A DNA stretch of 64,000 nt from Deltaproteobacteria bacterium (GTDB lineage: Bacteria > SAR324 > XYD2-FULL-50-16): positions 15,277 through 79,276 of the forward strand of contig JABHWU010000124.1 in assembly GCA_018657625.1 (NCBI GenBank), in the 5' to 3' direction. Positions 1 to 64,000 of this stretch are shown one piece after another. Position numbers and translations under genes: made by a program. Every line of letters starts with the position of its first letter. Positions within the stretch are counted from its first letter, which is position 1. The notes beneath the pieces are model-generated. The model did no database searches. It had not been told where the DNA came from and saw nothing but the letters and a program-made list of their open reading frames with translations.

Positions 1-714
1 CCAGTTCGAATAGAGTTCTATATGATTTTTTTTGAGAAATGTTAAGTCTTTCTTTATTTTTGGAAGAAAGTCTTTCAATATAATTGTTTCGGGAATATAC
101 CAATAAGGATTTAAAACGATGTAAAGGATTTTTTCACTAAAAAGCGGGGTTTGACGATAATCTTTTCCAACAATAACACGCATTTCCTGAATAATATGTG
201 ACTTTTCGATAACACTCAGTTTTAAATCAGCGATATTAACCAGAATATGCTGAGGGTCGCTAGTCCCATTTTTCCAAAGCTTTCGGTTTAAATTACTTTT
301 GATCTGTTTTACCCGGTGCTCTACTGAAACATTTAAAGCTTCCTGAGTCATTCTGCCAACCAGTCCATCAACTAAGAGACCATGACGGTGTTGAAAACGC
401 TTTACCGCTTTAAGTAGATTCGCATCGAATTTATTATTTGATTTTGACTCTGGATTTAAATCTCCAGATAGCAGAAGCCTTTTTCGAAGTATAGAGATTC
501 GTTTTAAATCAGAACTTCCTTGTCGCAAAGTTTTTCCGTTATCAAGCAGAGGCCAGCCACCTTTCCGAGAAATATTTTGATATTTTTTCAAAACTAGTTG
601 AAGCTTGAATTGAAAGGGATATTTGGAAGAGCTTGCGGAAGTATCATTGGGTATAAACAAAATAGAGAAATTTAAAAAAGTGAGGAAGCTAAGAATAAAA
701 ACTAGATAATGCAT
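1..714 (-). CDS. L,D-transpeptidase (YkuD/YcbB family) with putative peptidoglycan-binding domain; partial, C-terminus beyond window start
   Basis: Reverse-strand reading from ATG at 714 gives MHYLVFILSF... with a PG_binding_1-like segment (LLKAVKRFQHRHGLLVDGLVGRMTQEAL) and a YcbB/YkuD-like segment (MRVIVGKDYRQTPLFSEKILYIVLNPYWYIPETI). No stop before the window edge. Not in the supplied ORF track because it is incomplete. Confidence 0.55.
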   Translation of the reverse strand, partial: MHYLVFILSFLTFLNFSILFIPNDTSASSSKYPFQFKLQLVLKKYQNISRKGGWPLLDNGKTLRQGSSDLKRISILRKRLLLSGDLNPESKSNNKFDANLLKAVKRFQHRHGLLVDGLVGRMTQEALNVSVEHRVKQIKSNLNRKLWKNGTSDPQHILVNIADLKLSVIEKSHIIQEMRVIVGKDYRQTPLFSEKILYIVLNPYWYIPETIILKDFLPKIKKDLTFLKKNHIELYSNW

Positions 715-1392
715 ATTTTCCTTTAAAATTAATAAAAACATGAATCGAGTATTAAGACTATTCTACAGTTTAAAGCAGAGTGATTTATTGTGTCTAAATT
801 CCTAACATCTCCTTCTTAATCACTAAAGTAGAATATTATGGTAATAGATGATTTCATCAACTAATAAGAAAATTAGGTAATATTTAACTTAAATTTATGG
901 AATAAAACTAATTCTATAAAACAAATAGGATATCGCTTTAAGTCAATTTAACTTTTATTATAGCGGTTTTCCAAACTTGTCTCTCCATCGGGTCCCTGAT
1001 CACTGAATTTGCGACACTTTGAGCAAAGAACGAAGGGTGAATCCGATAATATGCTTCGACTTCGCTCAGCATACTGATAGGGGCAACTTATTCAAATTTC
1101 AGGAAAAGGAACTTTATAATAATGCCAGATATTTGTGAGGTCATTCATATTTTTCCAAAATTAGTTAAGAATGAACAAGTTAAGGTTGCTTTCAACATGA
1201 TTTAGAACAACAATGAAAGGTATCAAACTAAGAGATCTTTTTTTCATAGAATTCAAAGGAGATTTTTATTTTTTTATCAATTAACAATTATCATTTATCA
1301 TGGACTTAAAAAGAATCGGGAATATCAAGGGATCACTTCAGGCCAATGCCCCAAAAAGACCAAAGACCTCACAATTAATGCTGGGACACTAA

Positions 1393-3159
1393 ATGAACCA
1401 TCTTCGTTTCCTGTTAAGGTATATCCGAATCTATAAATTTCAATATTTTATCGGATTTGTATTTATTATTCTGACCAATTGGGTTTCTGTTAGTATCCCC
1501 AAATATCTGCAATTAAGTATCGATTTACTTTCGGAAAGTATCAGCGAGTTGCAGCATAGTCAGGATAAATTGTTTGAATACCTGGGAGTTATGTTTTTAA
1601 TGGCCCTTAGTCTTATTATCATTCGCACACTATCACGGATATTCTTTTTTAATCCTGGACGCGCCATTGAATACCGCATAAAAAACGATCTTTTTGATAA
1701 ACTTAACCATCTGAAAAAAGACTATTACGATCAAAACCCGACGGGAGCCATTATCTCACGAATTCAAAATGATATTACCGGTGTTCGAATCATTTGTGGA
1801 TTTGGGATGATGCAAATTTTCAACATTCTTAGCGCACTGTCATTTACGCCTTATAAAATGTGGGAACTGTCACCACGATTAACATTATATTGTGTAATAC
1901 CGATCATCGTGATCTTTATTTTTGTCCGATTTGGAATGTATTATGTGGTGAAGCATAGTCGAAAACGAATGAAAAATTTGCAGGATCTATCCAGTTTTAT
2001 TATCTCCGCTTTGGCAGGAATTGATATCATCAAAGGGTTTGATTTAGGGTCATGGTCAAGAAATGAATTCGGAGCGATTAACAAACTGCTGTTAAATATG
2101 TCTCTTCGGATCTCCTTTGTACGCTCCTTCTTAATGCCGCTGCTTCACAATCTGGAAAATGTGTTAAAAGCACTCATCCTGTTTGTTGGTGGGATGTTCG
2201 TGATTCAAGAGGATTTCACCATCGGTGAACTGACTGCCTTTATTGCTTACGCTGGTTTATTAACCTTGCCTATTATGGGCTTGGGTTGGCTAACAACAAT
2301 GATTCAACAAGGACTGGTCGGATTGGCTAGCTTAGAAACGATTCTTTCTCAAAAGATCCCTAAAGAGAGTATTAAAGAACTCCCCCCTGACATCTCATCC
2401 CACCTGTTTAATGAAGGCATTGAAGTAAAAAATCTTAATTTTCGCCATTCTGATACAGAGGACGATATTCTAAAAAACATCAGCTTTAAGATTAAACCAA
2501 ATCAAACAGTGGGGATTCTAGGTAAAATCGGCTCGGGAAAGACAACCTTAATCAATTGTTTAAACGCATATCTGCCCGTCAATGACAATAGTGTCTTCAT
2601 AGGTGGGCGTGATATTAATACTCTTGCTTTTTCCGATATCAACCGAATCATTCGTACTGTTAGCCAGGATGTATTTTTATTTTCTGATACCATTGAAAAC
2701 AATATTAAATTTGGCATCAATGACGAAATTAATCATGCCCATAACCCAATGGAAAAGGTGGTTTATGAAAGTGCCTTGCAAGAAGAGATTGATCGCTTTC
2801 CTGACCATATGGAGACAATTGTCGGCGAAAAAGGGATCATGCTTTCCGGAGGGCAGAAACAACGAATCAGTTTAGCAAGGTCCATGATGCAGCCCTGCGA
2901 TCTATTAATCCTGGATAATGTTTTATCGGCAGTGGATTATGAAACAGAGCGATTTCTGCTAAAACAAATTTTAAAACGGGAAACAGCAAAAAGCTTGTTA
3001 ATTATTTCTCATCGGGTTCAGGCTCTGGCAGGTGCTGATGAAATTCTGGTTTTTGAAAATGGAACCATTACCGAGAGAGGTACCCATCAACAACTAATTC
3101 ATCGTTCTGGTTTGTATCAGGAAACCTGGCGATTACAAAATAAATTGGATGAAAAGTAA
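1393..3159 (+). CDS. ABC exporter, fused permease/ATPase subunit (half of a heterodimer; Walker B catalytic Glu replaced by Asn)
   Basis: N-terminal 6-TM domain. Walker A GKIGSGKTT, signature LSGGQKQRISLARS, Walker B LLILDNVLSAVD (D-N instead of D-E), H-loop SHR. Overlaps the next ABC gene by 11 bp. Confidence 0.85.
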   Translation: MNHLRFLLRYIRIYKFQYFIGFVFIILTNWVSVSIPKYLQLSIDLLSESISELQHSQDKLFEYLGVMFLMALSLIIIRTLSRIFFFNPGRAIEYRIKNDLFDKLNHLKKDYYDQNPTGAIISRIQNDITGVRIICGFGMMQIFNILSALSFTPYKMWELSPRLTLYCVIPIIVIFIFVRFGMYYVVKHSRKRMKNLQDLSSFIISALAGIDIIKGFDLGSWSRNEFGAINKLLLNMSLRISFVRSFLMPLLHNLENVLKALILFVGGMFVIQEDFTIGELTAFIAYAGLLTLPIMGLGWLTTMIQQGLVGLASLETILSQKIPKESIKELPPDISSHLFNEGIEVKNLNFRHSDTEDDILKNISFKIKPNQTVGILGKIGSGKTTLINCLNAYLPVNDNSVFIGGRDINTLAFSDINRIIRTVSQDVFLFSDTIENNIKFGINDEINHAHNPMEKVVYESALQEEIDRFPDHMETIVGEKGIMLSGGQKQRISLARSMMQPCDLLILDNVLSAVDYETERFLLKQILKRETAKSLLIISHRVQALAGADEILVFENGTITERGTHQQLIHRSGLYQETWRLQNKLDEK

Positions 3160-4924
3160 GCGCTTTAAAAACAGCAATGATCTTCAATTACTCGGACGAT
3201 TTTTTACTTATCTCCGTCCCTATTCGCGATATGTCGTTGGTGCCCTGATGGCAATTCCTTTTGCTACAGGCGCGACCTTATTGGTTCCCTGGCTTATTGT
3301 TACCATTGTGGATGACTACATCACTAAATTTAATCAAACCGGGCTAATGTTGTTGGTCGGTTTTTTCGCGAGTGCTGTTTTGCTAGGGTATGTTGCTGAT
3401 GCAATTTATACCTACACTCTGCAAAAAGCTGGACAGTTAGCCATTGCGGATATGAGGCAAGATCTGTTTCGCCATAGCCTAACACTACCAAGAACTTACT
3501 TTGATAAGCACCCTATTGGTATTACACTCAGTCGTTTAACCAGTGACATGGAAGCCATTGGGGAATCATTAGCGATTGGTGTGCTATCACTAGTAACAGA
3601 CCTCATTAAGACAATTGCGCTGTTTGTTTTTCTCTTTTATTTAAGTTGGAAACTGGCCCTGGTGATCTTACTATTATTTCCCGTCATTTATTTTGTTGTC
3701 AGCCTTCTTAGAAAAAAGTTGCGCTACTATTTTAACCTGAGTCGTGAATCATTGGCTTCAGCAACAGCCTTCCTTCAGGAATGCTTAAATGGTATCAAAA
3801 CAATCCAATTATATGCCGCGGAAAAAAAGGTATTAAAACAATTTGAGCAAAAAAATAGAAAATTCTTTCATTCTCAAACCCGATCCAATATTTATGATTC
3901 CACCTTATTCTCAATCATTGATGGTCTGACGTCGATGATGATGGTTCTCATTATCTGGTACGGTACCGATCAAATTTTTGAAGGAGCCATCACTATTGGA
4001 GTATTGATTGGATTCATCAATATTTTAAGTAAGATTTTTATACCAATTCGGGAATTTGCTCAACAGGTTGCGGTGATTCAACGTGCCTTGTCGGCGCTTC
4101 AGCACACCAATGATTTATTCTCCCAAACTTCTGAAGATGAGGATGATGGTGATGTTGATCCTAAAGTGGCAATAAAACTCAGCAGATTTCAGGAACTATG
4201 TTTTGAAAATGTCTCATTTAAATATAACGAAGATGGAATGACCGTCTTGAAAAATCTAACCTTTTGTTTAAAAAAAGGAGACCGCATTGCCATCGTGGGG
4301 GCTACGGGATCGGGAAAATCAACCATATTGAAACTGATCACAAAAGGGTATGGCAACTATGACGGTTCCATCACCATCAACGGCATAGAGTTATCAAGCA
4401 TTCCCAAAAAGACCTTATTAAGTTCTATCTCCATGATGCAACAGGATGTCTATCTCTTTAATACCGATTTGGCATTCAATATCGCACTAAATCGACCCCA
4501 TGTTGATCAGAAGAAAGTTCAGGAATCAGCAGAGTATGTTTATGCCCATGAATTTATCGACCAGTTACCGGATAAATATGGGTATCAAATCATAGATAAC
4601 GGAAAAAATCTGTCCGCTGGCCAAGCACAACTCATCTCATTTGCTCGTGCGATCGCGGGAGAAAGCGAACTAATTCTCCTGGATGAAGCAACTAGTTCTG
4701 TTGATTCGGTGACAGAAAACATGATTCAAAAGGCCATTGAGAAAATATTTCAGGAAAAAACAGTTATTGCCATTGCCCATCGCCTAAGTACGATTAGAAA
4801 TTCTGATATGATTCTGGTGATGAAAGAGGGAAGTATCATTGAAATGGGTGATCATGATAGCCTTCTGAATCAACAGGGTTATTATATTGAACTGCTGGAT
4901 AAAATGACCAAACAAAGCGCATAG
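3149..4924 (+). CDS. ABC exporter, fused permease/ATPase subunit (partner half; non-canonical LSAGQ signature)
   Basis: TM domain plus NBD: Walker A GATGSGKST, signature LSAGQAQLISFARA, Walker B ILLDEATSSVD, H-loop AHR. Translationally coupled to the upstream subunit. Confidence 0.85.
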   Translation: MKSKRFKNSNDLQLLGRFFTYLRPYSRYVVGALMAIPFATGATLLVPWLIVTIVDDYITKFNQTGLMLLVGFFASAVLLGYVADAIYTYTLQKAGQLAIADMRQDLFRHSLTLPRTYFDKHPIGITLSRLTSDMEAIGESLAIGVLSLVTDLIKTIALFVFLFYLSWKLALVILLLFPVIYFVVSLLRKKLRYYFNLSRESLASATAFLQECLNGIKTIQLYAAEKKVLKQFEQKNRKFFHSQTRSNIYDSTLFSIIDGLTSMMMVLIIWYGTDQIFEGAITIGVLIGFINILSKIFIPIREFAQQVAVIQRALSALQHTNDLFSQTSEDEDDGDVDPKVAIKLSRFQELCFENVSFKYNEDGMTVLKNLTFCLKKGDRIAIVGATGSGKSTILKLITKGYGNYDGSITINGIELSSIPKKTLLSSISMMQQDVYLFNTDLAFNIALNRPHVDQKKVQESAEYVYAHEFIDQLPDKYGYQIIDNGKNLSAGQAQLISFARAIAGESELILLDEATSSVDSVTENMIQKAIEKIFQEKTVIAIAHRLSTIRNSDMILVMKEGSIIEMGDHDSLLNQQGYYIELLDKMTKQSA

Positions 4925-4982
4925 TCACCAATTTTATTTCAAAATAAAATCGCAATATTGCAACTACGTCCCCCAGTAATAG

Positions 4983-5047
4983 AAAAAAATAAAACAGCTT
5001 AGGCTCAGCCATTCGAAATTTATAAACTGAGCCTGCACTATTTTTTA
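4983..5047. terminator. bidirectional rho-independent terminator between convergent genes
   Basis: Stem aggctcag (5001-5008) / ctgagcct (5027-5034) flanked by T-runs on both strands (ttttttac on +, A-run 4983-4997 giving U-run on -). Confidence 0.5.
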
Positions 5048-5049
5048 CT

Positions 5050-5511
5050 TTAATCTCCTTGTTGAGCCATATAATCATCATACATCGTTTCAAAATAGTT
5101 TTTATGTTTCGCCTCTTCCTGGGCCATTATTGAAAAAACATTCTTTTGCTCCGATTTTTCAGCTGCTTGTGCCATTTCCGTATATAATTTATAAGCTTTT
5201 TCTTCACGCTTCATTGCCACCCGTACAATATCGACATAAGACATTCCTGGGCGATATTCCATATCAACGAGATAATCACTTCGCTTGAGATTTTGAACCT
5301 TTTCAAAAAGGTAGCTTTCAATTTTAGCCTGATTGTCTTTCAGGTGTTTTAACATACGCTCATGCTTTCGTTCCTCCTGAGCATATTCTTTTAACATATT
5401 AACAATCCCCTTGGTACCCTCATTTTCAGCTGCATTTTCATAAAATTCTGCTGCCTCTATTTCCGATTTAATTGCAAAGTCAATGATATCGTTAGTTGAA
5501 GTAAATTCCAT
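5050..5511 (-). CDS. ferritin-like / rubrerythrin-family small protein
   Basis: 153 aa, highly helical, repeated E-rich motifs (EIEAAEFYENAAE ... AQEEAKHKNYFETMYDDY) typical of ferritin-like diiron four-helix bundles. Family assignment is approximate. Confidence 0.5.
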   Translation of the reverse strand: MEFTSTNDIIDFAIKSEIEAAEFYENAAENEGTKGIVNMLKEYAQEERKHERMLKHLKDNQAKIESYLFEKVQNLKRSDYLVDMEYRPGMSYVDIVRVAMKREEKAYKLYTEMAQAAEKSEQKNVFSIMAQEEAKHKNYFETMYDDYMAQQGD

Positions 5512-5805
5512 TTAATCTCCTTGGTATTTAACATTTTAAAAAAATTACAGTAGCTTGGATGACTTAGTTTAGTTAACAAACTGCCGGTTTTAATGATTTG
5601 ATTTCCGTAATTTACTTTTTTCCAACTCTGGGATCGGAAACCGAATCAATAGTTAGATTAATTGTCCTAACAGTACTTTATCTTAGTTTGCGAATCATTA
5701 ATTAAGTAGTGAATAGAATTTTAATATAGAATGGGATTAGTTTATAATCAAATATAAAATTTGTCTACTGCGATAGATCGGTTTTCAGAGCTAGCTGATT
5801 CAACT

Positions 5806-6828
5806 TTAAAAACGGTCAATACCAATTAATTCGATGTCAAAAATCAGTGTCGCATTTTTAGGAATCAGTTTCCCCACTCTTCTGGTACCATAAGCCAACT
5901 CCGGTGGGATGAAAAATCTCCATTTCCCGCCTTCTTTCATCAATAAGATTCCCTCCTTCCAACCTTTTATAACACTATTTAAATTGATTAGTGTTGCTTG
6001 CTGATCCTGATAGGAGTTGCTAACTTCTGTGCCATCGGTTAATCGTCCGATATAATGGACATAAACATAATCATACGCTACCGGCTGACTACCGGAGCCC
6101 TGTTTAATGATTTTATATTGTAAACCACTGGATAAAACAATCACATTTTCCTGGTTTTTGTTTTGCTCCAGAAAATCAGACCCTGATTGACTCAATTTCT
6201 CTTTTTGCTGTAATTCAGTAATTTTTTGATTAATAAATTCGGTCCTAAAATTGTAATCGATACCAACTGCAACAAAATACCCTATGAACAATGACAACAG
6301 ACCCAACATTACAAATCTACGATCAGTAAAAATCACAGATTCTTTTATAAAGTTACCGATATTACCTAATATCTCTTTAAAGGGGACCGGTAATGCCATC
6401 TTATGAGAAATCAAAAGACCTACCACGCAGAGGTAAAGAATCGAACACATAATACAAACTTTCCCTAACATTAAAACAGATGCCCCGGCCTCAAACAGAG
6501 AAAACAAAAACATCAATATTGTGATCAGATAGGAAAAAGACAGGTAAATATTTAAACGTTTGGGATCAAAAACCTTTGCGAAAAGCAGTAACATCAATAA
6601 AACTGAATATCCGAAAACACCCAAAGTTGCGACAGGAAACTGACCGAGCATAGCGAAGGAACTTAATGCCACTTCGTCACAATCTAAAACCGCATTAACA
6701 GAGCAAAAACTTGCAACTTCCGGATGTAAAATATTGACCAAATAGTGGTGATATACCAAATAAGCGGAATCAATCGTACCACCTAGAAAAAGAAAGAGCG
6801 TCAAGAAAAACCAGTTTTTTTTAATCAT
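5806..6828 (-). CDS. vitamin K epoxide reductase (VKOR) domain fused to FKBP-type peptidyl-prolyl cis-trans isomerase
   Basis: N-terminal multi-TM region with loop Cys pair (FCSVNAVLDCDE) and in-membrane CxxC (KVCIMCSILY), as in VKOR. C-terminal segment (VHYIGRLTDGTEVSNS...KGWKEGILLMKEGGKWRFFIPPELAYG...ATLIFDIELIGI) is a clear FKBP domain. Confidence 0.7.
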   Translation of the reverse strand: MIKKNWFFLTLFLFLGGTIDSAYLVYHHYLVNILHPEVASFCSVNAVLDCDEVALSSFAMLGQFPVATLGVFGYSVLLMLLLFAKVFDPKRLNIYLSFSYLITILMFLFSLFEAGASVLMLGKVCIMCSILYLCVVGLLISHKMALPVPFKEILGNIGNFIKESVIFTDRRFVMLGLLSLFIGYFVAVGIDYNFRTEFINQKITELQQKEKLSQSGSDFLEQNKNQENVIVLSSGLQYKIIKQGSGSQPVAYDYVYVHYIGRLTDGTEVSNSYQDQQATLINLNSVIKGWKEGILLMKEGGKWRFFIPPELAYGTRRVGKLIPKNATLIFDIELIGIDRF

Positions 6829-7129
6829 TTTTTATAATTTCGTTTTTAATCACAATTGTCATTGTAACAACTTAGAAGATAAGTGTTTATTATGTTAGGT
6901 ATTTACACAAAATCAGTGGACACGTAATATATCTTCTAATTTAAAAGAATCCATAAATTAAGAAATTGATAAGATTCTAAAGACGATGAGGTTAATTTGA
7001 AAAGGGTTTAATCAATATTTTTTGATGCAGATTGGCAAAATCTTTTATTTAAGGCTTATCAAATTAAAAAAAAACACCTAATGAAGTAATTTAAATTCAA
7101 TACTGTCCTAACCACTAAAAAAGCTTATT

Positions 7130-8005
7130 ATGCAGCAGTCAGATACAATCCAACGATTTATTTTTGATCAAAAAGATATCAGAGGTGAAATTGTCCACCT
7201 AAATAAAAGTTACCAAAAAGCCATCCATGGGCATGAATATCCAGCTGTCATTCAGACACTATTAGCGGATGCTTTAGTATCAGTAACGCTGCTATCTGCC
7301 ACCTTAAAATTTAAAGGTCGGCTGAGTATTCAGTTACAAGGTGGAGATACCATTTCTCTGTTACTGGTTCAGATCACTCATAATCAGGAAATGCGTGCTA
7401 CCATAAAGTGGGAGGGGGATACAGAAAACAAAGCGTTAACTGAATTAATTAAAAATGCAAATCTGGTGATAACCATTGAGCCGGAGGAAGGTCAGCGTTA
7501 TCAGGGAATAGTACCATTAAAAGGGGATCGTTTTAATCAGTTTATCGAAAAATACTTTGAACAATCTGAACAGTTACCCACCAGAATCTGGTTAGTTTCT
7601 GATCAACAGCACACGGCGGGTTTATTACTGCAAAGACTACCGGAAAAAGAAAATCAAATTCGGTCAAATGAACAGGATTGGGAGCATTTTACAATTTTAA
7701 CAGAAACACTTAAAGACACAGAATTACTTAATTTACCAAATAGTGAATTATTATACCGATTATATCACAGTGAAACCGTTAAAATTTTTAAGCCACAAAC
7801 AGTTCAATATGTTTGCGGCTGTTCCAGGGAAAAATGTGAAAATGCAATTATCAGCTTAGGTCCACAAGAAATTGAAAGCATCAAAAAAGAAGAAGAATTT
7901 ATCGAAATTAAATGTGACTTTTGCAATAAAAATTATCATTTCGATATTGTTGACTTAACTCGCTTACAGAACTTGTCAGAGGAAAAATTCCAAAAAAATT
8001 CCTGA
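7130..8005 (+). CDS. hslO: Hsp33 redox-regulated chaperone
   Basis: 291 aa. C-terminal zinc-centre motif CGCS...C-x27-CDFC. N-terminal Hsp33 core similarity. Confidence 0.85.
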   Translation: MQQSDTIQRFIFDQKDIRGEIVHLNKSYQKAIHGHEYPAVIQTLLADALVSVTLLSATLKFKGRLSIQLQGGDTISLLLVQITHNQEMRATIKWEGDTENKALTELIKNANLVITIEPEEGQRYQGIVPLKGDRFNQFIEKYFEQSEQLPTRIWLVSDQQHTAGLLLQRLPEKENQIRSNEQDWEHFTILTETLKDTELLNLPNSELLYRLYHSETVKIFKPQTVQYVCGCSREKCENAIISLGPQEIESIKKEEEFIEIKCDFCNKNYHFDIVDLTRLQNLSEEKFQKNS

Positions 8006-8008
8006 ATT

Positions 8009-9130
8009 TTAAATGATAAAGCCAAGTTTCTTTAATTGTTCTTCTACCTTTTCAGAGCCATTGGATAATCTCACCTTGTAATTGTTGAATTCCCGTCGGA
8101 TCGGATAATCTCCGCGTTGTTTTTCAAAAGTACTCGTTGATTGACGTAGTTTTTCATCATCTTTTTCAATGGGATAAGTATAATGAACGGCTTCAAACAA
8201 AATCTGTTCATCTGGCTTTCCCTTACCATCTATCGATATTTCCATTGCATGAGGTACTGGAATATCAGGACATTTCCATTTATTCAAATCCAAATTAAAA
8301 AACTGACTTAATGCTCTAACACTGTTTTCTGTTCCATTGACTTTTCCATCTGCAGAATATCCGGCAATGTGTGGCGTGGTAATTTTACATAAATCCATTA
8401 ATTCCAGATCAATGGTTGGCTCATTTTCCCATACATCCAGAACTGCTCCTTGAACCTGGTTTAAGTTCAAGGCAGATTTTAAAACCTGATTATCGATTAC
8501 CTCACCCCGACAGGTACTCATTAAAAAAACTTTTGAAGAAACCTTATCAATAAAGGATTGATCTACCAAATGATAAGTTTGATCAACCCCTTCCCGGTTC
8601 AAAGGTACATGAAAACAGATAAAATCTGCATGAGCGATGATTTCTTTCAGAGAAACAAAAGGTCCACTATTTTCTTGACGGGCTCTGGGAGGGTCATTCA
8701 ATAAAACATTCATACCCAGAATTTCGGCAATTTTAGCAGTTTTACTACCAGTATTACCCACACCAACCACACCAAGTGTTTTTCCTTTTAGCTCAATCTG
8801 ATCATGAATATGTAGATAGAGTAAGGCTGCTGTCATGTATTGTTCAACTGATTTTGCGTTACATCCCGGTGCATTAACCCATTTAATATTATGAGCGCTA
8901 CAATAATCCTTATCAATATGGTCATATCCAATTGTTGCTGTCGCAATAAATTTTACCGAACTATTCTTCAATAATTGTTTATTGCATTTAGTACGGGTTC
9001 TAATTATGATGGCATCAGTATCTTTAACCATTTCATTATCTATCGCTCCACCCGGAGCATAAATCACTTTGCCATAGATTTCTAAAATCCCTCTGATAAA
9101 AGGAATTTTATCATCGACTACTATTTTCAT
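8009..9130 (-). CDS. pdxB: erythronate-4-phosphate dehydrogenase (D-2-hydroxyacid dehydrogenase family)
   Basis: 373 aa, near-collinear with E. coli PdxB: MKIVVD..., TATIGYDHID, APGCNA, GVVGVGNTG, DPPRA, HVPL, CRGEVIDNQ, LDVWENEP, HIAGYS. Confidence 0.75.
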   Translation of the reverse strand: MKIVVDDKIPFIRGILEIYGKVIYAPGGAIDNEMVKDTDAIIIRTRTKCNKQLLKNSSVKFIATATIGYDHIDKDYCSAHNIKWVNAPGCNAKSVEQYMTAALLYLHIHDQIELKGKTLGVVGVGNTGSKTAKIAEILGMNVLLNDPPRARQENSGPFVSLKEIIAHADFICFHVPLNREGVDQTYHLVDQSFIDKVSSKVFLMSTCRGEVIDNQVLKSALNLNQVQGAVLDVWENEPTIDLELMDLCKITTPHIAGYSADGKVNGTENSVRALSQFFNLDLNKWKCPDIPVPHAMEISIDGKGKPDEQILFEAVHYTYPIEKDDEKLRQSTSTFEKQRGDYPIRREFNNYKVRLSNGSEKVEEQLKKLGFII

Positions 9131-9263
9131 TTAGAGGCTCCTGTTTACGACGTACTAACTCCAGTAAGCATTCAAATCGCTAGTACTAGTCAAATAAAAT
9201 AGAAAATTTTCAGATTTTGTTGGATGGAATGTCTGCCAAAAACAAGCAGACAATGGGCGGTTA

Positions 9264-9518
9264 TTATATATCCAGATAGGCCATATCGAAATTAGCGATT
9301 GGGATCTCTCCCTCTTGTGCTCGTTGAGTACCCTGATCAAGCTCAAAATCGCTGATAACGGCCTGATGCATTTCGACGGCTAAAGTTTTATCACACATTT
9401 TATAAGCTAAAGTCTTTCCCTGATTTAGCCTTAGTACATTATAGTTACTTCTATCTACTGTTGCTGTATTTTTGGTTTTAAATAAGTCTGCTAATAGTAA
9501 ATCTTTTATATCCTGCAT
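9264..9518 (-). CDS. hypothetical small protein (84 aa), coding status uncertain
   Basis: Only ORF of reasonable composition in a 650 bp intergenic gap. No recognisable motifs. Confidence 0.25.
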   Translation of the reverse strand: MQDIKDLLLADLFKTKNTATVDRSNYNVLRLNQGKTLAYKMCDKTLAVEMHQAVISDFELDQGTQRAQEGEIPIANFDMAYLDI

Positions 9519-9783
9519 TTCTCCCCTGTAAGTTAAAAATTCACTAAACTCTAATAGTATGACGTCATATCGTCAAGATTCATATTAGGATCAGTAAAAG
9601 GCAAGTCCAGTCGCCGTTTCAAGCTGATAAGAGTTTTTAGAACGTAAATAAATAACAAGTAATCTTATTAATGACCTTAATTTTCAAACGCTACTGACTT
9701 ATCAATAACACAAGAGATAAGCAGAGTCACGAAATAAATTTTGATTGTGTAAAAAAACTTTGACACAAATTGAAATTATTATT

Positions 9784-10248
9784 TTATTTTTTAGATTCTT
9801 TCCCGGTCATTTGATTGACAACAATTTTTACCAATGTCACACCATTTAATGCATTCTCTCCGTATTCAAACTGATTTTCAGAATACTGTTTCATAATCAG
9901 GTCCATACCTTTTATCTTTTCCTGCTTGTCTAAAACAATCTCCGCCTTTCCCGAAGCAATGATACTTTCATAAGTAGCACTCCAGTTACAAGCTTTCCCC
10001 TTAGGATCAGATACAATGCCAATTTCATCATCAATTTCAATACACACTAAGGGATTTTTTTGAATGATTTCCAGTTTCTTGCCCTCATTGGCACTATGAA
10101 AATAAAATACATGATTTAAATATCCAAAATTTAAAGGAATAATATAGGGTTGATTCCCATCGCATAATGCCAGTCGCATTACTTTTGCTTTTTTAATAAT
10201 GCTTTCTATCACTGACAGGTCTTTAATTTCTTTTTCATTTCTACGCAT
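9784..10248 (-). CDS. pyridoxamine 5'-phosphate oxidase-like FMN-binding family protein
   Basis: 154 aa with PNPOx-like split-barrel pattern (AKVMRLALCDGNQPYIIPLNFGY...VFYFHSANEGKK). Confidence 0.65.
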   Translation of the reverse strand: MRRNEKEIKDLSVIESIIKKAKVMRLALCDGNQPYIIPLNFGYLNHVFYFHSANEGKKLEIIQKNPLVCIEIDDEIGIVSDPKGKACNWSATYESIIASGKAEIVLDKQEKIKGMDLIMKQYSENQFEYGENALNGVTLVKIVVNQMTGKESKK

Positions 10249-10635
10249 TTCTTTAACTCCATTTCAGATTGTGGATTAGTGGTATCGATTTCACCCATCC
10301 ATAAATATCAATTACATTCCCATATTATTTACTAACAATAACTGTCATCGTCATTTAAACTCTTAGGTTCCAAAAATAGTGATAAAATGGAATCAGGAAT
10401 TCAAAACCGTTTTCGATATCGTTGATTAAGCGATACTGATAAAGCTGTTTTCCGACTTTTTGATTACAGAAAATATAAATACTCTTCAAACCATTTCTTC
10501 TTCTTATTATTTTGCAGGTCCGCCAAAACTTTGTGGTCTTTTCACTTAAAGGATTTTTCTTCATTTCCAAGCCGTAGTGTCAGGGAATGTTTTTTTATAC
10601 AAATTATTGACAAAGAATCAATTTACAAAAGTGCT

Positions 10636-11610
10636 TTAAGTATTGTAAATATCATTTAAATCAGTTTGATAGCGAACAGTTTTCCAGGAAGATTCATTGA
10701 CCTTTAATTGAAAAATATCTGGCCGGGCATAGTGACCGGTAACATCAAAATCCAATTTTGCTTTCGCAATCTGATTCAAATCCAACTCTGCCCGTAAAAT
10801 ACCTGCTTCATCAAAAAGAGGACCTGCCAGAACCTCTCCCTGGGGAGAAATAATCGCGCTGCCACCGCGACACATTTGTTCATCCATCTGCGATAACTCA
10901 TCAATCATTGGTAATTCTTCAGGGTACATCGATTTGGTGACATATTGATTACAACCCAAAACAAAACATCTCCCTTCACAGGCAATATGTTTAAGCGTTG
11001 CCTGCCAGTTATCTCTGGAGTCTGCTGTGGGGGCAAGATATATCTGAACTCCTTTCCCATAAATAGCCATTCTGGCCAATGGCATATAATTTTCCCAACA
11101 AATTAACCCACCCACTTTACCAAATTCTGTATTTACCACGGTTAATGTACTACCGTCGCCTTCACCCCAAATCAATCTTTCACTACCTGTTGGTTTTAAT
11201 TTCCGATGAATACCGGCAACTGTCCCTGTTTTATTGATGTATATTTGTGAACAATAGAGGGTATTTTCTGAAGTCTGATCTTTTTCAATAATCCCCACAC
11301 TTAGAAAAACACTATTTTGCCGGGCAATTTTACATAATTGTTTAACTTCATCGCTTTCCAGCGATATTGAATTTTCCCAATATTTTAACCAAAGTTCCCT
11401 TCCAATTTCCTTCCGATTGCCGACAACCATACCAAATCCTAACCCCCTAGGGTAAGCCGGTATAAATGCTTCCGGGAATAAAACCAGATCGGTATTCTGA
11501 CAAGCCGCTTTTTGGGTCAGATCCCCTATTTTTTCTATGGTTTGTGATAAGTGAAACAGTACGGGTGCATCCTGAACAACAGAAACATTAACCGGTGATA
11601 TTGGTTTCAA
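10636..11610 (-). CDS. nitrilase / carbon-nitrogen hydrolase family protein
   Basis: Catalytic triad context FPEAF (Glu), K in RKLKPT, CWENYMP (Cys), typical of nitrilase superfamily branch 1. Confidence 0.8.
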   Translation of the reverse strand: MKPISPVNVSVVQDAPVLFHLSQTIEKIGDLTQKAACQNTDLVLFPEAFIPAYPRGLGFGMVVGNRKEIGRELWLKYWENSISLESDEVKQLCKIARQNSVFLSVGIIEKDQTSENTLYCSQIYINKTGTVAGIHRKLKPTGSERLIWGEGDGSTLTVVNTEFGKVGGLICWENYMPLARMAIYGKGVQIYLAPTADSRDNWQATLKHIACEGRCFVLGCNQYVTKSMYPEELPMIDELSQMDEQMCRGGSAIISPQGEVLAGPLFDEAGILRAELDLNQIAKAKLDFDVTGHYARPDIFQLKVNESSWKTVRYQTDLNDIYNT

Positions 11611-11624
11611 AATAGCTCCTGATT

Positions 11625-12692
11625 TTAGTAATTTAACATTTCATCAATGATTATAAAAATTTGCTGATTGCCCTGATCCAAAGACTGTTGATTTATTTGT
11701 TGAATAATTTGATCTTTATTTTGAATAATTTCCTGAATTTTTTCAATAATGGAAATTTCAGAAAGACTCTCTTCTTCAACAACAACAGCCAGCCCTTGTT
11801 TAGCAAAGGACTTTGCATTCAGTATCTGATCCCCCCGGCTGGCTTTTTTAGAAAGCGGAATCAATAAGGATGGTTTTTTAACAGCCAGCAGTTCAAAAAG
11901 GATGGTAGCTCCGGCCCGGGATATTACCAGGTCCGCCATGGCGAAAAAATCCGGAAGCTCCTGATCAACATATTCAAATTGTCGGTAATCAACCCTATCC
12001 ATCAATGATTCGTCTAAACCATTCTGGCCACAAATATGGCAAATCGAAAATTCACTAGATAAAGTATCAATATTTTCCCGAATCAAATCGTTGATCACTT
12101 TTGAGCCTAAACTACCGCCAACAATTAGTAATACAGGTTTATCTGACTTAAAATTACAAATTTTCTTACCCTGGGAGGCATTGCCATTTTGAATCACAGA
12201 CCGAACGGGAATACCGGTATGGACAGCTTTCGACGAATTAATATATTTAATCGTTTCAGGAAAACTATAACAAATCTTTTTGGCAAAGGGTGCTGACAGA
12301 CGGTTGGTTAATCCGGGAGTCAGGTCAGATTCATGGATGATCACCGGAATTCGTAACAACCATGAGGCCCAAACCACCGGACAGGAGACAAAACCACCTT
12401 TGCTGAATACTACCCCGGGTTTAATTTTCAGCAATAGAAAAATCGATTTTAAAACTCCCAATACTATTTTAAAAACATCTGTAAAATTTTTGAAATCAAA
12501 ATACCGGCGAAGTTTACCTGCTGAAATATGATGATAGTAATCCACTACCCCTTCCACCAGTTTCTGCTCAATACCATTAATTTGCCCAATATAATGAACC
12601 TCCAACCCTTTCGATTTTAATTCAGGTATAATGGCCAAGTTTGGCGTGACATGACCAGCTGTTCCACCACCGGTCAGAACAATTCGTTTCAT
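11625..12692 (-). CDS. murG: undecaprenyldiphospho-muramoylpentapeptide beta-N-acetylglucosaminyltransferase
   Basis: N-terminal GGGTAGHVTP motif, GT28 fold length (355 aa), C-terminal nucleotide-sugar binding region. Confidence 0.85.
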   Translation of the reverse strand: MKRIVLTGGGTAGHVTPNLAIIPELKSKGLEVHYIGQINGIEQKLVEGVVDYYHHISAGKLRRYFDFKNFTDVFKIVLGVLKSIFLLLKIKPGVVFSKGGFVSCPVVWASWLLRIPVIIHESDLTPGLTNRLSAPFAKKICYSFPETIKYINSSKAVHTGIPVRSVIQNGNASQGKKICNFKSDKPVLLIVGGSLGSKVINDLIRENIDTLSSEFSICHICGQNGLDESLMDRVDYRQFEYVDQELPDFFAMADLVISRAGATILFELLAVKKPSLLIPLSKKASRGDQILNAKSFAKQGLAVVVEEESLSEISIIEKIQEIIQNKDQIIQQINQQSLDQGNQQIFIIIDEMLNY

Positions 12693-12698
12693 GTTTTT

Positions 12699-13529
12699 TT
12701 AATTTGCAGATGAATTTTTCAGCAGGTATTGCATTGCTGTTATATCAACACCATTTTGGTAATTAAATTTCATCGGACAAACGGCAACATGTTTCTTCTC
12801 TGCTAAAACATAAATATCTGAAGTATGAGAAAGTTGTTCTTTATCATAAACAATTCTCACCCGAATATCGCTGACTTTAGAATTCAAGGTCGGAGCGTCA
12901 AAATATGTTTCATAATAAGGTTGATCCGCAACTTCTGTAAATTCACACGCCGTCTTTTCATTTGCATCTGCAGGGACATCTATTTTTAATATATCGATAT
13001 CCTTCGGAAACCCTTGTGATAAAACCTGAATGGCAAACCGGTTTAAGAAATAAATGGAGGGCCGCCAGTCCTGCTTCGTATATTCGAAATGGCTGTCTGT
13101 TTTTGTTTGCTTCGAAACCGCTAGGGCAGGTGTACCCAGACTAGAAGCTTCAAAAGCAGCGCCTACTGTTCCTGATACACTAACATTTGACCCAATATTT
13201 TCACCGTAATTAATACCGGAAACAGCCAGATCAGGTAATTGGCCCTTAAACAGGATATTATAAGCCAGCTGAACAATTAAAGATGGTGAACAATCACAGG
13301 TATAGGCTTCAATTTTATTACCCTCAATATCATATGGCACAGGTTCAAGTTTAGCATCAGTAGCACCGACATGACTGCGGCTCATAGCAGTTTGCTGCCT
13401 CGAAGGGGCAGCCACCACGATACGTCCCAACCCCAAAACGCCCTGAATTGATGCCTTTAAGCCAGGGGAGTGGATACCATCATCGTTAGTTAAAAAAATA
13501 AGTGGTTTATTCATAAATTTTTTACTCAT
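12699..13529 (-). CDS. surE: 5'/3'-nucleotidase SurE
   Basis: Starts with LTNDDGIHSPGL, the SurE signature. 276 aa. Confidence 0.85.
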   Translation of the reverse strand: MSKKFMNKPLIFLTNDDGIHSPGLKASIQGVLGLGRIVVAAPSRQQTAMSRSHVGATDAKLEPVPYDIEGNKIEAYTCDCSPSLIVQLAYNILFKGQLPDLAVSGINYGENIGSNVSVSGTVGAAFEASSLGTPALAVSKQTKTDSHFEYTKQDWRPSIYFLNRFAIQVLSQGFPKDIDILKIDVPADANEKTACEFTEVADQPYYETYFDAPTLNSKVSDIRVRIVYDKEQLSHTSDIYVLAEKKHVAVCPMKFNYQNGVDITAMQYLLKNSSAN

Positions 13530-13724
13530 TATAATATTTTGTATAAGATCTTTTTTAATTGAATTCTAATCTTCTAGCAAGGATTAACCTTGTACATCAA
13601 AATCTAATCATAAATATTAATTATTATGGTTTGTATTTTTTTTTATTTTACCAGATGATTAATTCCAAAATAAAAATTTATTAAAACCTCCCAATCGATA
13701 TAGTCATTTACTATTAAGTAAACC

Positions 13725-14609
13725 ATGCAAAATCAAACACTTGGTATTATATTTTCATTAAGTGCAGCCTTTTTTTGGTCCACCTCTGTGATTATGTACA
13801 GAAAAAGCGGTGACGGGTTTTCTCCGCTTTCCCTGAATTTTTTTAAGAGTTTAATTGCAATTATTCTCCTGCTTCCAACTTTATATCTTAAAGAAGTAGA
13901 TTTTATCCCGGATAATTCAATCAATGACTGGTTATTAATAATCATCTCAGGAATACTTGGAACTGCTTTAGCTGATTCGCTATTTTTTTCATCTTTAAAT
14001 CGTATTGGCGCCAGTTTAAATGCTATTATTGGTTGTTCTTACTTACCATGTATCATCATATTTTCTTACATCTTTTTAGACGAAGCACTGGGTTTCAAAG
14101 GATTAATCGGTGGTGCTTTAGTACTTTCCGCGCTATTTGTTTCTACCTGGCATGGAAAACGCCAAAATATAGACCGTAAAGACCTTATCGTTGGGATTAT
14201 TTACGGTTTAGCCGGTATTTTGACAATGGTCGTTGGCATAATCATGATTAAGGGCGTTTTATTAAGATCTGATGTTGTCTGGGTAACTTTGATCAGAACC
14301 GGCGCAGCATTATTAGGGCTGTTGGTTACTATTATACTTCACCCGCAGCGTAAAAAACTATGGCTGGAATTGCAACCATCTCTAATCTGGAAGTGGGCGG
14401 TACCCGCCTCTGTCGGTAACTACCTGGCACTGTTATTTTGGCTGGCAGGCATGAAATATACAATGGTTAGTCTGGCCGCAATTTTAAATCAGTTATCAGC
14501 CATTTTAATTTTTATATTGGCGGCGATTTTCCTGAAGGAAAAAATAACAACCGCTAAATCAATTGCCGTCTTTCTGGCTTTATCAGGCGCAATTATCGCT
14601 ACCCGATAA
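13725..14609 (+). CDS. EamA/DMT-family transporter
   Basis: 294 aa, about 10 TM helices, duplicated EamA-like halves. Confidence 0.75.
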   Translation: MQNQTLGIIFSLSAAFFWSTSVIMYRKSGDGFSPLSLNFFKSLIAIILLLPTLYLKEVDFIPDNSINDWLLIIISGILGTALADSLFFSSLNRIGASLNAIIGCSYLPCIIIFSYIFLDEALGFKGLIGGALVLSALFVSTWHGKRQNIDRKDLIVGIIYGLAGILTMVVGIIMIKGVLLRSDVVWVTLIRTGAALLGLLVTIILHPQRKKLWLELQPSLIWKWAVPASVGNYLALLFWLAGMKYTMVSLAAILNQLSAILIFILAAIFLKEKITTAKSIAVFLALSGAIIATR

Positions 14610-14880
14610 TCAATCAAAACGATATTTCTTATTTTTAACAGTGACATTTGGTGGTTGATAGCTATTTTCAAAAAGATCAAATCCTGTCTTTAAATTTTGC
14701 CAGAAGAGAAACCAAGGTTAAGTCTTATAATATTCGGGTAGTCTGAATTCTTACTTTTCCAATCAACCAATTTATGCTAAATAATAATGACGAATCAAAA
14801 ATTATTTTGACATAAATTTACTTATTCCTGACTCTTAGTTATTAAAAAAATGTACTTCACAAACTCTCAAGCTAGATAGA

Positions 14881-16461
14881 ATGGATATTGTAACTGATTA
14901 CACACAATTTTGTAAAACTTTGATTAAGAGAGATAAAGCTGTTTTTGGTACATTGTGCGAGAAGATAACAAGGATCATCGAGGATATTGATCTAAGGATT
15001 CTCCAAGAAGATACTCAAAAGGCTGTGGAAAAAGTTTTCCTAGACTACTCGGGAATTTTAAATTTAATTGACTCTGACAAGGCTGGGTTAAATAGTCTTG
15101 CCAGACAAACGATCCATAAACTTCTAACAACTATTTTCGATACGATTAATGGTGAAGTCAGTATTGAAGAACGGACCCTCCTAAGAGAAAAAAAGAAATC
15201 ACAGGATTTATCAAAAGAAAAAAACAATCCATTAACACCATTAAAAATCATTATTGCCGATGACCAAAGGAGCATCCGTAAAAGAGTAAAAATCAGTCTA
15301 AAAGGTTTTAGTTTTAAAGGACATTATCTAGAAATAATAGAAGCCGAAAGTGGGGAAGCAGTACTTCAAATTCTTGAGAAACATTCAGATATTGCTTTGA
15401 TTCTTCTGGATATTTTTATGGAGGAAGAGGACACTGGATTTAAAGTAACCCATATTATCAGAAATGATCTAAGAAATGACCTCGTGAGGATTATTCTGCA
15501 TACCGGACAGGGAAAGCAACCAAAAGAAAAAATCATCCAAGAGTACGGAATTGACGGATACGTTCAAAAAGGATCCTCGGATCCAGATTTTTATAAAAAG
15601 GAACTCCAAGCTCTACTGACAACTTCCTTAAGAACTTACCAACTAATCAGAGCCACCCAGATGGCAAAAGAATCTGCCGTTGCTTCAGATATGGCTAAGA
15701 CTGAATTTTTGCAAAATATATCCCATGAGTTAAGAACACCAATGCATGGGATTTTAAGTTTTTCTAAATTCGGAATTGATAAAATTGATAAAGTTAACAA
15801 AGAGAAGTTATTAAAATATTTTACTCAAATTGACACAAGTGCCCGAAGATTAATGAATTTATTAGATGATTTACTCGATCTGGGTCAATTAGAATCAGGT
15901 AAGGTCAATTATACTTTTGAAAAGGATAAATTATCTAATTATATTCAATATGCGATTCAGGAAATGGAAGAACTAACCGCCTATAAAAGTATAAAAATTG
16001 AATTCAAGAAACCTGCTTTTGATGATATCATTGACTTCGATAGTAAAAAATTACTCCAGGTATTTAGAAATTTAATTTCCAACGCTATAAAATTTTCACC
16101 GGAATTTAGTGTTATTCAAATGGAATTAAAGGAAGAAGAAACGGCTTTATTGTTCTCTATTTCAGATCAAGGTATTGGCATACCCGAGGATGAACTGCAT
16201 GCTGTCTTTGATAAATTTATCCAAAGTAGTAAAACGAAAACTGGTTCGGGTGGAACGGGTCTTGGACTGGCAATCTCACAACAAATTGTCTCCGGTCATA
16301 ATGGTCATTTATGGGTGGAAAATAATAAAACGGACGGTGCTACTTTTAAGTTGCTCATTCCACGACGACATCATAAGAAAAAACGAATCGGAGAAATATT
16401 GGTTGAACGTGGGCATATTAGCAGGATTCAATTGAGTGAAACATTGAAACTGCAAGATTAA
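14881..16461 (+). CDS. hybrid sensor histidine kinase: unknown N-terminal domain, receiver, HisKA, HATPase, and a C-terminal MshEN-like tail motif
   Basis: Receiver (KIIIADDQRSIRK...LLDIFMEE...), HisKA H-box ISHELRTPMHGI, N/G boxes (ISNAIKFSP, GGTGLGLAIS). Last 24 residues RIGEILVERGHISRIQLSETLKLQ fit the GspE-N/MshEN consensus. Confidence 0.8.
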   Translation: MDIVTDYTQFCKTLIKRDKAVFGTLCEKITRIIEDIDLRILQEDTQKAVEKVFLDYSGILNLIDSDKAGLNSLARQTIHKLLTTIFDTINGEVSIEERTLLREKKKSQDLSKEKNNPLTPLKIIIADDQRSIRKRVKISLKGFSFKGHYLEIIEAESGEAVLQILEKHSDIALILLDIFMEEEDTGFKVTHIIRNDLRNDLVRIILHTGQGKQPKEKIIQEYGIDGYVQKGSSDPDFYKKELQALLTTSLRTYQLIRATQMAKESAVASDMAKTEFLQNISHELRTPMHGILSFSKFGIDKIDKVNKEKLLKYFTQIDTSARRLMNLLDDLLDLGQLESGKVNYTFEKDKLSNYIQYAIQEMEELTAYKSIKIEFKKPAFDDIIDFDSKKLLQVFRNLISNAIKFSPEFSVIQMELKEEETALLFSISDQGIGIPEDELHAVFDKFIQSSKTKTGSGGTGLGLAISQQIVSGHNGHLWVENNKTDGATFKLLIPRRHHKKKRIGEILVERGHISRIQLSETLKLQD

Positions 16462-16683
16462 TAATTTTAAAATTTTTTTCATTAATGCAGATTCAATAAC
16501 TTTCGTTCAGTTTGATTTTATATACTTTGTTTTAAAACAATCGGAGTGCCGTTTTTTCACTCTCATTTAGATTTATCTATTTGTCGCAAAAAAATACAAT
16601 TATATTTACCATCTTAAACCCTCAGTGAATTCGGACATCTGTAGAACAAGTCGAATTTATCCATTAAAAAATAAACAGGTGCG

Positions 16684-16713
16684 TTGACAGAATTTTATTT
16701 AAGGGTCTATAAC
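16684..16713 (+). promoter_or_regulatory. possible sigma70-type promoter upstream of rplU-rpmA
   Basis: TTGACA (16684-16689), 18 bp spacer, TATAAC (16708-16713), about 58 bp upstream of rplU ATG. The lineage may use a different promoter consensus, so weak. Confidence 0.25.
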
Positions 16714-16770
16714 TTATGATTGCACTTTTTAGTAAAGCATATTTTTTTGAACAATTGAAAATACATCGAA

Positions 16771-17085
16771 ATGTACGCAATAATAAAATCCGGTGGCAAA
16801 CAATATCGAGTAGAAAAAGACACAGTGCTGGCTGTTGAATTATTGAATCAGGAAGAAGGTTCTGAGAACGATACTGATCAGATCATCTTTGTAAAATCTG
16901 GTGAAAATGAATATAAAGTTGGTACACCTCTGGTTGAAGGCGCTAAAGTGACTTATAAAGTACTTAGCCACTATAAAGGTAAAAAAGTTGTCATATTCAA
17001 AAGAAAAAGAAGAAAGGGATACCGTGTTAAAACCGGTCACCGACAACAATACACAAAAATCCAAATTAGTAATATTCAATGCTAA
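16771..17085 (+). CDS. rplU: 50S ribosomal protein L21
   Basis: MYAIIKSGGKQYRVEKDTVL... canonical L21 N-terminus, 104 aa. Confidence 0.9.
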   Translation: MYAIIKSGGKQYRVEKDTVLAVELLNQEEGSENDTDQIIFVKSGENEYKVGTPLVEGAKVTYKVLSHYKGKKVVIFKRKRRKGYRVKTGHRQQYTKIQISNIQC

Positions 17086-17134
17086 ATAATACCGTAACAG
17101 TATTATTGGCTTATCTATATTTTTAGAGGGAATT

Positions 17135-17389
17135 ATGGCACATAAGAAAGGTCAAGGTAGCGTAAAAAATGGACGTGATTCCAATCCGCAATACCGTGGC
17201 GTAAAACGATATGGCGGGGAACAAATTACTGCAGGGACCATTATCGTTCGACAGGTTGGCAGCACTTTTCATGCTGGTGACAACGTCGGTACTGGCAAAG
17301 ATTTCACTTTGTATGCGCTTTGTGATGGTGCTGTTCAGTTTAAGCAGAAAACCAAAAGCCGAAAAGAAATAAACGTTATCCCCGCATAA
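17135..17389 (+). CDS. rpmA: 50S ribosomal protein L27
   Basis: MAHKKGQGS...[28 protein letters not shown] canonical L27. RBS-like gaggga upstream. Confidence 0.9.
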
Positions 17390-17401
17390 TCACTTCCCTG
17401 A

Positions 17402-17878
17402 TTATTCTACCGGGTTATAAATATCATCAAAACCAATTTTAGATAAAAGCTCCGTCTCTAACCGGAGCATTTTTTTCTCATCTTCCGGTGTTTGATGATC
17501 ATAACCTGCCAGATGCGACAATCCATGTACCAATAAACGGATCAGTTCAGTCTCTATATCCCATCGGGATGCCTGCGCCTGTTTTACGCAAACATCCAGG
17601 CATAGTGCCAGATCACCCCATATTTCAGGCTCACCGGGTATCTGAATCATTTCACTTTCATCATAGGCCCAGGATAATATATCAGTTGTCTGGTTTTTAT
17701 TACGATATTGGCTATTTAGATTTTTAATTGTTTCCTGATCACAAATCAACAAATTTACTGATTTAGACGCTTCATTTAACAAATCTGCAATCGTGTTAAT
17801 ACAAACAATTATTTTCTTTTCCCGGGGTTCCGCAAAAGCATTTACATTGTCACTATACTGGATGAACACTTTTGACAT
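17402..17878 (-). CDS. ybeY: rRNA maturation endoribonuclease YbeY
   Basis: HGLSHLAGYDH zinc-binding H3xH5xH motif. 158 aa. Confidence 0.85.
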   Translation of the reverse strand: MSKVFIQYSDNVNAFAEPREKKIIVCINTIADLLNEASKSVNLLICDQETIKNLNSQYRNKNQTTDILSWAYDESEMIQIPGEPEIWGDLALCLDVCVKQAQASRWDIETELIRLLVHGLSHLAGYDHQTPEDEKKMLRLETELLSKIGFDDIYNPVE

Positions 17879-17903
17879 TTTTTTCTTTTTGATTAATGTT
17901 TAA

Positions 17904-20507
17904 TTAATTACCAGGATATTTGATACGGTGATGGTGAATACTGTTTAAAACTGAACAATACTCGTCCAAAATCAATCTGAAGTGCCGTAATGTAATTCCG
18001 GATTCATCCAACTGACCACTTTCTAATAGTCTCCAACCGACTTTGTTGACCATTTCGTTGATGGATTCGGGCGTCGGATCATCCAAACTTCTGGTCGAAG
18101 CTTCAGAGATATCAGCCATCATAACTAAAGCAGCCTCCAGGGATTGTGGTTTTGGCCCGGGATATCTGAAATCAAGCTCATCAATATCACGGACTGATTC
18201 CTGAGCCTGGAGAACGGCTTTCTGGTAAAATATTTTAACCAATCCGGTGCCATGGTGTTGCATTAAAATGCCAATAATATCTCTACCTAAATTATGTTTT
18301 TCAGCCTTTTCCTTTCCATCTGACAGATGTTTAAAAATAATATCAGCGGAATCATAAGGATCCAAATCATCATGGATGTTTTTGCTGTGAGCAGGCTGAT
18401 TCTCGATAAAATAGTGCGGGTTTTCTCCTTTGCCAATATCATGATAATAAGAAGACACCCTCGCCAGTAAACTGTTGGCTCCGATTTTATCCGCTCCTGA
18501 TTCTGCTAAATTACCAACCACGATAGAATGCTGGTAAGTGCCCGGGGCTTTAAAAATCAAATCTTTTAACAGGGGATGATTCATATTCGATAATTCTAAC
18601 AACTTTAAGTTCGTCGTAATATCAAAGATAGACTCATAAAAAGGAAGTAAAATTGAAGTAATGATAGCTGTCAAAATTCCTCCCAGTAAAGCCATTAGAA
18701 GTGCTAATCCTGTATTGGTATCAATCTGGTTTTCGTTGATTAAAAATAACAACAAAACCATCACCATATTCACGCCGGAGATTTTTAAACCATGCTGTAT
18801 CAGAGAGTACCGTGAATCAAATTTGGAGATCGGAAGGGCGGCGACAATACATCCCATGATGGAAAAATAGAAATAATAGAAATTATCCTTCATCATGATA
18901 GAGATAAATAAACTGGTCAGTAAGCCTGACATAAAACCAACTTCAAAATTGATCAAAATCCCAACTAACATCGCGCTCAAGGTCACCGGGAATATATAGC
19001 TATAAAACTCACTGTTAAATTCAATATAACGTAGTTCAATTAACTCTTTGATCTCAAAACCAGCTTTAGCCAAAATCATGGTAATAATAATGGTGGTTGC
19101 CATCATAATCATTTTTTTGAAAGTAAATGACTTGATGTAAGCTTTATTAAAAACCGCGATATAAACTAAAAGCAATGAGAAAAACGCGATCAGGATGACG
19201 CCAACCAATCTGGGAATACTATCATCTAAATTTAGGGTATTTAAATATCCTTTGATGAGTTGAACCTGATTACTGTTTACGCGTTCACCAGCTCTCGCAA
19301 TCACTTGTCCTTTTTTGACACTATAAAAAACCGGATTCAGATTTTGAATGAGCTCATCTCGTTTTTTTTCCAAAGCTAACTTATTTTCGGTAATGGTCGG
19401 GTAAAGTTGTTTTTTTATCAGCCAGGTTATAAATTCTCTTTTAGTATTATCCATCTCCTGAGGAAGCCATTGACGGGCAGTACCATCTACTTCAACCTGA
19501 ATTTCTTCCAGATCCTTATAACCAACCAGGCTTTTAATGGTTATTGATTCTCCTGATTTCACATTTTGGATTTCTACATTGACCTTATCTGTTAAAAAAC
19601 CTTTTTTACTGGTGAATATTTTTTGAGATAATAATTTATTTAACAACAACACAATCTGAGATTCTATCTCTTCAGCATAAAATGGAAAATTTACCAAAGA
19701 ACGATTAATTTCTTGCCGGGTAATAAACAAGTTTTTAAAAACATTATTAACAATCCCTATCTTTTGTTCTTCTATCTTAGCTTCATGATCAAATTGATTG
19801 GTTAAAAGGGAATTTAAATTTTCTCTGAGGTTTTTAATTTGTTGTTGTACCTGTTCTTTGCGGTTTTGAAGTGAAGTTAGCAAATGATTGATGGTATGTA
19901 GTTCCCAATCCAGTCTATTTTTTTTATTGAAATTCTGACTGGATATTCCCACACCTAACTTTAAATTGGAAAGTTTATCCTGAATGTTTTCCTGATACTT
20001 TTTATAATTATTAATTTTAGATTGAACAGCATCTAAATCTTGGGTTAGTTGAAAGTATTCTAATCCAGAATAACGATTCAATTGATTTTTTTGATCAATC
20101 TCTACTTGAAGCTCTGAAAATTTTTCACGCGCTGAATGAAAGGCTGAGCGAATGCGCTGTGTTGTTATTTCAGCTATGCTTGGATCATAATCGTATATTT
20201 GCCCCTGTTCGTTTAACAACTGCTGCTGTTTTAAATTTGTAGAAAGGACATCCTCAATCATCATATCTTTAGCAACCACGATATTCTGACGAATAACATC
20301 CCCTTCCTGGTAGGATTCCTGACGATTAAATAATTTCGGAGCAAGCAGATAGCCGATAATCAGGCTTAATAACGCCAATAGAGTAATCTTTAACAATATC
20401 CGTCGTTTCCAAAGATGGTTCCAACGAATTGACTTCATAAATTCACGATTCAGGGGCGTCATAATTTCGTTTGTAATTTTATTTATCCTCAATCTCAAAA
20501 TTGCCAA
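17904..20507 (-). CDS. 7TM-receptor with intracellular HD phosphohydrolase (PgpH-like)
   Basis: 867 aa: N-terminal TM plus long extracytoplasmic coiled-coil region, 7 TM helices, C-terminal HD domain (HHDIGK). Conserved position immediately upstream of ybeY. Confidence 0.8.
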   Translation of the reverse strand: MAILRLRINKITNEIMTPLNREFMKSIRWNHLWKRRILLKITLLALLSLIIGYLLAPKLFNRQESYQEGDVIRQNIVVAKDMMIEDVLSTNLKQQQLLNEQGQIYDYDPSIAEITTQRIRSAFHSAREKFSELQVEIDQKNQLNRYSGLEYFQLTQDLDAVQSKINNYKKYQENIQDKLSNLKLGVGISSQNFNKKNRLDWELHTINHLLTSLQNRKEQVQQQIKNLRENLNSLLTNQFDHEAKIEEQKIGIVNNVFKNLFITRQEINRSLVNFPFYAEEIESQIVLLLNKLLSQKIFTSKKGFLTDKVNVEIQNVKSGESITIKSLVGYKDLEEIQVEVDGTARQWLPQEMDNTKREFITWLIKKQLYPTITENKLALEKKRDELIQNLNPVFYSVKKGQVIARAGERVNSNQVQLIKGYLNTLNLDDSIPRLVGVILIAFFSLLLVYIAVFNKAYIKSFTFKKMIMMATTIIITMILAKAGFEIKELIELRYIEFNSEFYSYIFPVTLSAMLVGILINFEVGFMSGLLTSLFISIMMKDNFYYFYFSIMGCIVAALPISKFDSRYSLIQHGLKISGVNMVMVLLLFLINENQIDTNTGLALLMALLGGILTAIITSILLPFYESIFDITTNLKLLELSNMNHPLLKDLIFKAPGTYQHSIVVGNLAESGADKIGANSLLARVSSYYHDIGKGENPHYFIENQPAHSKNIHDDLDPYDSADIIFKHLSDGKEKAEKHNLGRDIIGILMQHHGTGLVKIFYQKAVLQAQESVRDIDELDFRYPGPKPQSLEAALVMMADISEASTRSLDDPTPESINEMVNKVGWRLLESGQLDESGITLRHFRLILDEYCSVLNSIHHHRIKYPGN

Positions 20508-20515
20508 AAACCGCT

Positions 20516-20660
20516 ATTTAGTGTCTGAGCGAAAAGTAGATAATTTGGGGACATGTACAATTTGTAGAAAACACTTTAATAATTAAATACCAAGTTGTTA
20601 CGTGTACCCTAATTACCGGACTTATTTTCCAATAATTGAATTTTCGTTCAGCCACTATTT
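20516..20660 (+). mobile_element. MITE-like element, copy 1 (about 136 bp core, 17 bp TIRs)
   Basis: agtgtctgagcgaaaag...cttttcgttcagccact with internal second inverted repeat (aatttggggacatgtaca / gttacgtgtaccctaatt). Flanked by ATTT on both sides. Highly similar to copies at 35182, 39236, 44384 and 44524. Confidence 0.6.
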
Positions 20661-20751
20661 AAGATTTATCACCAACAGTGAATATTTCTAAAATACCAGT
20701 ATACTGTGACTGCTTAAGCGTTTTTAAAATCTAATTGATCAACCACTATCT

Positions 20752-21234
20752 CTAAATTGTCAGCATTGGTTTTAAAAGTACTATGACCTGACAGGCGATA
20801 CCTTCTTCTCTGCCAATAAAACCCAATTTTTCTGTGGTAGTGGCTTTTAATGAAAGTTGATTGGGGTCGATCTTTAATGTTTTCGATACAATGCGTGTCA
20901 TCTCAGGGAAAAAGGGCCTTAATTTGGGCTTTTCCGCCATCAGCACCGCATCAATATTGCCGATTTGCCATTTTTTCCCCGTAATAATTTTATTAACTTC
21001 TTCTAGAAGTAACAAACTTGAGATATTCTTGAAAGTGTCATCATTATCCGGAAAAAGTTCGCCAATATCACCCAACGACAATGCTCCCAACATCCCATCG
21101 ATAATGGCATGAATCAGGACATCAGCATCGGAATGCCCCAGTAGTCCTTTTTTAAAGGGTATTTCTAAACCGCCCAGTATCAATTTGCGATTTTTGACTA
21201 ACTGATGAACATCATATCCTAATCCAACTCTCAT
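20752..21234 (-). CDS. ispF: 2-C-methyl-D-erythritol 2,4-cyclodiphosphate synthase
   Basis: MRVGLGYDVHQL...GHSDADVLIHAI... canonical IspF. 160 aa. Confidence 0.9.
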   Translation of the reverse strand: MRVGLGYDVHQLVKNRKLILGGLEIPFKKGLLGHSDADVLIHAIIDGMLGALSLGDIGELFPDNDDTFKNISSLLLLEEVNKIITGKKWQIGNIDAVLMAEKPKLRPFFPEMTRIVSKTLKIDPNQLSLKATTTEKLGFIGREEGIACQVIVLLKPMLTI

Positions 21235-21259
21235 AAAAACAGCTCTATTATAATGAACA

Positions 21260-21922
21260 TTATTCAGGTTGTTTCAAAGCTAAAATCGCTTTTGCATAAT
21301 CATTACTTTTAAAAATCGCAGATCCGGCAACGGCAATATCCATTCCTGCATTTGTCAAACGACTGACTGTTGCGGCGTTTACACCACCATCCACTTCAAT
21401 TTCAACATTTAAGCTTTGTTTTATAATCATTTCTTTTAAAGCTTCTATTTTTCGTAAACCACTTTCAATAAAAGATTGCCCACCAAATCCGGGATTAACT
21501 GTCATGATTACCACCATATCGACTTCTTCAAGTATCCATTCTATTGTGGTTAAAGATGTTGAAGGGTTAAGACAAACTGCCGGTTTGGTCCCATGATCTC
21601 TGATAACCCTTAATAGACGATGAATATGAATCGTCGATTCCACATGGATGGCGATACGATCAAGATTTAAATCCAGAAAAGATTGAATATTATTTTCCGG
21701 TTGGGCAATCATCAAATGTGCATCATATTCAATTCCTTCGAATTTAGGTAGGCACTTGATTACTTCCGGACCAAAAGTAATATTGGGAACAAAGACACCA
21801 TCCATAATATCAAGATGGATTAAATCAGCACCACCTTTGACAACCTGATTTATTTCAGTATTCAGGTTACTAAAATCTGATGCTAAAATTGAAGGAGCAA
21901 TTTTAATCATTTTTATTACCAT
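21260..21922 (-). CDS. rpe: ribulose-phosphate 3-epimerase
   Basis: IAPSILASDFSNL...HLDIMDGVFVPNITFG canonical Rpe. 220 aa. Confidence 0.9.
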   Translation of the reverse strand: MVIKMIKIAPSILASDFSNLNTEINQVVKGGADLIHLDIMDGVFVPNITFGPEVIKCLPKFEGIEYDAHLMIAQPENNIQSFLDLNLDRIAIHVESTIHIHRLLRVIRDHGTKPAVCLNPSTSLTTIEWILEEVDMVVIMTVNPGFGGQSFIESGLRKIEALKEMIIKQSLNVEIEVDGGVNAATVSRLTNAGMDIAVAGSAIFKSNDYAKAILALKQPE

Positions 21923-22037
21923 TGTTTTAATGAAAACCAGAACTACAAGGTTAAATTATAATCCAAACACGATACTTTCAAATGTAAATTTTCAAATTTT
22001 ATTGGTTATAGTCAATTATTTCTATGATCCAAGTCTA

Positions 22038-23384
22038 TCAAAAATTACACTTTCTTTTTAGCAAAGCAGCAAATGCGCCCATTCCCTGCTGGCTGGGAAG
22101 ATGTTGATAGTATCCCTCTACTGTGATCATAGATGTGGGAATATTCTGGGGATCCATTTGGATCAATTCAAATTGTTCATGGTTTTCCTTTAAAAAAATT
22201 TCAATGACCTGTTGATTTTCTTCCGGTTCCATTGAACAGGTGCTATATATTAAATATCCATTTTGACAGACTGTTTTTTTAAGATGATTCAATAATTGTA
22301 ATTGTTTCTGTTGATTGAATTTAAAATCATCTAACTGTCTGGACCATTTTATTTCAGGATGTTTACGTATGGTACCTGTGGCACTACAGGGCGCATCCAA
22401 CAAAACACATTCGAATTGATTTTGATGTTCGTCTAACGCCAAAACATCCTGACAAATAATTTCAGCCTGACTCTGATATCTTTTTTTATTTTCTATCAAG
22501 CGCTTAAACCTGCCTTTGGATATCTCAATACCCACCAATTTTTCAATTTGATCATCAGCTGTCCACTCCAAATTAAATAGTTTTCCTCCTGGAGACGCGC
22601 AAGCATCCAGAATTCTTTTCTTTGAAAGCGGCTTCAAAATAGTGTTGATTAATTGCGCAGAAAAATCCTGAACCAAAAAAGACCCCGATCGGTACATCTC
22701 AGAGTCGAATAATCCATTTGGGTTATGAATTAAAAAACCACCAGAATCCAGCTCTTCATAGGAAAAATTAGCTTTTTTAAATTGCTCCAGAAGTTTTTCT
22801 TTTTCAAATTTAGGATTTAGCACCAAATTAATTTGCGGTGTCTGATTATTAAAATGGCAAATCAACCGGGTTTGTTCAGTACCATAAAAAGCTTCCCAGC
22901 GTTGAACCATCCACTCAGGATGACTTGATTGCAGAGATAATTTTTGATTGAGTAAGCTTTTTTCCAAACTCTCTCTGGTTCTAAGATAACTTCTTAAACT
23001 ACCATTGATAAATCCCTTCAAATACGGTTTTTTCAAATAATTCATTAAGGCTACTGTTTCATTAACAACAGCATAATCATCAAGCTTTTCTTCCTGATCT
23101 AATTGGGCAATTCCTATCATTAATACCACCTGAACATACAGATCCAGTTTTTTTAGGGGGCGTTTAGTAATTTTTTCTATCAGAAAGAGATACCGATCCC
23201 TATACCTGATAACATTACTGATAATTAAGCGATATAAAGCAAAATTGGCCGGTAAATTAAAATTTTTTCGATCTTTAAACCGAATTGTCGTTGATTCAAA
23301 CCATATCAACAGGTCATCTAAAGCATATGCTCTGGCTGATTTCTCTTTAGTTTTAGATGATTTTATTTTCTTTTTTGACATCAC
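22038..23384 (-). CDS. rsmB: 16S rRNA (cytosine-C5)-methyltransferase RsmB/Sun
   Basis: N-terminal NusB-like region, SAM motif LDACASPGGK, catalytic TCS. 448 aa. Confidence 0.8.
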   Translation of the reverse strand: MMSKKKIKSSKTKEKSARAYALDDLLIWFESTTIRFKDRKNFNLPANFALYRLIISNVIRYRDRYLFLIEKITKRPLKKLDLYVQVVLMIGIAQLDQEEKLDDYAVVNETVALMNYLKKPYLKGFINGSLRSYLRTRESLEKSLLNQKLSLQSSHPEWMVQRWEAFYGTEQTRLICHFNNQTPQINLVLNPKFEKEKLLEQFKKANFSYEELDSGGFLIHNPNGLFDSEMYRSGSFLVQDFSAQLINTILKPLSKKRILDACASPGGKLFNLEWTADDQIEKLVGIEISKGRFKRLIENKKRYQSQAEIICQDVLALDEHQNQFECVLLDAPCSATGTIRKHPEIKWSRQLDDFKFNQQKQLQLLNHLKKTVCQNGYLIYSTCSMEPEENQQVIEIFLKENHEQFELIQMDPQNIPTSMITVEGYYQHLPSQQGMGAFAALLKRKCNF

Positions 23385-23399
23385 TCTTTAATCTTATAA

Positions 23400-24725
23400 T
23401 TACAATACATTTGATGCCAATTCTGCTAATTTCGAACGAACGCCATGAATCAAATTGACATGCCCGGCTAAATCAAATTTCTGAAAATTTTCAATTACAT
23501 GGGATAGACCATTAGAATTAACATCCATATACGGATTATCGATTTGATAAGGGTCCCCCGTCAAGACAAGCTTTGTCCCCTCTCCGACACGAGTCACGAT
23601 GGTCTTTAACTCATGTGGGGTTAAGTTTTGCGCTTCATCCACAATCATGAAGCGATGGGGTATGGATCTTCCACGAATATAGGTTAGCGGTTCTGTCTCC
23701 ACTAATCCCATGTCTAGCAATTTTTGATATCCGCCTGATTTGCTTTTAGGAGAGGTTTGATTGCTGGATAAAAATTCCAAATTATCAAAAATGGGTTGCA
23801 TCCAGGGTTGCATTTTCTGTTCAATATCTCCAGGTAAATACCCCATATCCTTACCCATGGGAAAAATAGGTCGTGAAACCAAAACTTTTTCATAGATATT
23901 TTGAGAAAGCATTTGTTCCAATGCTGCCGCTAAAGCCAACAGTGTTTTCCCGGTTCCAGCCTTACCTGCTAGAATGACGACATCAATTGCAGGATCCATT
24001 AAAAAGTCCAGCGCCACTGCCTGCTCAATATTTCTGGCTTTAATCCCCCAGACCCCATCCGTAAAATCAACAATTGTTTCCAATTTATTTTCACTTTCAA
24101 TATATCGGGTAATCGTCGCATCTTCTTTTCGATTTTCAGAAAAAAGCAAAACATTTTGATTGGCGTGGTATCTTTCAGGGTCTACTTTGATAAAGCCTTG
24201 TTTTCGAAGTTTTATCCCCTGATTTTCCGGGAGCATCTCTTTGATAATTCCTTGATAAAACTTCTCCAGATTTGGTAACTGGTTTTCATAGGGAACCACC
24301 TGAATTCCCAAGGATGCTACCCTGATTCTTAAATTGATATCATTTGTCACCAGAATTGTGTTTTCCGGATACGCAGTATTCAAAATACGGGTCACAGCCA
24401 ATACTTTATTAGAGTTTTTATTAGGGTTTAAAAATGCAGGTAAACGCAAATCTTTGTTTTCAGCCACGTATACTGAAAGCACACTTTTATTATCCAGTGG
24501 GACACCATCGGTTAGTGACCCTTTTTCCCGTAGATTATCCAGTAACTTTGTAACAATTCTCGCACTTCGTCCGGTTTCTGTGATTTCCTTCTTGAAATAG
24601 TCAATCTCTTCCAATACAAAAATAGGTATGATAACATGAGATTCCGGAAAAGCATAAATACTTTCGGGATCATGTAACAACACACTGGCATCTAATATAT
24701 ACTTTTTTATTTTTTTTTCAGACAT
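23400..24725 (-). CDS. PhoH-like ATPase with N-terminal PIN domain (PhoH2/YlaK type)
   Basis: N-terminal PIN-like acidic residues (YILDASVLLHDP...), C-terminal PhoH P-loop GKAGTGKTLLAL and DEAQN Walker B. Confidence 0.8.
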   Translation of the reverse strand: MSEKKIKKYILDASVLLHDPESIYAFPESHVIIPIFVLEEIDYFKKEITETGRSARIVTKLLDNLREKGSLTDGVPLDNKSVLSVYVAENKDLRLPAFLNPNKNSNKVLAVTRILNTAYPENTILVTNDINLRIRVASLGIQVVPYENQLPNLEKFYQGIIKEMLPENQGIKLRKQGFIKVDPERYHANQNVLLFSENRKEDATITRYIESENKLETIVDFTDGVWGIKARNIEQAVALDFLMDPAIDVVILAGKAGTGKTLLALAAALEQMLSQNIYEKVLVSRPIFPMGKDMGYLPGDIEQKMQPWMQPIFDNLEFLSSNQTSPKSKSGGYQKLLDMGLVETEPLTYIRGRSIPHRFMIVDEAQNLTPHELKTIVTRVGEGTKLVLTGDPYQIDNPYMDVNSNGLSHVIENFQKFDLAGHVNLIHGVRSKLAELASNVL

Positions 24726-24995
24726 TGCTAATTGGAGTTATTTTTTCTTTTATATTCAGTATATTAGAGTTTACACCCTAACTTCAATTTGATGATATCA
24801 CTTGGTTCTGTTAATAAAGAGCAGTTAAAATTTAAATAGAACCGTTCTACTTCTAAAATGTTACCTAAGGTACACGCATTTTGCTTTTTTTAACACCCTA
24901 ATGTTATTTATACAGCATTAAAAATAGAGATTTAAGGCTCTAAAGTCTGTCTCCAAAACCTTTATCTTAATTTACAATTTATACCGGGAAAAATA

Positions 24996-25898
24996 ATGAA
25001 TAAAATCAAACAGGCGTCTTTAATGACAGCTATAAAAACCCCTTATTTACCAAATCGTAAATTTGATTTGGAAGCATTTGACAAATTGGTTGAGTTGCAA
25101 ATTAAAAGTGGTGTTCAGGGATTAATCGTCGGAGGAACTACCGGAGAAGGTCAATTAATGGGATGGGATGAACATATAATGCTAATTGCCCATTGTGTTC
25201 ATAAATATTCTGATCAACTGGTTATCGTGGGTAATACCGGCAGTAATAATACCTATGAAGCCCATCGCGCAACGGAACAGGGTTTTGCAGTAGGTATGGA
25301 TGCAGCTTTACAGATCAATCCCTATTATGGGAAGACCTCATCAAAAGGTAACATCGCTCATTTCCAAAAACTTCTGGATCTTGGTCCCGGAATTATTTAC
25401 AACGTCCCCGGTAGAACAGGACAGGATATTGAGCCTGAAATTATTGAACTACTAGCTCAAAATAAAAATCTGGTTGGTATTAAAGAATGTATGGGTTTAG
25501 ATCGAATTAAACATTATGAAACACAAGGAATTGCCTGCTGGTCAGGAAATGATGATTTGTCACACGATTGTCGACATTTAGGGAAAAGTCATGGCGTCAT
25601 CTCTGTTGCCAGTAATGTCATTCCTAAGACAATGCGTATACTAATGGACTCACCACAATCCGAGCTGGATAAACAGCTAAAAACCTTTTTTGATTGGTTA
25701 TTTTGTGAACCGAATCCTATTCCTTTAAATACAATAATGCCCATGTTAGGTTTATCGAAACCTATTTTCCGATTACCTTATGTTCCACTGGATGAAAATC
25801 AGCGAGCAGAAGGTCTGAAAATTTTCAAAGATTTGAATCTGGATGAATTAAATACTGACATTCAGAATTTGTCTGATGATCAGTATATTTGCCTATAA
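24996..25898 (+). CDS. dapA: 4-hydroxy-tetrahydrodipicolinate synthase (DapA family)
   Basis: GTTGEG, PYYGK, YNVPGRTG, and catalytic Lys in GIKECMG align with E. coli DapA T44/Y107/Y133/K161. Confidence 0.75.
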   Translation: MNKIKQASLMTAIKTPYLPNRKFDLEAFDKLVELQIKSGVQGLIVGGTTGEGQLMGWDEHIMLIAHCVHKYSDQLVIVGNTGSNNTYEAHRATEQGFAVGMDAALQINPYYGKTSSKGNIAHFQKLLDLGPGIIYNVPGRTGQDIEPEIIELLAQNKNLVGIKECMGLDRIKHYETQGIACWSGNDDLSHDCRHLGKSHGVISVASNVIPKTMRILMDSPQSELDKQLKTFFDWLFCEPNPIPLNTIMPMLGLSKPIFRLPYVPLDENQRAEGLKIFKDLNLDELNTDIQNLSDDQYICL

Positions 25899-26022
25899 AA
25901 GGTTTTTAAATCGAAAACTGGCTTCATTTATTTAATTGTGGCTTATCATTAAATGGCTCTCTAAAATAACACTTTATTAATCAAATTTAAATATTAAAAC
26001 CATTTCACCCCCAATAAAAAGT

Positions 26023-27174
26023 ATGAAGGATATAAATTTTGATCATCTGGTAAACTTACAACCATTTTTGGCTATGGAAATTTTTGCTAAAGCCAGTGAA
26101 TTAGAAAAACAAGGAAGAGAAATCATCCATCTTGAATTCGGCGAGCCCGATTTTCAAACACCGGCTGTTATTTCAAAAGCTGCCATTCAGGCAATTAACG
26201 ACGCTCAGACAAAATACACACATACACAGGGAATCGATTCATTTAGAGCAGCGGTGGCAAAAATTTACCAGGAAAAATATGGGGTTAATATTTCAACATC
26301 ACGAATTTTAACTTCCAGTGGTAGTTCCATTTTGCTTTATATTGCTATCAGATTATTGGTACCCCCGGGAGATGAGCTATTATTCACAGACCCGTCCTAC
26401 GCCTGTTATAAAAACCTGGCATATATTGCGGGTGTTGTTCCTAAAACAGTTCCCTTAAGATTAGAAGATGGTTTTCAGCTAGACATGGATCTATTAAAAA
26501 AATCAATAACACCAAAAACTAAAGCTATTTTAATCAATTCCCCGGCTAATCCAACCGGCGTGGTATTTAGTAAAGAAACTTATAAAGCATTGGCCGAGTT
26601 GGAAATTCCCATAATTTCGGATGAAATATACACAGATTTGATTTATGAAGGTGACAAATACAGTATGTTAAACTTTACTGACAGATGTGTAGTCTTGAAC
26701 GGACTCTCAAAATATTACGCCATGACAGGATGGCGATTGGGTTATTTTATCATTGATGAGAAATGGGTTAAAACGGCTTCTTTTCTCAACCAAAATTTGA
26801 TGATTTCGGCTTCAGAATTTGTACAAAAAGCAGGTGCTGCTGCCTTAATGGAGAGTGAATCCGAATGCTTTAAAATGAGTTTAGAGTTTGATGAACGGCG
26901 AAAATTTGTGCTGAAAAGATTGAAAGAAATTGGACTGGATCCACAATATAACCCAACTGCCGCTTTTTATATTTTCTTAAAATATCCTAATCAAAATGTT
27001 AAATCATTGGATCTGGCTAAAGACATCCTGGAAAAAGCTAATGTCGCAATGACTCCGGGTATAGATTTTGGTCAGGGTGGAGAAGGATTTATCCGCCTAA
27101 GTTATGCCAATTCAATGGAAAATCTGGATAAAGCCTTAAGCAATTTAGAACAGTATTTCAAAACCTATGGTTAA
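26023..27174 (+). CDS. class I/II pyridoxal-phosphate-dependent aminotransferase (aspartate/LL-DAP aminotransferase-like)
   Basis: 383 aa, fold type I motifs including SKYYAMTGWRLGY (PLP-Lys region). Adjacent to dapA. Confidence 0.75.
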   Translation: MKDINFDHLVNLQPFLAMEIFAKASELEKQGREIIHLEFGEPDFQTPAVISKAAIQAINDAQTKYTHTQGIDSFRAAVAKIYQEKYGVNISTSRILTSSGSSILLYIAIRLLVPPGDELLFTDPSYACYKNLAYIAGVVPKTVPLRLEDGFQLDMDLLKKSITPKTKAILINSPANPTGVVFSKETYKALAELEIPIISDEIYTDLIYEGDKYSMLNFTDRCVVLNGLSKYYAMTGWRLGYFIIDEKWVKTASFLNQNLMISASEFVQKAGAAALMESESECFKMSLEFDERRKFVLKRLKEIGLDPQYNPTAAFYIFLKYPNQNVKSLDLAKDILEKANVAMTPGIDFGQGGEGFIRLSYANSMENLDKALSNLEQYFKTYG

Positions 27175-27323
27175 AGATATAATTCATCCTTGCTTAGGAA
27201 TTATATTGCATTGGTAATGCAAAAAGAGATAATCTATAATCACTAAATAAAAAACCAGGTAATAAACTTTAATCCTTTTCATTGATCAAACCATCTTTGA
27301 GAAGACCAAGAACATAAACAAAA

Positions 27324-27629
27324 ATGCCAAATAAAAAAAATAGTTATGTATTAGATGGACACTCTGTGGACCACGTCCGAAATCGCAACGAGACAAAGGC
27401 CGTTCAGATTCTAAATGAAGTATTGAGTGAATTTAAAGATTTTGATCACTGCCAGCTATGTATAGAGGACATTTACGGCCTGACCATAAATCAATTACCG
27501 GTAAGGTATATACAGGTGGGCGGTTTGAATTTAAAGAAGGGAATCTCCGACGATGAGATCAGAAAAATTGCCAGGGAATCTATTCAAAGAGTTATTGAAA
27601 AACCTTCACACTCCATTCCCGGAAAATAG
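27324..27629 (+). CDS. ComFB-like small protein
   Basis: 101 aa with the spaced Cys pair (DHCQLCIEDIYGLTINQLPVRYIQ) characteristic of ComFB family. Assignment from pattern only. Confidence 0.4.
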   Translation: MPNKKNSYVLDGHSVDHVRNRNETKAVQILNEVLSEFKDFDHCQLCIEDIYGLTINQLPVRYIQVGGLNLKKGISDDEIRKIARESIQRVIEKPSHSIPGK

Positions 27630-27739
27630 CTGATACTGCTATTACGAGATAATCAGTTGTCTCTAAATTTTTTACTTATTTGTCAGCAACTTGACATTAA
27701 TCTGTTATTATCGGCGTTCGCCATCGAAAAAAACACTAT

Positions 27740-28246
27740 ATGAAATCAAACCTGACACTTATCGGAATGCCCGGGGCAGGAAAAAGTACTATCGGAATAA
27801 TACTCGCAAAAAATTTGGGACTTGGTTTTATCGATACTGATGTTCTCATTCAGATTAATCAACAAAAGACTTTACAACAGATTGTAGATAGTAGTGGGCA
27901 TCTTAAGTTAAGAGACATTGAAGAAAATGAAATTATCAAAATAAATATTGAAAATACTGTCATTTCTACAGGAGGAAGCGTTGCCTACAGTGAAAAAGCA
28001 ATGACACATTTGAATAGCATCTCCAAAATAGTTTTCCTTGATACAAATTTAGAAGAGCTAAAAAGAAGAATTACTAATTTCGAAACCAGGGGAATAGCAA
28101 AAGATCATAACCAAACATTAATGGATCTTTTTGAAGAACGTCAAATTCTCTATAAAAAATATGCAGAAGTCACTATTGATTGCAATAAATTAAACCAGGA
28201 AGCATTGGCTGAACAAATTGCAAATTGGTATAAAAATCTAAATTAA
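27740..28246 (+). CDS. aroK: shikimate kinase
   Basis: LIGMPGAGKSTIG P-loop at N-terminus, 168 aa, GGG(S/A) shikimate-binding region. Confidence 0.85.
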   Translation: MKSNLTLIGMPGAGKSTIGIILAKNLGLGFIDTDVLIQINQQKTLQQIVDSSGHLKLRDIEENEIIKINIENTVISTGGSVAYSEKAMTHLNSISKIVFLDTNLEELKRRITNFETRGIAKDHNQTLMDLFEERQILYKKYAEVTIDCNKLNQEALAEQIANWYKNLN

Positions 28247-28346
28247 CTAATGCACTTCCCTGGCTAGAAACTCTTAGCGCTCGGAGATAGAGATTCTTTG
28301 CAGACAATGTTAGTTACTATAATATTTCTTGCCGGATACCGAAAAA

Positions 28347-29711
28347 TCATTTTCTTTTTCTTCTGAGATTGACTTGGGCATCGATAGGTGGATAAATAAA
28401 TTTCCAGTTTATTATCAGCTCTTTTTCAGGAAAGGCTTCCGGAAGTGACGGCCTTTCTAAAGAACCAATCAAAGCCTGAATAACACTCAATTCCATTTCT
28501 GCTGTCAGATTGGAGTCAAATACCTTATAACCAAGCAGTTTCCCTGTTTTTTGTAATCTGACCCGAACCCAAACGTTCCCCCCATCGGGAATTTTTCCCA
28601 GTCTGTAGTCAGTGGGTGCAGACCACCAACGGGAAAGATCAACTGCCCAGTTTTCCATATAACGTTCATAGGTCCATTTATAAGTATTCATGGAGAATTG
28701 AATGGTATCTTCATTGGTACGTTCCGGTTTTATCCCTCTAAAACTTTTTTTTATAATTTCAGGTGTTTCGTCAACAGGTTTTTTAGCATTTGGTGTTACC
28801 CGAAACAGTGGAGAAATACTGGCAACAATGGCCGCTTCTTGCTTCGATTCAACAATGGTTTCTGCTTCCGATTCAACAATCGTTTCTGCTTCCGGTTCAA
28901 CAATCGTTTCTGCTTCCGGTTCAACAATCGTTTCTGCTTCCGGTTCAACAATGGTTTCTGCTTCCGGTTCAACAATCGTTTCTGCTTCCGGTTCAACAAT
29001 GGTTTCTGGAATAGATGCAAAGTCACTCATTAGCTTTGAGGATTGTGGTTCAATGACTTGAACATTATCCAGCTCTGAAACCGGCTCCGATCCAATAACA
29101 TTGACAATACTCTTTTCCGGTTCTGGAGAAATAAGCGGAATCGGTTTTCGATCAGTCACCATCTCCTTTTCAACCTGAGAAGGATCATTTTCAGGGTTTA
29201 TGGTTTCCGGAATTTCTTCTTCGGTATCAATTATCTCATCCGGTTTATGCTCAGTTTCATTTACAGGTTTCTGATCCAAAGGTGCTTCCAGTAATTTTTC
29301 AAAAAACGCTTGATCCAATTTGGTTTCTTCGCCATCTTTTAGGCCTGCATCTTCTTTTTCCGGCAGGATAATTTCATCTTCAACAGCCGTTTCTGATAAG
29401 TTTTTAGTAAAATCCGGTAAATTCTGATACACTTTATCAACCTGATCGTCGCTGGGAGGAGGTTCTGCCATCACGGGATCCTCTACAGGTTCTTCTACAG
29501 GAACTTCTTTTTTCAACTCCGGCAGCTCATCCTCCAGTAATTGAATTTCAATACCCTCATCATAAATATTAGGAATGAAAACTTGATTCAACCACGAAGA
29601 AAGTGGTGAAATTATTGAGATGTGGAATAATAATGATATCGTGATTGCAAATAACAACCAGATTCGATCAGGAGCTACCATAAGTACCAAAAACGACTTT
29701 TTTAAATCCAT
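28347..29711 (-). CDS. tonB: TonB-family energy transducer with 7x octapeptide (ETIVEPEA) repeat linker
   Basis: N-terminal TM anchor, acidic/proline-rich linker with tandem ETIVEPEA repeats, C-terminal TonB_C-like domain. Directly downstream of exbB-exbD on the same strand. Confidence 0.7.
   Translation of the reverse strand: MDLKKSFLVLMVAPDRIWLLFAITISLLFHISIISPLSSWLNQVFIPNIYDEGIEIQLLEDELPELKKEVPVEEPVEDPVMAEPPPSDDQVDKVYQNLPDFTKNLSETAVEDEIILPEKEDAGLKDGEETKLDQAFFEKLLEAPLDQKPVNETEHKPDEIIDTEEEIPETINPENDPSQVEKEMVTDRKPIPLISPEPEKSIVNVIGSEPVSELDNVQVIEPQSSKLMSDFASIPETIVEPEAETIVEPEAETIVEPEAETIVEPEAETIVEPEAETIVESEAETIVESKQEAAIVASISPLFRVTPNAKKPVDETPEIIKKSFRGIKPERTNEDTIQFSMNTYKWTYERYMENWAVDLSRWWSAPTDYRLGKIPDGGNVWVRVRLQKTGKLLGYKVFDSNLTAEMELSVIQALIGSLERPSLPEAFPEKELIINWKFIYPPIDAQVNLRRKRK
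28848..29010. repeat. 24 bp tandem repeat, about 6.8 copies, in-frame within tonB
   Basis: Unit ttcaacaatcgtttctgcttccgg repeated head-to-tail with only cgtt/ggtt and ccgg/ccga variants. Produces spurious antisense ORFs in the six-frame track. Confidence 0.9.
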
Positions 29712-30072
29712 TCAATTTAAGGATGTCCAATAAATGAATGACTTTTCCATGCATGACTTTCTTATCAATATTTAATATTACTTTCTGGGAGCGATCATAT
29801 TTTTTCTGTGTAATAATTGATGCAATCTTATCCCAACTGATGACTTGACCATTGATCAACACGGTCTCATCATTTTGAACAATTACGATTAACTTTGATT
29901 CTATTGACACCTGACTGGATGTTTTTGATTCAGGTAAGTTGATACCAATTGCTCGCTGATTAGTAAATTGAGTACTCACGGCAAAAAAGATAATCAACAA
30001 AAACAATATATCCACTAAGGCAGTAAGATTAATACTATTTCTTTTTTTGACTTCTATTTGAAATAACTTCAT
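29668..30072 (-). CDS. exbD: biopolymer transport protein ExbD/TolR
   Basis: 134 aa, single N-terminal TM (INLTALVDILFLLIIFF), ExbD periplasmic domain. Confidence 0.8.
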   Translation of the reverse strand: MKLFQIEVKKRNSINLTALVDILFLLIIFFAVSTQFTNQRAIGINLPESKTSSQVSIESKLIVIVQNDETVLINGQVISWDKIASIITQKKYDRSQKVILNIDKKVMHGKVIHLLDILKLNGFKKVVFGTYGSS

Positions 30073-30076
30073 AAAC

Positions 30077-30700
30077 TCAGGGTTGATAAATACTGTTTTT
30101 AAATTCCGTCAATAAGTCATTCACTTGCTCATCGGCAATAAGTAAAAGATTGTCAATTTGACGGCTCAATAAATTATAAGCAATTAAGGCCGGGATACCA
30201 ATCACTAACCCTGTAACTGTTGTGTAAAGCGCTTCTGAAATTCCTGATGATAATGCTTCCATTTTGGTTTCGCCCGAACCTGATAATCTCGAAAAAACCT
30301 CTACCATTCCTAGCGCTGTTCCTAACAGTCCAAATAAAGGTGCAATTCCAGCAATAGTATCCAAATAAACCAGTCCTCTTTCCAATCTATTTTTAATTTT
30401 CCGGGAAATATCTACTAATTTTTCTTCAACTTTAGATTCCGATAAGGGGAGATGAGTAACAACAGGCAGCAGCAGTTGATTGATTAAAGCAGAGCGACTG
30501 GTAACCGGAATTTTGTTTAATTGCATTCCATCGCTAAACCAGGACTTCCAGTTTTTTAAATAATGAGGGCTTAGTAATCGATTCTTTCTTAAAACCAGCA
30601 CCCGTTCTAACGCTATCAAAATGACCAGGAAGGAACAAATACTGAGTGGAATCATCATAATCCCACCTTTGTTAAAAATAATTTCTAATTGTTCAGTCAT
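30077..30700 (-). CDS. exbB: MotA/TolQ/ExbB proton channel protein
   Basis: 207 aa, 3 TM. Conserved ExbB C-terminal helix region (IAPLFGLLGTALGMVEVF). Confidence 0.8.
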   Translation of the reverse strand: MTEQLEIIFNKGGIMMIPLSICSFLVILIALERVLVLRKNRLLSPHYLKNWKSWFSDGMQLNKIPVTSRSALINQLLLPVVTHLPLSESKVEEKLVDISRKIKNRLERGLVYLDTIAGIAPLFGLLGTALGMVEVFSRLSGSGETKMEALSSGISEALYTTVTGLVIGIPALIAYNLLSRQIDNLLLIADEQVNDLLTEFKNSIYQP

Positions 30701-31002
30701 AGATTATCAAAGTTAATCGTGATTAGATGTCCGTAACATCTTAATTTTACAATCATTTATAAAAACATCCAGTAACTGGATACCAGTTCTAATAACAGTT
30801 TTCATTAGCGATGCGCTTTTCTATTGAAAAATACTTTATACCAGGCTATTGGAGCAGTACAGCCGAATATTACCAACATCATGTCAGCCTACTCAAGGAG
30901 AAATTAATATATTACCAATTTGTAATTATGGATTCCTGTATGACAAGCCTGGCAGGATCAGCCATCCGGTTTTTCAACAATACTTGATCAATCATCAAAA
31001 TA

Positions 31003-33126
31003 TTATTTTCCTTTGTAAAAACTAACATTATATCGATCCCAGATCTTTAAAACAAAACTTAAAGGCTTAATCATCGGAACCGTATAAGAAGGAAATTTTC
31101 TACTGTACAGATAGGAGCGGCACCGGTTCACATAATCGGAAAAACCTCTGGGTGAAAAGATCAACGGTTTTTTTAGTTCTGATTTCAATTCAAGTAATCG
31201 CTCAGGTAAATATTCACTAAGCAGCGGTACCTGTAGATATATAGCGGCAATAACAACATCGGAATTCGGGTCCTCATCTATGATGCGAAGCGTTTCCAGC
31301 AATCGATCATCACCACAGTCGCCAAATAAATCTATCGGATTATGACCAATACTTTCCAGAATTTTTTCACTATTTTCCAATTTATTAGGGGCAAGGTTAG
31401 CTTTCATTAAATTTCTTAAGCGAAGGATCGTTTCCGGAGCAAATTGAGCCAATTGCATTCCTTCTTCAGTGACCTGATCTGCTAACAATATTCCAGCACC
31501 ACCGCCAACACTCACTACGGCAATTCGATCTCCTTCAGTTTTAGGCTGACTAATCAACATGGATAAAATGTTGACCAGAATTTTGGGATCTTCGGTTAAT
31601 TCATCCACTAGAAAAAAGCCCGCTTGTTTGCAACAGGCCTTAAAAGCCTCATGGCTTCCAGCCAAAGAAGCGGTATGGGACATAGCGGCTTCTGCGCCAC
31701 CCCCAATACCACCTTTTATGACCAGAACCGGTTTTTTTTGGGATACTTCCCGTCCTATTTCCATCAATTTTAATCCATCTGCTATTCCTTCCAGATATAT
31801 GGCTATAATATCTATATTAGTATCCTCTCCCATATGTGCTAAAAGCTCTGGTACTCCAACACAACTGGCATTACCGATGGAAACCCATTTACCAACATCC
31901 AGATTATCCGCCGAGAACATTTCCAGAAGTTCAAGGCCGATACCACCGCTTTGGGAAATGATACCGATATTATTAGCTGTATGTACTGCGGACGATCTCA
32001 ATTCCGGGATAAAATTGGTATTGAGTTTTGAAAAATTATCAATTACCCCCATACAATTTGGACCGATATAAGGTACATTATATTCCAATGAAAGCTCTTT
32101 TAACCGCTCTTCCAGATCAATACGTCCCACTTCTGCAAAGCCATCACTAAAAATAACCGCTCCTTTACCACCTATTTTACAAAACGCTTCAAAAATAGAT
32201 ACCGTTCGTTCAGCATTTACCGCAAACACACCTACTTCCGGAATTTCCGGTAAATCTTTCAGACTAGGATAACACTTGATTCCATGAATTTTTTCCAGTT
32301 TTGGATGAATCGGATATAGTTTTTTAATGCCCAGGCAGTTTTTCAATATCACTCCCCCCTGGGTTCCGGGACGAGAGGCGCCAATAATCGCTACCGATTT
32401 GGCATCAAAAATCGCTTTCAAACTATCCAGTTTTTCACTGGATAGTTCGGTAGAAGTCGGGTATACAACTGGAATTCCTTGAATGACGCGTGTATCTACT
32501 AATGCCAGCCCCTCTTCATAAACCAATACCGGATTCAGATCCAGTTCCAGAATCTCCGGATGGGCTGCCATCAAAGTTGAAACTTGTATTGTTAGCTTTA
32601 CAACAGCTTCCAGATCCAGTTTTTCACCACGATACCCGGATAATATCTGGCCAGCTTTAGTTTCAGAAAGCATTCTCAAAATATCATCCCGATTTAACTT
32701 CCCGATTCCCGTAGCAGCATCAGAATACAGTTCCACATATTTCCCCCCCAGACCAATCATGGTAATCGGTCCGAAACTGGGGTCCTGTTTTGCTCCAACC
32801 AGCAGTTCAAATCCGACTTTGGCCATATGCTGAACCAAAACTCCATCCAAATCTTTAACTCGAAACCCTACTTGTTCAATATTTTTAATCAGTAAATCAT
32901 AGGCCTCCTGCAATTCCGTCTGATTACTGATATTGAGATGAACAGCCCCAATATCAGATTTGTGAATAATTCTATCTGATATGGCTTTGATAACAAGCGG
33001 ATACCCAATGATTTCCCCCACCTGAATTGCCTCTTCCTTGGAAGAAGCTAACCTTCCTTGAGCCGCAATACCGTATGAATTTAAAAGGTCATAACTTTCC
33101 TGAATACCTAGCTGTTTTTTTGACAT
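31003..33126 (-). CDS. acetate--CoA ligase (ADP-forming), fused alpha/beta subunits (NDP-forming acyl-CoA synthetase)
   Basis: 707 aa: N-terminal ATP-grasp, then CoA-binding (KSVAIIGASRPG), succinyl-CoA-synthetase-like ligase-CoA domain. Confidence 0.75.
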   Translation of the reverse strand: MSKKQLGIQESYDLLNSYGIAAQGRLASSKEEAIQVGEIIGYPLVIKAISDRIIHKSDIGAVHLNISNQTELQEAYDLLIKNIEQVGFRVKDLDGVLVQHMAKVGFELLVGAKQDPSFGPITMIGLGGKYVELYSDAATGIGKLNRDDILRMLSETKAGQILSGYRGEKLDLEAVVKLTIQVSTLMAAHPEILELDLNPVLVYEEGLALVDTRVIQGIPVVYPTSTELSSEKLDSLKAIFDAKSVAIIGASRPGTQGGVILKNCLGIKKLYPIHPKLEKIHGIKCYPSLKDLPEIPEVGVFAVNAERTVSIFEAFCKIGGKGAVIFSDGFAEVGRIDLEERLKELSLEYNVPYIGPNCMGVIDNFSKLNTNFIPELRSSAVHTANNIGIISQSGGIGLELLEMFSADNLDVGKWVSIGNASCVGVPELLAHMGEDTNIDIIAIYLEGIADGLKLMEIGREVSQKKPVLVIKGGIGGGAEAAMSHTASLAGSHEAFKACCKQAGFFLVDELTEDPKILVNILSMLISQPKTEGDRIAVVSVGGGAGILLADQVTEEGMQLAQFAPETILRLRNLMKANLAPNKLENSEKILESIGHNPIDLFGDCGDDRLLETLRIIDEDPNSDVVIAAIYLQVPLLSEYLPERLLELKSELKKPLIFSPRGFSDYVNRCRSYLYSRKFPSYTVPMIKPLSFVLKIWDRYNVSFYKGK

Positions 33127-33179
33127 TGATAAATCTCTCCAAAGATAAAAGTCAGGTTTTACCGTGATTTATAGAAGCT

Positions 33180-33270
33180 GTTAACAAACTTGTATTTTGT
33201 GCCTTTAAAATCAAAGTGTTATTAAGTGTCATCTCAACGAAGAATGAGGAGAGATCTTTTTTATCTCAAT
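33180..33270 (+). repeat. about 90 bp intergenic repeat, family 2, copy A
   Basis: gttaacaaactt...ctttaaaatcaaagtgttattaagtgtcatctcaacgaagaatgaggagagatcttttttatctcaa, about 80% identical to 49961-50048 in the same orientation. Confidence 0.45.
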
Positions 33271-33411
33271 TAAGGTTTTTAACTGGATTTTCATCTGTTT
33301 TGGAGTCACAAAATCTGTATTAATAAAAACTTTAATAACCATTATTCTTTTGGTCGATTAACCAGCGCCTTGAGGTAACTGATGGGAGAAAAGGGTCTAA
33401 CTGCTATTGTT

Positions 33412-34056
<645 letters not shown>

Positions 34057-34245
34057 TTATACCGGTCCCTGATTGAGAACCAGCCAGTAAACACCGAGTT
34101 GCTGTATTGCCTGATTAAATTGCTCGAAGTTAACAGGCTTTCTAATATAGCTATTCGCACCTAGTTTATAACTTTCGATTCTGTCACGATCTTCGATGGA
34201 TGTTGTTAGATTGTCTTCAACTAATAAAATAAATTGACCATTCAT
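34057..34245 (-). pseudogene. internally deleted receiver-domain fragment (62 aa)
   Basis: Begins with canonical beta1 (ILLVEDN) and jumps directly to alpha4/beta5 (GANSYIRKP). The phospho-acceptor Asp region is missing. Lies 13 bp after the upstream HK stop. Confidence 0.45.
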
Positions 34246-34257
34246 TTTTCCTCTGAA

Positions 34258-35199
34258 CTATAAGGTAAAATAAAAAACTGCACCCTGACCAACAGCACCT
34301 TCAGCCCTAATCGTCCCACCGTGACGATGGATGATGCGTTGGACGGTTGCTAATCCGATGCCTGTACCTTCAAATTCTGATAGTGAGTGAAACCTTTGAA
34401 AAGCACCGAATAACTTATTTGCATAAGCCATATCAAAACCAGCACCATTATCTTTAATATAAAAAATGGGCTGCTCATTTTCAATGATCTTACTAAATTC
34501 AATCTTTGCTTTTTCGGTTTTACCGGTAAACTTCCAGGCATTTCCCAATAAATTGTCTAAGACAGCCTGGATTAAATTCGAATCAGCATTAACCCTGATC
34601 CCTGGAGTCACTTCTATCGCAACCTCCCTCTCACTATCCAGTTGTTTCAAATTCTCCAAAGTTGAAAGCACTAGTTTACTTAAATCAATATCTTTCCTGT
34701 TCATTTCACAACGTGTCATCCGTGACATTATTAACAGATCATCAATCAGGCTTCCCATTCGATGACAGCCACCCCGAACCCTGTTAATGTAATCTTTACC
34801 ATTATCATCCAGTTGATCGTGATAATCTTCCATCAGCGCTAAACTAAATCCGTCAATCCCGCGCAAGGGTGCCCGTAAATCATGTGAAACAGAATAGGCA
34901 AAAGAATCCAGTTCCTGATTGGCAGCTTCCAACTGAATCGTCCGTTCTTTAACTCTTTGTTCTAAACCGATATTCAATTCACGAACTTGTGGTTCAACTT
35001 GAACGCGTTCCTGTATTTCACTTTTAAGATCTTTGGTTCGGTCTACCACAAGTGAACTCATTCGTCTATTGAATAGAGTTAAAGCCATAATGGCAATGAA
35101 ACCGGTAACCAGAGAAGCAAACACAATTTGTCTATAATTATAAGTAGTGTCTGGCCGAGAATAACTTTGTTTGCTAATGATCCGGTAATCTGGGTACAC
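34258..35199 (-). CDS. sensor histidine kinase (single TM, HisKA+HATPase), N-terminus encoded within a MITE copy
   Basis: H-box FAYSVSHDLRAPLRGI, N box LGNAWKF, G boxes DNGAGFD and GTGIGLA. GTG start and first about 6 codons fall inside the MITE fragment 35182-35285. Confidence 0.7.
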   Translation of the reverse strand: MYPDYRIISKQSYSRPDTTYNYRQIVFASLVTGFIAIMALTLFNRRMSSLVVDRTKDLKSEIQERVQVEPQVRELNIGLEQRVKERTIQLEAANQELDSFAYSVSHDLRAPLRGIDGFSLALMEDYHDQLDDNGKDYINRVRGGCHRMGSLIDDLLIMSRMTRCEMNRKDIDLSKLVLSTLENLKQLDSEREVAIEVTPGIRVNADSNLIQAVLDNLLGNAWKFTGKTEKAKIEFSKIIENEQPIFYIKDNGAGFDMAYANKLFGAFQRFHSLSEFEGTGIGLATVQRIIHRHGGTIRAEGAVGQGAVFYFTL

Positions 35200-35285
35200 G
35201 TAACAATCTGGTATCTAAAAGATTGAACCTTTACTAAAAAGTGTACATGTCCCCAAATTACCTACTTTTCGTTCAGACACTAAGT
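35182..35285 (-). mobile_element. MITE-like element, copy 2 (5'-truncated, about 104 bp)
   Basis: Retains inner repeat and one terminal repeat (ccggtaatctgggtacacgtaaca...tgtacatgtccccaaattacctacttttcgttcagacactaagt). The other 17 bp terminus is absent. Confidence 0.55.
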
Positions 35286-35464
35286 ATGAACGGCATCGAA
35301 GGATTTTCAAAAATATTGGTCCACCGAATATAACGCGAATGAAATACCAAAAAACAAGAACTGATAAAAAATTAAATGTCACTATTCTGATTGCTTCGAT
35401 TTTAACAAAGGTTCATAGTATTTTATAAAGTCAAACACCTAAATTTACCCACTAAAACCAAATA

Positions 35465-36787
35465 ATGAACAAGTTATTACTCAATCCCAACTTTCCTTTT
35501 AAACCCAAAAAATTTCCTTTTTTTTATGGCTGGATGATCGCACTCCTTGCGACAATAGGCATGATTTCCAGCATCCCCGGCCAAACGATGGGTGTTGGGG
35601 TGTTTACTGAATATCTGATCAAAAAAACAGGATTGAATCGATTGGAAATCAGTCTGGCCTATATGACTGGAACCATAATCAGCAGCCTGATTGTACCTTT
35701 TGCCGGAAGAGTCCTTGACAAGCTGGGTGCAAGGACAATGGTTATTATCGCAGGTCTGGGGTTAAGTCTGGCTTTACTTTTACTGGCAGGTTTTGGAGAG
35801 TGGAATCAATCAATGCTTGGTTTTATTCCCTGGTTCTCTGTCACGGTAAAAGCAACTGTTATCATGATTTTTATTTTTTTATTGCTTAGACAGTTCGGAC
35901 AGGGAATCATGACCATGACTAGTCGAAATATGTTATCAAAATGGTTTGAAACCAGAAGAGGTTTAGTTGGTGGTATCAGTGGTGTTGCTGTTTCGTTTGG
36001 TTTCTCAATTGCTCCCCAGGTCATGAATGACTTAATTCGTCATTTTGATTATATTCAGACCATCCTCATTATGGCACTGACTTGCGGTTTAGGTACTGCG
36101 ATCCTTGGTTGGTTATTCTTCAGGGATAATCCCGAAGAGTGTGGGCTTTTAATGGATAATGGGTCTATCACCGGAAGAAAGGTTAACCCGGAACAATCTA
36201 CCAGAGCGGTCACTTTAGTTGAAGCCAGAAAAACATATGACTTCTGGATTTTTTGTCTGGGAATGTGTTCATCTTCCTTTATCATTACCGGATTTACATT
36301 CCATATCAGTTCCATTGGAAAAATCGCTGGATTGAGTAGAGATCAATCCTTTGAAATATTCCTACCCATAGCGATTATTAGCGTTATAACCCATTTTATT
36401 GGCGGCTGGATTAGCGACAGAGTACCCTTAAAATACTTATTAATGTTACAGGTTTTGAACCTGGGAATTGGTTCAATGGCCTTAATGGAGTTTCAAAACA
36501 TCTGGTATCAATATCTTGTAATCGCTTGTTTTGGAATTCAAAGTGGGCTATGGGCCGTTTTGTCAATGGTAACCTGGCCCCGTTTTTTTGGAAGAACGCA
36601 TCTGGGTGCCATCGCTGGTTTAGCCATGGGGTGTCAGGTTTTTGCCAGTGCCATTGGCCCCCCCGTTTTCGGAGCCTCTCAAAGTTGGACGGGAGACTAT
36701 AACACCGCTGCCTGGATCGCCGGGATCTTAAATTTACTTTTATTTATAGGAGCAACAAAAGCCAAGGTATATTACAAGAAAAAATGA
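35465..36787 (+). CDS. MFS transporter
   Basis: 440 aa, 12 predicted TM, MFS-type loop motifs (GRVLDKLGARTM). Confidence 0.8.
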   Translation: MNKLLLNPNFPFKPKKFPFFYGWMIALLATIGMISSIPGQTMGVGVFTEYLIKKTGLNRLEISLAYMTGTIISSLIVPFAGRVLDKLGARTMVIIAGLGLSLALLLLAGFGEWNQSMLGFIPWFSVTVKATVIMIFIFLLLRQFGQGIMTMTSRNMLSKWFETRRGLVGGISGVAVSFGFSIAPQVMNDLIRHFDYIQTILIMALTCGLGTAILGWLFFRDNPEECGLLMDNGSITGRKVNPEQSTRAVTLVEARKTYDFWIFCLGMCSSSFIITGFTFHISSIGKIAGLSRDQSFEIFLPIAIISVITHFIGGWISDRVPLKYLLMLQVLNLGIGSMALMEFQNIWYQYLVIACFGIQSGLWAVLSMVTWPRFFGRTHLGAIAGLAMGCQVFASAIGPPVFGASQSWTGDYNTAAWIAGILNLLLFIGATKAKVYYKKK

Positions 36788-37255
36788 CTAAACATGTTTA
36801 ATCATAATAATAAAAGGAATTTTCTTTTGATTTTGAAACGCCTGTGTCACGTTAAATCCCACATTTTTATATAGATTGATCGCCCGCTTATTAAATGCTG
36901 CAACGCTCAACCGTAATTTTTGCGGTTGATATTTTTTAATTCCATGTTCTAAAATGGCAGATAAAAAAGAATTCCCGTTTCCATGTCCGGTTAAATCCGG
37001 GCGCATTCCAAAACCAACATCCAATGCTTCTAAGGAATAATCCCCTCCCGAAACCCGGGCATCTCCCCCGAAACAACAGTATCCAATAATCTGGTTTTCA
37101 AAATTGTAAATTAAATGATATTGATGCTTATCTAATAAGTAACTATTGACGGCATCAACAGGATCGGTTTGGTTATAATTATTATAAGGGGGAGCATATT
37201 CCCAACTCGCAATAGTGATTGCTCCCTGAACATTAATTGATTCAATTTTTAACAT
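36788..37255 (-). CDS. GNAT family N-acetyltransferase
   Basis: 155 aa. Acetyl-CoA binding motif RGHGNGNSFL and GNAT beta-alpha core. Confidence 0.75.
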   Translation of the reverse strand: MLKIESINVQGAITIASWEYAPPYNNYNQTDPVDAVNSYLLDKHQYHLIYNFENQIIGYCCFGGDARVSGGDYSLEALDVGFGMRPDLTGHGNGNSFLSAILEHGIKKYQPQKLRLSVAAFNKRAINLYKNVGFNVTQAFQNQKKIPFIIMIKHV

Positions 37256-37384
37256 ACTTTTGTTTAATCGGATTTCTGTTCAGTATAAATACAGACATTC
37301 AGTCTTGCCCTGCTCAATCGTAACTTTGTATTTTATTCAGCAACCGTCAATGATAATTGAATACTATTTGACAATCAATTAATT

Positions 37385-38179
37385 ATGATCCGAAAGTTTT
37401 ATTATTTGATGTCTTTTTTTATATTCTTCATTCTTCCATTCAGTTCTGAGATATCTTTGGCCGATTTTATGGAAATAGAACTCATTTATATTAAGGGAGG
37501 TTGTTATCAAATGGGAGATACATTTGGTGATGGAGAGTATGATGAAACCCCACTCCATAAAGTCTGTGTCAAAGACTTTTATCTGGGTAAGTATGAAATT
37601 ACCCAGGGACAATGGACCAAAATAATGGGTAACAATCCTTCAGCTTTTCCAAGTGGCAATTCCCATCCTGTAGAGTGGGTCAGCTGGAATGATACACAAC
37701 AGTTTTTGAAAACCATTAATCGGGTTACAGGAGAGACATACCGTTTACCGACAGAGGCAGAATGGGAGTTTGCTTGTAGAGCCCGGGGTCAAAATATTAA
37801 ATTTGGTACTCAAACCGGTAATCTAACCCCGCATCTGGCTAACTACGGATCTGAAAAATTTGGAGAGGGTAGTGCATTGGATGGCTTTGAATTTACATCC
37901 CCTGTGGGTAGTTACCCGCCCAATCAGCTAGGTCTATATGATATGTCAGGTAATGTTTGGGAATGGGTGAGTGACTGGAAAGAAATCAATGATAATTACT
38001 ACCAGCGCAGTCCTGAAGAAAATCCACAAGGTGCTGAAAAGACCAGGCGCAAGGTCGGACGTGGCGGATCCTGGAATTTTAGTTCTAGGGCACTACGTTG
38101 TTCCAATCGTTTTAGTAACTGGATCCAAGCGAACTGTTTAAGTTATGGTTTTAGAATAGCCAAGGACGTCATCCAATAG
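37385..38179 (+). CDS. formylglycine-generating enzyme (FGE-sulfatase/SUMF1) family protein, secreted
   Basis: Signal peptide, then GKYEITQGQWTKIMG, WVSWND, RLPTEAEWEFACRA, GNVWEWVSDW, RGGSW...RCSNR, hallmark FGE-sulfatase domain motifs. Confidence 0.8.
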   Translation: MIRKFYYLMSFFIFFILPFSSEISLADFMEIELIYIKGGCYQMGDTFGDGEYDETPLHKVCVKDFYLGKYEITQGQWTKIMGNNPSAFPSGNSHPVEWVSWNDTQQFLKTINRVTGETYRLPTEAEWEFACRARGQNIKFGTQTGNLTPHLANYGSEKFGEGSALDGFEFTSPVGSYPPNQLGLYDMSGNVWEWVSDWKEINDNYYQRSPEENPQGAEKTRRKVGRGGSWNFSSRALRCSNRFSNWIQANCLSYGFRIAKDVIQ

Positions 38180-38191
38180 TTTCTAAATCAT

Positions 38192-39139
38192 TTATAGATC
38201 TAAGGCTTTAAGCTTCAATATTAATGCTTCCTGTTCTTTGGTTAATTTGTCAGGTGTTTGAACAACCAATTGAATCAATAAACTCCCGTTTTCACCGTTT
38301 GGATTTGTGATTCCTTTTCCCTTAATTCTCAAAAAGGAGTTGTTTTTACTAAGGGGTGGTATTTTTAGGTCAATTTTTTTCCCATCCAATGTTTCAGTAT
38401 TAATAGATCCGCCCAATAATAAATCAGTAATTTTAACCTCTTGTTTCAGGATTATATCGTTTCCTTCTCTCTCATATTTTTCATGGGGTTGGACTTTAAT
38501 ACGACAATACAAATCTCCTCTGATACCGGTTAAGGGATGCGGATTTCCTTTATTTTTAAGTTTGAGCCTTTTCCCTTTTTCAATTCCTGCCGGGATTGCC
38601 AATACCAGTTTGTCAACGCCTTGACCGGTATTAAGAGAGATTGTTTTTTTCCCCCCCTGTACGGACTCCAGAAAAGTCAATTCCAATTCTGTTTCAATAT
38701 CATTCCCTGCAGGTTGTGAATTAGATTTTCTTCTTTGCCCTGATCGTTTTTCAAACTGTTGACCACCGAAATCAAAAGAAAAATTGGATTTTTTGTTGCC
38801 GGAACCACCAAAAAATGAGGAAAAGATATTTTGTCCTGAGCCACCATCAAAACCAAATTCATTAAAGATGTTCCCAAAATCAAATCCACTGAAAATATCT
38901 TCCTGGGAGTACCGATTTGAAAAACCTTCTGCGCCAAACTGATCATATTGCCGTCGTTTTTCATCATTACTTAAGACAGCATAGGCTTCATTGATTTTCT
39001 TAAATTTTTCTTCAGATGCTTTATCGCCTTTATTTTTATCCGGGTGATGTTTAATTGCGAGTTTTTTATAGGCTTTTTTAATCTGATCTTTCGACGCATT
39101 TTTAGAAACACCAAGTATTTGATAATAATCTTCTGCCAT
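38192..39139 (-). CDS. CbpA-like J-domain protein (DnaJ without zinc finger)
   Basis: N-terminal J domain (YYQILGV...HPDKN), G/F-rich linker, two DnaJ C-terminal beta-domains. No CxxCxGxG repeats. Confidence 0.75.
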
Positions 39140-39235
39140 TTTTGTCAGTTAAAAAATTTAGATTAAAATAATGATTCAATTTCCCAGTATTCTCAATTTT
39201 ATATTATAGACTACTTTCATTCAATACTAAAAATT

Positions 39236-39379
39236 AAGTAGTGGCTGAACGAAAATTCAATTATTGAATATTAGTCCGGTAATTAGGGTACACGTAACAA
39301 CTTGGTATTTAATTATTAAAGTGTTTTCTACAAATTGTACATGTCCCCAAATTACCTATTTTTCGTTCAGACACTAAGT
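39236..39379 (-). mobile_element. MITE-like element, copy 3 (inverted orientation)
   Basis: agtggctgaacgaaaat...ttttcgttcagacact with AAGT on both flanks. Collinear with copy 1 as reverse complement. Confidence 0.6.
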
Positions 39380-39385
39380 AGGAAA

Positions 39386-39844
39386 TTAATTAGTATATTT
39401 TGCTTTTGATTTATGACCATCTGCCATCAATTTTTCCTGCTCTATTTCAACCCGAACACATTCTTGACTCCAATCGATTACACGAAGAATATATTTTTTT
39501 GCTAATCCGATTTTTTTCCCGGCAGCAACAACATAATCAATTTCATGATGGGTAAGTTCTGTATCTACAAAAGCGGTATGCGCTAAAATCATAATAATTT
39601 TAACAGCTGTCTGTCGATCAGTTTTAAACTGTTCCAGTTCCGGTAATGACCGTTTTTTGATTTGGTTAATTATTTGATTTACCAATTTAGCATCATCCAA
39701 AAAGCCGATGGCTTCCCGCAGTATTTTTAATTCTTCTTTTTTCAAAACATCATCAGCAACGATTACCCCTGCAATTGCTTTTGCTGTCCAAGTTTTTGCT
39801 TCATCAGACAATGTTTCAATGGAAGTTCCGGTCATGATATTCAT
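39386..39844 (-). CDS. TerB-like / DjlA-N-terminal-like domain protein
   Basis: 152 aa all-helical with paired acidic/hydrophobic repeat (KEELKILREAIGFLDD ... HHEIDYVVAAGKKIGL) resembling the TerB fold. Pattern-level call only. Confidence 0.4.
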   Translation of the reverse strand: MNIMTGTSIETLSDEAKTWTAKAIAGVIVADDVLKKEELKILREAIGFLDDAKLVNQIINQIKKRSLPELEQFKTDRQTAVKIIMILAHTAFVDTELTHHEIDYVVAAGKKIGLAKKYILRVIDWSQECVRVEIEQEKLMADGHKSKAKYTN

Positions 39845-39943
39845 TCAATAAAAATAATTTCTAAATAAGTTAAAGATGAATCAAATTGGGATATGATTTA
39901 GCAAACAATGTTCCTAAATCCTCATAACTTTCTGGTTTTTGTA

Positions 39944-40519
39944 TTATTTATTGAAACATCGATTTCCTTTTACTTTTCTCAGATTTTTTAACATTTTTTT
40001 GGCGATAGGTTTTGATCGGACCAATACAGATATTTCATTATTCCAGTGCAGGGCTGAAGCACTTAAATTATGACTCCCAACAAAACTTAAATAGTCATCA
40101 ATAACAATTACCTTGGTGTGTGTTTGTGTTTTCAGAGTATCAAAACAAACGCTAATTTTATTTTGTCTCAATTTTATAGCTACTTTTTGATTTTCACTGT
40201 TTAAGGTATGATTAAATCCGGATTTTTCCAAGAGAATTTTGACAGCAACACCTCTTTTTCTAGCTTTAATCAGTTCATTTACAACGATAACGACTGGATT
40301 TTTAGGATTTTTTGTTGTTTTGAAAAGATACATACTGATGTAAATTGAGACTTTTGCACGTTTAATTTCATAAACCAAGGTTTCAAAATAATGTTTATTG
40401 TTCAATATCACTATTTTTGCCTGATACTCGTAAAGATTTGGTTTTTTTTCAGTCAGAGCAAGTCCATTAGACATCCAGGAAACCGAAATCACTACAAATA
40501 AACATATATATCGCCTCAT
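39944..40519 (-). CDS. phospholipase D-family nuclease (Nuc-like, single HKD motif), secreted
   Basis: Signal peptide, then HTKVIVIDD...GSHNLSASALHWNNE (H-x-K-x4-D plus GSxN). 191 aa, as in Nuc-type endonucleases. Confidence 0.7.
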   Translation of the reverse strand: MRRYICLFVVISVSWMSNGLALTEKKPNLYEYQAKIVILNNKHYFETLVYEIKRAKVSIYISMYLFKTTKNPKNPVVIVVNELIKARKRGVAVKILLEKSGFNHTLNSENQKVAIKLRQNKISVCFDTLKTQTHTKVIVIDDYLSFVGSHNLSASALHWNNEISVLVRSKPIAKKMLKNLRKVKGNRCFNK

Positions 40520-40670
40520 ATAAAGTTTCCATGACTAATAAGGGTAAACAGAAATTGGTATTTTGGTAGATTTTTTAAACCAAACGTATTATCAGAGTAA
40601 GATATCAAAGCTTATTATAAAGTTAACCTAATTGAACTCATTAATATGAGTCAAGTATTTGTGATATCTA

Positions 40671-42419
40671 ATGAATACATTTGTTCGTCTAGCCAAATTA
40701 GCTCATAAACAGAAATTTGCATTGTATTTCAGCATTATTTTTATGCTTTTATATGCGATCTGTTCGGTAGCTCCTGCCAGTTTTATGAAAGATATTGTTG
40801 ATTCCGTGGCCAAATCATTAAAAGAAAAAGAAGCCATCGCACTGGATAGATTCTATCTGGTTGGTTTTGGATTAATACTGCTCATTCTGATTAAAGGTAT
40901 CTCCTATTTTATTCAAACCTATTTAATGGGTTTATTAGGACAAAGACTAATTAGGGATTTACGCGATCGCTTATACGAAAGGGTAATATCTATGCCGGTT
41001 TCATTTTATAATAATCAGTCTACCGGAGAACTCACTTCCCGGTTTACTGTTGATTTTGTGACACTAAACGATTCCATTAAAATAGCCGTAATGGGACCCC
41101 TACGAGATGCACCTCAAATCTTTATGCTTTTGTATATTATGTTTAGTCGAAGTTGGCGAATGTTTTTATTGACACTGATTCTATTACCCGTCGCCGCCTG
41201 GCTGATTTCACTTTTTGGTAACCTGAATAAAAAAGTAACCGTCAAAAGATTAAGTCAATTTGGAGAGCTCAATTCCCTGTTAACCGAAACGATCACCGGC
41301 TCCAGAGTTGTAAAAGCATTCAGTATGGAAGAGTATGAGTGTAAACGCTTTAAAAACGAAAATTTTCGCTTATTCAGACAATTTATGAAGTCAATTTTAA
41401 TTGCTTCATACTCCTATCCTCTTCTGGAACTTAGCGCCGGCATTTGTGGCGTTATGATATTAGTCTATGGCGGTTATTTAAGTAATAAGGGTGTTATTAG
41501 TTGGGGTGACTATATCTCATTTATGACCTCTTTTGTTTTACTGAATGAACCCATTAAAAAGATGAATGGGATCAATTTAAAAGTTCAGGAAGGTTTAGCC
41601 GCAGCTTCCCGAATTTTTAGTATATTAGATAGTGAAACCAAAATCCATGAGATACCAGACGCCAAACTGTTAAAAACGATTCAGAAAGAAATCAAAATTG
41701 ATATTCAGTCATTTAAATACGAAGATCAGCCAGTATTACAAGATGTCAGTGTTTCTTTAAAGGCTGGGACGATTACAGCTTTTGTTGGCAGCAGCGGCAG
41801 TGGTAAGACGACTCTGGCAAACCTGATCCCCCGTTTTTTTGATCTTGAGAGAGAATCAGCCTCCATATCTATCGATGGTGTCGATATCAGGGACATCACC
41901 TTAAAATCATTGCGCAGCCAAATCGCCATTGTCACGCAGGAGGTTATCCTGTTCAATGATACCATTTCGAATAATATTTCCTATGGTGACATCAATTGTT
42001 CCAGGCAAAAAATTATCGATGCTGCAAAAGCAGGTTATGCTCATGATTTTATTTCAGAACTACCCGATGGCTATGAACAACATGTTGGGGAAAAAGGGGC
42101 CAGAATATCGGGAGGACAACGACAAAGAATTGCCATTTCAAGAGCCTTGATTAAAAATGCACCAATCCTGATATTGGATGAAGCGACCAGTGCGTTGGAT
42201 ACAGAATCTGAAAAAGAGGTCCAGGCAGCCATTGAAAATCTGATGAAAAACAGAACCACACTGGTGATTGCTCATCGCTTATCTACCATCCGACATGCAG
42301 ATGTTATTCATGTCTTAAAGGCCGGTAGAATCATTGAGTCCGGATCCCATGAAGAACTCATCCAGTCAGATGGTGAATATAAAAGACTTTATGATATGCA
42401 ATTCCAGAATAATTCTTAA
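40671..42419 (+). CDS. ABC exporter, fused permease/ATPase (MsbA-like homodimer type)
   Basis: 6 TM plus NBD with canonical GSSGSGKTT, ISGGQRQRIAISRA, ILDEATSALD, AHR. Confidence 0.85.
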   Translation: MNTFVRLAKLAHKQKFALYFSIIFMLLYAICSVAPASFMKDIVDSVAKSLKEKEAIALDRFYLVGFGLILLILIKGISYFIQTYLMGLLGQRLIRDLRDRLYERVISMPVSFYNNQSTGELTSRFTVDFVTLNDSIKIAVMGPLRDAPQIFMLLYIMFSRSWRMFLLTLILLPVAAWLISLFGNLNKKVTVKRLSQFGELNSLLTETITGSRVVKAFSMEEYECKRFKNENFRLFRQFMKSILIASYSYPLLELSAGICGVMILVYGGYLSNKGVISWGDYISFMTSFVLLNEPIKKMNGINLKVQEGLAAASRIFSILDSETKIHEIPDAKLLKTIQKEIKIDIQSFKYEDQPVLQDVSVSLKAGTITAFVGSSGSGKTTLANLIPRFFDLERESASISIDGVDIRDITLKSLRSQIAIVTQEVILFNDTISNNISYGDINCSRQKIIDAAKAGYAHDFISELPDGYEQHVGEKGARISGGQRQRIAISRALIKNAPILILDEATSALDTESEKEVQAAIENLMKNRTTLVIAHRLSTIRHADVIHVLKAGRIIESGSHEELIQSDGEYKRLYDMQFQNNS

Positions 42420-42434
42420 ACCCTTCTTTGATTC

Positions 42435-43037
42435 TTATATAATTTCATCTACACAAACTATCAATTCATCCCAGCCACTCACTCTCGTCCAGCAGGGATC
42501 ATCCGCTTCATCTTGATTATGCAGTCGTGTCATCAAGAATACATGGGCTCCAGGAACATTAGCGGCCACTTCTTTACAATTTGTAGGATGATCATCCAAA
42601 AAAATGATATGCTTTCCTTTTTCGTGAAGCTGGTTAATTATCCCGGATTTACTGGGGTACTCTTTGATGCCAAAGTCCCAGTGACCGGCACAATATAACT
42701 CAGAATAATTCAATAAATGACGGGACAAGTTTTGCTTCCGTTTTGCAATCAGATCCTGTGGAATATTGGTCACCAGATAGGTAGGATACCCATTCGTGAG
42801 TTTGTTAAATGTGTTTTTAGAGACCAACAAACTTAATTTAGTAAATCGTTCCGAGCCAACAAATTTTTCCCAACCTTCCCCCATATCAATATCTGGAAAT
42901 TCCTTAGACAATTCCCAATATTTCAAGCGAAAATCCTGCGGTAATTCAGGTCGATAAGTGTCTCTGATAAAATCAACAAAGGCACCTTCAAAATCTAAAA
43001 TAACACCATCAACATCAAAATAAAATTCCTTTTCCAT
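42435..43037 (-). CDS. HAD-superfamily 5'(3')-deoxyribonucleotidase-like protein
   Basis: FDVDGVILDF (DxDxV motif I), 200 aa, NT5C-like layout. Confidence 0.6.
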   Translation of the reverse strand: MEKEFYFDVDGVILDFEGAFVDFIRDTYRPELPQDFRLKYWELSKEFPDIDMGEGWEKFVGSERFTKLSLLVSKNTFNKLTNGYPTYLVTNIPQDLIAKRKQNLSRHLLNYSELYCAGHWDFGIKEYPSKSGIINQLHEKGKHIIFLDDHPTNCKEVAANVPGAHVFLMTRLHNQDEADDPCWTRVSGWDELIVCVDEII

Positions 43038-43072
43038 TTGTAATTAACTTTTCCTTTAGTTGACAATTATGA

Positions 43073-44158
43073 CTATTCAAACAGGGATTCTGAAAAAAGT
43101 CGGGGAGAAAAATGCTGTAGATCATTGATACCTTCGCCGACACCAACATAGAAAACGGGTATTTCAAATTCATTCACAATTCCGATAATCACCCCACCTT
43201 TAGCTGTTCCGTCCAGTTTAGTAACAATTAAACCATGTAATCCGATCAGATTGGTAAACTCTTTGGTTTGATTGATGGCGTTTTGCCCGGTGTTAGCATC
43301 TAAAACTAGAATTGAAGCGTGCGGTCCGGCAGGAATCACCTTGGTTAAAACTTTTTGCATTTTATAAAGTTCATCCATCAAATTCTTTTTAGTATGCAGT
43401 CTACCAGAGGTATCACACAACAATACATCATAATTTTCGTTAACAGCTTTACTGGCTGCTTCATAAATAGTAGCGGCAGGGTCCGAGTTGATTTTGTTTG
43501 CCACAATGTCAACTTCAGCTCGCTTACCCCATTCTACCAGTTGTTCAATAGCTGCCGCCCGAAAAGTATCCCCGGCTGCCAATAACACTTTTTTACCTTC
43601 CTTTTTAAACCTGGCGGCCAGTTTTCCGATGGATGTTGTTTTCCCAACACCATTCACACCGACAAAAAGGTAAACCGTTGGACCACTATCCGCAGCAGGT
43701 AAAAAATGATCCCCCTGATCCAGAATTTGCGTTATAACATCCTGGACAGTTTTAATCGCTTCTGATTGGTTACGAATTTCCAGGTTTTTAGTTTTTGTTT
43801 CAACGATTTGAATAATTTTTTCGGTGGTTGTAAACCCCATATCTGCAGCTAAAAGCCTTTCTTCCAGGTCTTCAATAAAGTCATCATCAATGGCTTCTTC
43901 ACCTTCTAGGTCATTCAATGATCCCATCAAAAGATTTTTGGTTTTTGCCACACCGAGTTTAAATCGTTTAAAGAGTGAGGCTTTTTCTTCGGACTGATTT
44001 GGATCGGTAATATCTTTTGATAGCGGCTTTTCCTTTAATTTTAATTCCTGTTCCTTTATTAGAATCGCTTCGTCAATCTCCTGTGCCTTTTCTTCCTGTT
44101 TTTTAAGTTGCTCTTTCTGTTTCTTTTTTTCTTCTTTTTTCTTTTTACTGAATATCAT
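43073..44158 (-). CDS. ftsY: signal recognition particle receptor FtsY
   Basis: Acidic/lysine-rich N-terminus, NG domain with GVNGVGKTT, DTSGR, TKLDGTAKGG. Confidence 0.9.
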   Translation of the reverse strand: MIFSKKKKEEKKKQKEQLKKQEEKAQEIDEAILIKEQELKLKEKPLSKDITDPNQSEEKASLFKRFKLGVAKTKNLLMGSLNDLEGEEAIDDDFIEDLEERLLAADMGFTTTEKIIQIVETKTKNLEIRNQSEAIKTVQDVITQILDQGDHFLPAADSGPTVYLFVGVNGVGKTTSIGKLAARFKKEGKKVLLAAGDTFRAAAIEQLVEWGKRAEVDIVANKINSDPAATIYEAASKAVNENYDVLLCDTSGRLHTKKNLMDELYKMQKVLTKVIPAGPHASILVLDANTGQNAINQTKEFTNLIGLHGLIVTKLDGTAKGGVIIGIVNEFEIPVFYVGVGEGINDLQHFSPRLFSESLFE

Positions 44159-44383
44159 TCTGATTTGTTTAAGTAATTTTATTTTTAAATGACTGAGTTA
44201 TATTTAAAACCTGAATTCTCTTTATACCCTTAGTTAGAAATTCAAGCAAGCCTTGTCAATGAGGTTAATGAACACTGATCACAGTAAATCCAATAATAGC
44301 TAATAGACAAAAGGCGTCCAAGTGGATCTTCAAACAATATTTGGCACTTACTTAAAATATTCTATAAAGAATTAAGTACTTGT

Positions 44384-44527
44384 ATTTAGTGTCTGAACGA
44401 AAAGTAGGTAATTTGGGGACATGTACAATTTGTAGAAAACACTTTATTAATTAAATACCAAGTTGTTACGTGTACCCTATTTACCGGACTTATATCCAAT
44501 AATTGAATTTTCGTTCAGCCACTATTT
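44384..44527 (+). mobile_element. MITE-like element, copy 4
   Basis: Full 136 bp element agtgtctgaacgaaaag...ttttcgttcagccact flanked by ATTT. Shares its right ATTT with copy 5. Confidence 0.6.
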
Positions 44528-44667
44528 AGTGTCTGAACGAAAAGTAGGTAATTTGGGGACATGTACAATTTTTAGCAAAGGCTTAAACAATTAAATACCT
44601 GATAGTTACGTGTCCCCCAATTACCGGTTTGATATCCAATAATGACATTTTCGTTCGAACACTATTT
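44524..44667 (+). mobile_element. MITE-like element, copy 5 (tandem to copy 4, more diverged centre)
   Basis: agtgtctgaacgaaaag...ttttcgttcgaacact, ATTT flanks. Central region differs (tttttagcaaaggcttaaacaa). Confidence 0.6.
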
Positions 44668-45233
44668 AAATGATTTCAAAATAGTTTTAATAGATTTAAA
44701 GTCAATAAAATAATTATAAATGAAATTTATAACATTATTATATTATTCTTTAAGGCTTATTATGGAGGAAGATTCAAAAAATTCTCAATAAACAAATGTC
44801 GGATTTGATTCTTTTTTATTGGCCGAGGTTAAATTTAGTAGTTTTAATAGATTGATATATTTGTCTTAATTCAACTGAGTTTAGGTAAATAAAATTTTTA
44901 TAATAATATTAATAAAATCATCCATAGAAAAATTTTTGTACAGTAGTCATTTTTGCCAGGCAACAACTTGCATTAAAATAAATTTTACTTAACTTTTAGT
45001 TGTACTTATCATACTTATTTTGCTAATTATTATGTTCATGTAAAATTTAGACAGCCATTTTATAGGGAGTTAGCCCGTTTTTTATTTTTTAAAAACACAA
45101 TTATAACATTGTTTTATTAACAGAAAACCTATTAAATGATTTTGAAGGATTTTGCATATTAAGTATGGTGTACAACGATTTGTTACGATTAGCGGGTGAA
45201 ACTATCACCTGCCTGAAATTTTTTTTGGAAGAA

Positions 45234-45258
45234 TGAAATTGTGATTGATTCACAATTT
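45234..45258. promoter_or_regulatory. near-perfect 12 bp-arm palindrome (TGTGA-n5-TCACA core), candidate operator
   Basis: gaaattgtgattgattcacaatttc, about 35 bp upstream of the substrate-binding-protein start codon (45293). RBS aggaga at 45284. Confidence 0.35.
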
Positions 45259-45292
45259 CGCAAGTAAAATAAAACTTGAATCAGGAGAACTT

Positions 45293-46093
45293 ATGAATAA
45301 ACTAATTAGTCTTTTATTGACACTGATTTTAGCCATTTCCATGGCAACTGTTACATTGGCGGAAGATACACTGTCAACCATCCTGAAACGCGGTGAGTTG
45401 TTAGTTGGTACCGAAGCAGGATATATGCCATTTGAAATGAGAAATAACAAGGGTGAAATTGTTGGTTTTGACATGGATATGATGGCAGCTGCTGCTAAAG
45501 CGATGGGTGTGAAGTTAACACTGATTAATACAAACTGGGATGGGATTATTCCGGCCTTATTAACAAGAAAGTTTGATATTATTGCTGGTGGTATGACGAT
45601 TACTCAGAGTCGTAATTTGAAAGTAAATTTTGCTAACCCTTATATTTCAGTCGGTCAGACGATCTTATTAAAAAAGGGATTAGGCAATAAGGTCAAGTCT
45701 TACAAAAGCTTAAACAAATCAAAATATACCATAGCATCTAAATTAGGTACTACTGGTGAACAAGCTGCAAAACGAATGATCCCCAGAGCTAAATACATCA
45801 GTTATGATACAGAGCAGGAAGGCTCAATGGAAGTAATCTCTGGTAAAATCGATGCTTTCATCTATGATCTTCCGTTTCAGGCAATTATGTATAATGATAA
45901 AGGAAAAGGGAAAGTAACCCATCTTGACAAACCTTTTACTTTTGAACCTCTGGGATGGGCAGTTAGAAAAGGTGATCCTGACTTCCTAAACTGGTTAAAT
46001 AATTTCTTATATCAGGCTAAACATGACGGTACTTATGACAAGATTTATGCAAAATGGTTCAAAAGTACTGAATGGAAAAAAGATCTCCAATAA
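45293..46093 (+). CDS. polar amino-acid ABC transporter substrate-binding protein
   Basis: Start chosen at ATG 45293 (RBS aggaga 4 bp upstream; the ORF-track start at 45245 lies in the operator). Signal peptide, SBP_bac_3-type motifs (GFDMDM, GGMTIT). Confidence 0.8.
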   Translation: MNKLISLLLTLILAISMATVTLAEDTLSTILKRGELLVGTEAGYMPFEMRNNKGEIVGFDMDMMAAAAKAMGVKLTLINTNWDGIIPALLTRKFDIIAGGMTITQSRNLKVNFANPYISVGQTILLKKGLGNKVKSYKSLNKSKYTIASKLGTTGEQAAKRMIPRAKYISYDTEQEGSMEVISGKIDAFIYDLPFQAIMYNDKGKGKVTHLDKPFTFEPLGWAVRKGDPDFLNWLNNFLYQAKHDGTYDKIYAKWFKSTEWKKDLQ

Positions 46094-46157
46094 TCAAGAA
46101 TTAGTATAGCTTGATCGCAAATTTACCATCAAATATTAAAGCTATTTTTTTGGACAG

Positions 46158-46198
46158 ATGTGCCAATATTATTCATTAATATTGGCACATTTTATTTG
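46158..46198 (+). terminator. rho-independent terminator/attenuator after the SBP gene
   Basis: Perfect 14 bp stem atgtgccaatatta / taatattggcacat, loop ttcat, followed by tttatttg. Confidence 0.55.
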
Positions 46199-46321
46199 AG
46201 GGTTTTCGAATCTCCAAAATGATTCGTTTGATAGTAGTCCAGCTGAGTATGAACAAATGCCAAAAATACTCAACTGTTATTATGATTTATTTAAATAATC
46301 TTTTATAGATTAACTAACTTT

Positions 46322-47368
46322 TTGATTTATTTAACTATGTTAGAAACACTAACATCCGGATATTTTTGGCTCTTTTTAGTCACACTCATTATAATTATTG
46401 CAGGGTTAGCAACCAACCTGAAAAACAAGACGTATTGGTATGGATGTCTTGCTTTATCAATAATTCTTCTGGGTTGGGGACTCGAAATAATGACCAACCG
46501 GATTGATTATAAATGGTATTGGAATCGTGTTCCCCAATATTTCGTTTACACGGGAGATCTTGACGTATATTCAAATGAAGCCGGGGTAGCACAAATAAAG
46601 GAATTGAATAATGATTTTTCCGAAGTTATCCTAAAATATGATAGTGGAAATTCGGACACATTTAAAATCCGAACAAAAACTTTAACCGTAAAAGATGGCC
46701 AGAAAATTACTGATGTTGATGGCATTGGTGAACAACCCATAGTCAAAATGGGGATATTAGTTGAAGGTTTGATTGTCACACTGGAAATTTCCGTATACGC
46801 CAGTTTCTTTGGATTGTTGATCGGTTTATTCACCGGATTAGGGAGAATATCTAAAAATCCATTAATTTTGGGGCTTTCAACCGGTTATGTAGAACTGATT
46901 CGGGGGACACCTTTGCTGGTGCAAATATTTATTTTCTATTTCTTTTTAGGTACCATTTTAGGATTTGAGCGATTTGCAGCTGGGACAATGGCACTGGCAC
47001 TGTTTGCAGGAGCTTATATTGCTGAAATCATTCGGGCAGGAATTCAATCCATCCACCCGGGACAAATGGAAGCTGCCAGATCTTTGGGAATGAACTATTT
47101 CCAGGCAATGGTAGAAATAATATTACCCCAGGCCTTCAAACGAATCATGCCACCCTTAGCTGGTCAGTTTATTTCATTAATTAAAGATTCCTCATTAGTT
47201 TCTGTGATTGCGATTACTGACTTGACTAAAGCTGGTCGGGAAGTAATTACTTCTACATTTGCTGTTTTTGAAATTTGGTTTACCGTTGCAGGAATGTATT
47301 TTATTCTTACTTTCGGTTTATCTTTATTTGTTCGATATATTGAAAGGAGATTGGCCGTCAGTGATTGA
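46322..47368 (+). CDS. amino-acid ABC transporter permease (His/Gln/Glu type) with about 140 aa N-terminal extension
   Basis: C-terminal half has EAA-like loop ([22 protein letters not shown]) and 5 TM of BPD_transp_1. N-terminal extra TM pair plus soluble segment. Confidence 0.8.
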
Positions 47369-48095
47369 TGTACAAAATATTTGCAAAACCTTTGTTGTTG
47401 GCGATCATGTCGTAAAGGCAGTGGATCATTGTACATATCATGTCAACAAAGGAGAGGTAGTAGTAGTGATCGGCCCATCGGGTTCCGGGAAATCAACATT
47501 TTTACGCTGTATTAATCAGTTGGAAACAATCGATTCCGGACATATCATTATCGATAAAGTTGATATCACTGATAAAAAAGTAAATATCAATAAAGTTCGG
47601 GCAGAAGTCGGAATGGTATTCCAGTCTTTTAATCTATTTCCGCATAAATCAGTGCAGGATAATATCAGTCTAGCCCAAATAAAAGTTCGTAAGCGATCTG
47701 CTGCTGAAGCTGCAGAAAAAACAGAGTTTTTACTAAAGAAAGTTGGTATTTCAGAAAAAGCAAACGTTTACCCCATGCAATTGTCCGGTGGTCAGCAACA
47801 GCGCGTTGCTATCGCCCGTGCACTGGCCATGGATCCCAAAATTATGCTTTTTGATGAACCCACCTCAGCGTTAGACCCGGAAATGATCGGAGAAGTGCTT
47901 GACGTAATGAAGACTCTGGCCCGGGAAGGAATGACCATGGTTGTGGTAAGCCATGAGATGGGTTTTGCCCGGGAAGTGGCGGATCAGGTAGTAATGATGG
48001 ATGAAGGTAAGATCATCGAAGTCGGAACTCCAGAACATTTCTTTAAGGAGCCTACTGAAGAGAGAACCAAATTATTCTTATCTCAGATATTATAG
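47361..48095 (+). CDS. amino-acid ABC transporter ATP-binding protein (GlnQ-like)
   Basis: GTG start at 47361 with RBS aaaggaga. Overlaps permease stop. [33 protein letters not shown]. Confidence 0.85.
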
Positions 48096-48150
48096 AACAA
48101 CTATTAAAATAAGTTTCAAGCCGCTTTGAATCCTTCAATTTGGCTTGTAC

Positions 48151-49020
48151 TTAATCCAATAATTCAGTAGGAAACTGAATCAACCATTTTTTTTCAATAA
48201 TTCCATTCACTATTAATAGCGCAGTCGGGAATTGTTGTGCCATAAAATAAAAACGGGATGGTGGTAAATACCTTTGATCAAATAAAACAGATTCCTGAAA
48301 TCCTTTTTTTGCCGTCTTTAAATCTGAATTCAAAACAGCAATAATTTTAATTTGTTGTTGTTTCTCAGATAAATAGTTTAACTGAATCACCCACTCCTTA
48401 CAAACCGCACAATGTTTATTGAGGAAAACCAACAGATACTGTTCCGGATCCGGATCAGAAAACAAATCACCAAACCAATCAATTTTAAATTTGCGACCTG
48501 GCCGGGTAATAGTAATATCCCAAATGGGTCTAACTAGACTTTGCTTAATTAAAAATCCACTGCTGGCAATAGATATCAAAATCAAAAATACCTGCCACAA
48601 ATGATAATCATTCCGGGTTTTTATCCCAATCAACCAGATCCAGCTCAAAGTTGCCATATAAACGATATTTAAAAGCAAACTTATTGGCAAGGGAATCCAC
48701 ATCGCATGCCCATAACAGCCACAAGTGTGAATGTTTTTGTTCAATTTCCCTATAACAGTTACTCCAAATCCACTTAGTAAAATAAAGAGCGTGGATGGAA
48801 TCACATTTTCAGGAAATATCCTGATAATCAGTGCCATTCCCAGGGCACACTCAAGCTCAATCACCAAAATTGTGATGAACGACGCCAAGGATTCCGGAAT
48901 AAATTTTAAATTGGATAGCTGATCCAGAAAAAGTTTGGCGTTAACCGCTTTAAGAATTCCTGACAATAGTATAATAAACCCTATTAAAACACTTAAGCTG
49001 TTTGCCAGTAAAGTGATCAT
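48151..49020 (-). CDS. membrane MauE/DoxX-like domain fused to thioredoxin-like domain (CxxC)
   Basis: N-terminal 4 TM with MauE-like start (LLSGILKAVNAKLF...). C-terminal soluble domain with LVFLNKHCAVCKEW thioredoxin-type CxxC. Confidence 0.5.
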   Translation of the reverse strand: MITLLANSLSVLIGFIILLSGILKAVNAKLFLDQLSNLKFIPESLASFITILVIELECALGMALIIRIFPENVIPSTLFILLSGFGVTVIGKLNKNIHTCGCYGHAMWIPLPISLLLNIVYMATLSWIWLIGIKTRNDYHLWQVFLILISIASSGFLIKQSLVRPIWDITITRPGRKFKIDWFGDLFSDPDPEQYLLVFLNKHCAVCKEWVIQLNYLSEKQQQIKIIAVLNSDLKTAKKGFQESVLFDQRYLPPSRFYFMAQQFPTALLIVNGIIEKKWLIQFPTELLD

Positions 49021-49029
49021 TTTAATGAT

Positions 49030-49656
49030 TTAGTCTTCATCTTCAGGTGATGCAGGCTGGAGATATTCTTCCATTTCCTGTAAATACTGTTTAAATTTTT
49101 CAGGAAAATCAGGCAAGGGTGCCAATTTATTTTTTAACCGGGTAACCAATGCATAGCTCTGTTCCAGACTCGTATCATTTTCAGTAATTCCGGCATTAAT
49201 GTTCCCCAAATCTTTATACTTTTTAGCAACCGTAGCAGCGGCCTGTCCCCTTACCAATGCGGCATCCCTAAGTTCATCATACATTTCTTCAGAACAATCC
49301 TCATCCTGTTTAGCTCTTTGCAGGACGCCAATAGTATCAATATCAGGAAATTTTGAGTTGTTTTGATTTTTAAAAAACTCCGGCTCTTCTTGGGAGATAA
49401 AAAAATAGGCATTGGTTAATTTCATGGCCGTGGCTTTTTTTATTTTGATCTCTAAGCGGCAGTAATCTTCAAACTTTTTATAACCCCACTCTTCATAGGC
49501 TTTTTCTGCTGCTGCTTTGGTCAGAAATTCTCCCAGCTCAACCCAATTGGATTTAAATTTTCTGGCAGAATTAATTAAATGCATTCGCATGGAATCTGGA
49601 TCCAATTGTTGAATTGTTTCTTCTAATTGTGCGGGATTATGCTGGTTATTTGGCAT
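49030..49656 (-). CDS. hypothetical protein (208 aa, acidic C-terminus)
   Basis: Good coding composition. No recognisable motifs. Confidence 0.45.
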   Translation of the reverse strand: MPNNQHNPAQLEETIQQLDPDSMRMHLINSARKFKSNWVELGEFLTKAAAEKAYEEWGYKKFEDYCRLEIKIKKATAMKLTNAYFFISQEEPEFFKNQNNSKFPDIDTIGVLQRAKQDEDCSEEMYDELRDAALVRGQAAATVAKKYKDLGNINAGITENDTSLEQSYALVTRLKNKLAPLPDFPEKFKQYLQEMEEYLQPASPEDED

Positions 49657-49840
49657 TTTTAGTCATATTTTGGGTTTAACTATAATATCAATTTATATCA
49701 AAATTATGGTACTAAAATAACGAATCTAAAAAAAATTGGAAAGCAGAATAAAATTTAAAAAAGACCTCCTCTAAACACAACTATTGTTCCATTAAGGAAC
49801 TTGAATTATTAGCATATAATTACAATAAGATACAAAATTT

Positions 49841-49960
49841 CGTAGGTCGGATCAAGCGAAACGGATCCGGCGTTTCTTCAGAGTGGGCAAAAAAAACTGC
49901 CACCCTACGTATCCAGGCAAATTCATTGCCAATATGTTGTCGGGTACCGACATCGGCACC
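49841..49960. other. GC-rich multi-hairpin segment (candidate structured RNA or terminator cluster)
   Basis: Local G+C clearly above surroundings. Consecutive hairpins: cggatc-n10-gatccg, ggcaa-attca-ttgcc, tgtcgg-gta-ccgaca, outer cgtagg...cctacg. Confidence 0.3.
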
Positions 49961-50048
49961 GTTAACGAACTTTAGTATTATAGCTTTAAAATCAAAGTAT
50001 TATCAAATGTCATCACGATGAAGAATGCGGAGAGATTTTTTGTCTCAA
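49961..50048 (+). repeat. about 90 bp intergenic repeat, family 2, copy B
   Basis: gttaacgaactt...gctttaaaatcaaagtattatcaaatgtcatcacgatgaagaatgcggagagattttttgtctcaa. Aligns base-for-base with 33180-33270. Confidence 0.45.
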
Positions 50049-50286
50049 AATAATGGTAGCCGTTTAGGTGGAATGTCTGGTGAGGTAAAACAATTTGTCA
50101 GGAAATTGTTTTTGGAAATGATACAAAATCTATGGAGCATAATAGATTTCATGCTCCATAAAAAAATTTTATAACTTGCCTGATTTATCAAGGCAATAAA
50201 CAGCGCCCTTATAAGACACCACAATCACTACCAGATATGAAATCAGTAAAACACTTGTTATCATACTATCTCCTTTTTAAACTTGA

Positions 50287-51435
50287 TTAATATGCTTCTT
50301 CATTTTTAATTTCATCAGAGGTCAGCTTTTTAGCATCCATCAACTTCCAAACATAAACCACATAGGCCAATACAAAAGGAATTCCCAGTGCCACATAGCT
50401 CATCGTTTTCAAAGTAAAATAGCTGGATGAAGCATTATATATGCTTAAGCTCGACTGCAAATCAAATTTGGACGGATAAAAAGCCGTGTTATTAAAAGCC
50501 GGTAGGCAAAGAACAGCCAAGCCAACTAATACGGTTCCCAATCCCGCGGGCCAGATACCTTTATTACTATTTTTAAATACCGTAATAAAAACACCAAAAA
50601 TCACCAGAAGCAGTCCTACCAGTAATAAAATTAACAGTAACGGTATTGCTAAAAGATTATTCAGGTATTTATATGACTCAATTTGGAAAACGCCTGCACT
50701 ATCAAATCCAAAGCCGTCCATCACTAAAACAGAAATTAAAACATATAGCAAAAATGGTAAGCTAATTAAAAAATTCTTTGTTACAGCAGAACGCGTTCTT
50801 GATTCCAGCTCGCTGGTTTTAGAAAAATCAATGCTATTTAACAGATAGAGCGCGCCCAGGACTCTGGCGTTCAAGACCAGGAAGATACCAAGAGAAAGGT
50901 TGAACAATGAAAAGGCTGCTTCCAATCCTCTTAAATTTATTCCAAAAAGTGTATAATGCCAGGTTACACTGTTGTAATCACTCAATACAAAATTTGAACC
51001 TGTGTAAAAGGTTCCAACAGCAGCTCCAATCAATAGAATTCCAATAACACCGTTTAAAAGCAGAAACAATTCATAGGTTTTAGCTCCCAGAAAATTATCC
51101 GGTTTTTTGCGATATTCATAACTAACAGCCTGAATAATAAAGGAAAAAAGGATAAGCATCCAAACCCAATAAGCACCTCCGAAACTGGTTGCATAGAATT
51201 TTGGAAAGGCAGCAAACAAGGCGCCTCCAAAAAGTACCAGGGTAGTAAATGGCATTTCCCATTTACGACCTAAAGATGTAACAATGAGTGAAGTTTCATG
51301 ATCTGTCTTGGCGAGCTGCCAAATCAAAGTTTGCCCTCCCTGCACAAATGTTAAAAAGAGGAACAAGGCCCCCACGATGGAACAAATCATCCACCATAAC
51401 TGCTGTAAAGTTGAATAATCCAGTGATCCAATCAT
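50287..51435 (-). CDS. cydB: cytochrome bd ubiquinol oxidase subunit II
   Basis: 382 aa, 8-9 TM. Start overlaps cydA stop by 4 bp. CydB-like N-terminus (LQQLWWMICSIVGALFLF). Confidence 0.85.
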   Translation of the reverse strand: MIGSLDYSTLQQLWWMICSIVGALFLFLTFVQGGQTLIWQLAKTDHETSLIVTSLGRKWEMPFTTLVLFGGALFAAFPKFYATSFGGAYWVWMLILFSFIIQAVSYEYRKKPDNFLGAKTYELFLLLNGVIGILLIGAAVGTFYTGSNFVLSDYNSVTWHYTLFGINLRGLEAAFSLFNLSLGIFLVLNARVLGALYLLNSIDFSKTSELESRTRSAVTKNFLISLPFLLYVLISVLVMDGFGFDSAGVFQIESYKYLNNLLAIPLLLILLLVGLLLVIFGVFITVFKNSNKGIWPAGLGTVLVGLAVLCLPAFNNTAFYPSKFDLQSSLSIYNASSSYFTLKTMSYVALGIPFVLAYVVYVWKLMDAKKLTSDEIKNEEAY

Positions 51436-52967
51436 TTTGTTTCCTCCGGTCCAATAGAGATCTGTTTCAGCATAATCTTAATCTCAGCAATTAATAATAA
51501 AGTAAATACAATGAGAAAGAGTGCAAATGTTACTTGGATATTCCCTGCAGTTAGATTAGTAGTAGCGACTTTCACCGGCATTAAACCTTTTATTGCCCAG
51601 GGTTGACGTCCAACTTCCGCGACGATCCACCCTGATTGAGAGGCAAAGATTCCTAATAAGCCGGCAATCAAACCAAAGGGTAACAACCATTTTTTTTCGG
51701 CAACTGTATTTTTCATGGTGAAAAATAAAAACGCGGCAAATAACAGTGGGAAAAATGAACCCAGAATAAACATCACCCGGAAAGCATAATATGTTAGAGG
51801 TACTGGTGGAACCGCCTCTTCAGAACTATCTAAGTAACCATAACCCAGATATTTCTCATTCTCCTTAAAATTAACCAATGCTTCATTGGTAAGTTGGCTA
51901 TTTTTATTTTTTGAAGCATTTTTAAATTTTGCCAGGTCTTGAATAGCTTGCTTTCCTTTCTCAATTTTACTCGCAACACTTTCTATTTTTTCATCCGGAT
52001 TTCCATACACTAAATCATCGATACCTGGAACAAATGAATCAAAAGAACGATTAGCTAGATATGAAAGTACAAAAGGAAATTTAATGTTCAAGTGAAATGC
52101 GTCCTGGGCATCACCCGGTTTTTTATCACCATTTACTATTCCGAATAAACTGAGACCCGCCGGTTTCTCCCCTTTATACATACCCTCCATAGCTGCCAAC
52201 TTCATGGGTTGTTTTTGGGAAACATCAAAGGCAGACTGATCTCCCGTAAAAACAACAAATACAGAAGAAATCAATCCAAAAACGGAAGCAACAATAATCG
52301 ATTTTTTTGCCATCTCAAGGTGCTTGCCTTTTATTAAATACCAAGAGGAAACTGTCAGGACAAATAGTGAGGCGTATAAAAACCCGGAACTGGAAGTATG
52401 TGTGAATTTAGCTACAGCTACCGGATTGAAAACAACTTCGGCAAAATTAACCATTTCAAAACGAGTCGTAGTAGGATTAAACGCCATACCAACAGGATTT
52501 TGCATCCAGGCATTGGCTACCAGAATCCAAACCGCGGATAAATTTGACCCAATGGCTACCATCCAGGTTGAAAACAGATGGAACTTTTTGGATACCCGAT
52601 TCCAGCCAAAAAACATAACAGCAAAAAAGGTTGCCTCCAGGAAGAAAGCAAAAATTCCTTCAATTGCTAATGGTGCGCCAAATATATCACCCACCATCCA
52701 GGAATAATTAGACCAGTTGGTTCCAAATTCAAACTCAAGAATAATACCAGTCGCAACACCAATCGCAAAATTAATACCGAATAATGTCATCCAGAATTTT
52801 GTAATCGCTTTCCACTCATTTTTGCCTGTTTTGACATAGATGGATTCAAAAAAGGCACATAAAAAAGATAATCCCAATGTTAACGGCACGAACAACCAAT
52901 GATACATTGCCGTCAGCGCAAACTGTGCTCTGGCCCAATTTACCATGTTTAGATCAATATCAATCAT
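51432..52967 (-). CDS. cydA: cytochrome bd ubiquinol oxidase subunit I
   Basis: Start set at ATG 52967 (RBS ggaggt upstream; the ORF-track start at 53012 is an upstream GTG inside the IS-adjacent leader). MIDIDLNMVNWARAQFALTAMYHWLFVP canonical CydA N-terminus. Q-loop present. Confidence 0.85.
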   Translation of the reverse strand: MIDIDLNMVNWARAQFALTAMYHWLFVPLTLGLSFLCAFFESIYVKTGKNEWKAITKFWMTLFGINFAIGVATGIILEFEFGTNWSNYSWMVGDIFGAPLAIEGIFAFFLEATFFAVMFFGWNRVSKKFHLFSTWMVAIGSNLSAVWILVANAWMQNPVGMAFNPTTTRFEMVNFAEVVFNPVAVAKFTHTSSSGFLYASLFVLTVSSWYLIKGKHLEMAKKSIIVASVFGLISSVFVVFTGDQSAFDVSQKQPMKLAAMEGMYKGEKPAGLSLFGIVNGDKKPGDAQDAFHLNIKFPFVLSYLANRSFDSFVPGIDDLVYGNPDEKIESVASKIEKGKQAIQDLAKFKNASKNKNSQLTNEALVNFKENEKYLGYGYLDSSEEAVPPVPLTYYAFRVMFILGSFFPLLFAAFLFFTMKNTVAEKKWLLPFGLIAGLLGIFASQSGWIVAEVGRQPWAIKGLMPVKVATTNLTAGNIQVTFALFLIVFTLLLIAEIKIMLKQISIGPEETK

Positions 52968-53022
52968 ATTAAAACCTCCGATATTTTCGATTTTTAAGTT
53001 AGGAAACCACACATCTAAAAAT

Positions 53023-54414
53023 GGGTCTTCCGCAGAATTAGTGGATTAAATACAAACCATAGGAGTGAGTAAAAAATAACTTTTTTATTGCGACGCACAG
53101 AAAAATACTCCAAAATATTTTAGCAATAAAATATAAAAAAGGAGGTTTCCTGTGCGCATAATTACTCTACTGAATCAAGTTTATTATCTCAAATCATTTG
53201 TTTATAAAAATGATAAAATTGAAGAAGTTGATGGAATGAAAGCCTTTGTGGTTGATATTATTCCCCGGAAAAATAGTAAAGTTGTTTGCCCAATTTGTAA
53301 ATTGCAATGTCCGACGTATGATCATCAGAAAAAACCGAGATTATATGAGTTCATACCGATTTGGGGGATGAAAGTTTACTTTAGATATTTATCTCGTCGT
53401 AGTGTTTGTTTTATTTGTGGTGTTCATGTTGAACTTATTCCATGGGCTGAAGGTAAGAATCATTTGACTAAAGCGTTTCAGATTTTTCTAGCAAAATGGG
53501 CACGACGTTTATCCTGGAAAGAAACAGCAGAGATATTTCAAACCAGCTGGGATAGTGTGTTTCGATCAGTAAAATCAGTTGTTGCTTTTGGATTGAAGCA
53601 TAGACGATTAGATAATATTACAGCAATTGGCGTTGATGAATGGCAGTATAGTCACGGACATAAATATTTAACACTTGTCTATCAACTCAATGACAATATG
53701 AAACGCCTTTTATTTGTAACCAAAGACCGAACTAAGCAATCATTACATGAGTTTTTTGATAAATTTGGCGAAAAACGTTCACAACAACTAAAATATGTTT
53801 GTACAGATATGTGGAGAAAATACTTAGATGTTATCGCTGAACGTGTACCAGCAGCTTTAAATATACTTGACCGGTTTCATATTGTTCAAAACTTGAATAA
53901 AGCTGTTAACAAAGTCAGAATTGCTGAAGCCAGGTTCCATCAACAAGAAGGTTATGAAGCAATATTAAAGCATACGAAATACTGTTTTTTGAAAAGAAGA
54001 GAGAATTTGACTTCCAATCAAGAATATAAACTCAAAGATGTTCTTAGGTATGATTTAAAAAGTGTTCGGGCATACTTGCTAAAAGAGAGTTTTCAACTAT
54101 TTTGGAGTTATAAAAATCCTTATTGGGCTGAGTGGTATTTAAAAAAATGGTGTACAAGAGCGATGCGCTCAAGATTAGATCCAATCAAAAAGTTCGTAAA
54201 AATGCTTCGTAATCATCAACCACTTTTAATGAATTGGTTTAAGGCAAAAAAAGCCTATTCATCAGGCTCCATTGAGGGGTTAAATCGAAAAATAAATCTT
54301 GTTACAAGAAAATCTTATGGATTTAGGAGCTATGAAATCCTTAAGATAGCTTTATTTCACACAATGGGTGACCTTCCCGAACCGGAATTAACCCACAGAT
54401 TTTGCTGAAGAGGC
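53023..54414 (+). mobile_element. ISL3-family insertion sequence (about 1.39 kb) with 8 bp target-site duplication CTAAAAAT
   Basis: Imperfect about 24 bp terminal IRs (gggtcttccgcagaattagtgg / ccacagattttgctgaagaggc, 17/24 match). Identical CTAAAAAT at 53015-53022 and 54415-54422. Single transposase ORF inside. Confidence 0.8.
53152..54408 (+). CDS. ISL3-family transposase
   Basis: 418 aa. N-terminal zinc-ribbon-like CPICKLQCP...C, DDE region with typical ISL3 spacing (GVDEW..., DMW..., C-terminal KINLVTRKSYGFRS). Confidence 0.85.
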   Translation: MRIITLLNQVYYLKSFVYKNDKIEEVDGMKAFVVDIIPRKNSKVVCPICKLQCPTYDHQKKPRLYEFIPIWGMKVYFRYLSRRSVCFICGVHVELIPWAEGKNHLTKAFQIFLAKWARRLSWKETAEIFQTSWDSVFRSVKSVVAFGLKHRRLDNITAIGVDEWQYSHGHKYLTLVYQLNDNMKRLLFVTKDRTKQSLHEFFDKFGEKRSQQLKYVCTDMWRKYLDVIAERVPAALNILDRFHIVQNLNKAVNKVRIAEARFHQQEGYEAILKHTKYCFLKRRENLTSNQEYKLKDVLRYDLKSVRAYLLKESFQLFWSYKNPYWAEWYLKKWCTRAMRSRLDPIKKFVKMLRNHQPLLMNWFKAKKAYSSGSIEGLNRKINLVTRKSYGFRSYEILKIALFHTMGDLPEPELTHRFC

Positions 54415-54454
54415 CTAAAAATTAAAACAAACTGCCAAACATATCCTCAATCTA

Positions 54455-54676
54455 CTACTGGCCATCTTTCTGAACCGGACGCAGCAATTGATTCATCACA
54501 TGATCCGCCTTTTCAGTGTCTGTGTTAAAAGTAGTATTTAAATAATTAGGGAAAAAGAACATTTTTAAAACTGCAAACATGATAAAAAGTTTTATAAAAA
54601 TAATCCCCCATAACTTTTTACCAACTGTCATGCTTTTAAACCCATCATAATAAAAAGAGTAAATTTTGGATAACAT
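54455..54676 (-). CDS. small membrane protein of cyd operon (DUF4492-like)
   Basis: 73 aa, one TM (LWGIIFIKLFIMFAVLKMFFF). Position immediately upstream of cydA as in Bacteroidota cyd operons. Family call from memory of the conserved SFYYDGF/IKLFIMFAVLK pattern. Confidence 0.5.
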   Translation of the reverse strand: MLSKIYSFYYDGFKSMTVGKKLWGIIFIKLFIMFAVLKMFFFPNYLNTTFNTDTEKADHVMNQLLRPVQKDGQ

Positions 54677-54727
54677 GTTACCTTTTCTGATCAGTATTCT
54701 ATTATTAAATTAATTTACAAAATCAAA

Positions 54728-55162
54728 TTAGCCAAATTTTTGATCCTGTGAGAAACAAAAATCTTCCTGAATAAGTTGAGCAAAATTAATATTAGCCAGG
54801 TTTTCCCGTAACTGACTACTGGCATTGTCCCAAACACGATGCACCTTGCAGCGTGGATTCGAAGGGCAAAGCCTGGGCCGACCAACACAATCATTTAAGT
54901 AAATTCTGCCGATCATTATCTCCACGACCTGCAACAGTGTAATCTCTTTTGGGTCTTTTAACAAACGATAACCGCCACCGGCCCCTTGTTTTATTTCAAT
55001 CAACCTGGCTTTACTGAGATCCTGGACTATCTTGGCCAGAAAACCTGCTGGTATTTCAGCATTTTGCGATATCTCTAGTTTTTTTACAGATATCCCAACA
55101 CCTCTCTTCGAAAGATATGTGATACACCTTATAGCGTATTCACCGGCCCGTGTTAGTCTCAT
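54728..55162 (-). CDS. Rrf2-family transcriptional regulator (IscR/NsrR-like, Cys-containing)
   Basis: MRLTRAGEYAIRCITYLS wHTH start. C-terminal Cys triad CVGRPRLCPSNPRC typical of Fe-S-binding Rrf2 members. Confidence 0.8.
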   Translation of the reverse strand: MRLTRAGEYAIRCITYLSKRGVGISVKKLEISQNAEIPAGFLAKIVQDLSKARLIEIKQGAGGGYRLLKDPKEITLLQVVEIMIGRIYLNDCVGRPRLCPSNPRCKVHRVWDNASSQLRENLANINFAQLIQEDFCFSQDQKFG

Positions 55163-55174
55163 AAAATCTCATAT

Positions 55175-55200
55175 AGGATAAATAAGGCATTATTTATCCT
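55175..55200. promoter_or_regulatory. perfect 10 bp-arm inverted repeat, candidate Rrf2 operator
   Basis: aggataaata-aggcat-tatttatcct, 13 bp upstream of the Rrf2 gene start codon. Confidence 0.4.
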
Positions 55201-55566
55201 ATTTTAATTTGATGTCAAGAATTTTTTAAAGTCTATGATTGTTTTTTGTTATCAAATAAAAAATGACCTTTCAGAATAAGTTTATGTGCATTTTACTGCA
55301 TGTTCTAAAAATCGCTTAACCCCCTCTCAAAAATGGCTACTTGACGTTAGATAAAAATCCAATTCCAGTCACTTGCCCAGATGGATGATATGATGTAATC
55401 ATTATTTACATAAAAAACAGCATTCTATTTGGCATTACTACCAGTTTATTGCAATCTTCAATTAGGTAACATCTGTCAGCATATTGCGCAAAGTCGAAAA
55501 GGCACAGATATGGTTTAGAATCATCTTCATCGTTAACATAAAATAACTTCAATCTAAATCCTAAAC

Positions 55567-56157
55567 ATGAAAATTATCAGAAAAAAAGACCTGACAACCA
55601 GTCAATGGTCAGGGGGAACAACAACTCAATTATATATTTACCCCAAACAGGCCACCTATCAGAAATTAAATTTTGATTTCCGGCTCAGTTCAGCCAGAGT
55701 TGAGATTGAGGAATCCACCTTTACAAAATTGAAAGGGATTTCCAGAATCATCATGGTTTTAGAAGGGGAAACGTTTCTAACCCACAAACAACGTGATACT
55801 GTTTACTTAAAAAAGTTCAATATTGATCACTTTGAAGGCGATTGGGATACATCCAGTAAAGGCAAAGTAGTAGATTTTAATTTGATGTTGAATCAAAACT
55901 ACGAAGGGAATCTTAGTCACCTGATTCTAACTAAAAACCGATCTCAGCCGGTACAACAAACAAATAAAAACGGATCTTTAATCATTTATCTATATCAGGG
56001 TCTGGTGTATGTCATAGCAGGCGAGAAAGAAATTACCATGGGTGCCGGTGATACCCTGGTCTTAAATTCAACAAAGGACAAAGGAAATATCAATATCAAT
56101 GCACCCGAAGCTAGTGTCTTAATTATATCTGAAATTAGTAAAAAAAAAGATAAATGA
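55567..56157 (+). CDS. HutD/Ves-family protein (cupin-like), tentative
   Basis: 196 aa. N-terminal KDLTTSQWSGGTTTQLYIYP resembles the conserved HutD start (W-x-GG-T-x-L). Otherwise unannotated. Confidence 0.4.
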   Translation: MKIIRKKDLTTSQWSGGTTTQLYIYPKQATYQKLNFDFRLSSARVEIEESTFTKLKGISRIIMVLEGETFLTHKQRDTVYLKKFNIDHFEGDWDTSSKGKVVDFNLMLNQNYEGNLSHLILTKNRSQPVQQTNKNGSLIIYLYQGLVYVIAGEKEITMGAGDTLVLNSTKDKGNININAPEASVLIISEISKKKDK

Positions 56158-56762
56158 AACATAACACTCTATTTAACAGCCTTATTTGGAGACCAGCACG
56201 CTCACAAAGATAATCCACTATAAGCTTAATCCCTTTTTTCTTAGAAATTTTGCTATTCTTATTACATTCTTGAGTTTCAATCCATCTGGGTTCAAAAGAC
56301 AATCCACAGGATTTATACTTCCCTTCGCTATGATTATATGGCTGCAAATCAACTCGTAATAGCCCCGGTCTACTCTTTCTATCGCTAATTTAACAGCGGC
56401 AATTGATATTTATGGTTGTTTATAATGATAATAACCATCATTGTTATCATCGCATAAAATTGGGGGATACTCGCTAACAGAAAAGTACAGAATAACCTAT
56501 AATTTGTTATTTCAAGTTTTGAAGAAACGGGTCCCTAAGAATGACACCAGCTATAAATTTTTAGACAGGAGAAGCACTAAAACTGCTTCTTTTGATAACA
56601 AACACCCAATGTTGATTGAAGATTTAGGGGAACAAGTTGAAATTGGGGTAGTGTTTTTGAGAAGTATTTGAGCCAATATTTATAAAAATCGAAAAATCAG
56701 AATTGAGATAGAAAAAACCTGTGATTTTGAATCATAAAAAAATCACAGGTTCATACTACCTT

Positions 56763-57860
56763 TTAATAAACTGAATTTGTTGATTCTGCATCGAAAATAT
56801 GCAGATGTTCCAGATTGAGTGTTATCTTAACATTATCTTTGGCTCTTAGAATCGTTCTGCCTTCACATCTTCCAATGATCTTATTTCCACCAAAGTCTAA
56901 ATGTGCGTAGGTTTCACTTCCCAGGGGTTCAGTAACATCAATGCTTGCATCGTAGATCCATTCAGCATTTATGGTTTGATCTTCTGCATTTAAATTAATA
57001 TCTTCTGTTCTCAATCCCATAACAACTTTCTGACCAGTTTTTATTTTCATATCAGGTCTTTCAGGGATTGGTATTTGAAGATCACCCATCAATGACAAGG
57101 CTAGTCCTTTTCCTTCAGAGATGACTTCAGCATCTATTAAATTCATAGGTGGGTTACCAATGAATCCAGCAACAAAAGTGTTTACAGGATTTTGAAACAA
57201 TTCAATCGGGTTACCAACTTGTTCAATATAACCGTCCCGCATGACAACAATTCTGTCACCTAATGTCATCGCTTCAACCTGGTCATGGGTAACATAAATA
57301 ATTGTATTATTAACCCTTTGATGTAATTGTTTAATTTCCACCCGCATTTGAGTTCTAAGTTTAGCATCCAAATTTGATAAAGGTTCATCAAATAGAAAAA
57401 TCTCAGGGTTTCTCACAATAGCACGCCCCATTGCCACACGTTGTCTTTGTCCACCGGAAAGTTCAGATGGTTTTCTCTCTAATAAACTTTCAATATTAAG
57501 TATTTTAGCGGCCTTTGTCACTCGTTCCTGAATTTCATCTTTCGGTGTCTTTTTCAATCGTAAACCGAACGACATATTATTAAATACGTTCATATGCGGA
57601 TAAAGTGCATAGTTCTGGAAAACCATGGCAACATTCCGATCTTTGGGTGGGATATTGTTAACAACCCGATCACCAATTTTAATTTCACCATCACTAATCT
57701 CTTCTAATCCAGCAATCATCCGAAGCGTTGTAGACTTTCCACATCCGGAAGGACCAACTAATACAATGAATTCAGAATCCTGAATCTCCAGATTGATGGA
57801 ATGAACGACTTCTAAATTGCCAAAGCGTTTAACTATATTGTTTAAAGATACGGTAGTCAT
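56763..57860 (-). CDS. sugar ABC transporter ATP-binding protein (MalK/UgpC/MsmK-like), orphan
   Basis: [34 protein letters not shown]-terminal TOBE/MalK regulatory domain. No permease or SBP genes adjacent. Confidence 0.85.
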
Positions 57861-58034
57861 CGGAACCTTATTGATTTAAGTTTAAAAAAAGAATATGCTT
57901 TTTGTTAACAGAATACAGGTTATTGTATTTTGTTAACAAAAGTCAATTGAAATATTTTTATAGTCAGTTTTAAATACAAAAAGATAGATAAGAGAACCTC
58001 AAACCAATTTGGTGATATCATTAACAGGAATTTC

Positions 58035-58925
58035 ATGGAACTCTCGCATTTACAAACGACAACAAAAACAAGGTTACTTCATTTTTTTTTGATTAATGTT
58101 AAATCAGGGAATAAGATTCCGTCTGAATTGAGTCTATCAAAAAAACTCGAAGTCAGCAGAACTGTTATCAGAAAAGTAGTATTAGATTTACAGCGGGATG
58201 GAACACTGGATAAAGAAAAAAGAATTGTTCATTCAGACATATCGATCAATGAAAATGAAATGAATCAGATTTCAAAAACTGGTGAATTGCAATTTAGAGA
58301 TTTCTTTTTTAACCAGGTACACAATGGATTTATTTTACCGGGAAATCGATTTTCAGTTTTGGAATTGGCGGATCAATCTCATTGTAATCGTACAATTGTC
58401 CGTGAATTTTTATATCAATTCAGTCGTTATGGATTAATCGAAAAACTACCACGGAAGATGTGGGGTATGGTTGAAATTGATAGTAAGTATATTAAAGATC
58501 TACTGTCAGCCCGCGAAAATATTGAAAAAGCAGCTTTAAAAAAAATATATGACAATGACGTATCTCATATTGATCCTCAATTGAAATCTGCTTTTGATCA
58601 AATTAGCAGTATTGATATAATTACCACCACCCCTGATTCTTTCCAGGAATATGAGAATATTTTTTTCAACCAACTATTGTTGGTTGAAAGGAACCGGTTT
58701 ATTACTGAATTTTATAATCATTTACATTTCATTTCGTGCTTCCTATATCAATGGATTCCAATTACAGAATTTGATCATATTGACTTACGCCATACTTTTT
58801 TGATTCAATTATTAGAAGCAATCGAGTCTCAACAATTAGAAAACAGTCTGATGCTTTTTACCGATTTCTATCAGTGTTTATATCACCAATTAGAAGATTC
58901 TCTTCGATTATTAAAATTCCCATAA
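58035..58925 (+). CDS. transcriptional regulator with two tandem GntR-type wHTH domains and FCD-like helical C-terminus
   Basis: HTH 1: GNKIPSELSLSKKLEVSRTVIRKVVLDLQRDG. HTH 2: ILPGNRFSVLELADQSHCNRTIVREFLYQFSRYGLIEK. Helical C-terminal domain. Confidence 0.5.
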   Translation: MELSHLQTTTKTRLLHFFLINVKSGNKIPSELSLSKKLEVSRTVIRKVVLDLQRDGTLDKEKRIVHSDISINENEMNQISKTGELQFRDFFFNQVHNGFILPGNRFSVLELADQSHCNRTIVREFLYQFSRYGLIEKLPRKMWGMVEIDSKYIKDLLSARENIEKAALKKIYDNDVSHIDPQLKSAFDQISSIDIITTTPDSFQEYENIFFNQLLLVERNRFITEFYNHLHFISCFLYQWIPITEFDHIDLRHTFLIQLLEAIESQQLENSLMLFTDFYQCLYHQLEDSLRLLKFP

Positions 58926-59153
58926 CTGGCAGTTTGTTCACTTTTCAACGCATTGTAATACGCTTTTATATCAATATAATATAAAGTATTCATAAATAAA
59001 AGAAAACAGTTGTTTACTTTTTGAAAATTATGATCTACGATTAGTTCATATTATAGATAAAAAAGTAACATTTTAATTTTTTTGTATCTATATTTAGATT
59101 AAAAGTGAACATATGTATGTTTTTAAATATTTCTATTTTTTAGAGGAGATATC

Positions 59154-59564
59154 ATGAGTGCTAAATTCATATTAAAACAAATGCCGGATCAATGGTCATA
59201 TCGTGTTCCTCAGGATCAATTTGCGCTAAAGCTTGAGTATGTTAAAAATATGATGAAACAGTCGCTTAGAGAAACATCTACATCCGTGATGGCTCCTAGT
59301 AATAATTGGACACAATTGGCGGAAAAAAAGTATCAAACTGACAAATTGAATGCAGTATCAATATTTAATAATTTTTGCACAGTGATTGCCCAGGCATTAA
59401 TTTTCAAAGATCTTCATAAATACTTATTTCCATACGGGCGAAGTCATTTATTATGGTTTAATTCGGTCTTAGCAAAAATCACAGGGAAGACGGATCGGGA
59501 AATGTTTTTTCTAATGGCCAAAAACAAAGATCTATTGCAGGAATCTAAAAAATTAGTAGCCTAG
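59154..59564 (+). CDS. hypothetical protein (136 aa)
   Basis: Reasonable codon usage, preceded by gaggaga RBS. No motifs recognised. Confidence 0.4.
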   Translation: MSAKFILKQMPDQWSYRVPQDQFALKLEYVKNMMKQSLRETSTSVMAPSNNWTQLAEKKYQTDKLNAVSIFNNFCTVIAQALIFKDLHKYLFPYGRSHLLWFNSVLAKITGKTDREMFFLMAKNKDLLQESKKLVA

Positions 59565-59603
59565 GTTTTAAAAAGGATGATTAATACAAATTATAGTGGA
59601 GTT

Positions 59604-60521
59604 CTAATTGGCATTTGTGATTTCGTTATCACTATCCTCTTCTTTTGGTTTTCGCTCAAGGCTGGTTCCGTTGAGTTTTGCCCCTTTTAGTTTTATACCT
59701 TTCAGGTTTGACTCGGTAAAATTAGCTCCTTTCAAATCAGCATTTTCAAAATTTGCGTTTTTCAGGTTTGCTGAGTTAAAATCAACTTCTTTAGAATCGG
59801 AATCTTTTAAATTAGCATTTGTCAATTCGGTATTAATACAAGTTGCATAAGTAAAATTCGCCCCTTTCAGGTCCGCATTTTTCAAGTTAGCATTATTTAA
59901 ATTTGAAAAAGACAGATTGATCCGCAGTGAGGTGGATGATTCTAGATTTGCATTTTCGAGATTAGAACGACTTAAATTAGCATAGGATAGCTCTGCATTT
60001 TTACTGGAACTGTTTTTAAGCTTTGCCTCTACCATATCCACACCCATTAAGACAGCTTCGTTAAATGTGGTATTTGTCAAATCAGTACTTGAGAAATCAG
60101 CACGGGACAATTCTGCTGCATTGAAATTAGAATCCTGGATATTCGCTCCCGAAAAAACTGCTGAAATAGCTGTAGAATTCGAAAAATCAGTATTTAACAA
60201 ATTAGTATTTTTTAAGATAGTATCATTTAAAATAGCTCCACTTAAATTCGCCCCTTTTAGATTTGCTTTGGATAGTTGTGCCCGGCTTAAATTGGCTTTC
60301 TTTAAATTAATACCGCTTAAATCAGCACCTTGAAAATTGGCTCCTTCCAAATTAGCACCCTCTAGATCTGTATTTGGTATTGACGCCCATTTATATTCTC
60401 CGTTCGAACCATCTTTAGTTCGAAGTAACTCTTCTGTATCGTTTTTTGCCATGGTTTTTATTCTAAACTCGGGTTTTGACGGTGGAGTACTATTCATAAC
60501 ATCAAATATCAACTCTAACAT
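59604..60521 (-). CDS. pentapeptide-repeat protein
   Basis: About 45 consecutive A(N/D)LxG-type pentapeptides (ANLEGANFQGADLSGINLKKANLSRAQLSKANLKGANLSGA...). Confidence 0.8.
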   Translation of the reverse strand: MLELIFDVMNSTPPSKPEFRIKTMAKNDTEELLRTKDGSNGEYKWASIPNTDLEGANLEGANFQGADLSGINLKKANLSRAQLSKANLKGANLSGAILNDTILKNTNLLNTDFSNSTAISAVFSGANIQDSNFNAAELSRADFSSTDLTNTTFNEAVLMGVDMVEAKLKNSSSKNAELSYANLSRSNLENANLESSTSLRINLSFSNLNNANLKNADLKGANFTYATCINTELTNANLKDSDSKEVDFNSANLKNANFENADLKGANFTESNLKGIKLKGAKLNGTSLERKPKEEDSDNEITNAN

Positions 60522-61126
60522 ACTTTTTTAACTACTTCAATCATTGTGGATAAAATATTCTTCGAATTTTTAGCTAATCTGAGATACAGACCAGGCGTTG
60601 CAAAAACCTTTATACTTAATGTAGAAATTAATGAATGACTTTAATGACGGGCAATTACACAATAGTGACACTTGGCCTAAGAGATAAAATTTGAGGCTAT
60701 ATTATAAAACTTTGCAGTTCTATTGAGATTCATTTGGGCGGTTTTTATAGTAAATAAATACTTAGAAAGTGATGGAGTTGATAGGTATTTAATATAATAA
60801 ATTATACTCAGCGCCGTTTGATCTTAAAATACTCTGATAAATATTAATGTGGTCAGCATAAGAATTCAATTGAAAATGGTTGAATGTTTAATTTCGGTAT
60901 TTGATCTTTTTATATTCTCGCTAAGGTAATATGTGATCGAAATGACTGTTTCTTTAATAAAGAAACCATATACTTTAACACAAGATTCTATTTTTTTTAC
61001 AAAATGTAAGGGAGTTGTGTTCCTTAATTATCCCTGCCACTACTCATGGTTTTTATTGAAAAGGAAAGTGAGAAATATCCGACAAACAGATAGTAAAAGG
61101 TGAAATTGCTATGAAAAACCTGATTG

Positions 61127-62143
61127 TCATAATAATGATTTCTCAAAATGAGCAATGGCTAACTGACAGATTTTTTCGCATAAATTCGGAAAATCGATAC
61201 CTAAAACATTAGCTGATTGAGGTAAAAGGCTGGTTGCTGTCATTCCGGGTAAGGTATTGGCTTCAAGGCACCATAATTGCCCTTTGGTATCTAATCTGAA
61301 ATCGACACGACTATATCCTTCTAATTTCAGTACTTTATGTGCCTTTAAGCCCAGTTCCTTGATAAGTTCTGTTTCTTCTTCTGAGAGATCCGCAGGAAAG
61401 ATTTCTTCAGCCCCTCCTACTTGATATTTACTTTCATAATCAAAGTGATCACTGCATTTCGGAATAATTTCACCGACTGACAAAGCTGTTTCATCCAATA
61501 TTCCAACAGTTAATTCCCGTCCATCAATGTATTTTTCAATCATTACTTCGTCGTCATGTAAATAAGCTTTTTGGATAGCAGCCTCAATATCTTCAGGTTT
61601 TTTGACGATTGTCAATCCAACGGTGGAACCTTGTTTATTAGATTTTATGACAGCTGGTAAACCGATTTTATCTATAATTTCCTGATTGGACACCGGCATC
61701 ATCAACCAATTCGCTGTTGGTACTCCGGTATAACGAAACAATTGTTTGGAAATATCTTTATCCATAGCATTGGCGCTGGCCTTGTGGCCACTTCCGGTAT
61801 AGGGCAACCCAGCCAGGTCCAAAAAAGCCTGAATGGTTCCGTCTTCTCCTGTACCACCATGCAATGCCAGAAAAACCACATCAACTGATTTTAATCGGGT
61901 TGCTTTAGTGAGTTGATTGGCTTGTTCATGAGTGATTGACAGGTTTCTTCCATCAAAAGGTGTTGTATCAACACCTTTTTCGATTAGTTGTTGTTCTTCC
62001 TGAATTGTTAAAAGACCCCGTGCAGTATCAACTGAAATAACTTCGTGCCCGATTTTTCTTAAGGCTGTAATAACTTGAAAACCGCTGGCTATGGATACAT
62101 CTCTTTCAGCACTGTTTCCTCCAAAAAATACTGCTATTTTCAT
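61127..62143 (-). CDS. ddl: D-alanine--D-alanine ligase family (ATP-grasp)
   Basis: MKIAVFFGGNSAERDVSIASG N-terminus, ATP-grasp core, 338 aa. Confidence 0.8.
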   Translation of the reverse strand: MKIAVFFGGNSAERDVSIASGFQVITALRKIGHEVISVDTARGLLTIQEEQQLIEKGVDTTPFDGRNLSITHEQANQLTKATRLKSVDVVFLALHGGTGEDGTIQAFLDLAGLPYTGSGHKASANAMDKDISKQLFRYTGVPTANWLMMPVSNQEIIDKIGLPAVIKSNKQGSTVGLTIVKKPEDIEAAIQKAYLHDDEVMIEKYIDGRELTVGILDETALSVGEIIPKCSDHFDYESKYQVGGAEEIFPADLSEEETELIKELGLKAHKVLKLEGYSRVDFRLDTKGQLWCLEANTLPGMTATSLLPQSANVLGIDFPNLCEKICQLAIAHFEKSLL

Positions 62144-62320
62144 TAATAACCTCTTAAAATTGAATTGACGATTGATAGAATCAGTTAATGCGTTAAAATA
62201 GATTGATATCGGTAAATGATCAAGGTAATTTCAGGGATATCAAATTGATTTATATATTTTTTTAAGTTATAAATAGTCGAACATATTTAAGGTAGATGAA
62301 ATTATAATTAAAGGTGGTTT

Positions 62321-62620
62321 ATGATTAAGCATATTGTAATGTGGCGGTTGAAAGAAGAAAACCCGGCGGAAAAACTGGAGCTAGCAAGGACCTTAAAAAG
62401 TAAACTTGAAAATTTAAAAAATTTGATTCCGGAAATTGTTCAAATTGAGGCAGGTATTAACATAATTCCTTCGGAAGCTGCATTTGATGTTGTACTTTTT
62501 TCTCTGTTTGTGACTGAAAAAGAATTAGGGGATTATCAAAATCACCCTGAACATATCAAGGTAGGGGATTTTTTAAAGGAAATTGTATCTGAACGGACTG
62601 TTGTTGATTACGAGGTATAA
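62321..62620 (+). CDS. Dabb-family stress-responsive alpha/beta-barrel protein
   Basis: 99 aa, MIKHIVMWRLKEEN start typical of Dabb/YciI-like dimeric barrels. Confidence 0.65.
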   Translation: MIKHIVMWRLKEENPAEKLELARTLKSKLENLKNLIPEIVQIEAGINIIPSEAAFDVVLFSLFVTEKELGDYQNHPEHIKVGDFLKEIVSERTVVDYEV

Positions 62621-62623
62621 AAC

Positions 62624-63178
62624 ATGGCCAATCATATTTGTCCCTGGTGGATGGGCTACTTACTGGCTAATCCACTGAGAAAAATCATTCAGAATCCAAC
62701 CCGGATATTGTCTCCATATATTCAATCGAATATGAAAGTTTTGGATATTGGATGCGGAATGGGTTTCTTTACGATTCCCATGGCTAAATTGGTCGGTGAT
62801 ACTGGAAAGGTTTACGGGGTTGATATTCAGTATAAAATGTTGAAAGGATTAAAAAAAAGGGCGTATAAGGCAGGAGTTATTCACTGCCTTGAAACTATAG
62901 AATGTGATAAAAATTCTTTAGGGTTGGAGGCGTTGAAGTCTCAGATTAATTTTGTGTTACTATTTGCAGTCGTTCATGAAGTACCTGATCCTAAAAGAGC
63001 TATTGAAGAGGTACTTTCTGTGTTAACTCCGAATGGCTGTATTTTATTTTCGGAGCCGTCATCACATGTTTCAGCCAAGCAATTTAAAGTGTCTGTCGCT
63101 ATTGCTCAGCAATCTGGTTTAAAAGTTTCTGAAAAGCTATATATCCGCAACAGTCATTCGGTTTTACTTATGAATTAG
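62624..63178 (+). CDS. class I SAM-dependent methyltransferase
   Basis: Motif I VLDIGCGMGFF. 184 aa. Starts 4 bp after Dabb gene stop. Confidence 0.75.
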   Translation: MANHICPWWMGYLLANPLRKIIQNPTRILSPYIQSNMKVLDIGCGMGFFTIPMAKLVGDTGKVYGVDIQYKMLKGLKKRAYKAGVIHCLETIECDKNSLGLEALKSQINFVLLFAVVHEVPDPKRAIEEVLSVLTPNGCILFSEPSSHVSAKQFKVSVAIAQQSGLKVSEKLYIRNSHSVLLMN

Positions 63179-63371
63179 GTGAATTATATTTTCAAGAGTC
63201 TTCAAAAATAGACATTTGAAATAAAATCCATTGAATTAACCTTTTTAATATATTCGTTTTATGCACAACAAATATGTTTGAGCACGCCAAGACCGGGTAA
63301 CAGAATCCAGTACTAAAAATTAGTATGCTGACAGACTCCGGATTAGGTAAATAAAAGTTGTTATTAATTAG

Positions 63372-64000
63372 CTAGAAACTGAAACGATAATTCAAACCAA
63401 CACCATCCATTTCAGGATTTATTTTTAATTCAATATATCCTTTGTATCGACCTTCATTTTCAAGTTTATTTAACTCGTTTCTGGTACGAATGAATTGATA
63501 AGTACTATAAGCAAGTGTTCCTGCAGCGGCCATCATTCTCCAATCATCCCCTTCTTCAAATTCTTTTAAAAGATAAGCGGTCGAAACACCTGAACCAATT
63601 AAGAAATATTGCCAATATTCCTGATTTTCTTCGAGAATACGTACTTTAGATAACCATTTGGTTTTTTCCTGATCTATCAATTGTATTGGTGACAATTCAA
63701 CTCTTTCAGTAATTTCATACACATTTCTTTCGTGGGTATCTAATTCTCGCCGAACTTCGTCAACAGTGGCAATTTGCCGCCTTTTATCCAGAAAAGTAGT
63801 AACAATGTGATCCGTTTTTGGAATTTCAATGGATTGAAAATATACCCCTTCACTGATTTTTTCCCCAACTTGTGTAATTCTTAGGATTCCAATATTTTTT
63901 CGCCGTTCATGCGCCTTAGGAAGACCGGTAGTACTGGCCGTTCTGATGATATCATTCCTATAAATGATTAATTGATCATCAACAGAAATCCCATCTTGTT
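63372..64000 (-). CDS. hypothetical protein, partial (N-terminus beyond window end); possible outer-membrane protein
   Basis: Reading frame stays open from 63722 to the window edge. The ORF-track Met at 63722 is internal. C-terminus ends ...GLNYRFSF (aromatic terminal residue as in beta-barrel OMPs). Confidence 0.4.
   Translation of the reverse strand, partial: QDGISVDDQLIIYRNDIIRTASTTGLPKAHERRKNIGILRITQVGEKISEGVYFQSIEIPKTDHIVTTFLDKRRQIATVDEVRRELDTHERNVYEITERVELSPIQLIDQEKTKWLSKVRILEENQEYWQYFLIGSGVSTAYLLKEFEEGDDWRMMAAAGTLAYSTYQFIRTRNELNKLENEGRYKGYIELKINPEMDGVGLNYRFSF

What the first reader, a model, noticed from the sequence alone, without database searches (positions are those of the whole stretch)
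5806..6828. VKOR domain fused to an FKBP-type prolyl isomerase
The N-terminal membrane domain carries both VKOR cysteine pairs: loop C-x8-C and in-helix CIMC. The C-terminal domain is an unmistakable FKBP fold. Bacterial VKORs are usually fused to thioredoxin-like partners, which they oxidise. A fusion to a PPIase would physically couple quinone-driven disulfide generation with proline isomerisation in the periplasm, a DsbB-plus-FkpA in one polypeptide. It lies next to divergently transcribed hslO (redox chaperone) and a ferritin-like gene. This architecture is not one I can place among described VKOR fusions.
Basis: partly seen in the sequence, partly recalled or inferred. Interest (0 to 1): 0.6.

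Follow-up and report, generated by a model that had tools for sequence, protein, structure and literature searches.

The report
Membrane disulfide enzyme fused to FKBP
This gene from an uncultured bacterium joins a membrane enzyme that makes protein disulfide bonds (VKOR) to a proline-isomerase-type folding helper (FKBP) where its relatives carry a DsbA domain, a rare, real and apparently undescribed variant whose function is untested.

Summary
Window 5806..6828 (minus strand) encodes a 340-aa protein. Pfam calls VKOR (residues 10-140), an FKBP_N tail (200-240) and FKBP_C (248-335), all above the curated cut-offs. The loop cysteines are C42-x7-C50 (not x8), and CIMC is at 125-128. The FKBP half has no cysteine. 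Five TM helices, a conserved positive-inside bias and homology to VKOR-DsbA fusions place the FKBP module in the periplasm, on a helix continuous with TM5 (AlphaFold2 pLDDT 92).

It is not an assembly artefact. The identical protein occurs on at least 23 contigs, and about six lineages (40-90% identity) keep the architecture and all four redox cysteines. The architecture is rare: 4 of the 150 nearest VKOR cluster representatives carry FKBP, against 103 with DsbA. The fusions form one clade nested among VKOR-DsbA proteins, which suggests a single DsbA-to-FKBP replacement.

Caveats: the FKBP polar pair D37/R42 is lost in this protein's branch, so it may be more chaperone than isomerase. No DsbA-type partner lies nearby. 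The hslO adjacency is only partly conserved, and the rubrerythrin neighbour is lineage-specific.

Most likely function: a quinone-linked disulfide generator with a tethered Mip-type client-holding module. I rate it a new variant of a known kind, of moderate interest.

The parts
5806..6828 (-). Complete ORF of 340 aa plus stop: the VKOR-FKBP fusion protein
   Evidence: It is identical to P0001 (NCBI MAG hypothetical protein HOD92_13105), which was read on 23 contigs from ENA, JGI and NCBI assemblies.
6409..6801 (-). VKOR domain (residues 10-140): the four-helix core TM1-TM4 with the periplasmic cap loop
   Evidence: Pfam PF07884 scores 57.3 bits against a cut-off of 27.5. A profile of the VKOR halves hits Synechococcus VKOR 4NV6/3KP9 and human VKORC1 6WV3. 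The AF2 model of residues 1-198 (pLDDT 90, pTM 0.84) has only VKOR-family structures as its top 14 PDB matches.
6679..6705 (-). Loop cysteine pair C42-x7-C50, within the invariant 'SFC...DCD' motif in the TM1-TM2 periplasmic loop
   Evidence: C42 and C50 are invariant in FKBP-fused, DsbA-fused and standalone relatives. Both codons were verified in the DNA.
6445..6456 (-). Active-site CXXC (C125-I-M-C128) at the start of TM4
   Evidence: invariant across all relatives aligned. The DNA reads tgt att atg tgt on the minus strand.
6160..6321 (-). TM5 (about residues 170-192) continuing without a break into a periplasmic stalk helix (193-223)
   Evidence: The AF2 model has a single helix H170-223. 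A hydropathy segment covers 170-192. The cytoplasmic loop before it, residues 143-172, holds 5 K/R.
6109..6231 (-). FKBP_N tail (residues 200-240): only the C-terminal part of the Mip/FkpA stalk helix. The dimerisation helices are absent.
   Evidence: Pfam PF01346 scores 35.1 bits and matches profile positions 55-97 of 97.
5824..6087 (-). FKBP_C domain (residues 248-335), Mip/FkpA type, without cysteines
   Evidence: Pfam PF00254 scores 91.1 bits. Foldseek matches truncated Legionella Mip 8BK5/8BJE with TM 0.94-0.96, rmsd 1.1-1.2 A and 41-42% identity.
6829..7129 (.). Intergenic region of 301 bp shared with the divergent hslO gene; it presumably holds both promoters
   Evidence: No motif is conserved across lineages, and promoter-like sites are not enriched over shuffles.
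7130..8005 (+). Context: hslO (Hsp33), divergently transcribed; adjacency only partly conserved in the family
   Evidence: Pfam HSP33 scores 254.6 bits. It is adjacent in the loci of P0001, P0002, P0004, P0009 and P0010, and absent in those of P0006, P0011 and P0209.

Best explanation
The gene encodes an inner-membrane, two-module envelope protein-folding factor. The N-terminal module is a catalytically intact five-TM VKOR. It takes electrons from periplasmic thiols through the loop pair C42/C50, passes them to C125/C128 in TM4, and from there to a membrane quinone, so it generates disulfides de novo. In nearly all of its nearest relatives, TM5 leads into a covalently tethered DsbA-like domain. 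In this small clade that domain was replaced once by a Mip/FkpA-type FKBP module, held in the periplasm on a stalk helix of about 30 residues that is continuous with TM5. The FKBP module has no cysteine, so the VKOR most likely re-oxidises a separately encoded thioredoxin-fold carrier (DsbA-like), as standalone VKORs do. The tethered FKBP module binds proline-containing, still-unfolded exported proteins and holds them at the membrane where oxidant is regenerated. It would act mainly as a chaperone, with weakened isomerase activity in this protein's branch. Shown here: the domain identities, conservation of the four redox cysteines, the topology indicators, the domain swap relative to VKOR-DsbA relatives, the single clade, and the rarity. 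Inferred: quinone reduction, the identity of the thiol partner, PPIase or chaperone activity, and any cooperation between the two halves.
For: Both domains score above the curated cut-offs. The VKOR fold is confirmed by profile-to-PDB search and by Foldseek on the AF2 model. The FKBP module with its stalk superposes on Legionella Mip at about 1.1 A. C42, C50, C125 and C128, and also S56, are invariant across 9-11 fusion-family members at 40-90% identity. The cysteines are also invariant across 57 VKOR relatives. The positive-inside bias is 8-13 K/R inside against 2-4 outside in all 9 fusions. The nearest non-FKBP relatives carry a DsbA/Thioredoxin_4 domain right after TM5, in the same position. 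VKOR-DsbA fusions of this layout complement E. coli dsbA dsbB mutants (PMC12453122). Of the 150 nearest representatives among 1.84 billion, 103 are DsbA-fused, 4 are FKBP-fused and 43 have no recognised partner domain. In an NJ tree the FKBP fusions form one clade inside the VKOR-DsbA radiation. The same protein occurs on 23 or more independently assembled contigs. The AF2 full-length model has pLDDT 92.4, with helix 170-223 running continuously from the membrane into the FKBP module. The hydrophobic FKBP pocket residues Y26, V55, I56, W59, Y82, I91 and F99 are retained. From established knowledge: PPIases accelerate disulfide-coupled folding catalysed by PDI (Schonbrunner and Schmid 1992), and FkpA's chaperone activity does not depend on its isomerase activity.
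Against: No DsbA-like ORF is in the 64-kb window or within 10 kb of any fusion gene in other lineages, so the proposed separate partner is unidentified, and complete genomes could not be searched. The D37/R42 pair, which is present in all five free Mip-type FKBPs aligned here, is S/D in this protein and N/S, G/S or H/G in sister lineages. F36 is V. Isomerase activity may therefore be weak or absent. A stalk of about 30 residues could hold the FKBP domain tens of angstroms from the VKOR cap, which argues against tight mechanical coupling. All members come from uncultured organisms, and nothing has been tested experimentally. The tree is NJ without bootstrap support.
Confidence: 0.55

Rival explanations
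1. The two modules are co-anchored but functionally independent. The VKOR half works as an ordinary DsbB-like recycler of a soluble DsbA. The FKBP half is simply a periplasmic chaperone that uses the VKOR as its membrane anchor in place of a signal peptide, lipid anchor or dimerisation domain. The fusion would bring co-expression and membrane localisation only, with no cooperation on shared substrates.
For: The FKBP module lacks cysteines. It sits on a long stalk rather than docked on the VKOR cap. The stalk sequence between TM5 and G216 is poorly conserved. From general knowledge, membrane-anchored periplasmic PPIase chaperones without redox function exist (PpiD, PrsA).
Against: The fusion has been kept across about six lineages down to 40% identity, with both halves under constraint. 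The FKBP module occupies exactly the slot of the substrate-handling DsbA domain in sister proteins, which suggests functional replacement rather than random anchoring.
Confidence: 0.25
2. DsbA-independent, one-polypeptide oxidase. The FKBP module has taken over DsbA's substrate-recruiting role, and the VKOR loop cysteines C42/C50 oxidise FKBP-bound client proteins directly, without any thioredoxin-fold intermediary.
For: The FKBP module replaces DsbA at the same position in a clade descended from VKOR-DsbA fusions. The loop cysteines stay invariant although the tethered Trx partner is gone. No DsbA-like gene was found in the window or near any family member.
Against: From established knowledge, in all characterised VKOR and DsbB systems the loop cysteines react with a Trx-fold partner, not with substrates. 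Standalone five-TM VKORs that are neighbours of this clade in the tree also lack a fused partner and presumably use a separate DsbA. L014 has a DsbA-like ORF about 8.5 kb from its standalone VKOR. The stalk probably places the FKBP pocket far from the cap loop. The absence of DsbA was tested on only 64 kb plus short flanks.
Confidence: 0.12
3. The VKOR half is a redox-dead membrane anchor or sensor, and the protein is essentially a membrane-tethered FKBP.
For: None directly. NCBIfam scores for VKOR equivalogs are below their cut-offs (32.9 bits against 120).
Against: All four catalytic cysteines, S56 and the SFC...DCD motif are invariant across the family and its DsbA-fused relatives. Pfam VKOR scores twice its gathering cut-off. 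The fold matches solved VKORs.
Confidence: 0.05
4. Artefact: a chimeric assembly, or a frameshift that joins two adjacent genes.
For: Two family entries are aberrant. P0012 is P0006 with a 24-aa in-frame deletion that removes TM5. P0210 is P0209 with a frameshifted FKBP domain.
Against: The identical 340-aa protein is found on 23 contigs from independent ENA, JGI and NCBI assemblies. Full-length orthologs exist in about six lineages with different flanking genes. The junction lies within one continuous, confidently modelled helix.
Confidence: 0.01

Closest known systems
Bacterial VKOR-DsbA/thioredoxin fusions (Synechococcus sp. VKOR, PDB 3KP9/4NV2/4NV5/4NV6; Clostridium sp. VKOR-DsbA; Arabidopsis LTO1)
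   Same: It has the same VKOR core with a loop Cys pair and a CXXC in TM4, and the same layout of a fifth TM helix that carries a C-terminal domain to the periplasmic side. These proteins are the nearest sequence relatives of the VKOR half.
   Different: The C-terminal domain here is an FKBP fold without any cysteine, in place of a Trx/DsbA fold with CXXC. The intramolecular electron relay from partner domain to VKOR loop that defines those fusions cannot operate.
Standalone bacterial VKOR working with a separately encoded DsbA (Mycobacterium tuberculosis Rv2968c with Rv2969c; C. difficile VKOR)
   Same: The VKOR has no fused redox partner and presumably needs a separate Trx-fold protein. Five-TM standalone VKORs of 210-237 aa from Desulfobacteraceae are neighbours of the fusion clade in the tree.
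   Different: Those have no periplasmic folding-helper domain. In M. tuberculosis (PMC3792642 title and abstract) and in L023 here the dsbA gene is adjacent, whereas no dsbA is near any of the fusion genes.
Periplasmic Mip/FkpA/FklB-type FKBPs (Legionella Mip 1FD9/8BJC, E. coli FkpA 1Q6U, P. aeruginosa FkbA 7DEK)
   Same: The FKBP domain plus the C-terminal half of the stalk helix match at 41-42% identity and 1.1-1.2 A rmsd to truncated Mip. The hydrophobic pocket is conserved.
   Different: There is no signal peptide and no N-terminal dimerisation helices, since only profile positions 55-97 of FKBP_N match. The stalk grows out of a membrane helix. The D37/R42 equivalents are lost in this protein's branch.
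E. coli DsbB-DsbA pathway
   Same: The proposed role of the VKOR half is analogous: quinone-linked regeneration of periplasmic disulfide oxidant (established knowledge; PMC11208910 abstract).
   Different: DsbB belongs to an unrelated sequence family.
Arabidopsis LTO1 (VKOR-Trx) oxidising the lumenal FKBP13
   Same: This is the only described biological link between a VKOR and an FKBP that I found. The Trx-like domain of AtVKOR promotes disulfide formation in FKBP13 in vitro (PMC4400859).
   Different: In that case the FKBP is a separate, disulfide-containing substrate of the VKOR system. Here the FKBP is fused and has no cysteine, so it cannot be a redox substrate.
Membrane-anchored periplasmic or extracytoplasmic PPIase chaperones (PpiD, PrsA)
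   Same: These also tether a PPIase-fold chaperone module to the outer face of the cytoplasmic membrane (my own knowledge, not tested here).
   Different: They have parvulin-type folds with a single-TM or lipid anchor, and no redox enzyme serves as the anchor.

Membership tests
VKOR family (Pfam PF07884) | The profile HMM score is above the curated gathering cut-off | tested here: met
   57.3 bits against 27.5, E 2.3e-15, residues 10-140 covering profile positions 3-131 of 134.
VKOR family (Pfam PF07884) | A four-helix transmembrane bundle with a periplasmic or lumenal cap loop between TM1 and TM2 | tested here: met
   AF2 helices are 4-34, 66-87, 89-121 and 126-145, with a beta-hairpin and short helix at 43-55. 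The top 14 Foldseek PDB matches are all VKOR-family structures, with probability 0.99-1.00 and rmsd 2.9-3.6 A to human VKOR over about 150 columns.
VKOR family (Pfam PF07884) | An active-site CXXC at the periplasmic end of TM4 | tested here: met
   C125-I-M-C128 is invariant in 57 relatives.
VKOR family (Pfam PF07884) | A loop cysteine pair (CXnC) and a conserved Ser/Thr in the TM1-TM2 loop | tested here: met
   C42-x7-C50 is invariant, and S56 is invariant in the fusion family and at least 90% conserved in 150 relatives.
VKOR family (Pfam PF07884) | Quinone-dependent thiol oxidase or quinone reductase activity | not testable with these tools
   This needs dsbB complementation or in vitro quinone reduction.
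VKOR-thioredoxin/DsbA fusion proteins (Synechococcus type) | A C-terminal periplasmic Trx-fold domain with a redox-active CXXC after TM5 | tested here: not met
   There is no Trx or DSBA Pfam hit and no cysteine after residue 134. Sister proteins do have Thioredoxin_4/DSBA domains at about 220-410.
FKBP-type PPIase (Pfam PF00254) | The profile score is above the cut-off and the FKBP fold is present | tested here: met
   91.1 bits against 21.1. TM-score to truncated LpMip is 0.94-0.96 at rmsd 1.1-1.2 A.
FKBP-type PPIase (Pfam PF00254) | A complete set of active-site residues (FKBP12 Y26, F36, D37, R42, F46, V55, I56, W59, Y82, F99) | tested here: inconclusive
   Y26, V55, I56, W59, Y82 and F99 are kept. 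F36 is V, D37 is S, R42 is D and F46 is T in the window protein. From memory, the Mip D142L mutant, at the D37-equivalent position, retains about 5% activity (Wintermeyer et al. 1995).
FKBP-type PPIase (Pfam PF00254) | Measurable peptidyl-prolyl isomerase activity | not testable with these tools
   This needs a protease-coupled peptide assay or an RCM-T1 refolding assay.
Mip/FkpA subfamily of periplasmic FKBPs | An N-terminal helical dimerisation domain (full FKBP_N) and a Sec signal peptide or lipobox | tested here: not met
   Only FKBP_N profile positions 55-97 of 97 match. The N-terminus is the VKOR membrane domain. NCBIfam FkpA and FklB models score 112-113 bits against cut-offs of 198-215.

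The most novel reading that the evidence does not exclude
The FKBP module has functionally replaced DsbA. It captures unfolded, proline-containing envelope proteins and presents them to the VKOR loop cysteines, which oxidise them directly. The result would be a thioredoxin-fold-independent, single-polypeptide pathway from substrate thiols to quinone. This would be the first natural disulfide-forming system in which substrate recognition is done by a prolyl-isomerase fold instead of a Trx fold.
Probability: 0.12. Interest if true: 0.8.

Novelty: new variant of a known kind. Interest (0 to 1): 0.5.

Why it matters
Disulfide formation and prolyl isomerisation are the two slow covalent or conformational steps of envelope protein folding. 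They are known to act together in vitro, but in bacteria they are normally carried out by separate proteins. Here evolution swapped the tethered DsbA of a VKOR-DsbA enzyme for an FKBP module and kept the result across several lineages. That is a natural experiment on whether co-localising the two activities is useful. It also bears on what VKOR loop cysteines can react with when no Trx domain is attached. It gives Dsb researchers a compact construct to test in the established E. coli dsbB and dsbA dsbB complementation systems. It is a rare protein from uncultured marine-type bacteria, so its practical reach is limited unless the DsbA-independent reading proves true.

Tried and rejected
1. Assembly or frameshift chimera: rejected. 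The protein occurs on 23 contigs, in about six lineages, and the junction is one continuous helix.

2. hslO and rubrerythrin as a conserved functional cluster: rejected as a general feature. hslO is adjacent in the P0001/2/4 and P0009/10 lineages. It is missing in P0006, P0011 and P0209, where pdxB abuts the fusion directly. This looks like eroding ancestral synteny pdxB-hslO-fusion. Rubrerythrin is found only in the P0001/P0002 lineage.

3. A shared regulatory motif in the hslO-fusion intergenic region: aligning four loci showed nothing conserved across lineages. Promoter and terminator consensus scans were not above shuffles.

No DsbA-like ORF lies within 10 kb of any fusion gene. A MauE plus Trx-like candidate at 48151..49020 was noted but not tested.

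5. A Pfam scan of all 150 nearest representatives exceeded the residue limit. I replaced it with local HMMs for the FKBP and DsbA domains.

7. The metagenome scan added only one more full-length fusion and one fragment at a contig end. The scan of species-representative genomes gave only one full-length fusion.

8. Rfam found no RNA families in the window.

9. Model coordinates are not exposed, so the distance and orientation between the FKBP pocket and the VKOR cap could not be measured.
Full report
OBSERVATION. Window 5806..6828 holds, on the minus strand, an uninterrupted ATG-to-stop ORF of 340 codons. Pfam finds three domains above their curated cut-offs:
- VKOR (PF07884): residues 10-140, 57.3 bits against 27.5.
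- The C-terminal part of FKBP_N (PF01346): residues 200-240, profile positions 55-97 of 97, 35.1 bits against 22.
- FKBP_C (PF00254): residues 248-335, 91.1 bits against 21.1.

NCBIfam gives sub-threshold matches to FklB and FkpA models and to a VKOR model, so the protein is a member of no curated equivalog. The protein has five cysteines, at 42, 50, 125, 128 and 134. The loop pair is C42-x7-C50 rather than C-x8-C. I checked both motifs against the DNA. The FKBP half has no cysteine. The neighbours are as described: hslO (Hsp33, 254.6 bits) is divergent at 7130..8005, and a rubrerythrin/ferritin-like gene lies at 5050..5511 on the same strand.

STRUCTURE AND TOPOLOGY. Hydropathy gives five hydrophobic segments. 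An AlphaFold2 model of the whole protein is confident, with mean pLDDT 92.4 and pTM 0.73. It shows helices 4-34, 66-87, 89-121 and 126-145, an amphipathic helix 150-166, and one uninterrupted helix 170-223. A beta-rich FKBP domain follows. TM5 (about 170-192) therefore continues as a stalk of about 30 residues that carries the FKBP domain.

The stalk plus FKBP module superposes on truncated Legionella Mip (8BK5, 8BJE) with TM 0.94-0.96, rmsd 1.1-1.2 A and 41-42% identity. By sequence it is closest to Mip, FkbA and FkpA.

A separate model of residues 1-198 has pLDDT 90 and pTM 0.84. Its top 14 PDB matches are exclusively VKOR-family structures: Takifugu VKOR-like, human VKORC1 and Synechococcus VKOR. 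Below them, match probability collapses. A profile of VKOR halves also finds 4NV6, 3KP9 and 6WV3 by sequence.

Two lines of evidence support topology:
- Lysine plus arginine counts are 10 in the N-terminus and the two predicted cytoplasmic loops, against 2 in the predicted periplasmic loops and the first 15 residues after TM5. The same bias (8-13 against 2-4) holds in all nine full-length family members.
- The closest relatives carry a DsbA domain after TM5 (see below). By established knowledge of the Synechococcus structure and of complementation by VKOR-DsbA fusions (PMC12453122), that position is on the same side as the loop cysteines.

IS IT REAL, AND HOW COMMON. The identical protein (P0001) is an NCBI MAG 'hypothetical protein' labelled Deltaproteobacteria bacterium. 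It was read on 23 contigs from ENA, JGI and NCBI assemblies. Full-length proteins with the same architecture exist at 88, 74, 73, 46, 45, 44, 41, 40 and 40% identity: P0002-4, P0006, P0007, P0209 and P0009-11. They sit in different gene neighbourhoods. This rules out a chimera.

The architecture is rare:
- A word-indexed search of 5.8 billion clusters with the VKOR half found only fusions and one standalone VKOR.
- A profile search found 92 VKORs, about 70 of them VKOR-DsbA fusions and 5 FKBP fusions.
- An exhaustive HMMER pass over 1.84 billion 50%-identity representatives gave 767 VKOR relatives. Of the best 150, 103 carry a DsbA-like domain, 4 carry FKBP and 43 carry neither.
- Scans of 185,579 species-representative genomes and of JGI metagenomes added one full-length locus each.

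No family member is flagged as present in UniRef. Two entries are aberrant: P0012 lacks 24 residues that include TM5, and P0210 is frameshifted in the FKBP domain.

EVOLUTIONARY ORIGIN. The nearest non-FKBP relatives of the VKOR half come from Bacteriovoracaceae, Leptospirales, Oligoflexia, Bdellovibrionota and Melainabacteria. They are proteins of 390-450 aa in which VKOR and TM5 are followed by a Thioredoxin_4/DSBA domain starting around residue 220-290. The Desulfobacteraceae relatives are five-TM standalone VKORs of 210-237 aa. The five-TM halves align in register, with S40-F41-C42, C50-D51, C125 and C128 invariant. In a midpoint-rooted NJ tree of VKOR domains, all FKBP fusions form one clade. 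That clade is nested among VKOR-DsbA fusions and lies next to the standalone forms (no bootstrap). The simplest reading is a single replacement of the tethered DsbA by an FKBP module, possibly through a standalone intermediate.

CONSERVATION OF CATALYTIC RESIDUES. All four VKOR redox cysteines and S56 are invariant in the fusion family. The cysteines are also invariant in 57 wider relatives. The VKOR half therefore looks active.

In the FKBP half, the hydrophobic pocket is kept: FKBP12 Y26, V55, I56, W59, Y82, I91 and F99, except that W59 is M in P0009/10. The polar pair D37/R42, present in all five free Mip-type FKBPs aligned here, is retained only in P0009-P0011. It is S/D in the window protein and its close relatives, and N/S, G/S and H/G in the sister lineages. 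Mutating the equivalent Asp in Mip strongly lowers PPIase activity (from memory, Wintermeyer et al. 1995). This protein's FKBP module may therefore be mainly a peptide-binding chaperone unit.

CONTEXT. hslO is divergently adjacent in the loci of P0001, P0002, P0004, P0009 and P0010. It is absent next to P0006 (Opp transporter and riboflavin genes), next to P0011 (Fur, a metal ABC transporter and a GAF histidine kinase) and next to P0209, where the pdxB-like dehydrogenase abuts the fusion directly. The hslO-bearing lineages lie on both sides of the fusion clade's root. The pattern fits an ancestral pdxB-hslO-fusion order that has eroded. It is a hint, and no more, of shared regulation with a redox-stress chaperone. 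No conserved intergenic motif was found. The rubrerythrin gene is specific to the P0001/P0002 lineage.

No DsbA-like ORF occurs in the window or within 10 kb of any fusion gene. L023, by contrast, shows the classic adjacent dsbA-vkor pair.

MECHANISM. Best explanation, confidence 0.55. The protein is a quinone-linked disulfide generator (C42/C50 to C125/C128 to quinone) that recycles a separately encoded Trx-fold oxidase. It has a Mip-type FKBP module tethered on a stalk, which holds proline-containing, unfolded exported proteins at the site of oxidant regeneration and perhaps isomerises them.

Shown: the domains, fold, cysteine conservation, topology indicators, domain swap and clade structure.

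Inferred: the enzymatic activities, the partner and any cooperation between the halves.

Rivals:
- Independent modules that merely share an anchor (0.25).
- Direct, DsbA-independent oxidation of FKBP-bound clients by the loop cysteines (0.12; this is the most novel reading not excluded).
- A redox-dead VKOR acting only as an anchor (0.05).
- An artefact (0.01).

COMPARISON WITH WHAT IS KNOWN. The protein works most like the VKOR-DsbA and standalone-VKOR branches of the bacterial Dsb machinery. It is a bona fide VKOR-family member: every sequence and fold criterion tested is met. It is not a member of the VKOR-Trx fusion class, because it has no Trx domain and no C-terminal CXXC. The C-terminal module is a bona fide FKBP fold of the Mip/FkpA type. 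It fails that subfamily's defining N-terminal dimerisation domain and signal peptide, and its active-site set is incomplete.

Literature searches found bacterial VKORs described only as standalone or fused to DsbA/Trx (PMC13486548 and PMC12453122). The searches found no mention of a VKOR-FKBP or VKOR-PPIase fusion. The only VKOR-FKBP link found is Arabidopsis LTO1 oxidising the disulfide-containing FKBP13 as a substrate (PMC4400859). That cannot apply to a cysteine-free FKBP.

VERDICT. The protein is a new variant of a known kind: a rare, conserved domain swap within VKOR fusion proteins, already in public databases but unnamed. Interest is moderate (0.5). It is a ready-made test case for coupling between oxidative folding and a PPIase-fold chaperone, with a small chance of revealing a Trx-independent oxidation route.

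Noticed in passing
window 48151..49020 (-), with cydA 51432..53012 (-), cydB 50287..51435 (-) and an unannotated ORF at 49030..49656 (-): This 289-aa protein has a MauE-family membrane domain (PF07291, residues 5-130, with a 'TCGCYGH' motif), a fifth hydrophobic segment, and a C-terminal region of about 120 aa reading 'YLLVFLNKHCAVCKEW'. That looks like a thioredoxin-fold CxxC active site, although no Trx profile hits it. The gene lies directly downstream of the cytochrome bd quinol oxidase genes. The layout of four TMs, a fifth TM and a Trx-like domain parallels VKOR-DsbA. It could be a second membrane thiol-redox module, or a candidate partner for the fusion.
   Followed up: partly
window 5824..6087 (-), FKBP domain; alignment: The FKBP12 D37/R42 equivalents are lost together in the branch that contains the window protein (S/D, N/S, G/S, H/G). 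They are retained (D/R) in the P0009-P0011 branch and in all five free Mip-type FKBPs compared. P0009/P0010 instead change W59 to M. This suggests relaxed or altered catalytic constraint after the fusion.
   Followed up: partly
P0012 versus P0006, and P0210 versus P0209: P0012 is identical to P0006 except for a 24-residue in-frame deletion that removes most of TM5, which would leave the FKBP module on the cytoplasmic side. P0210 equals P0209 up to residue about 235 and then frameshifts within the FKBP domain. Each is seen on a single short contig, so they may be assembly errors or decaying copies.
   Followed up: partly
window 8009..9130 (-) pdxB-like; L026:902-2029; L006, L007 and L027: A PdxB-like 2-hydroxyacid dehydrogenase (2-Hacid_dh plus DUF3410) is syntenic with the fusion in the P0001, P0002, P0004 and P0209 lineages. 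In P0209 it directly abuts the fusion with no hslO between them. This indicates an ancestral order pdxB-hslO-fusion.
   Followed up: partly
L027:13930-15474 (contig of P0002, 88% identical ortholog): About 6.5-8 kb downstream of the fusion gene lie split AhpC/Redoxin ORFs, a glutaredoxin-like ORF and carboxysome or microcompartment shell genes (CsoS1D_N, BMC). These hint at a chemoautotrophic lifestyle for this lineage.
   Followed up: no
window 53152..54408 (+): An ISL3-family transposase (DDE_Tnp_ISL3, 239.8 bits) sits immediately upstream of the cydAB cluster.
   Followed up: no
window 17904..20507 (-): A large 7TM receptor with extracellular 7TMR-HDED and intracellular HD hydrolase domains (867 aa) is encoded here.
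   Followed up: no
window 1393..4924 (+): Two tandem, slightly overlapping half-size ABC exporter genes (588 and 591 aa, ABC_membrane plus ABC_tran) probably encode a heterodimeric exporter. They lie convergent with the rubrerythrin-like gene.
   Followed up: no
window 1..64000: No Rfam family reaches its gathering score anywhere in the 64-kb window. The window's G+C content is 35.8%.
   Followed up: yes

Follow-up and report, generated by a model that had tools for sequence, protein, structure and literature searches.

A histidine kinase frame that opens inside a MITE: probable remnant of a decaying three-gene signalling module in an uncultured deltaproteobacterium

How does an open reading frame for a histidine kinase come to begin within a dispersed repeat, and does the start codon found there belong to a new gene or to the debris of an old one? 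The question is raised by a frame of 313 codons in the window analysed here (by which we mean the whole stretch of 64,000 nucleotides), whose first codon is a GTG at 35199-35197, whose stop lies at 34258, and whose product matches the Pfam families HisKA (residues 98-161) and HATPase_c (residues 206-313) and nothing else; one source labels the protein a "bacteriophytochrome"-type kinase. A sequence-only reading had described a truncated MITE copy that supplied the start and the first six codons of this kinase, and had considered it either a pseudogene or a neo-start driven by the element. The comparison with a syntenic relative suggests, with a probability that we put at about 0.75, that the frame is what is left of a sensor histidine kinase belonging to a three-gene module that is being lost, and that it is a recent pseudogene extended by chance into the MITE. 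The features on which the argument rests are collected in Table 1.

Table 1. Features of the kinase locus and MITE copies, in window coordinates
Feature	Position	Strand	Description
Kinase frame, 313 aa	34258..35199	-	About 25-28 non-native codons, then TM2, coiled coil, HisKA and HATPase_c, corresponding to orthologue residues ~228-516
GTG opening the frame mechanically	35197..35199	-	In the right arm of the MITE; base-paired in the predicted hairpin
Complete MITE, 146 nt	35141..35286	-	Left TACTTA 35286-35281; core GTGTCTGAACG...GGCCAGACAC 35280-35147; right TACTTA 35146-35141
Ancestral intergenic remnant TAATTATAGACAAAT	35126..35140	-	Between MITE and deletion junction; translated within the frame
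Deletion junction	35117..35126	-	Placed within ~10 nt; joins L007 ~9826-9836 to ~10682-10692; from blastn, local alignments and reading
Intergenic DNA from MITE to divergent MFS gene (35465-36787, +)	35287..35464	.	Partly matches L007; the 35 nt beside the MITE align weakly
Receiver remnant, 62 aa	34057..34245	-	246-nt in-frame deletion, junction 34209/34208; orthologue 144 aa
Hybrid receiver-kinase remnant, 210 aa	33412..34044	-	568-nt frameshifting deletion, junction in 33472-33464; orthologue 402 aa
MITE copy	20515..20661	+	Alignment, nhmmer
MITE copy	39235..39380	-	Alignment; intergenic region 156 nt shorter at this place in the relative
Tandem pair of MITE copies	44383..44668 (44383-44528 and 44523-44668)	+	Alignment, nhmmer

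The MITE family and its copy beside the kinase

A 40-nt probe taken from 35241-35280, with up to 3 mismatches allowed, matched five places in the window where none was expected by chance, which bears out the placing of the kinase GTG in a MITE-related repeat, and repeat finding combined with alignment delimited five copies of about 146 nt each. Outside the window, the invariant 19-nt core of the family was found in 114 stretches from public metagenomes, and a profile search (nhmmer) of these loci returned 194 matches, 99 of them full length. The 6-mers beside the core (consensus TAnTTA) are identical on the left and on the right in 30 of 40 non-redundant full-length copies, compared with 24.5% for unrelated pairs, and are therefore read as a target-site duplication. 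The element carries terminal inverted repeats (GTGTCTGAACGAAAA and TTCTCGGCCAGACAC), its inner arms pair, and a 55-aa ORF that overlaps it has no Pfam match. The features by which bacterial MITEs are recognized are thus present, namely inverted termini with a hairpin, a target-site duplication, many near-identical copies and an empty site in a relative. An autonomous parent IS was not found in about 1 Mb of MITE-bearing loci; pairs of the terminal repeats 0.5-3.5 kb apart do exist in these loci, and neither of the two inspected contains a transposase, only ordinary genes. No Rfam family matched in the window, and the MITE family is absent from the sources searched, in which one named genome gave a chance match to the 19-mer only.

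Some further observations concern the repeats of this region. That sole match to the core among species-representative genomes (L010 2440-2720, Deltaproteobacteria bacterium tcs-42) lies beside a repeat resembling the palindrome GGGAC(A/T)GTCCCC. The two members of the pair at 44383-44668 (+) are of different sub-types, arranged head to tail with one TATTTA in common, and similar pairs occur in L061 (12903-13187). At 39235-39380, comparison with positions 5900-5945 of L007, the contig of the relative described below, gave no clean 6-bp duplication, and the window has 12 extra nucleotides (CCTACTTAATTT) resembling the neighbouring CTAATTAATTT; since this site could not be cleanly reconstructed in L007, the duplication may not be exactly 6 nt long. 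The window also contains a second family of dispersed repeats, each about 95 nt in length, with copies at 33180-33276 and 49961-50057, and at least 10 more (83-91% identity) occur in the MITE-bearing metagenome contigs. One member of this family closely follows the hybrid-kinase remnant, at a place taken up in L007 by about 650 nt of different sequence.

The copy beside the kinase aligns over all 146 nt with the other window copies at 77-79% identity and matches positions 1-146 of the nhmmer model. The identical 6-mer TACTTA flanks it on both sides, and its right arm (..AGCAAACAAAGTTATTCTCGGCCAGACAC) recurs in four non-redundant metagenome copies (two in L061, one each in L019 and L012) that are 95.5-98.5% identical to it. 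It differs from the other window copies by this right arm, which is specific to its sub-family. The similarity noticed by the sequence-only reading was limited to 35182-35285, and its conclusion that the element is truncated and lacks its second terminus does not hold against the full-length alignment, the right arms of the siblings and the TACTTA on both sides; the same 146-nt alignment answers the doubt whether the upstream similarity to the MITE might fall below chance when properly aligned. Likewise, the element contributes far more than six codons to the frame, since the two overlap by 59 nt, or 19.7 codons. The 98.5% identity with its closest sibling indicates that the copy is young. It is predicted to fold as a long hairpin (-51.7 kcal/mol, z = -2.6) in which the GTG pairs with the left arm.

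The intact module of a relative and the losses in the window

The closest relative of the kinase, P0002, is a protein of 516 aa that shares 82% identity over 297 residues as well as conserved synteny, and about 50 further homologues (55-67% identity) are about 515 aa long. In P0002 and in all of these homologues, HisKA and HATPase_c are preceded by a first transmembrane segment and by PF11845 (Tll0287-like, formerly DUF3365); the layout in P0002 is TM1 at ~11-44, PF11845 at 44-218 with the c-heme motif CMVCH at 178, and TM2 at 222-247. The window protein aligns from orthologue residue ~228 onward only, it has no match to PF11845 and no CXXCH, and its single hydrophobic TM-like segment in a hydropathy scan covers residues 22-44, in agreement with the earlier description of a kinase with one TM and no sensor domain. 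A 2026 preprint assigns the DUF3365/Tll0287-like domain to the periplasmic Cache domains, with a c-type heme attached covalently, and attributes nitric-oxide-sensor-like properties to one member fused to signalling modules (PMC12889525). The orthologues have exactly the architecture of such sCache_heme histidine kinases, CXXCH included, whereas the window gene has lost the sensor domain and TM1 (PMC12889525); it is orthologous in the transmitter half and is without the periplasmic domain, the CXXCH and the two TM segments that define a Tll0287-like sensor.

P0002 is encoded on L007, a contig of 38.8 kb with the same 19 flanking genes in the same order (FtsY ... MFS, module, ATP-grasp, ExbB, ExbD ...), and the module is intact there, with the 516-aa kinase, a 144-aa receiver and a 402-aa receiver-HisKA-HATPase hybrid. 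No MITE copy was found in 21.5 kb of L007 synteny, an interval in which the window has three MITE sites. Both comparisons that the sequence-only reading had proposed, with full-length orthologues and with a locus free of the MITE, therefore agree with its view that the 5' part of the gene was lost: the orthologue in the MITE-free relative does not share the short N-terminus, and about 227 codons and the native start are missing from the window.

Other differences were noted among the lineages. In a third one (P0122, whose ATP-grasp protein is 89% identical), other genes stand in place of the module, which is consistent with the module being dispensable. A gene of the FGE-sulfatase family at window 37385-38179 (+) encodes 264 aa, compared with 192 aa in L007 (6965-7543). 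The 454-aa ORF that follows ExbB and ExbD (28347-29711, -), possibly TonB-like, contains a 24-nt tandem repeat (28809-29032) encoding ETIVEPEA about seven times, and its length is 454, 460 or 494 aa among strains and 418 aa in L007. The ATP-grasp neighbour shows 100% identity to a protein recorded at NCBI under "MAG: Deltaproteobacteria bacterium", its closest named relatives are from Desulforhopalus and Desulfopila, and G+C varies between about 28 and 44% over the 30-40 kb region (500-nt windows).

Four collinear blastn blocks relate the window to L007: 35600-35322 to 9339-9616 (87%), 35118-34209 to 10691-11600, 34208-33464 to 11847-12592, and 33472-33399 to 13152-13225. Upstream of and within the kinase, the window lacks about 855 nt that are present in L007, comprising about 174 nt of upstream DNA and about 227 codons with the native start, TM1 and the whole heme sensor. 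A junction at the terminus of the MITE itself, as the end of a blastn block and a forced global alignment had indicated, was overturned by local alignment of the 15 nt that follow the element: ATAATTATAGACAAAT, which includes the last A of TACTTA, matches L007 9811-9826 at 15 of 16 positions, a score reached in none of 500 shuffles. This stretch of L007 is intergenic, about 175-190 nt upstream of the ATG of the intact kinase at 10001. Coding homology resumes only at ~35125-35117 (L007 ~10682-10692), which places the junction 15-24 nt downstream of the MITE, and on the other side of the element the left flank bears a weak similarity, judged by eye, to L007 ~9792-9810. The orthology between the 15 nt that follow the MITE and intergenic sequence of the relative means that the MITE is best taken as a simple upstream insertion and not as the breakpoint. 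The idea that a deletion fused the kinase directly to element sequence is not supported: the MITE is complete and flanked by its duplication, and old intergenic DNA lies between it and the junction. Read from 5' to 3', the frame opens with 19.7 codons of MITE sequence, continues through about 5-8 codons of old intergenic DNA and then enters the kinase within TM2.

The upstream region of L007 contains a single sigma-70-like match (TAGACA-18-TATAGT, 9818-9847), whose agreement with the consensus is not above chance; its -35 hexamer is kept in the window (35134-35129) and its -10 hexamer is deleted. A tblastn search for the lost 232 N-terminal residues, covering the window and 1 Mb of MITE-bearing loci, located them only in contigs of the relative, and we accordingly discarded a MITE-mediated inversion or translocation of the N-terminus.

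The two partner genes are damaged as well. The 62-aa receiver keeps the first 12 and the last 50 residues of its orthologue, the middle of the domain with the phospho-acceptor region being gone, and its Pfam match covers profile positions 76-111 only, so that the kinase is not accompanied by the intact phospho-acceptor receiver of a functional two-component module. In the hybrid kinase, the 568-nt deletion removes most of HisKA and all of HATPase_c, and it falls at a 9-nt imperfect direct repeat (AAAATTCGG / AAAATATGG in L007). No MITE is present at the junction of either deletion. The whole three-gene module is decaying, each gene with a deletion of its own. Mira, Ochman and Moran reportedly described in 2001 the decay of bacterial pseudogenes by deletional bias, and the locus resembles it in showing several deletions of 10^2-10^3 bp within a single dispensable module whose flanking genes have kept their collinearity; it departs from it in that the remnants show sizeable deletions only and no small frameshifts or stops yet.

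The start codon, the remnant and the competing explanations

The arrangement might owe its existence to the assembler, the MITE-kinase junction being a chimera produced by walking through the repeat. Three contigs give some colour to this, because they attach different upstream DNA exactly at or inside the MITE: in L003 and L004 (2,755 nt each) a DUF554 gene lies upstream of the same MITE and kinase (1-953), and L129 has a third upstream sequence (1-470), with the switch inside the first ~45 nt of the element. However, five listed contigs, which come from five samples and measure 16-145 kb, have the order MFS gene, MITE, kinase remnant, and for four of them the DNA itself confirms it. The truncated arrangement of 313, 62 and 210 aa is present in seven listed contigs from seven samples, six of them represented by DNA; contigs as long as 67 kb and 145 kb are among the seven, and those nucleotide sequences that were compared are identical. 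Moreover, the deletion junction lies in unique sequence, outside the repeat. The aberrant contigs are short and of low coverage, their break is at or inside the repeat, and the DUF554 flank is found in L061 beside a MITE copy of its own, 98.5% identical; on these grounds we rejected their contexts as real MITE-mediated rearrangements and regard L003, L004 and L129 as probably assembly chimeras that pass through near-identical repeat copies. For the window itself, an artefact of this kind is hardly credible.

Little about the GTG recommends it as a place of initiation. It is the sole non-ATG start among 20 genes checked, all the others being ATG. No Shine-Dalgarno-like sequence was found upstream of any of the 20, whose upstream regions are A/T-rich, and the absence of one before the GTG is uninformative in a genome that makes no use of them; such an absence is unusual in a Desulfobulbales-like bacterium. 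With a local stop-codon density of 6%, 25 codons stay open by chance about 21% of the time. In all 24 of the other MITE copies tested (24/24), the GTG frame closes within 9-31 codons, and in the sibling copies it stops right at the target duplication, which indicates that the MITE has no built-in leader. Near the MITE, promoter-like matches are no commoner than in shuffled sequence (2 found, 2.2 expected).

The remnant proper shows no internal stops or frameshifts, and its H, N, G1, F and G2 boxes are all intact. Its dN/dS against L007 is 0.139, compared with 0.03-0.19 for the neighbours, both dN and dS being the highest in the region, and a relative-rate test with seven outgroup homologues counted 6 derived changes on the window branch and 7 on the L007 branch. 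As in a pseudogene, the native start and an essential domain are missing, but there are no stops or frameshifts and no sign of relaxed selection. The lack of stops, frameshifts and excess substitutions would point to a recent decay, but the dN/dS and relative-rate results carry no decay signal and cannot separate a recent pseudogene from a constrained gene: the sequences are compatible both with recent lesions and with a remnant still under constraint.

On another view, signals within or close to the MITE would drive expression of the kinase, from the GTG at 35199 or an internal start, as a sensor-less, membrane-anchored and constitutively active enzyme. A frame open over 313 codons with every catalytic motif intact, the lack of a substitution excess on the window branch and the fixation of the arrangement in all sampled populations would agree with it, a weak sigma-70-like match (TTGAAA-16-CATACT) ends at the edge of the MITE, and repeat-borne starts are known, for instance with REP2 of Neisseria (PMC3184786). 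Yet promoter-like matches of this kind occur no more often than in shuffled sequence, the GTG is sequestered in the hairpin and is the only non-ATG start among the genes checked, 24 other copies have this frame closed, deletions have destroyed both of the linked partners, and an intact remnant is equally expected from a recent loss. We therefore consider expression from the element to be very unlikely. A special form of it, in which the insertion would have rescued the beheaded kinase, with initiation at the MITE GTG or at GTG26 at the junction and a single-TM, sensor-less kinase kept by selection and rewired to another regulator, appears highly improbable on the same sequences; if it were true, the locus would exemplify how a new gene start arises from a MITE, here in an uncultured sulfate-reducer-like bacterium. 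Between the two possibilities of the sequence-only reading, then, the pseudogene is favoured by the breakage of both partners and by the closed frame in 24 of 24 copies, and the neo-start has found no support.

It may also be asked whether the MITE brought the truncation about, by recombination between two copies or a transposase-made adjacent deletion, by hairpin-stimulated slippage deletion or, as the chief route within this explanation, by inserting first, separating the operon from its promoter and thereby setting off the decay. The end of the element is only 15-24 nt from the junction, a closeness that may not be coincidence, the MITE-free relative has the intact module, the MITE sits upstream of the only sigma-70-like match of the relative's upstream region, and the family is young and abundant. 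Against these points, 15 nt of orthologous intergenic DNA separate the end of the element from the junction. TACTTA on both sides denotes a simple insertion: a recombinant of two copies would rarely match, TACTTA making up only 10% of the right flanks in the family, and an adjacent deletion would remove one of the duplications. By our estimate, an insertion somewhere in the leftover spacer of ~195 nt would fall within 24 nt of the junction with a chance of about 0.2, and neither of the other two deletions has a MITE at its junction. A causal role of the element seems to us unlikely.

The preferred reading, that of a decaying module, can be put together as follows. As the comparison shows, the ancestral module consisted of a 516-aa kinase (TM1, Tll0287-like c-heme sensor, TM2, HisKA, HATPase_c), a 144-aa receiver and a 402-aa hybrid. 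A deletion of ~855 nt took the native start of the kinase together with ~174 nt upstream, TM1 and the heme sensor, while a 246-nt deletion gutted the receiver and a frameshifting one of 568 nt took the catalytic half of the hybrid kinase. Before or after the kinase deletion, a complete 146-nt MITE transposed, with duplication of TACTTA, into intergenic DNA upstream of the kinase, at a site 15-24 nt from the deletion junction. Presumably no stop happened to lie in the right arm of this MITE, in the duplication or in the 15 nt of old intergenic DNA, and with no stop from the right arm to the kinase the frame is open back to the GTG of the MITE, which ORF finders call as the start. The use of this GTG as start codon is most likely an accident of gene decay and not the start of a new gene. 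With no sensing domain, with both linked partners broken and with a candidate start enclosed in a hairpin, the remnant is most likely not a working sensor. A counterpoint to the pseudogene reading is that the remnant bears no positive sign of decay, and autophosphorylation and cross-talk with another regulator would in principle still be open to a kinase that has one TM and no sensor.

Comparison with known repeat elements and significance

Frames of repeat elements fused to chromosomal ORFs are well documented, as in the MITE-ORF fusions of Anabaena, the palindromic elements of Rickettsia and enterobacterial repeats, and the review that describes them asks whether such fusions are real genes or products of annotation (Delihas, 2011; PMC3184786). 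The present case resembles them in that a short, hairpin-forming dispersed repeat adds codons to an annotated ORF (PMC3184786). It differs in that the partner is demonstrably what a deletion left of a larger gene, that the frame crosses 15 nt of former intergenic DNA, and that it is closed in 24 other copies. As with the repeat-borne starts of Neisseria REP2 (PMC3184786), the repeat provides the start codon of a downstream ORF; unlike REP2, with its promoter, its ribosome-binding site and its recurrent start before many genes, the MITE has no promoter match above chance, no ribosome-binding site was found in it, its GTG lies in a hairpin, and no recurrent association of start and gene was seen. 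With its length of about 146 nt, inverted termini, AT-rich target duplication, near-identical copies and empty sites, the family is like classical MITEs such as Nezha of Anabaena/Nostoc (PMC3184786), from which it is set apart by being undescribed in the sources searched and by the lack of an autonomous parent in the DNA searched.

Annotations should mark the ORFs of 313, 62 and 210 aa as what is left of a single decaying module and should not count them as signalling genes. The MITE family appears to be young, abundant and hitherto undescribed, in a marine, uncultured Desulfobulbales-like lineage, and because it causes mis-joins in metagenome assemblies, MAGs of this lineage call for caution. 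Nothing at the locus requires a new mechanism; it offers a clean, datable example of how a signalling module is lost by several mid-sized deletions before point-mutational decay sets in.

Follow-up and report, generated by a model that had tools for sequence, protein, structure and literature searches.

Prokaryotic MITEs have been defined in earlier works (PMC10969869, PMC3184786) as elements below 500 bp, usually below 200 bp, with terminal inverted repeats (TIRs) of about 4-30 bp, and a census from 2024 counted 1.4 million of them in 56.5% of prokaryotic genomes, with 97% being genus-specific (PMC11602168). Among the described families, Chunjie is 178-235 bp long, with 21-bp TIRs and 9-bp direct repeats (PMC3184786), while the Tn3-derived TIME/IMU elements have inverted repeats of about 38 bp that start with GGGG, and a 5-bp duplication (PMC3184786). 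Truncated copies of QMITE2 of Coxiella burnetii, in which the TIRs and direct repeats are lost, resemble REPs (PMC10969869). REPs themselves are defined by a GT(A/G)G head followed by an imperfect palindrome, and those associated with RAYT have been reported only from Gammaproteobacteria (PMC2817692). The repeat analysed here is shorter than 500 bp and carries no transposase ORF; it has TIRs and direct repeats that flank it as a target duplication, occurs in many copies in AT-rich intergenic regions, forms a stable stem-loop and is mobile, as shown by precise empty sites. An earlier sequence-only reading had called it MITE-like. On this evidence that view holds, and the repeat is very probably a family of non-autonomous DNA transposons (MITEs).

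The window, i.e. the whole stretch of 64,000 nucleotides that was analysed, holds exactly five copies of the element, on which the repeat search, the alignment and the nhmmer profile (E 1e-42 to 1e-45) agree. All five had been noticed in the sequence-only reading and were found at or beside the positions given there. Their alignment showed a mean column identity of 86%, and a 16-mer of the element occurs five times in the window against 0.82 occurrences expected. The core of the element is 134 bp long and non-coding (variants range from about 122 to 163 bp), and the absence of any ORF in these 134 bp agrees with the proposal that it is non-autonomous.

Copy 1 (subfamily A, + strand, 20515-20661) consists of a TATTTA hexamer at 20515-20520, the core at 20521-20655 and a second TATTTA at 20656-20661. 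Copy 2 (subfamily C, - strand, 35141-35286) had been described as truncated at 35182-35285. However, it is complete, with a core at 35147-35280 between TAAGTA at 35141-35146 and at 35281-35286 as read on the + strand (TACTTA in the orientation of the element); it was missed as a full-length copy because its right half belongs to a diverged subfamily, and no copy in the window is truncated. Copy 3 (subfamily A, - strand, 39235-39380) has TAAGTA at 39235-39240, the core at 39241-39374 and TAAGTA at 39375-39380, again on the + strand; like copy 1, it was delimited by alignment and profile. The remaining two copies, both on the + strand, form a tandem pair. The upstream one, copy 4 (subfamily A, 44383-44528), has TATTTA at 44383-44388 and its core at 44389-44522, and the downstream one, copy 5 (subfamily B, 44523-44668), has its core at 44529-44662 and TATTTA at 44663-44668. 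A single TATTTA at 44523-44528 is shared by both, as the earlier description of one common junction implied. In the orientation of the element, the window copies are thus flanked by TATTTA three times and by TACTTA twice, and the 4-bp repeats ATTT and AAGT reported before are the inner four bases of this hexamer, TAYTTA. The claim that all copies in the window are intergenic was borne out. A GTG-extended ORF overlaps the copy at 35141, and the NCBI gene call, which is 37 codons shorter, removes this overlap.

The TIRs are imperfect and 15-16 bp long (GTGTCTGAACGAAAAG / TTTTCGTTCAGNCAC), with one to three mismatches depending on the subfamily. In copy 4 the left TIR lies at 44389-44404 (+ strand) and is near-invariant in all subfamilies, while the right TIR, ATTTTCGTTCAGCCAC at 44507-44522 (+ strand), has subfamily variants ending in ...CGTTCGAACAC, ...CGGCCAGACAC and ...CGTCCAAGCAC. 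The TIR had been given as 17 bp with one mismatch; the single mismatch is correct for 16 bp, and the 17-mer pair has two. The right terminus, moreover, reads ATTTTCGTTCAGCCACT and not CTTTTCG... as had been stated. Between the TIRs of the same copy, a GTAG 'head' (44404-44407) and the left arm of an inner hairpin, GGTAATTTGGGGACATGTAC (44407-44426), together occupy 44404-44426 of the + strand, and the right arm GTTACGTGTACCCTATTTACC, followed by a conserved GGAC, is found at 44465-44489 (+ strand).

The proteins of the window, which comes from an uncultured marine deltaproteobacterium, match exactly those of an NCBI MAG, "Deltaproteobacteria bacterium" (MBT4527701.1 and others, HOD92_ locus tags), and marine assemblies from JGI, ENA and Logan contain them as well. 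When the window and 120 loci (together 1.07 Mb, partly redundant) were searched with the profile, 171 non-overlapping hits were obtained. De-duplication of flanks left at least 118 distinct sites, of which 86 have a full-length copy and flanks that can be read; these counts come from metagenome contigs of the same population (about 1 Mb, partly redundant) and are not a per-genome figure. The density in the window is 5 copies per 64 kb. An invariant 19-mer, TAATTTGGGGACATGTACA, was detected in 114 stretches of metagenome sequence that derive from only a few samples. Among 185,579 GTDB species representatives it had one match, in an unrelated MAG (L001), roughly as many as chance would give; that set apparently does not include the source species. 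A literature search for the sample and run accessions returned nothing.

The alignment of 88 full-length copies showed several subfamilies that differ in the central loop and the right half, while the left 45 nt, comprising the left TIR, GTAG and the left arm of the inner stem, are almost invariant. The mean pairwise identity of all copies is 92% in the left 45 nt and 74% in the right 45 nt; for the five window copies, which were not chosen by a search pattern, the respective values are 95% and 75%. Copies of subfamily A have a mean identity of 96% and bear at least eight different hexamers, so their insertions were independent and did not depend on homology of the hexamer. A variant about 22 nt longer, in which TGTA of the right inner arm is replaced by AGGATCGTGAGACTTCGTAGCGATA, occurs in several subfamilies, which indicates mosaicism. 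Decay products were also found, namely internally deleted copies and solo left ends beside ordinary genes. The 'left end plus shared 20 nt' of loci L093 and L088 was considered as the end of a larger element, and no matching right end was found within 5.9 kb.

The general structure, based on the 86 sites, is TA-NN-TA / GTGTCTGAACGAAAAG ... TTTTCGTTCAGNCAC / TA-NN-TA. The outer TA..TA of the hexamer is near-invariant, and the central dinucleotide varies (AT, TT, AC, AA, CT, GT and others). The left and right dinucleotides are the same in 88-90% of copies, compared with 41-48% expected, and the entire hexamers are identical at 59 of the 86 sites. The dinucleotide is repeated directly and not inverted, as in the pairs TT/TT (17), AC/AC (10) and AA/AA (9). 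At a few sites, rare non-consensus outer bases are common to both hexamers (AAATTA/AAATTA and TATTTT/TATTTT), and one site has the 7-nt TATTTTA on either side. At least two such shared deviations were seen, whereas about 0.1 would be expected under independent mutation according to our rough estimate, and this sharing of rare outer bases points to duplication of the whole hexamer. A target-site duplication of 6 bp at TANNTA is therefore most likely, an interpretation based on three sites; a duplication of 2 or 4 bp with TA as the ends of the element cannot be strictly separated from it by sequence alone, because the outer TA recurs almost invariantly.

The reconstructed target sites have a GC content of 26%. 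One locus (L013) is flanked by an inverted repeat, from which came the idea that hairpin loops are preferred targets; it was rejected, as the target sites showed no stronger folding than TANNTA controls (p=0.39 and 0.83). A search of the transposon literature for 'TANNTA' found no mention. Correia- and RUP-type MITEs duplicate only the dinucleotide TA. An origin of this IS630/Tc1 type was rejected, since in the present element the duplication includes the variable central dinucleotide, and a complete hexamer is present once at each empty site. The origin from Tn3-derived TIME/IMU elements was likewise rejected, as the ends start with GTGT and are complementary over no more than 15-16 bp, and the duplication appears to span 6 bp.

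Mobility was revealed by two precise empty sites. At the first, contig L117 carries a single TAACTA, while L099 carries TAACTA, 134 bp and TAACTA again, with flanks that are 93% identical. The second was found in a related strain, whose contig L124 has a single TAAATA (the reverse complement of TATTTA) at the position of the window copy at 20516. The contig of this strain is 38.8 kb long and syntenic with 17.9-45.3 kb of the window, and its parts L121, L124 and L126 gave no profile match at E<=10; all five window copies are thus absent there. At the position of the copy at 39235-39380, which L121 lacks, a further indel of about 12 nt obscures the junction. The flanks of the copy at 35141-35286, absent from L126, and the intergenic DNA around the tandem copies at 44384 and 44524, absent from L121, are too diverged for an exact junction. 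Other, more diverged copies are carried elsewhere on contigs of Ga0307989, the sample of the related strain. The recent activity proposed earlier is supported both by a related strain that lacks all five window copies and by the mean identity within subfamily A.

Six distinct tandem pairs were identified, and in all six the copies are arranged head-to-tail with one hexamer in common, their members belonging mostly to different subfamilies. Set beside the observed structure, duplication, target, presence/absence polymorphism, multiplicity and intergenic location, the proposed mechanism of spread is this. Acting in trans, a transposase that is presumably of the DDE type and has its gene at another place in the genome would bind both ends of the element and make staggered cuts, most likely 6 bp apart, at an AT-rich, near-palindromic TANNTA. 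Repair of the gaps would leave the hexamer duplicated on either side, the element itself being presumably selfish and without host function. Each insertion would make two new perfect targets, so later copies may land in the hexamer of a resident copy, giving head-to-tail pairs such as that at 44383-44668. Insertion into the target made by an earlier copy explains the shared hexamer of the tandem pairs. Instability of head-to-head palindromes is one possibility that could account for their uniform orientation.

The window contains a single transposase, an ISL3 at 53023-54415. The comparison of the MITE termini with IS ends, recommended in the sequence-only reading, showed that it does not match: its ends (GGGTCTTCCGCAGAATTAGTGG and GGCCTCTTCAGCAAAATCTGTGG) and its 7-8-bp TAAAAAT flank are unrelated to GTGTCTGAACG and to the 6-bp duplication, and it was rejected as the mobiliser. 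The search for an autonomous element covered the population contigs (about 1 Mb), in assemblies that break at IS copies, and no pair of TIRs 0.7-3 kb apart was found there (15-mer TIR search, up to three mismatches, 1.07 Mb); the exact orphan TIRs in this 1.07 Mb belong to solo ends or deletion derivatives that have ordinary genes as neighbours. An all-against-all megablast of the population contigs revealed no bounded IS-like repeat. Likewise, blastn of the element against plasmid and phage collections gave short AT-rich noise only, and a TIR scan of viral contigs gave 0 matches. IS481-type insertion uses an NCTAGN target, while IS630 duplicates TA, ISL3 8 bp and Tn3 5 bp. By analogy, a 6-bp duplication at a near-palindromic hexamer would resemble the IS481 type more than IS630, ISL3 or Tn3, which is only a lead.

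Among the other explanations, the first, which we judge very unlikely, concerns the inner hairpin. It holds that this hairpin, with its GTAG head and imperfect palindrome, is a REP/REPIN-like unit that a Y1 HUH transposase (RAYT or IS200/IS605 type) recognises and spreads in single-stranded form, the outer repeats being a second tier of the same palindrome. In most MITE copies GTAG does immediately precede the inner stem on its 5' side, as in the definition of REPs (PMC2817692). The core of the hairpin is GGGGACATGTAC...GTTACGTGTCCCC, i.e. GGGGACATGTAC-loop-GTTACGTGT(A/C)CCC, and it conserves one T:G wobble and one bulged T. Conserved irregularities such as a wobble or a bulge also occur in the hairpins of IS608 and REP that are read by Y1 enzymes. 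The 25-27-nt core moreover stands alone, without TIRs, in the same population, with loops of 2-72 nt; these stand-alone hairpins are mostly preceded by (A/G/T)TAG and followed downstream by YGGAC, and at the end of one contig the inner hairpin is repeated in a 45-nt tandem array that resembles a BIME.

The stand-alone hairpins have at least six different, mutually complementary lower stems, among them GTGAAAT/ATTTCAC, GCTGAAAT/ATTTCAGC, GATAAAAT/ATTTTATC and GGAAAT/ATTTCC, that of the MITE itself being GGTAATT/AATTACC. Covariation was analysed for 20 representatives with the loops replaced by GAAA, and it is informative for the lower stem only, the core being fixed by the search pattern. In the lower stem, nine pairs are changed on both sides, and the covariation score is 0.269, compared with 0.106 for shuffled stems (0 of 500 reach the observed value) and 0.04-0.08 when the partners are slid. 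The identical core was also detected at five sites in four IMG/VR phage contigs (49-61% GC), and each of these hairpins has a complementary lower stem of its own. Three of these four contigs share proteins, with an identity of only 28-48%, and the hairpins are located at different positions. Control cores in which one or the other arm was 'perfected' were found in 1 unrelated contig and in 0 contigs, respectively, and a close variant of the core is present in another deltaproteobacterial MAG (L001). A literature search with the sequence of the inner hairpin returned unrelated primers only.

These features belong to the inner module, and the whole element does not fit the same explanation. Y1 enzymes make no target duplication, whereas here the variable dinucleotide is duplicated in the great majority of copies, comparison with the two empty sites reveals that one hexamer was gained, and the outer repeats are ordinary TIRs; a pure REP origin was rejected on account of the TIRs and of this duplication. 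No RAYT-like ORF was matched by phmmer in about 1.2 Mb, with an E. coli RAYT as the query, which is a weak test.

A most improbable alternative is that a site-specific recombinase integrates the element from a circular intermediate. Once joined, its ends (CGTTCAGNCAC-TANNTA-GTGTCTGAACG) would form a core site with 11-bp inverted arms and a 6-bp overlap, recombining with a chromosomal TANNTA. The tandem junction at 44512-44539 has exactly such an architecture. Where the central dinucleotide is asymmetric, it is correlated with the orientation of insertion (32 to 13, p=0.007, with a post hoc grouping), as would be expected if the overlap sets directionality, and the six head-to-tail tandem pairs are also in keeping with it. 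However, with a recombinase the hexamers should follow the lineage of the copies, and the near-identical copies of subfamily A do not show this. Beyond the hexamer, the empty sites have nothing in common with the element ends, and they contain no arm-like sequence. Nor is any recombinase gene associated with the copies. Transposition by cut-and-paste remains the preferred reading, and it is worth noting that its simple symmetric form does not predict the conserved left half, the head-to-tail pairs or the correlation between orientation and dinucleotide.

The folding of the copies was compared with shuffled controls. The long double hairpin described in the sequence-only reading was recovered as a two-tier structure that folds beyond these controls, with z-scores of -5.1 to -6.9 for RNA (element strand; MFE -41 to -45 kcal/mol) and of -3.9 for DNA. 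In 69 of the 88 copies the fold of the element strand is more stable than that of its complement, by a mean of 3 kcal/mol; selection at the RNA level was considered on this ground and rejected, because the copies share ancestry, so the asymmetry is not independent evidence, and their orientation to genes is random. The sites are intergenic overall, although six of them marginally overlap the end of an ORF. Among the 63 sites that could be classified, 39 are flanked by co-directional genes (18 in sense and 21 in antisense orientation), 17 by divergent and 7 by convergent ones, while the intergenic background is 66% co-directional, 17% divergent and 17% convergent; convergent regions are thus under-represented. 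No sigma-70-like promoter or intrinsic-terminator pattern was found inside 44383-44668 in a scan of 44100-45300. Rfam 15 gave 0 matches at the gathering score in the whole window, and its E-value mode gave noise only, both on 44300-44750 (E 0.7 or higher) and on two phage loci, so that no known family of structured RNA was matched. The roles of terminator, RNA stabiliser or promoter suggested earlier are consequently unsupported by the balance of sense and antisense sites, by the scarcity of convergent regions and by the lack of a consensus. That the copies are structured RNA genes or cis-regulatory hairpins, repeated for their function and not mobile, is barely credible despite the strong predicted fold, as the target duplications and empty sites show insertion. 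The best-supported view is that of a selfish element with no demonstrated host role.

The inner hairpin leads to a further proposal, which we put forward tentatively and consider rather doubtful, namely that the MITE is a chimera in which ordinary transposon ends carry an ultra-conserved REP-like hairpin as a functional or independently spreading unit. The pattern in which the hairpin is distributed suggests, as far as can be read from sequence, that it is recognised by a conserved protein, which could be a Y1/HUH enzyme or a nucleic-acid-binding factor of the host or phage. A 25-nt imperfect hairpin that is the same in phages of very different base composition and in more than 100 host copies is a candidate binding site. 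If this is true, there would be a hairpin reader shared between hosts and their viruses, not described before, and the inner hairpin might connect hosts with viruses, much as has been proposed for MITEs that they share. In turn, the 6-bp duplication of TANNTA may mark a group of transposases without a known MITE, and TANNTA provides a clean target rule for finding the mobilising transposase. The MITE family also accounts for contig breaks in this MAG population and supplies insertion markers at the strain level, the strain of the window having five copies and its relative none at the same loci. Its conserved left half, the uniform orientation of the tandem pairs and, above all, the shared inner hairpin are the parts worth following.

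In comparison with the known systems, the element resembles prokaryotic MITEs such as Chunjie of Geobacter uraniireducens and Nezha of cyanobacteria in size, AT-richness, intergenic location, TIRs, direct repeats and stem-loop, as well as in its many copies, its decayed copies and the empty sites in relatives. Unlike Chunjie, it has a core of 134 bp, TIRs of 15-16 bp and a TANNTA duplication of, most likely, 6 bp, and it showed no sequence similarity to anything searched. The Correia elements of Neisseria and the RUP/ERIC-type MITEs (IS630-like) are likewise hairpin-forming intergenic repeats of 100-160 bp with TIRs and TA-abutting ends that occur in hundreds of copies.

The similarity to REP, BIME and REPIN sequences is restricted to the inner module, which also has a GTAG head and an imperfect palindrome, occurs alone and in tandem arrays, is extragenic and has a covarying stem. 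However, REPs are GC-rich palindromes of 20-40 nt, whereas the stems described here are long and AT-rich with only the core being GC-rich, and REPs are without the TIRs and target duplication that the whole element has. The closest analogue in behaviour is QMITE2, whose truncated copies mirror the stand-alone inner hairpins, although it belongs to another organism and differs in sequence and size (about 190 bp). Simple truncation, moreover, does not explain the stand-alone hairpins described here, which possess covarying lower stems of their own and whose core is found again in phage contigs. The MITE family is new and lineage-restricted, one more in a very large catalogue, and is a member of a common kind.

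The halves of the 134-bp non-coding MITE are conserved to different degrees: across the 88 aligned full-length copies and across the window copies, the left 45 nt are 92–95% identical between copies, whereas the right 45 nt are only 74–75% identical. For this comparison, the five window copies represent an unselected sample. In one variant the right inner arm is approximately 22 nt longer, and the occurrence of this variant in several MITE subfamilies indicates a mosaic evolution of the element. All six distinct tandem pairs are arranged head-to-tail with one hexamer common to both members. They are located in the window (44383-44668) and on five of the contigs compared with it, which derive mostly from metagenomes of the same population: L057 (12903-13188), L014 (418-715), L104 (4869-5191), L090 (54-362) and L116 (1677-1962). 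The asymmetric central dinucleotide of the hexamer correlates with insertion orientation (TT, AC, CT and TC together 32 vs AA, GT, AG and GA 13).

The window also carries a complete ISL3-family insertion sequence (53023-54415) encoding a transposase of 418 aa (53152-54408). The termini of the insertion sequence read GGGTCTTCCGCAGAATTAGTGG and GGCCTCTTCAGCAAAATCTGTGG, and TAAAAAT stands at each flank; the same transposase is present on more than 20 contigs, some of them labelled Bacteroidota. About 100 nt beyond the end of this element lies AGTGTCTGTGTTAAAAGTAGTATTT (54515-54539), which is similar to the MITE left end AGTGTCTGAACGAAAAGTAGGTAATTT and may be either a decayed solo MITE end or a chance match.

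On the comparison contig L093 (9046-14937), a truncated MITE left end of 42 nt, together with about 20 nt also present in contig L088, adjoins an island containing AbiEii/AbiEi-like and Xre/RES-like pairs and a tyrosine recombinase of 287 aa. Repeated segments of about 100 nt between these genes (11519-11673, 12917-12954 and 14043-14157) give the island the look of a cassette array.

Two other repeats were found in the window. The first, of 97 nt, occurs in two copies with 77% identity (33180-33276 and 49961-50057), each with a minus-strand gene downstream, an ADP-forming acetyl-CoA synthetase-like gene (31003-33126) and a 208-aa ORF (49030-49656), respectively; possibly the repeat serves both genes as a regulatory leader. 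The second is a tandem repeat of about eight 24-nt units (28809-29032) within the minus-strand ORF 28347-29711, where the units encode the TIVEPEAE repeats of a 454-aa protein.

The 25–27-nt core of the MITE inner hairpin, GGGGACATGTAC-loop-GTTACGTGTCCCC, is identical, wobble and bulge included, in four phage contigs: L128 (3203-3229 and 4545-4592), L129 (3444-3471), L132 (186-210) and L133 (7216-7240). The GC content of these contigs ranges from 49 to 61%, and the common proteins of three of them are only 28–48% identical. A close variant is present in another deltaproteobacterial MAG (L001, about 2737-2775). Essentially no ‘perfected’ versions of the core, with either arm altered to pair fully, were found. 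Each copy carries a lower stem of its own, the two sides of which are complementary.

The inner hairpin also occurs without TIRs, as stand-alone copies at eight loci: L099 (about 7960-8003), L117 (5290-5345), L039 (about 6260-6345), L049 (about 1080-1175), L060 (about 270-330), L087 (about 10440-10505), L094 (547-640) and L116 (696-790). Most are flanked by (A/G/T)TAG on the 5' side and YGGAC on the 3' side, their lower stem shows covariation, with a score of 0.269 compared with 0.106 in shuffles, and in appearance they look like REPs. At the end of contig L097 (14590-14784), downstream of a sugar-transferase-like ORF, the inner hairpin forms a tandem array of at least 2.7 copies with a 45-nt period, 100% identity and no spacers; the contig stops within this array, which resembles a BIME.

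Follow-up and report, generated by a model that had tools for sequence, protein, structure and literature searches.

An intact ISL3-family insertion sequence lies within the cyd operon of a Saanich Inlet bacterium and very probably provides the leader of its cydAB transcript

Insertion sequences (IS) located just upstream of a gene can supply or replace its promoter, as in the case of ISEcp1-blaCTX-M, and some IS families possess complete outward promoters (PMC9330008). Within the ISL3 family, passages in two later papers describe IS1411 of Pseudomonas putida as activating the promoterless pheBA genes from experimentally shown outward promoters at its left end, and as transposing via a circular intermediate with retention of the donor copy (PMC3485313, PMC9330008, citing Kallastu et al. 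1998). Here we analyse an ISL3-family element that lies within the cytochrome bd (cyd) operon of an uncultured bacterium that lives in the oxygen-minimum zone of Saanich Inlet. The metagenome-assembled genomes (MAGs) of this host are named 'Deltaproteobacteria bacterium' at NCBI, and its nearest named relatives are SAR324/Lambdaproteobacteria. All coordinates refer to the window, that is the whole 64-kb stretch of DNA that was analysed. An insertion of this sort is a known kind of event and, taken alone, a routine one of modest interest. What is new here is a pair of metatranscriptome contigs that place cydAB expression with an IS-derived leader. The locus is a clear-cut case from nature in which an IS separates the regulator of a respiratory operon from the enzyme genes, and RNA shows that the enzyme genes remain expressed.

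ISL3-family elements, as delimited in ISfinder, are 1.2-1.6 kb long and have one ORF, for a transposase of about 400-440 aa that carries a DDE_Tnp_ISL3 domain. Their imperfect inverted repeats of roughly 15-40 bp start with GG, and their target duplications are AT-rich and 8 bp long. The element at 53023-54414 fits these ranges for length, single ORF, inverted repeats and duplication: it is an intact ISL3-family insertion sequence of 1,392 bp with 33.7% G+C and one ORF. Its left terminal inverted repeat (53023-53049, plus strand, GGGTCTTCCGCAGAATTAGTGGATTAA) is on the cydA side and is kept in four IS variants, and its right one (54388-54414) reads GCCTCTTCAGCAAAATCTGTGGGTTAA on the minus strand. 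The two repeats are imperfect, with 17/24 or 20/27 identical positions depending on the length compared (P(>=20/27) ~5e-7). Both ends are flanked by the AT-rich target sequence CTAAAAAT, at 53015-53022 on the left and 54415-54422 on the right, an 8/8 identity at fixed positions for which the random expectation is ~2.8e-5. The ends of the element were also set independently, in that related copies elsewhere terminate at identical bases; three independent insertions of close variants have matching 8-bp duplications of their own (ATCAAAAA, TTAAATAC and ATTTTAAT). The element is present as a single copy, with no second one in the 64-kb window.

The transposase gene (53152-54408, plus strand) encodes 418 aa from a GTG start preceded by AGGAGG. 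The protein matches Pfam PF01610 (DDE_Tnp_ISL3) at E = 4.9e-71 over profile positions 1-238 of 240, and the NCBIfam equivalog NF033550 with 284.2 bits (cut-off 180) over positions 7-367 of 370. Zn_ribbon_ISL3 (20.4 bits, cut-off 25.5) and HTH_Tnp_ISL3 (21.5 bits, cut-off 27.4) match at the expected N-terminal position, in both cases under threshold. The family is very large, with more than 7,700 relatives at E <= 1e-30, and the exact protein is present on 23 contigs. Since the nearest proteins beyond its own >=90%-identity cluster, all unnamed and metagenomic, are just 87-88% identical, the element would receive a new IS name. The initial annotation had described an intact, unrearranged ISL3-family insertion with a perfect 8-bp duplication and imperfect repeats of about 24 bp. 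Coordinates and features are as it claimed, and its family assignment is borne out by the family models together with the duplication and the inverted repeats. It had also named diverged target duplications as a sign of an old insertion, and the two copies of CTAAAAAT are identical. With perfect duplications and near-identical population contigs, the locus holds no signal for dating the insertion. We regard the identity of the IS and of its insertion site as close to certain.

Both oxidase genes beside the element are intact. On the minus strand, cydA (cytochrome bd subunit I, 51432-52967) encodes 511 aa and matches PF01654 at E = 2.8e-161 over positions 1-418 of 418. Its ATG lies at 52967 behind a GGAGG ribosome-binding site at 52979-52975, and look-up of a 526-aa long form of CydA returned no record. 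The cydB gene (subunit II, 50287-51435, minus strand, 382 aa) matches PF02322 at E = 1.5e-62 over positions 1-302 of 302. On the other side of the element, also on the minus strand, are a small DUF4492 gene (54455-54676; 73 aa, or 58 aa with an internal ATG; PF14899, E = 5.8e-31) and a gene for an Rrf2-family transcriptional regulator (54728-55162, 144 aa; Pfam E = 1.6e-31). The latter scores above the cut-off of NCBIfam rrf2_super, and the named equivalogs are all below theirs. All genes of the cyd operon are read from the minus strand, so the transposase gene runs antisense to them and the IS has its left end toward cydA. From that end to the cydA ATG is exactly 55 bp, in agreement with the first estimate of about 55 bp, and from the DUF4492 stop codon to the right end it is 40 nt. 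The IS thus sets DUF4492 and cydA 1,487 bp apart; with the IS and one duplication removed, the spacer is 87 bp.

This reconstructed spacer can be compared with that of relatives, for which we kept 80 loci from a CydA scan of genome contigs (best identity 79%, in SAR324 MAGs; the species itself was absent from the set). DUF4492 lies directly upstream of cydA on the same strand in 75/80 of these loci, with a median gap of 48 bp, and in four of the five others the sequence upstream of cydA is scant or absent. Rrf2 precedes DUF4492 in 26/80. The nearest sister lineage (86% CydA identity), which is present without the insertion in one of the population's own samples, has the order HutD..Rrf2-DUF4492-(85 bp)-cydA. 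The view that DUF4492, often with Rrf2, normally adjoins cydAB therefore holds on the strength of the 75 relatives and the sister synteny. A literature search pairing DUF4492 with cytochrome bd found no paper. Neither the transposase nor the element occurs at the cyd spacer in any of the 80 loci or in the sister lineage, and the insertion is specific to the present lineage.

We then considered every population contig that reaches the site and carries the exact transposase, DUF4492, Rrf2 or CydA. The contigs come from ENA, JGI, the NCBI MAG GCA_018670155.1 and Logan, and were built with MEGAHIT, SPAdes or the Logan assembler. All of them hold the IS and are 99.9-100% identical to the window over the 6 kb compared. 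Every sample of known provenance was taken in Saanich Inlet, with dates that reach back at least to September 2009 (contig L159, BioSample SAMN05224480 = SI037) and July 2010 (contig L117, SI047). An empty site was found in none of the population contigs that span it. The reconstructed empty-site junction joins ...CCACACATCTAAAAAT straight to TAAAACAAACTGCC, and an exact 30-mer of it gave 0 matches in the metagenome contig collection. This negative is weak because the same collection failed to return Ga0233431_1006318, a known IS carrier, and rare empty-site alleles could exist in the population. In the population sampled, the insertion is fixed or nearly so. Of the earlier suggestion that oxygen-respiration regulation is altered 'in this strain', the insertion itself stands, while the notion of a strain peculiarity does not, as all spanning population contigs carry the IS.

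In the same metagenomes, four or more further flanks (X1-X3 and Y1) adjoin the identical IS sequence, and such copies point to recent activity of the element. A close variant, IS2 (proteins P0121/P0122), shares 89.7% DNA and 94% protein identity with it and has the same ends, 8-bp duplications and samples. IS2 has lost 8 bp from its left non-coding part and measures 1,384 bp. Its two loci, between isochorismatase and histidine kinase genes and between PAS kinase and integrase genes, are on contigs binned as 'Bacteroidetes bacterium' by NCBI, and it was never found at cyd. DNA contigs break exactly k bases (141, 55 or 31) inside both IS ends, and some contigs have mismatched flanks: X1-X3 joined through the IS to DUF4492, cydA joined through it to Y1, and TTAAATAC on one side with ATCAAAAA on the other. 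Assembly chimeras or recombination between copies explain these contigs. One-ended rearrangement of the IS by deletions or inversions, suggested by varied left flanks against a constant right flank, was dropped: contig L119 has the cydA flank with another right flank, and IS2 has equivalent mismatched-duplication chimeras between its two true sites. For MAG work this IS is a caution, as several assemblers build chimeras around it in which the two flanks do not match. If the contig studied here were itself such a repeat chimera, the IS would not truly be at this site, and the mismatched joins above show that these assemblies do contain chimeras at this IS. However, matching 8-bp duplications on both sides are seen in the cydA-IS-DUF4492 combination only, removal of the IS and one duplication restores a spacer equal to the sister's, the structure is the same in more than 15 contigs, which stem from many samples and three assemblers, and the empty site is in no contig. 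We consider an artefact of this kind exceedingly improbable.

RNA evidence for the locus comes from JGI 3300004974, the metatranscriptome of SI047_S3_200 (Saanich Inlet, 200 m, July 2010; BioSample SAMN05224501), a sample listed as MetaT (Table S2, PMC5663217) whose RNA was DNase-treated and rRNA-depleted. It consists of two unstranded contigs from this one sample, taken as assembled sequence alone, and both are 100% identical to the window. Contig L157 (54262-55171, in minus-strand orientation) contains rrf2, DUF4492, the 40-nt spacer and 153 nt of the right IS end. Contig L141 (50683-53141, likewise minus) contains 119 nt of the left IS end, the 55-nt native leader, cydA and part of cydB, and so reaches 174 nt upstream of the cydA ATG. 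The 119-nt extension equals a common assembler k value. The IS interior between the two contigs, 1,120 nt, is covered by neither. Since L157 ends inside the right IS end and L141 begins inside the left one, cydAB is very probably transcribed with an IS-derived 5' leader. The initial annotation had reasoned that the insertion must either uncouple cydAB from its native promoter or drive it from the element, which fits these RNA contigs. It had also asked whether cydAB transcripts might be independent of the insertion, and the 5' part of the assembled transcript is IS sequence.

On the far side of the IS, rrf2 and DUF4492 share one transcript that starts from a promoter ahead of rrf2; both lie within the single contig L157, which begins just downstream of the predicted promoter. 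This probable native operon promoter (55189-55218, minus strand) reads TTGACA-N18-AATAAT with 11/12 matches, and its TTGAC element is equally present in SAR324 relatives. The predicted start is near 55182, and L157 begins at 55171, about 11 nt downstream. Overlapping the -10 hexamer is an inverted repeat with perfect 13-bp arms, ATAGGATAAATAA-TGCC-TTATTTATCCTAT, at 55173-55202. A palindrome with arms of this length is unique in the window, where 0 are expected by chance, and an equivalent one stands at the corresponding position in the related contigs L020 and L021. This palindrome is probably the Rrf2 operator.

If the Rrf2-controlled promoter still drove cydAB by reading across the 1.4-kb IS, antisense to the transposase, then the operon would stay coupled, possibly at a lower level, and the two RNA contigs would be one transcript split by the assembler. 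The rrf2-DUF4492 transcript does enter the IS, as L157 shows, and assemblies break at this multi-copy element. The extension of L141 into the IS fits a typical k value, as expected of a repeat-induced break, and the 5' end of L141 could be such a break rather than a transcript start. A scan and a fold test found no convincing intrinsic terminator in the IS on the operon strand. The tentative candidate from the pattern scan, a weak hairpin followed by T7 at 54240-54270 (minus strand) where L157 stops, folds no better than shuffled sequences (z = -0.98). On the other hand, the RNA contigs end 153 and 119 nt inside the IS, which is unequal, in contrast to the symmetric k-limited breaks of the DNA contigs, and 153 nt exceeds any plausible k, so the stop of L157 looks coverage-limited. 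Nor does a long stretch common to the IS2 variant exist that could account for the stop at 54262. Finally, cydA was assembled over 2.4 kb while the IS interior lacks any RNA contig. Taken together, we judge it unlikely that read-through keeps the operon coupled, though some polymerase may cross the element at a low level, and we lean toward initiation of the cydAB transcript inside the IS.

The best candidate for such an initiation site is an outward promoter at 53164-53192 (minus strand), within the left portion of the IS. It reads TTGAGA-N17-TAGAGT, with 9/12 matches and a predicted start near 53157; the 5' end of L141 follows 16 nt downstream. Its hexamers are largely retained in four IS variants and sit inside the transposase coding sequence, and this conservation may reflect merely the coding constraint. 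The scan returned 17 sites of this 9/12 grade in 2.7 kb, compared with 12.1 +/- 2.7 in shuffles, and the chance of such a site within 50 nt of a contig end is ~0.15, so statistical support for this candidate as a real promoter is weak. A second left-end candidate, TTTACT-N17-TTTAAT at 53071-53043, was rejected; it cannot account for L141 because the RNA contig starts at 53141.

A promoter could also lie in the remaining 55 bp of native leader, or arise as a hybrid across the junction, in which case the insertion would be transcriptionally irrelevant. The leader is AT-rich with weak -10-like hexamers, and SAR324 relatives have a hairpin and T-run between DUF4492 and cydA, a hint of transcriptional punctuation. 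But L141 passes the junction by 119 nt, so the assembled transcripts at least start upstream of it, and the sole promoter-like match in the leader overlaps the cydA start codon. Manual inspection and a scan for hybrid or leader promoters at the IS-cydA junction gave nothing convincing, and an Rfam search over 50000-56500 at E <= 1 gave nothing beyond a chance-level viral pseudoknot match. We hold a leader or hybrid promoter to be very improbable.

The best explanation as a whole, and in our judgement a reasonably probable one, is that the operon has been split and that cydAB is driven from within the IS. An intact, recently active ISL3 element transposed into CTAAAAAT within the 87-bp DUF4492-cydA spacer and would thereby have divided the operon into two transcription units. 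The first would start near 55182 at the promoter under the putative Rrf2 operator, include rrf2 and DUF4492, and fade about 150 nt inside the right IS end. The second would have its start within the left portion of the IS, at 53141 or farther upstream, with 53192-53164 as the best candidate promoter. From there it would cross the left inverted repeat and what is left of the native leader (55 nt) before it enters cydA and cydB, both intact. Expression of cydAB thus persists, though probably not from the Rrf2-regulated promoter any more. By analogy with IS1411, cydAB is probably uncoupled from that promoter and driven by the left IS end. We infer that regulation or oxygen respiration may actually have changed.

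What the insertion means for the population is a separate matter. The IS may be a neutral hitchhiker that rose to high frequency by drift or hitchhiking in a nearly clonal population, with no adaptive meaning and with cydAB expression incidental or heading for decay. The near-identity of the contigs over 6 kb means that diversity is extremely low and that drift, or a sweep elsewhere, can fix any variant. Samples of known provenance are from Saanich Inlet alone, and the population contigs show no polymorphism that could carry a signal of selection. Against this, cydA and cydB are full length, their products are colinear with the proteins of the 80 relatives, and they are transcribed in situ. 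We give this reading somewhat less than an even chance; it concerns evolutionary meaning and is compatible with either transcriptional mechanism. More doubtful is an adaptive insertion, in which cydAB would have been freed from an Rrf2 (Fe-S/redox-type) repressor promoter onto an IS promoter and the allele would then have swept the Saanich Inlet population. If so, a sulfide-tolerant, high-affinity bd oxidase would be made constitutively, even in the 200-m basin water of the RNA sample. An IS would then have rewired respiratory regulation across a whole natural population of an uncultured oxygen-minimum-zone bacterium, a case traceable in the existing multi-year metagenome, metatranscriptome and metaproteome series. 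Since the IS-free sister lineage is present in one shared sample, the public Saanich Inlet time series can test a change of regulation directly.

Compared with described systems, the element resembles the ISL3, IS1096, IS1165, IS204 and IS1001 types in its single DDE_Tnp_ISL3 ORF, imperfect repeats and 8-bp duplications, and differs from generic ISL3 elements in that the Zn-ribbon and HTH matches of its transposase are under the Pfam cut-offs. It shares with ISEcp1-blaCTX-M the position of an IS directly upstream of a gene, which here too may serve as a promoter source. In contrast to that system, which involves clinical resistance genes and measured promoter strength, the target here is a respiratory operon in an uncultured environmental host, and the reasoning proceeds from community RNA. 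With IS1411 it has in common the ISL3 transposase family and a left end that adjoins the downstream genes, here 55 bp from the cydA ATG. The likeness is drawn at the level of the transposase family, and the outward promoter here is putative, resting on an RNA contig and a weak consensus match. Host and habitat differ as well, and so does the target operon, which encodes a respiratory oxidase here and phenol catabolism in the case of IS1411.

The element lies inside the cyd operon, between the DUF4492 gene and cydA, where the initial annotation had placed it. All flanking operon genes are on the minus strand: the Rrf2 regulator (55162-54728), the DUF4492 gene (54676-54455), cydA (52967-51432, with GGAGG 7 nt before its ATG) and cydB (51435-50287). 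The transposase runs antisense to them. The DUF4492 stop codon and the right IS end are separated by 40 nt, and 55 bp lie between the left end and the cydA ATG, matching the distance originally proposed; taking out the IS and one duplication leaves a spacer of 87 bp. Upstream of rrf2 is a divergent HutD-family gene (55567-56157, plus strand). At the other end, 22 nt 3' of cydB, gene calls on many independent population contigs include a 31-aa ORF (50169-50264, minus strand). A CydX/CydS-like small subunit is one possibility for this ORF; it had no match in NCBIfam.

The IS spans 1,392 bp (53023-54414). It starts with GGGTCTTCCGCAGAATTAGTGGATTAA, and its other end reads GCCTCTTCAGCAAAATCTGTGGGTTAA on the opposite strand, giving terminal inverted repeats with 17/24 or 20/27 matches (P ~5e-7 for the base composition of the window). 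The target sequence CTAAAAAT is duplicated on both sides (53015-53022 and 54415-54422), an 8/8 match with a chance probability of ~3e-5 at those positions. The sole ORF of the IS (53152-54408, plus strand) encodes a 418-aa transposase with a GTG start preceded by AGGAGG. This protein covers the whole Pfam DDE_Tnp_ISL3 profile (4.9e-71) and passes the NCBIfam ISL3 equivalog (284 bits, cut-off 180), while N-terminal zinc-ribbon and HTH matches occur at the expected positions with scores below threshold. Related IS copies from metagenomes terminate at identical bases, each flanked by a matching 8-bp AT-rich duplication of its own (ATCAAAAA, TTAAATAC and ATTTTAAT), and these independent insertions confirm both the ends and the target duplication. 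The description of an intact element with imperfect inverted repeats and a perfect duplication was thus borne out, and the element has all the testable defining features of the ISL3 family. No further IS copy was found within the 64-kb window. Four IS variants had DNA identities of 81-90%. The transposase has >7,700 relatives at E <= 1e-30, and the nearest proteins beyond its own >=90%-identity cluster are 87-88% identical and unnamed; the element would be a new, unnamed ISL3-family member.

The arrangement without the IS was sought among relatives of CydA, scanned at one genome per species (80 loci, 64-79% identity). SAR324 MAGs ranked highest, with Desulfobacterales and Desulfobulbales next. 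At 75 of the 80 loci the gene immediately preceding cydA is DUF4492 (median gap 48 bp); of the five exceptions, four have scant or zero upstream sequence. An Rrf2 gene precedes DUF4492 at 26 loci, and none of the 80 has a transposase at the cyd locus. The closest CydA outside the species (P0130, 86% identity) belongs to a sister lineage with the order HutD..Rrf2-DUF4492-(85 bp)-cydA, syntenic with the window and free of the IS. The HutD neighbourhood is kept in this lineage, which supports the orthology of the two loci. By this comparison of gene order, the insertion is the derived state. In two SAR324 relatives (L020, ~3950-3975; L021, ~3950-3978), the DUF4492-cydA spacer holds a small GC hairpin and, behind it, a run of T (TTGCC...GGCAGCTTTTT), resembling an attenuator or terminator placed between these genes. 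Of this structure the spacer in the window retains just the GGCAG-T-rich half; the IS entered the T-rich tract right behind that half.

We looked up exact matches to the transposase, both DUF4492 forms, Rrf2 and CydA, which led to dozens of contigs (ENA, JGI, Logan and the NCBI MAG GCA_018670155.1) 99.9-100% identical to the window. The dated samples, both from Saanich Inlet, are SI037 of September 2009 (BioSample SAMN05224480, contig L159) and SI047 of July 2010 at 200 m (contig L117). Every retrieved contig that reaches the site carries the IS, and none has an empty site. An exact empty-site search of the metagenome contig collection gave 0 matches, a non-exhaustive negative since this collection is incomplete: a scan for the left IS end missed the IS-carrying contig Ga0233431_1006318, which does contain that sequence (L013/L113). 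The insertion was originally ascribed to one strain. The insertion itself stands, and its strain-specificity does not; it appears to be population-wide and fixed in a natural population rather than a strain oddity. The uncultured host is listed by NCBI as 'Deltaproteobacteria bacterium', and a MAG so labelled encodes a protein 100% identical to the host's RsmB; the nearest named relatives are Lambdaproteobacteria (40%) and SAR324 (38%).

The same IS also occurs elsewhere in the community. Copies 100% identical to it are joined to three other left flanks, ending ATTTTTAT, AAAAATAT and TTAAAAAA (contigs L004/L010, L006/L007/L116 and L009), and to one other right flank, starting AAAATTTA (L119, 1516-1641). 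No alternative flank gives a matching duplication with the cyd flank, which identifies these joins as chimeras between copies. They arise in MEGAHIT, SPAdes and JGI assemblies alike, and a sister variant, IS2, forms similar chimeras linking the two sites that it truly occupies. Where DNA contigs break off at the IS, they reach exactly k bases into it, at either end (MEGAHIT 141, SPAdes 55, Logan 31). Such stops are the signature of a repeat. Together with the other flanks they indicate at least four additional identical copies in the community; the IS is active or was so recently. The IS2 variant, 1,384 bp long (L120-L136, L101, L102; 89.7% DNA and 94% protein identity), occupies at least two other loci, between isochorismatase and histidine kinase + response regulator genes and between PAS kinase and integrase genes. 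Its contigs come from the same samples and are binned by NCBI as 'Bacteroidetes bacterium'; either the IS has spread across phyla or the contigs are mis-binned. One contig (L017, 1994-2196) runs from DUF4492 into the IS as far as transposase codon 17, then leaves the window at 53201 for unrelated sequence of 19% G+C, giving a 423-aa transposase with an altered N-terminus (P0127). This switch could reflect a further insertion, a rearrangement or a chimera.

Transcription was followed in community RNA. Table S2 of the Saanich Inlet compendium (PMC5663217) lists JGI 3300004974 as the metatranscriptome of SI047_S3_200 (July 2010, 200 m) and JGI 3300000171 as the metagenome of the same sample. The Saanich RNA was DNase treated and rRNA depleted, and the libraries were stranded. 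Two RNA-assembly contigs match the window at 100%. The first, L157 (55171-54262), contains rrf2, DUF4492 and 153 nt of the right IS end, so that rrf2 and DUF4492 are co-transcribed on a transcript that enters the IS. The second, L141 (53141-50683), contains 119 nt of the left IS end, the inverted repeat, the duplication, the 55-nt leader, the whole of cydA and 753 nt of cydB. cydAB is therefore transcribed in situ with IS sequence on the 5' side of the RNA, and a promoter within the native 55-bp leader cannot be the only source. These contigs support the earlier proposal that cydAB was either uncoupled from its native control or driven by the element. The 1,120 nt separating them, in the body of the transposase gene, are covered by neither. 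The main alternative is that a transcript from the Rrf2 promoter reads through the entire element into cydAB. The 119-nt extension of L141 equals a k setting in common use, and the contig may thus begin at an assembly break; we regard such read-through as rather unlikely. The two RNA ends in the IS are unequal (153 vs 119 nt), unlike the k-limited DNA breaks, and no long stretch is shared with IS2 at 54262. The stop of the upstream transcript therefore looks like loss of coverage and not an assembly break.

The best-supported reading is that the operon has been split into two transcription units. The first would begin at the Rrf2 promoter and fade within the right part of the IS, where a hairpin with T7 (54270-54240) is weak and its folding not significant. 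Upstream of rrf2 is a strong sigma-70-type promoter, TTGACA-N18-AATAAT (55218-55189, minus strand, 11/12 matches), and L157 starts ~11 nt past the start predicted from it, 9 nt ahead of the Rrf2 ATG. Overlapping the promoter -10 is an inverted repeat whose 13-bp arms match perfectly, ATAGGATAAATAA-TGCC-TTATTTATCCTAT (55173-55202); it is unique in the window. L020 and L021 have an equivalent palindrome, AAGATAAATAAGA...TCTTATTTATCTT, at the same position relative to a TTGAC element. The repeat is probably the Rrf2 autoregulatory operator. The second unit would begin in the left part of the IS and give the cydAB RNA. Here the nearest candidate promoter is TTGAGA-N17-TAGAGT (53192-53164, operon strand), whose predicted start at ~53157 precedes the L141 end by 16 nt; the comparable shortfall at the well-supported Rrf2 promoter is 11 nt. 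Taken alone this candidate is weak: it is a 9/12 match, and 17 such sites were found against 12.1 +/- 2.7 in shuffles. Its conservation among IS variants may reflect coding constraint. Overall, we consider initiation of the cydAB transcript inside the IS somewhat more probable than not.

That an IS can land inside an operon and replace the promoter of the genes downstream is well known. The present case adds a new host and a new target, apparent fixation within a natural population and support from community RNA. The public time series, which includes the IS-free sister lineage, makes both a possible change in the regulation of oxygen respiration and possible selection for the insertion testable. 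There is a precedent for outward promoters at the left end within the same ISL3 family: in IS1411, according to the second-hand accounts in PMC3485313 and PMC9330008, promoters at this end switch on promoterless downstream genes.
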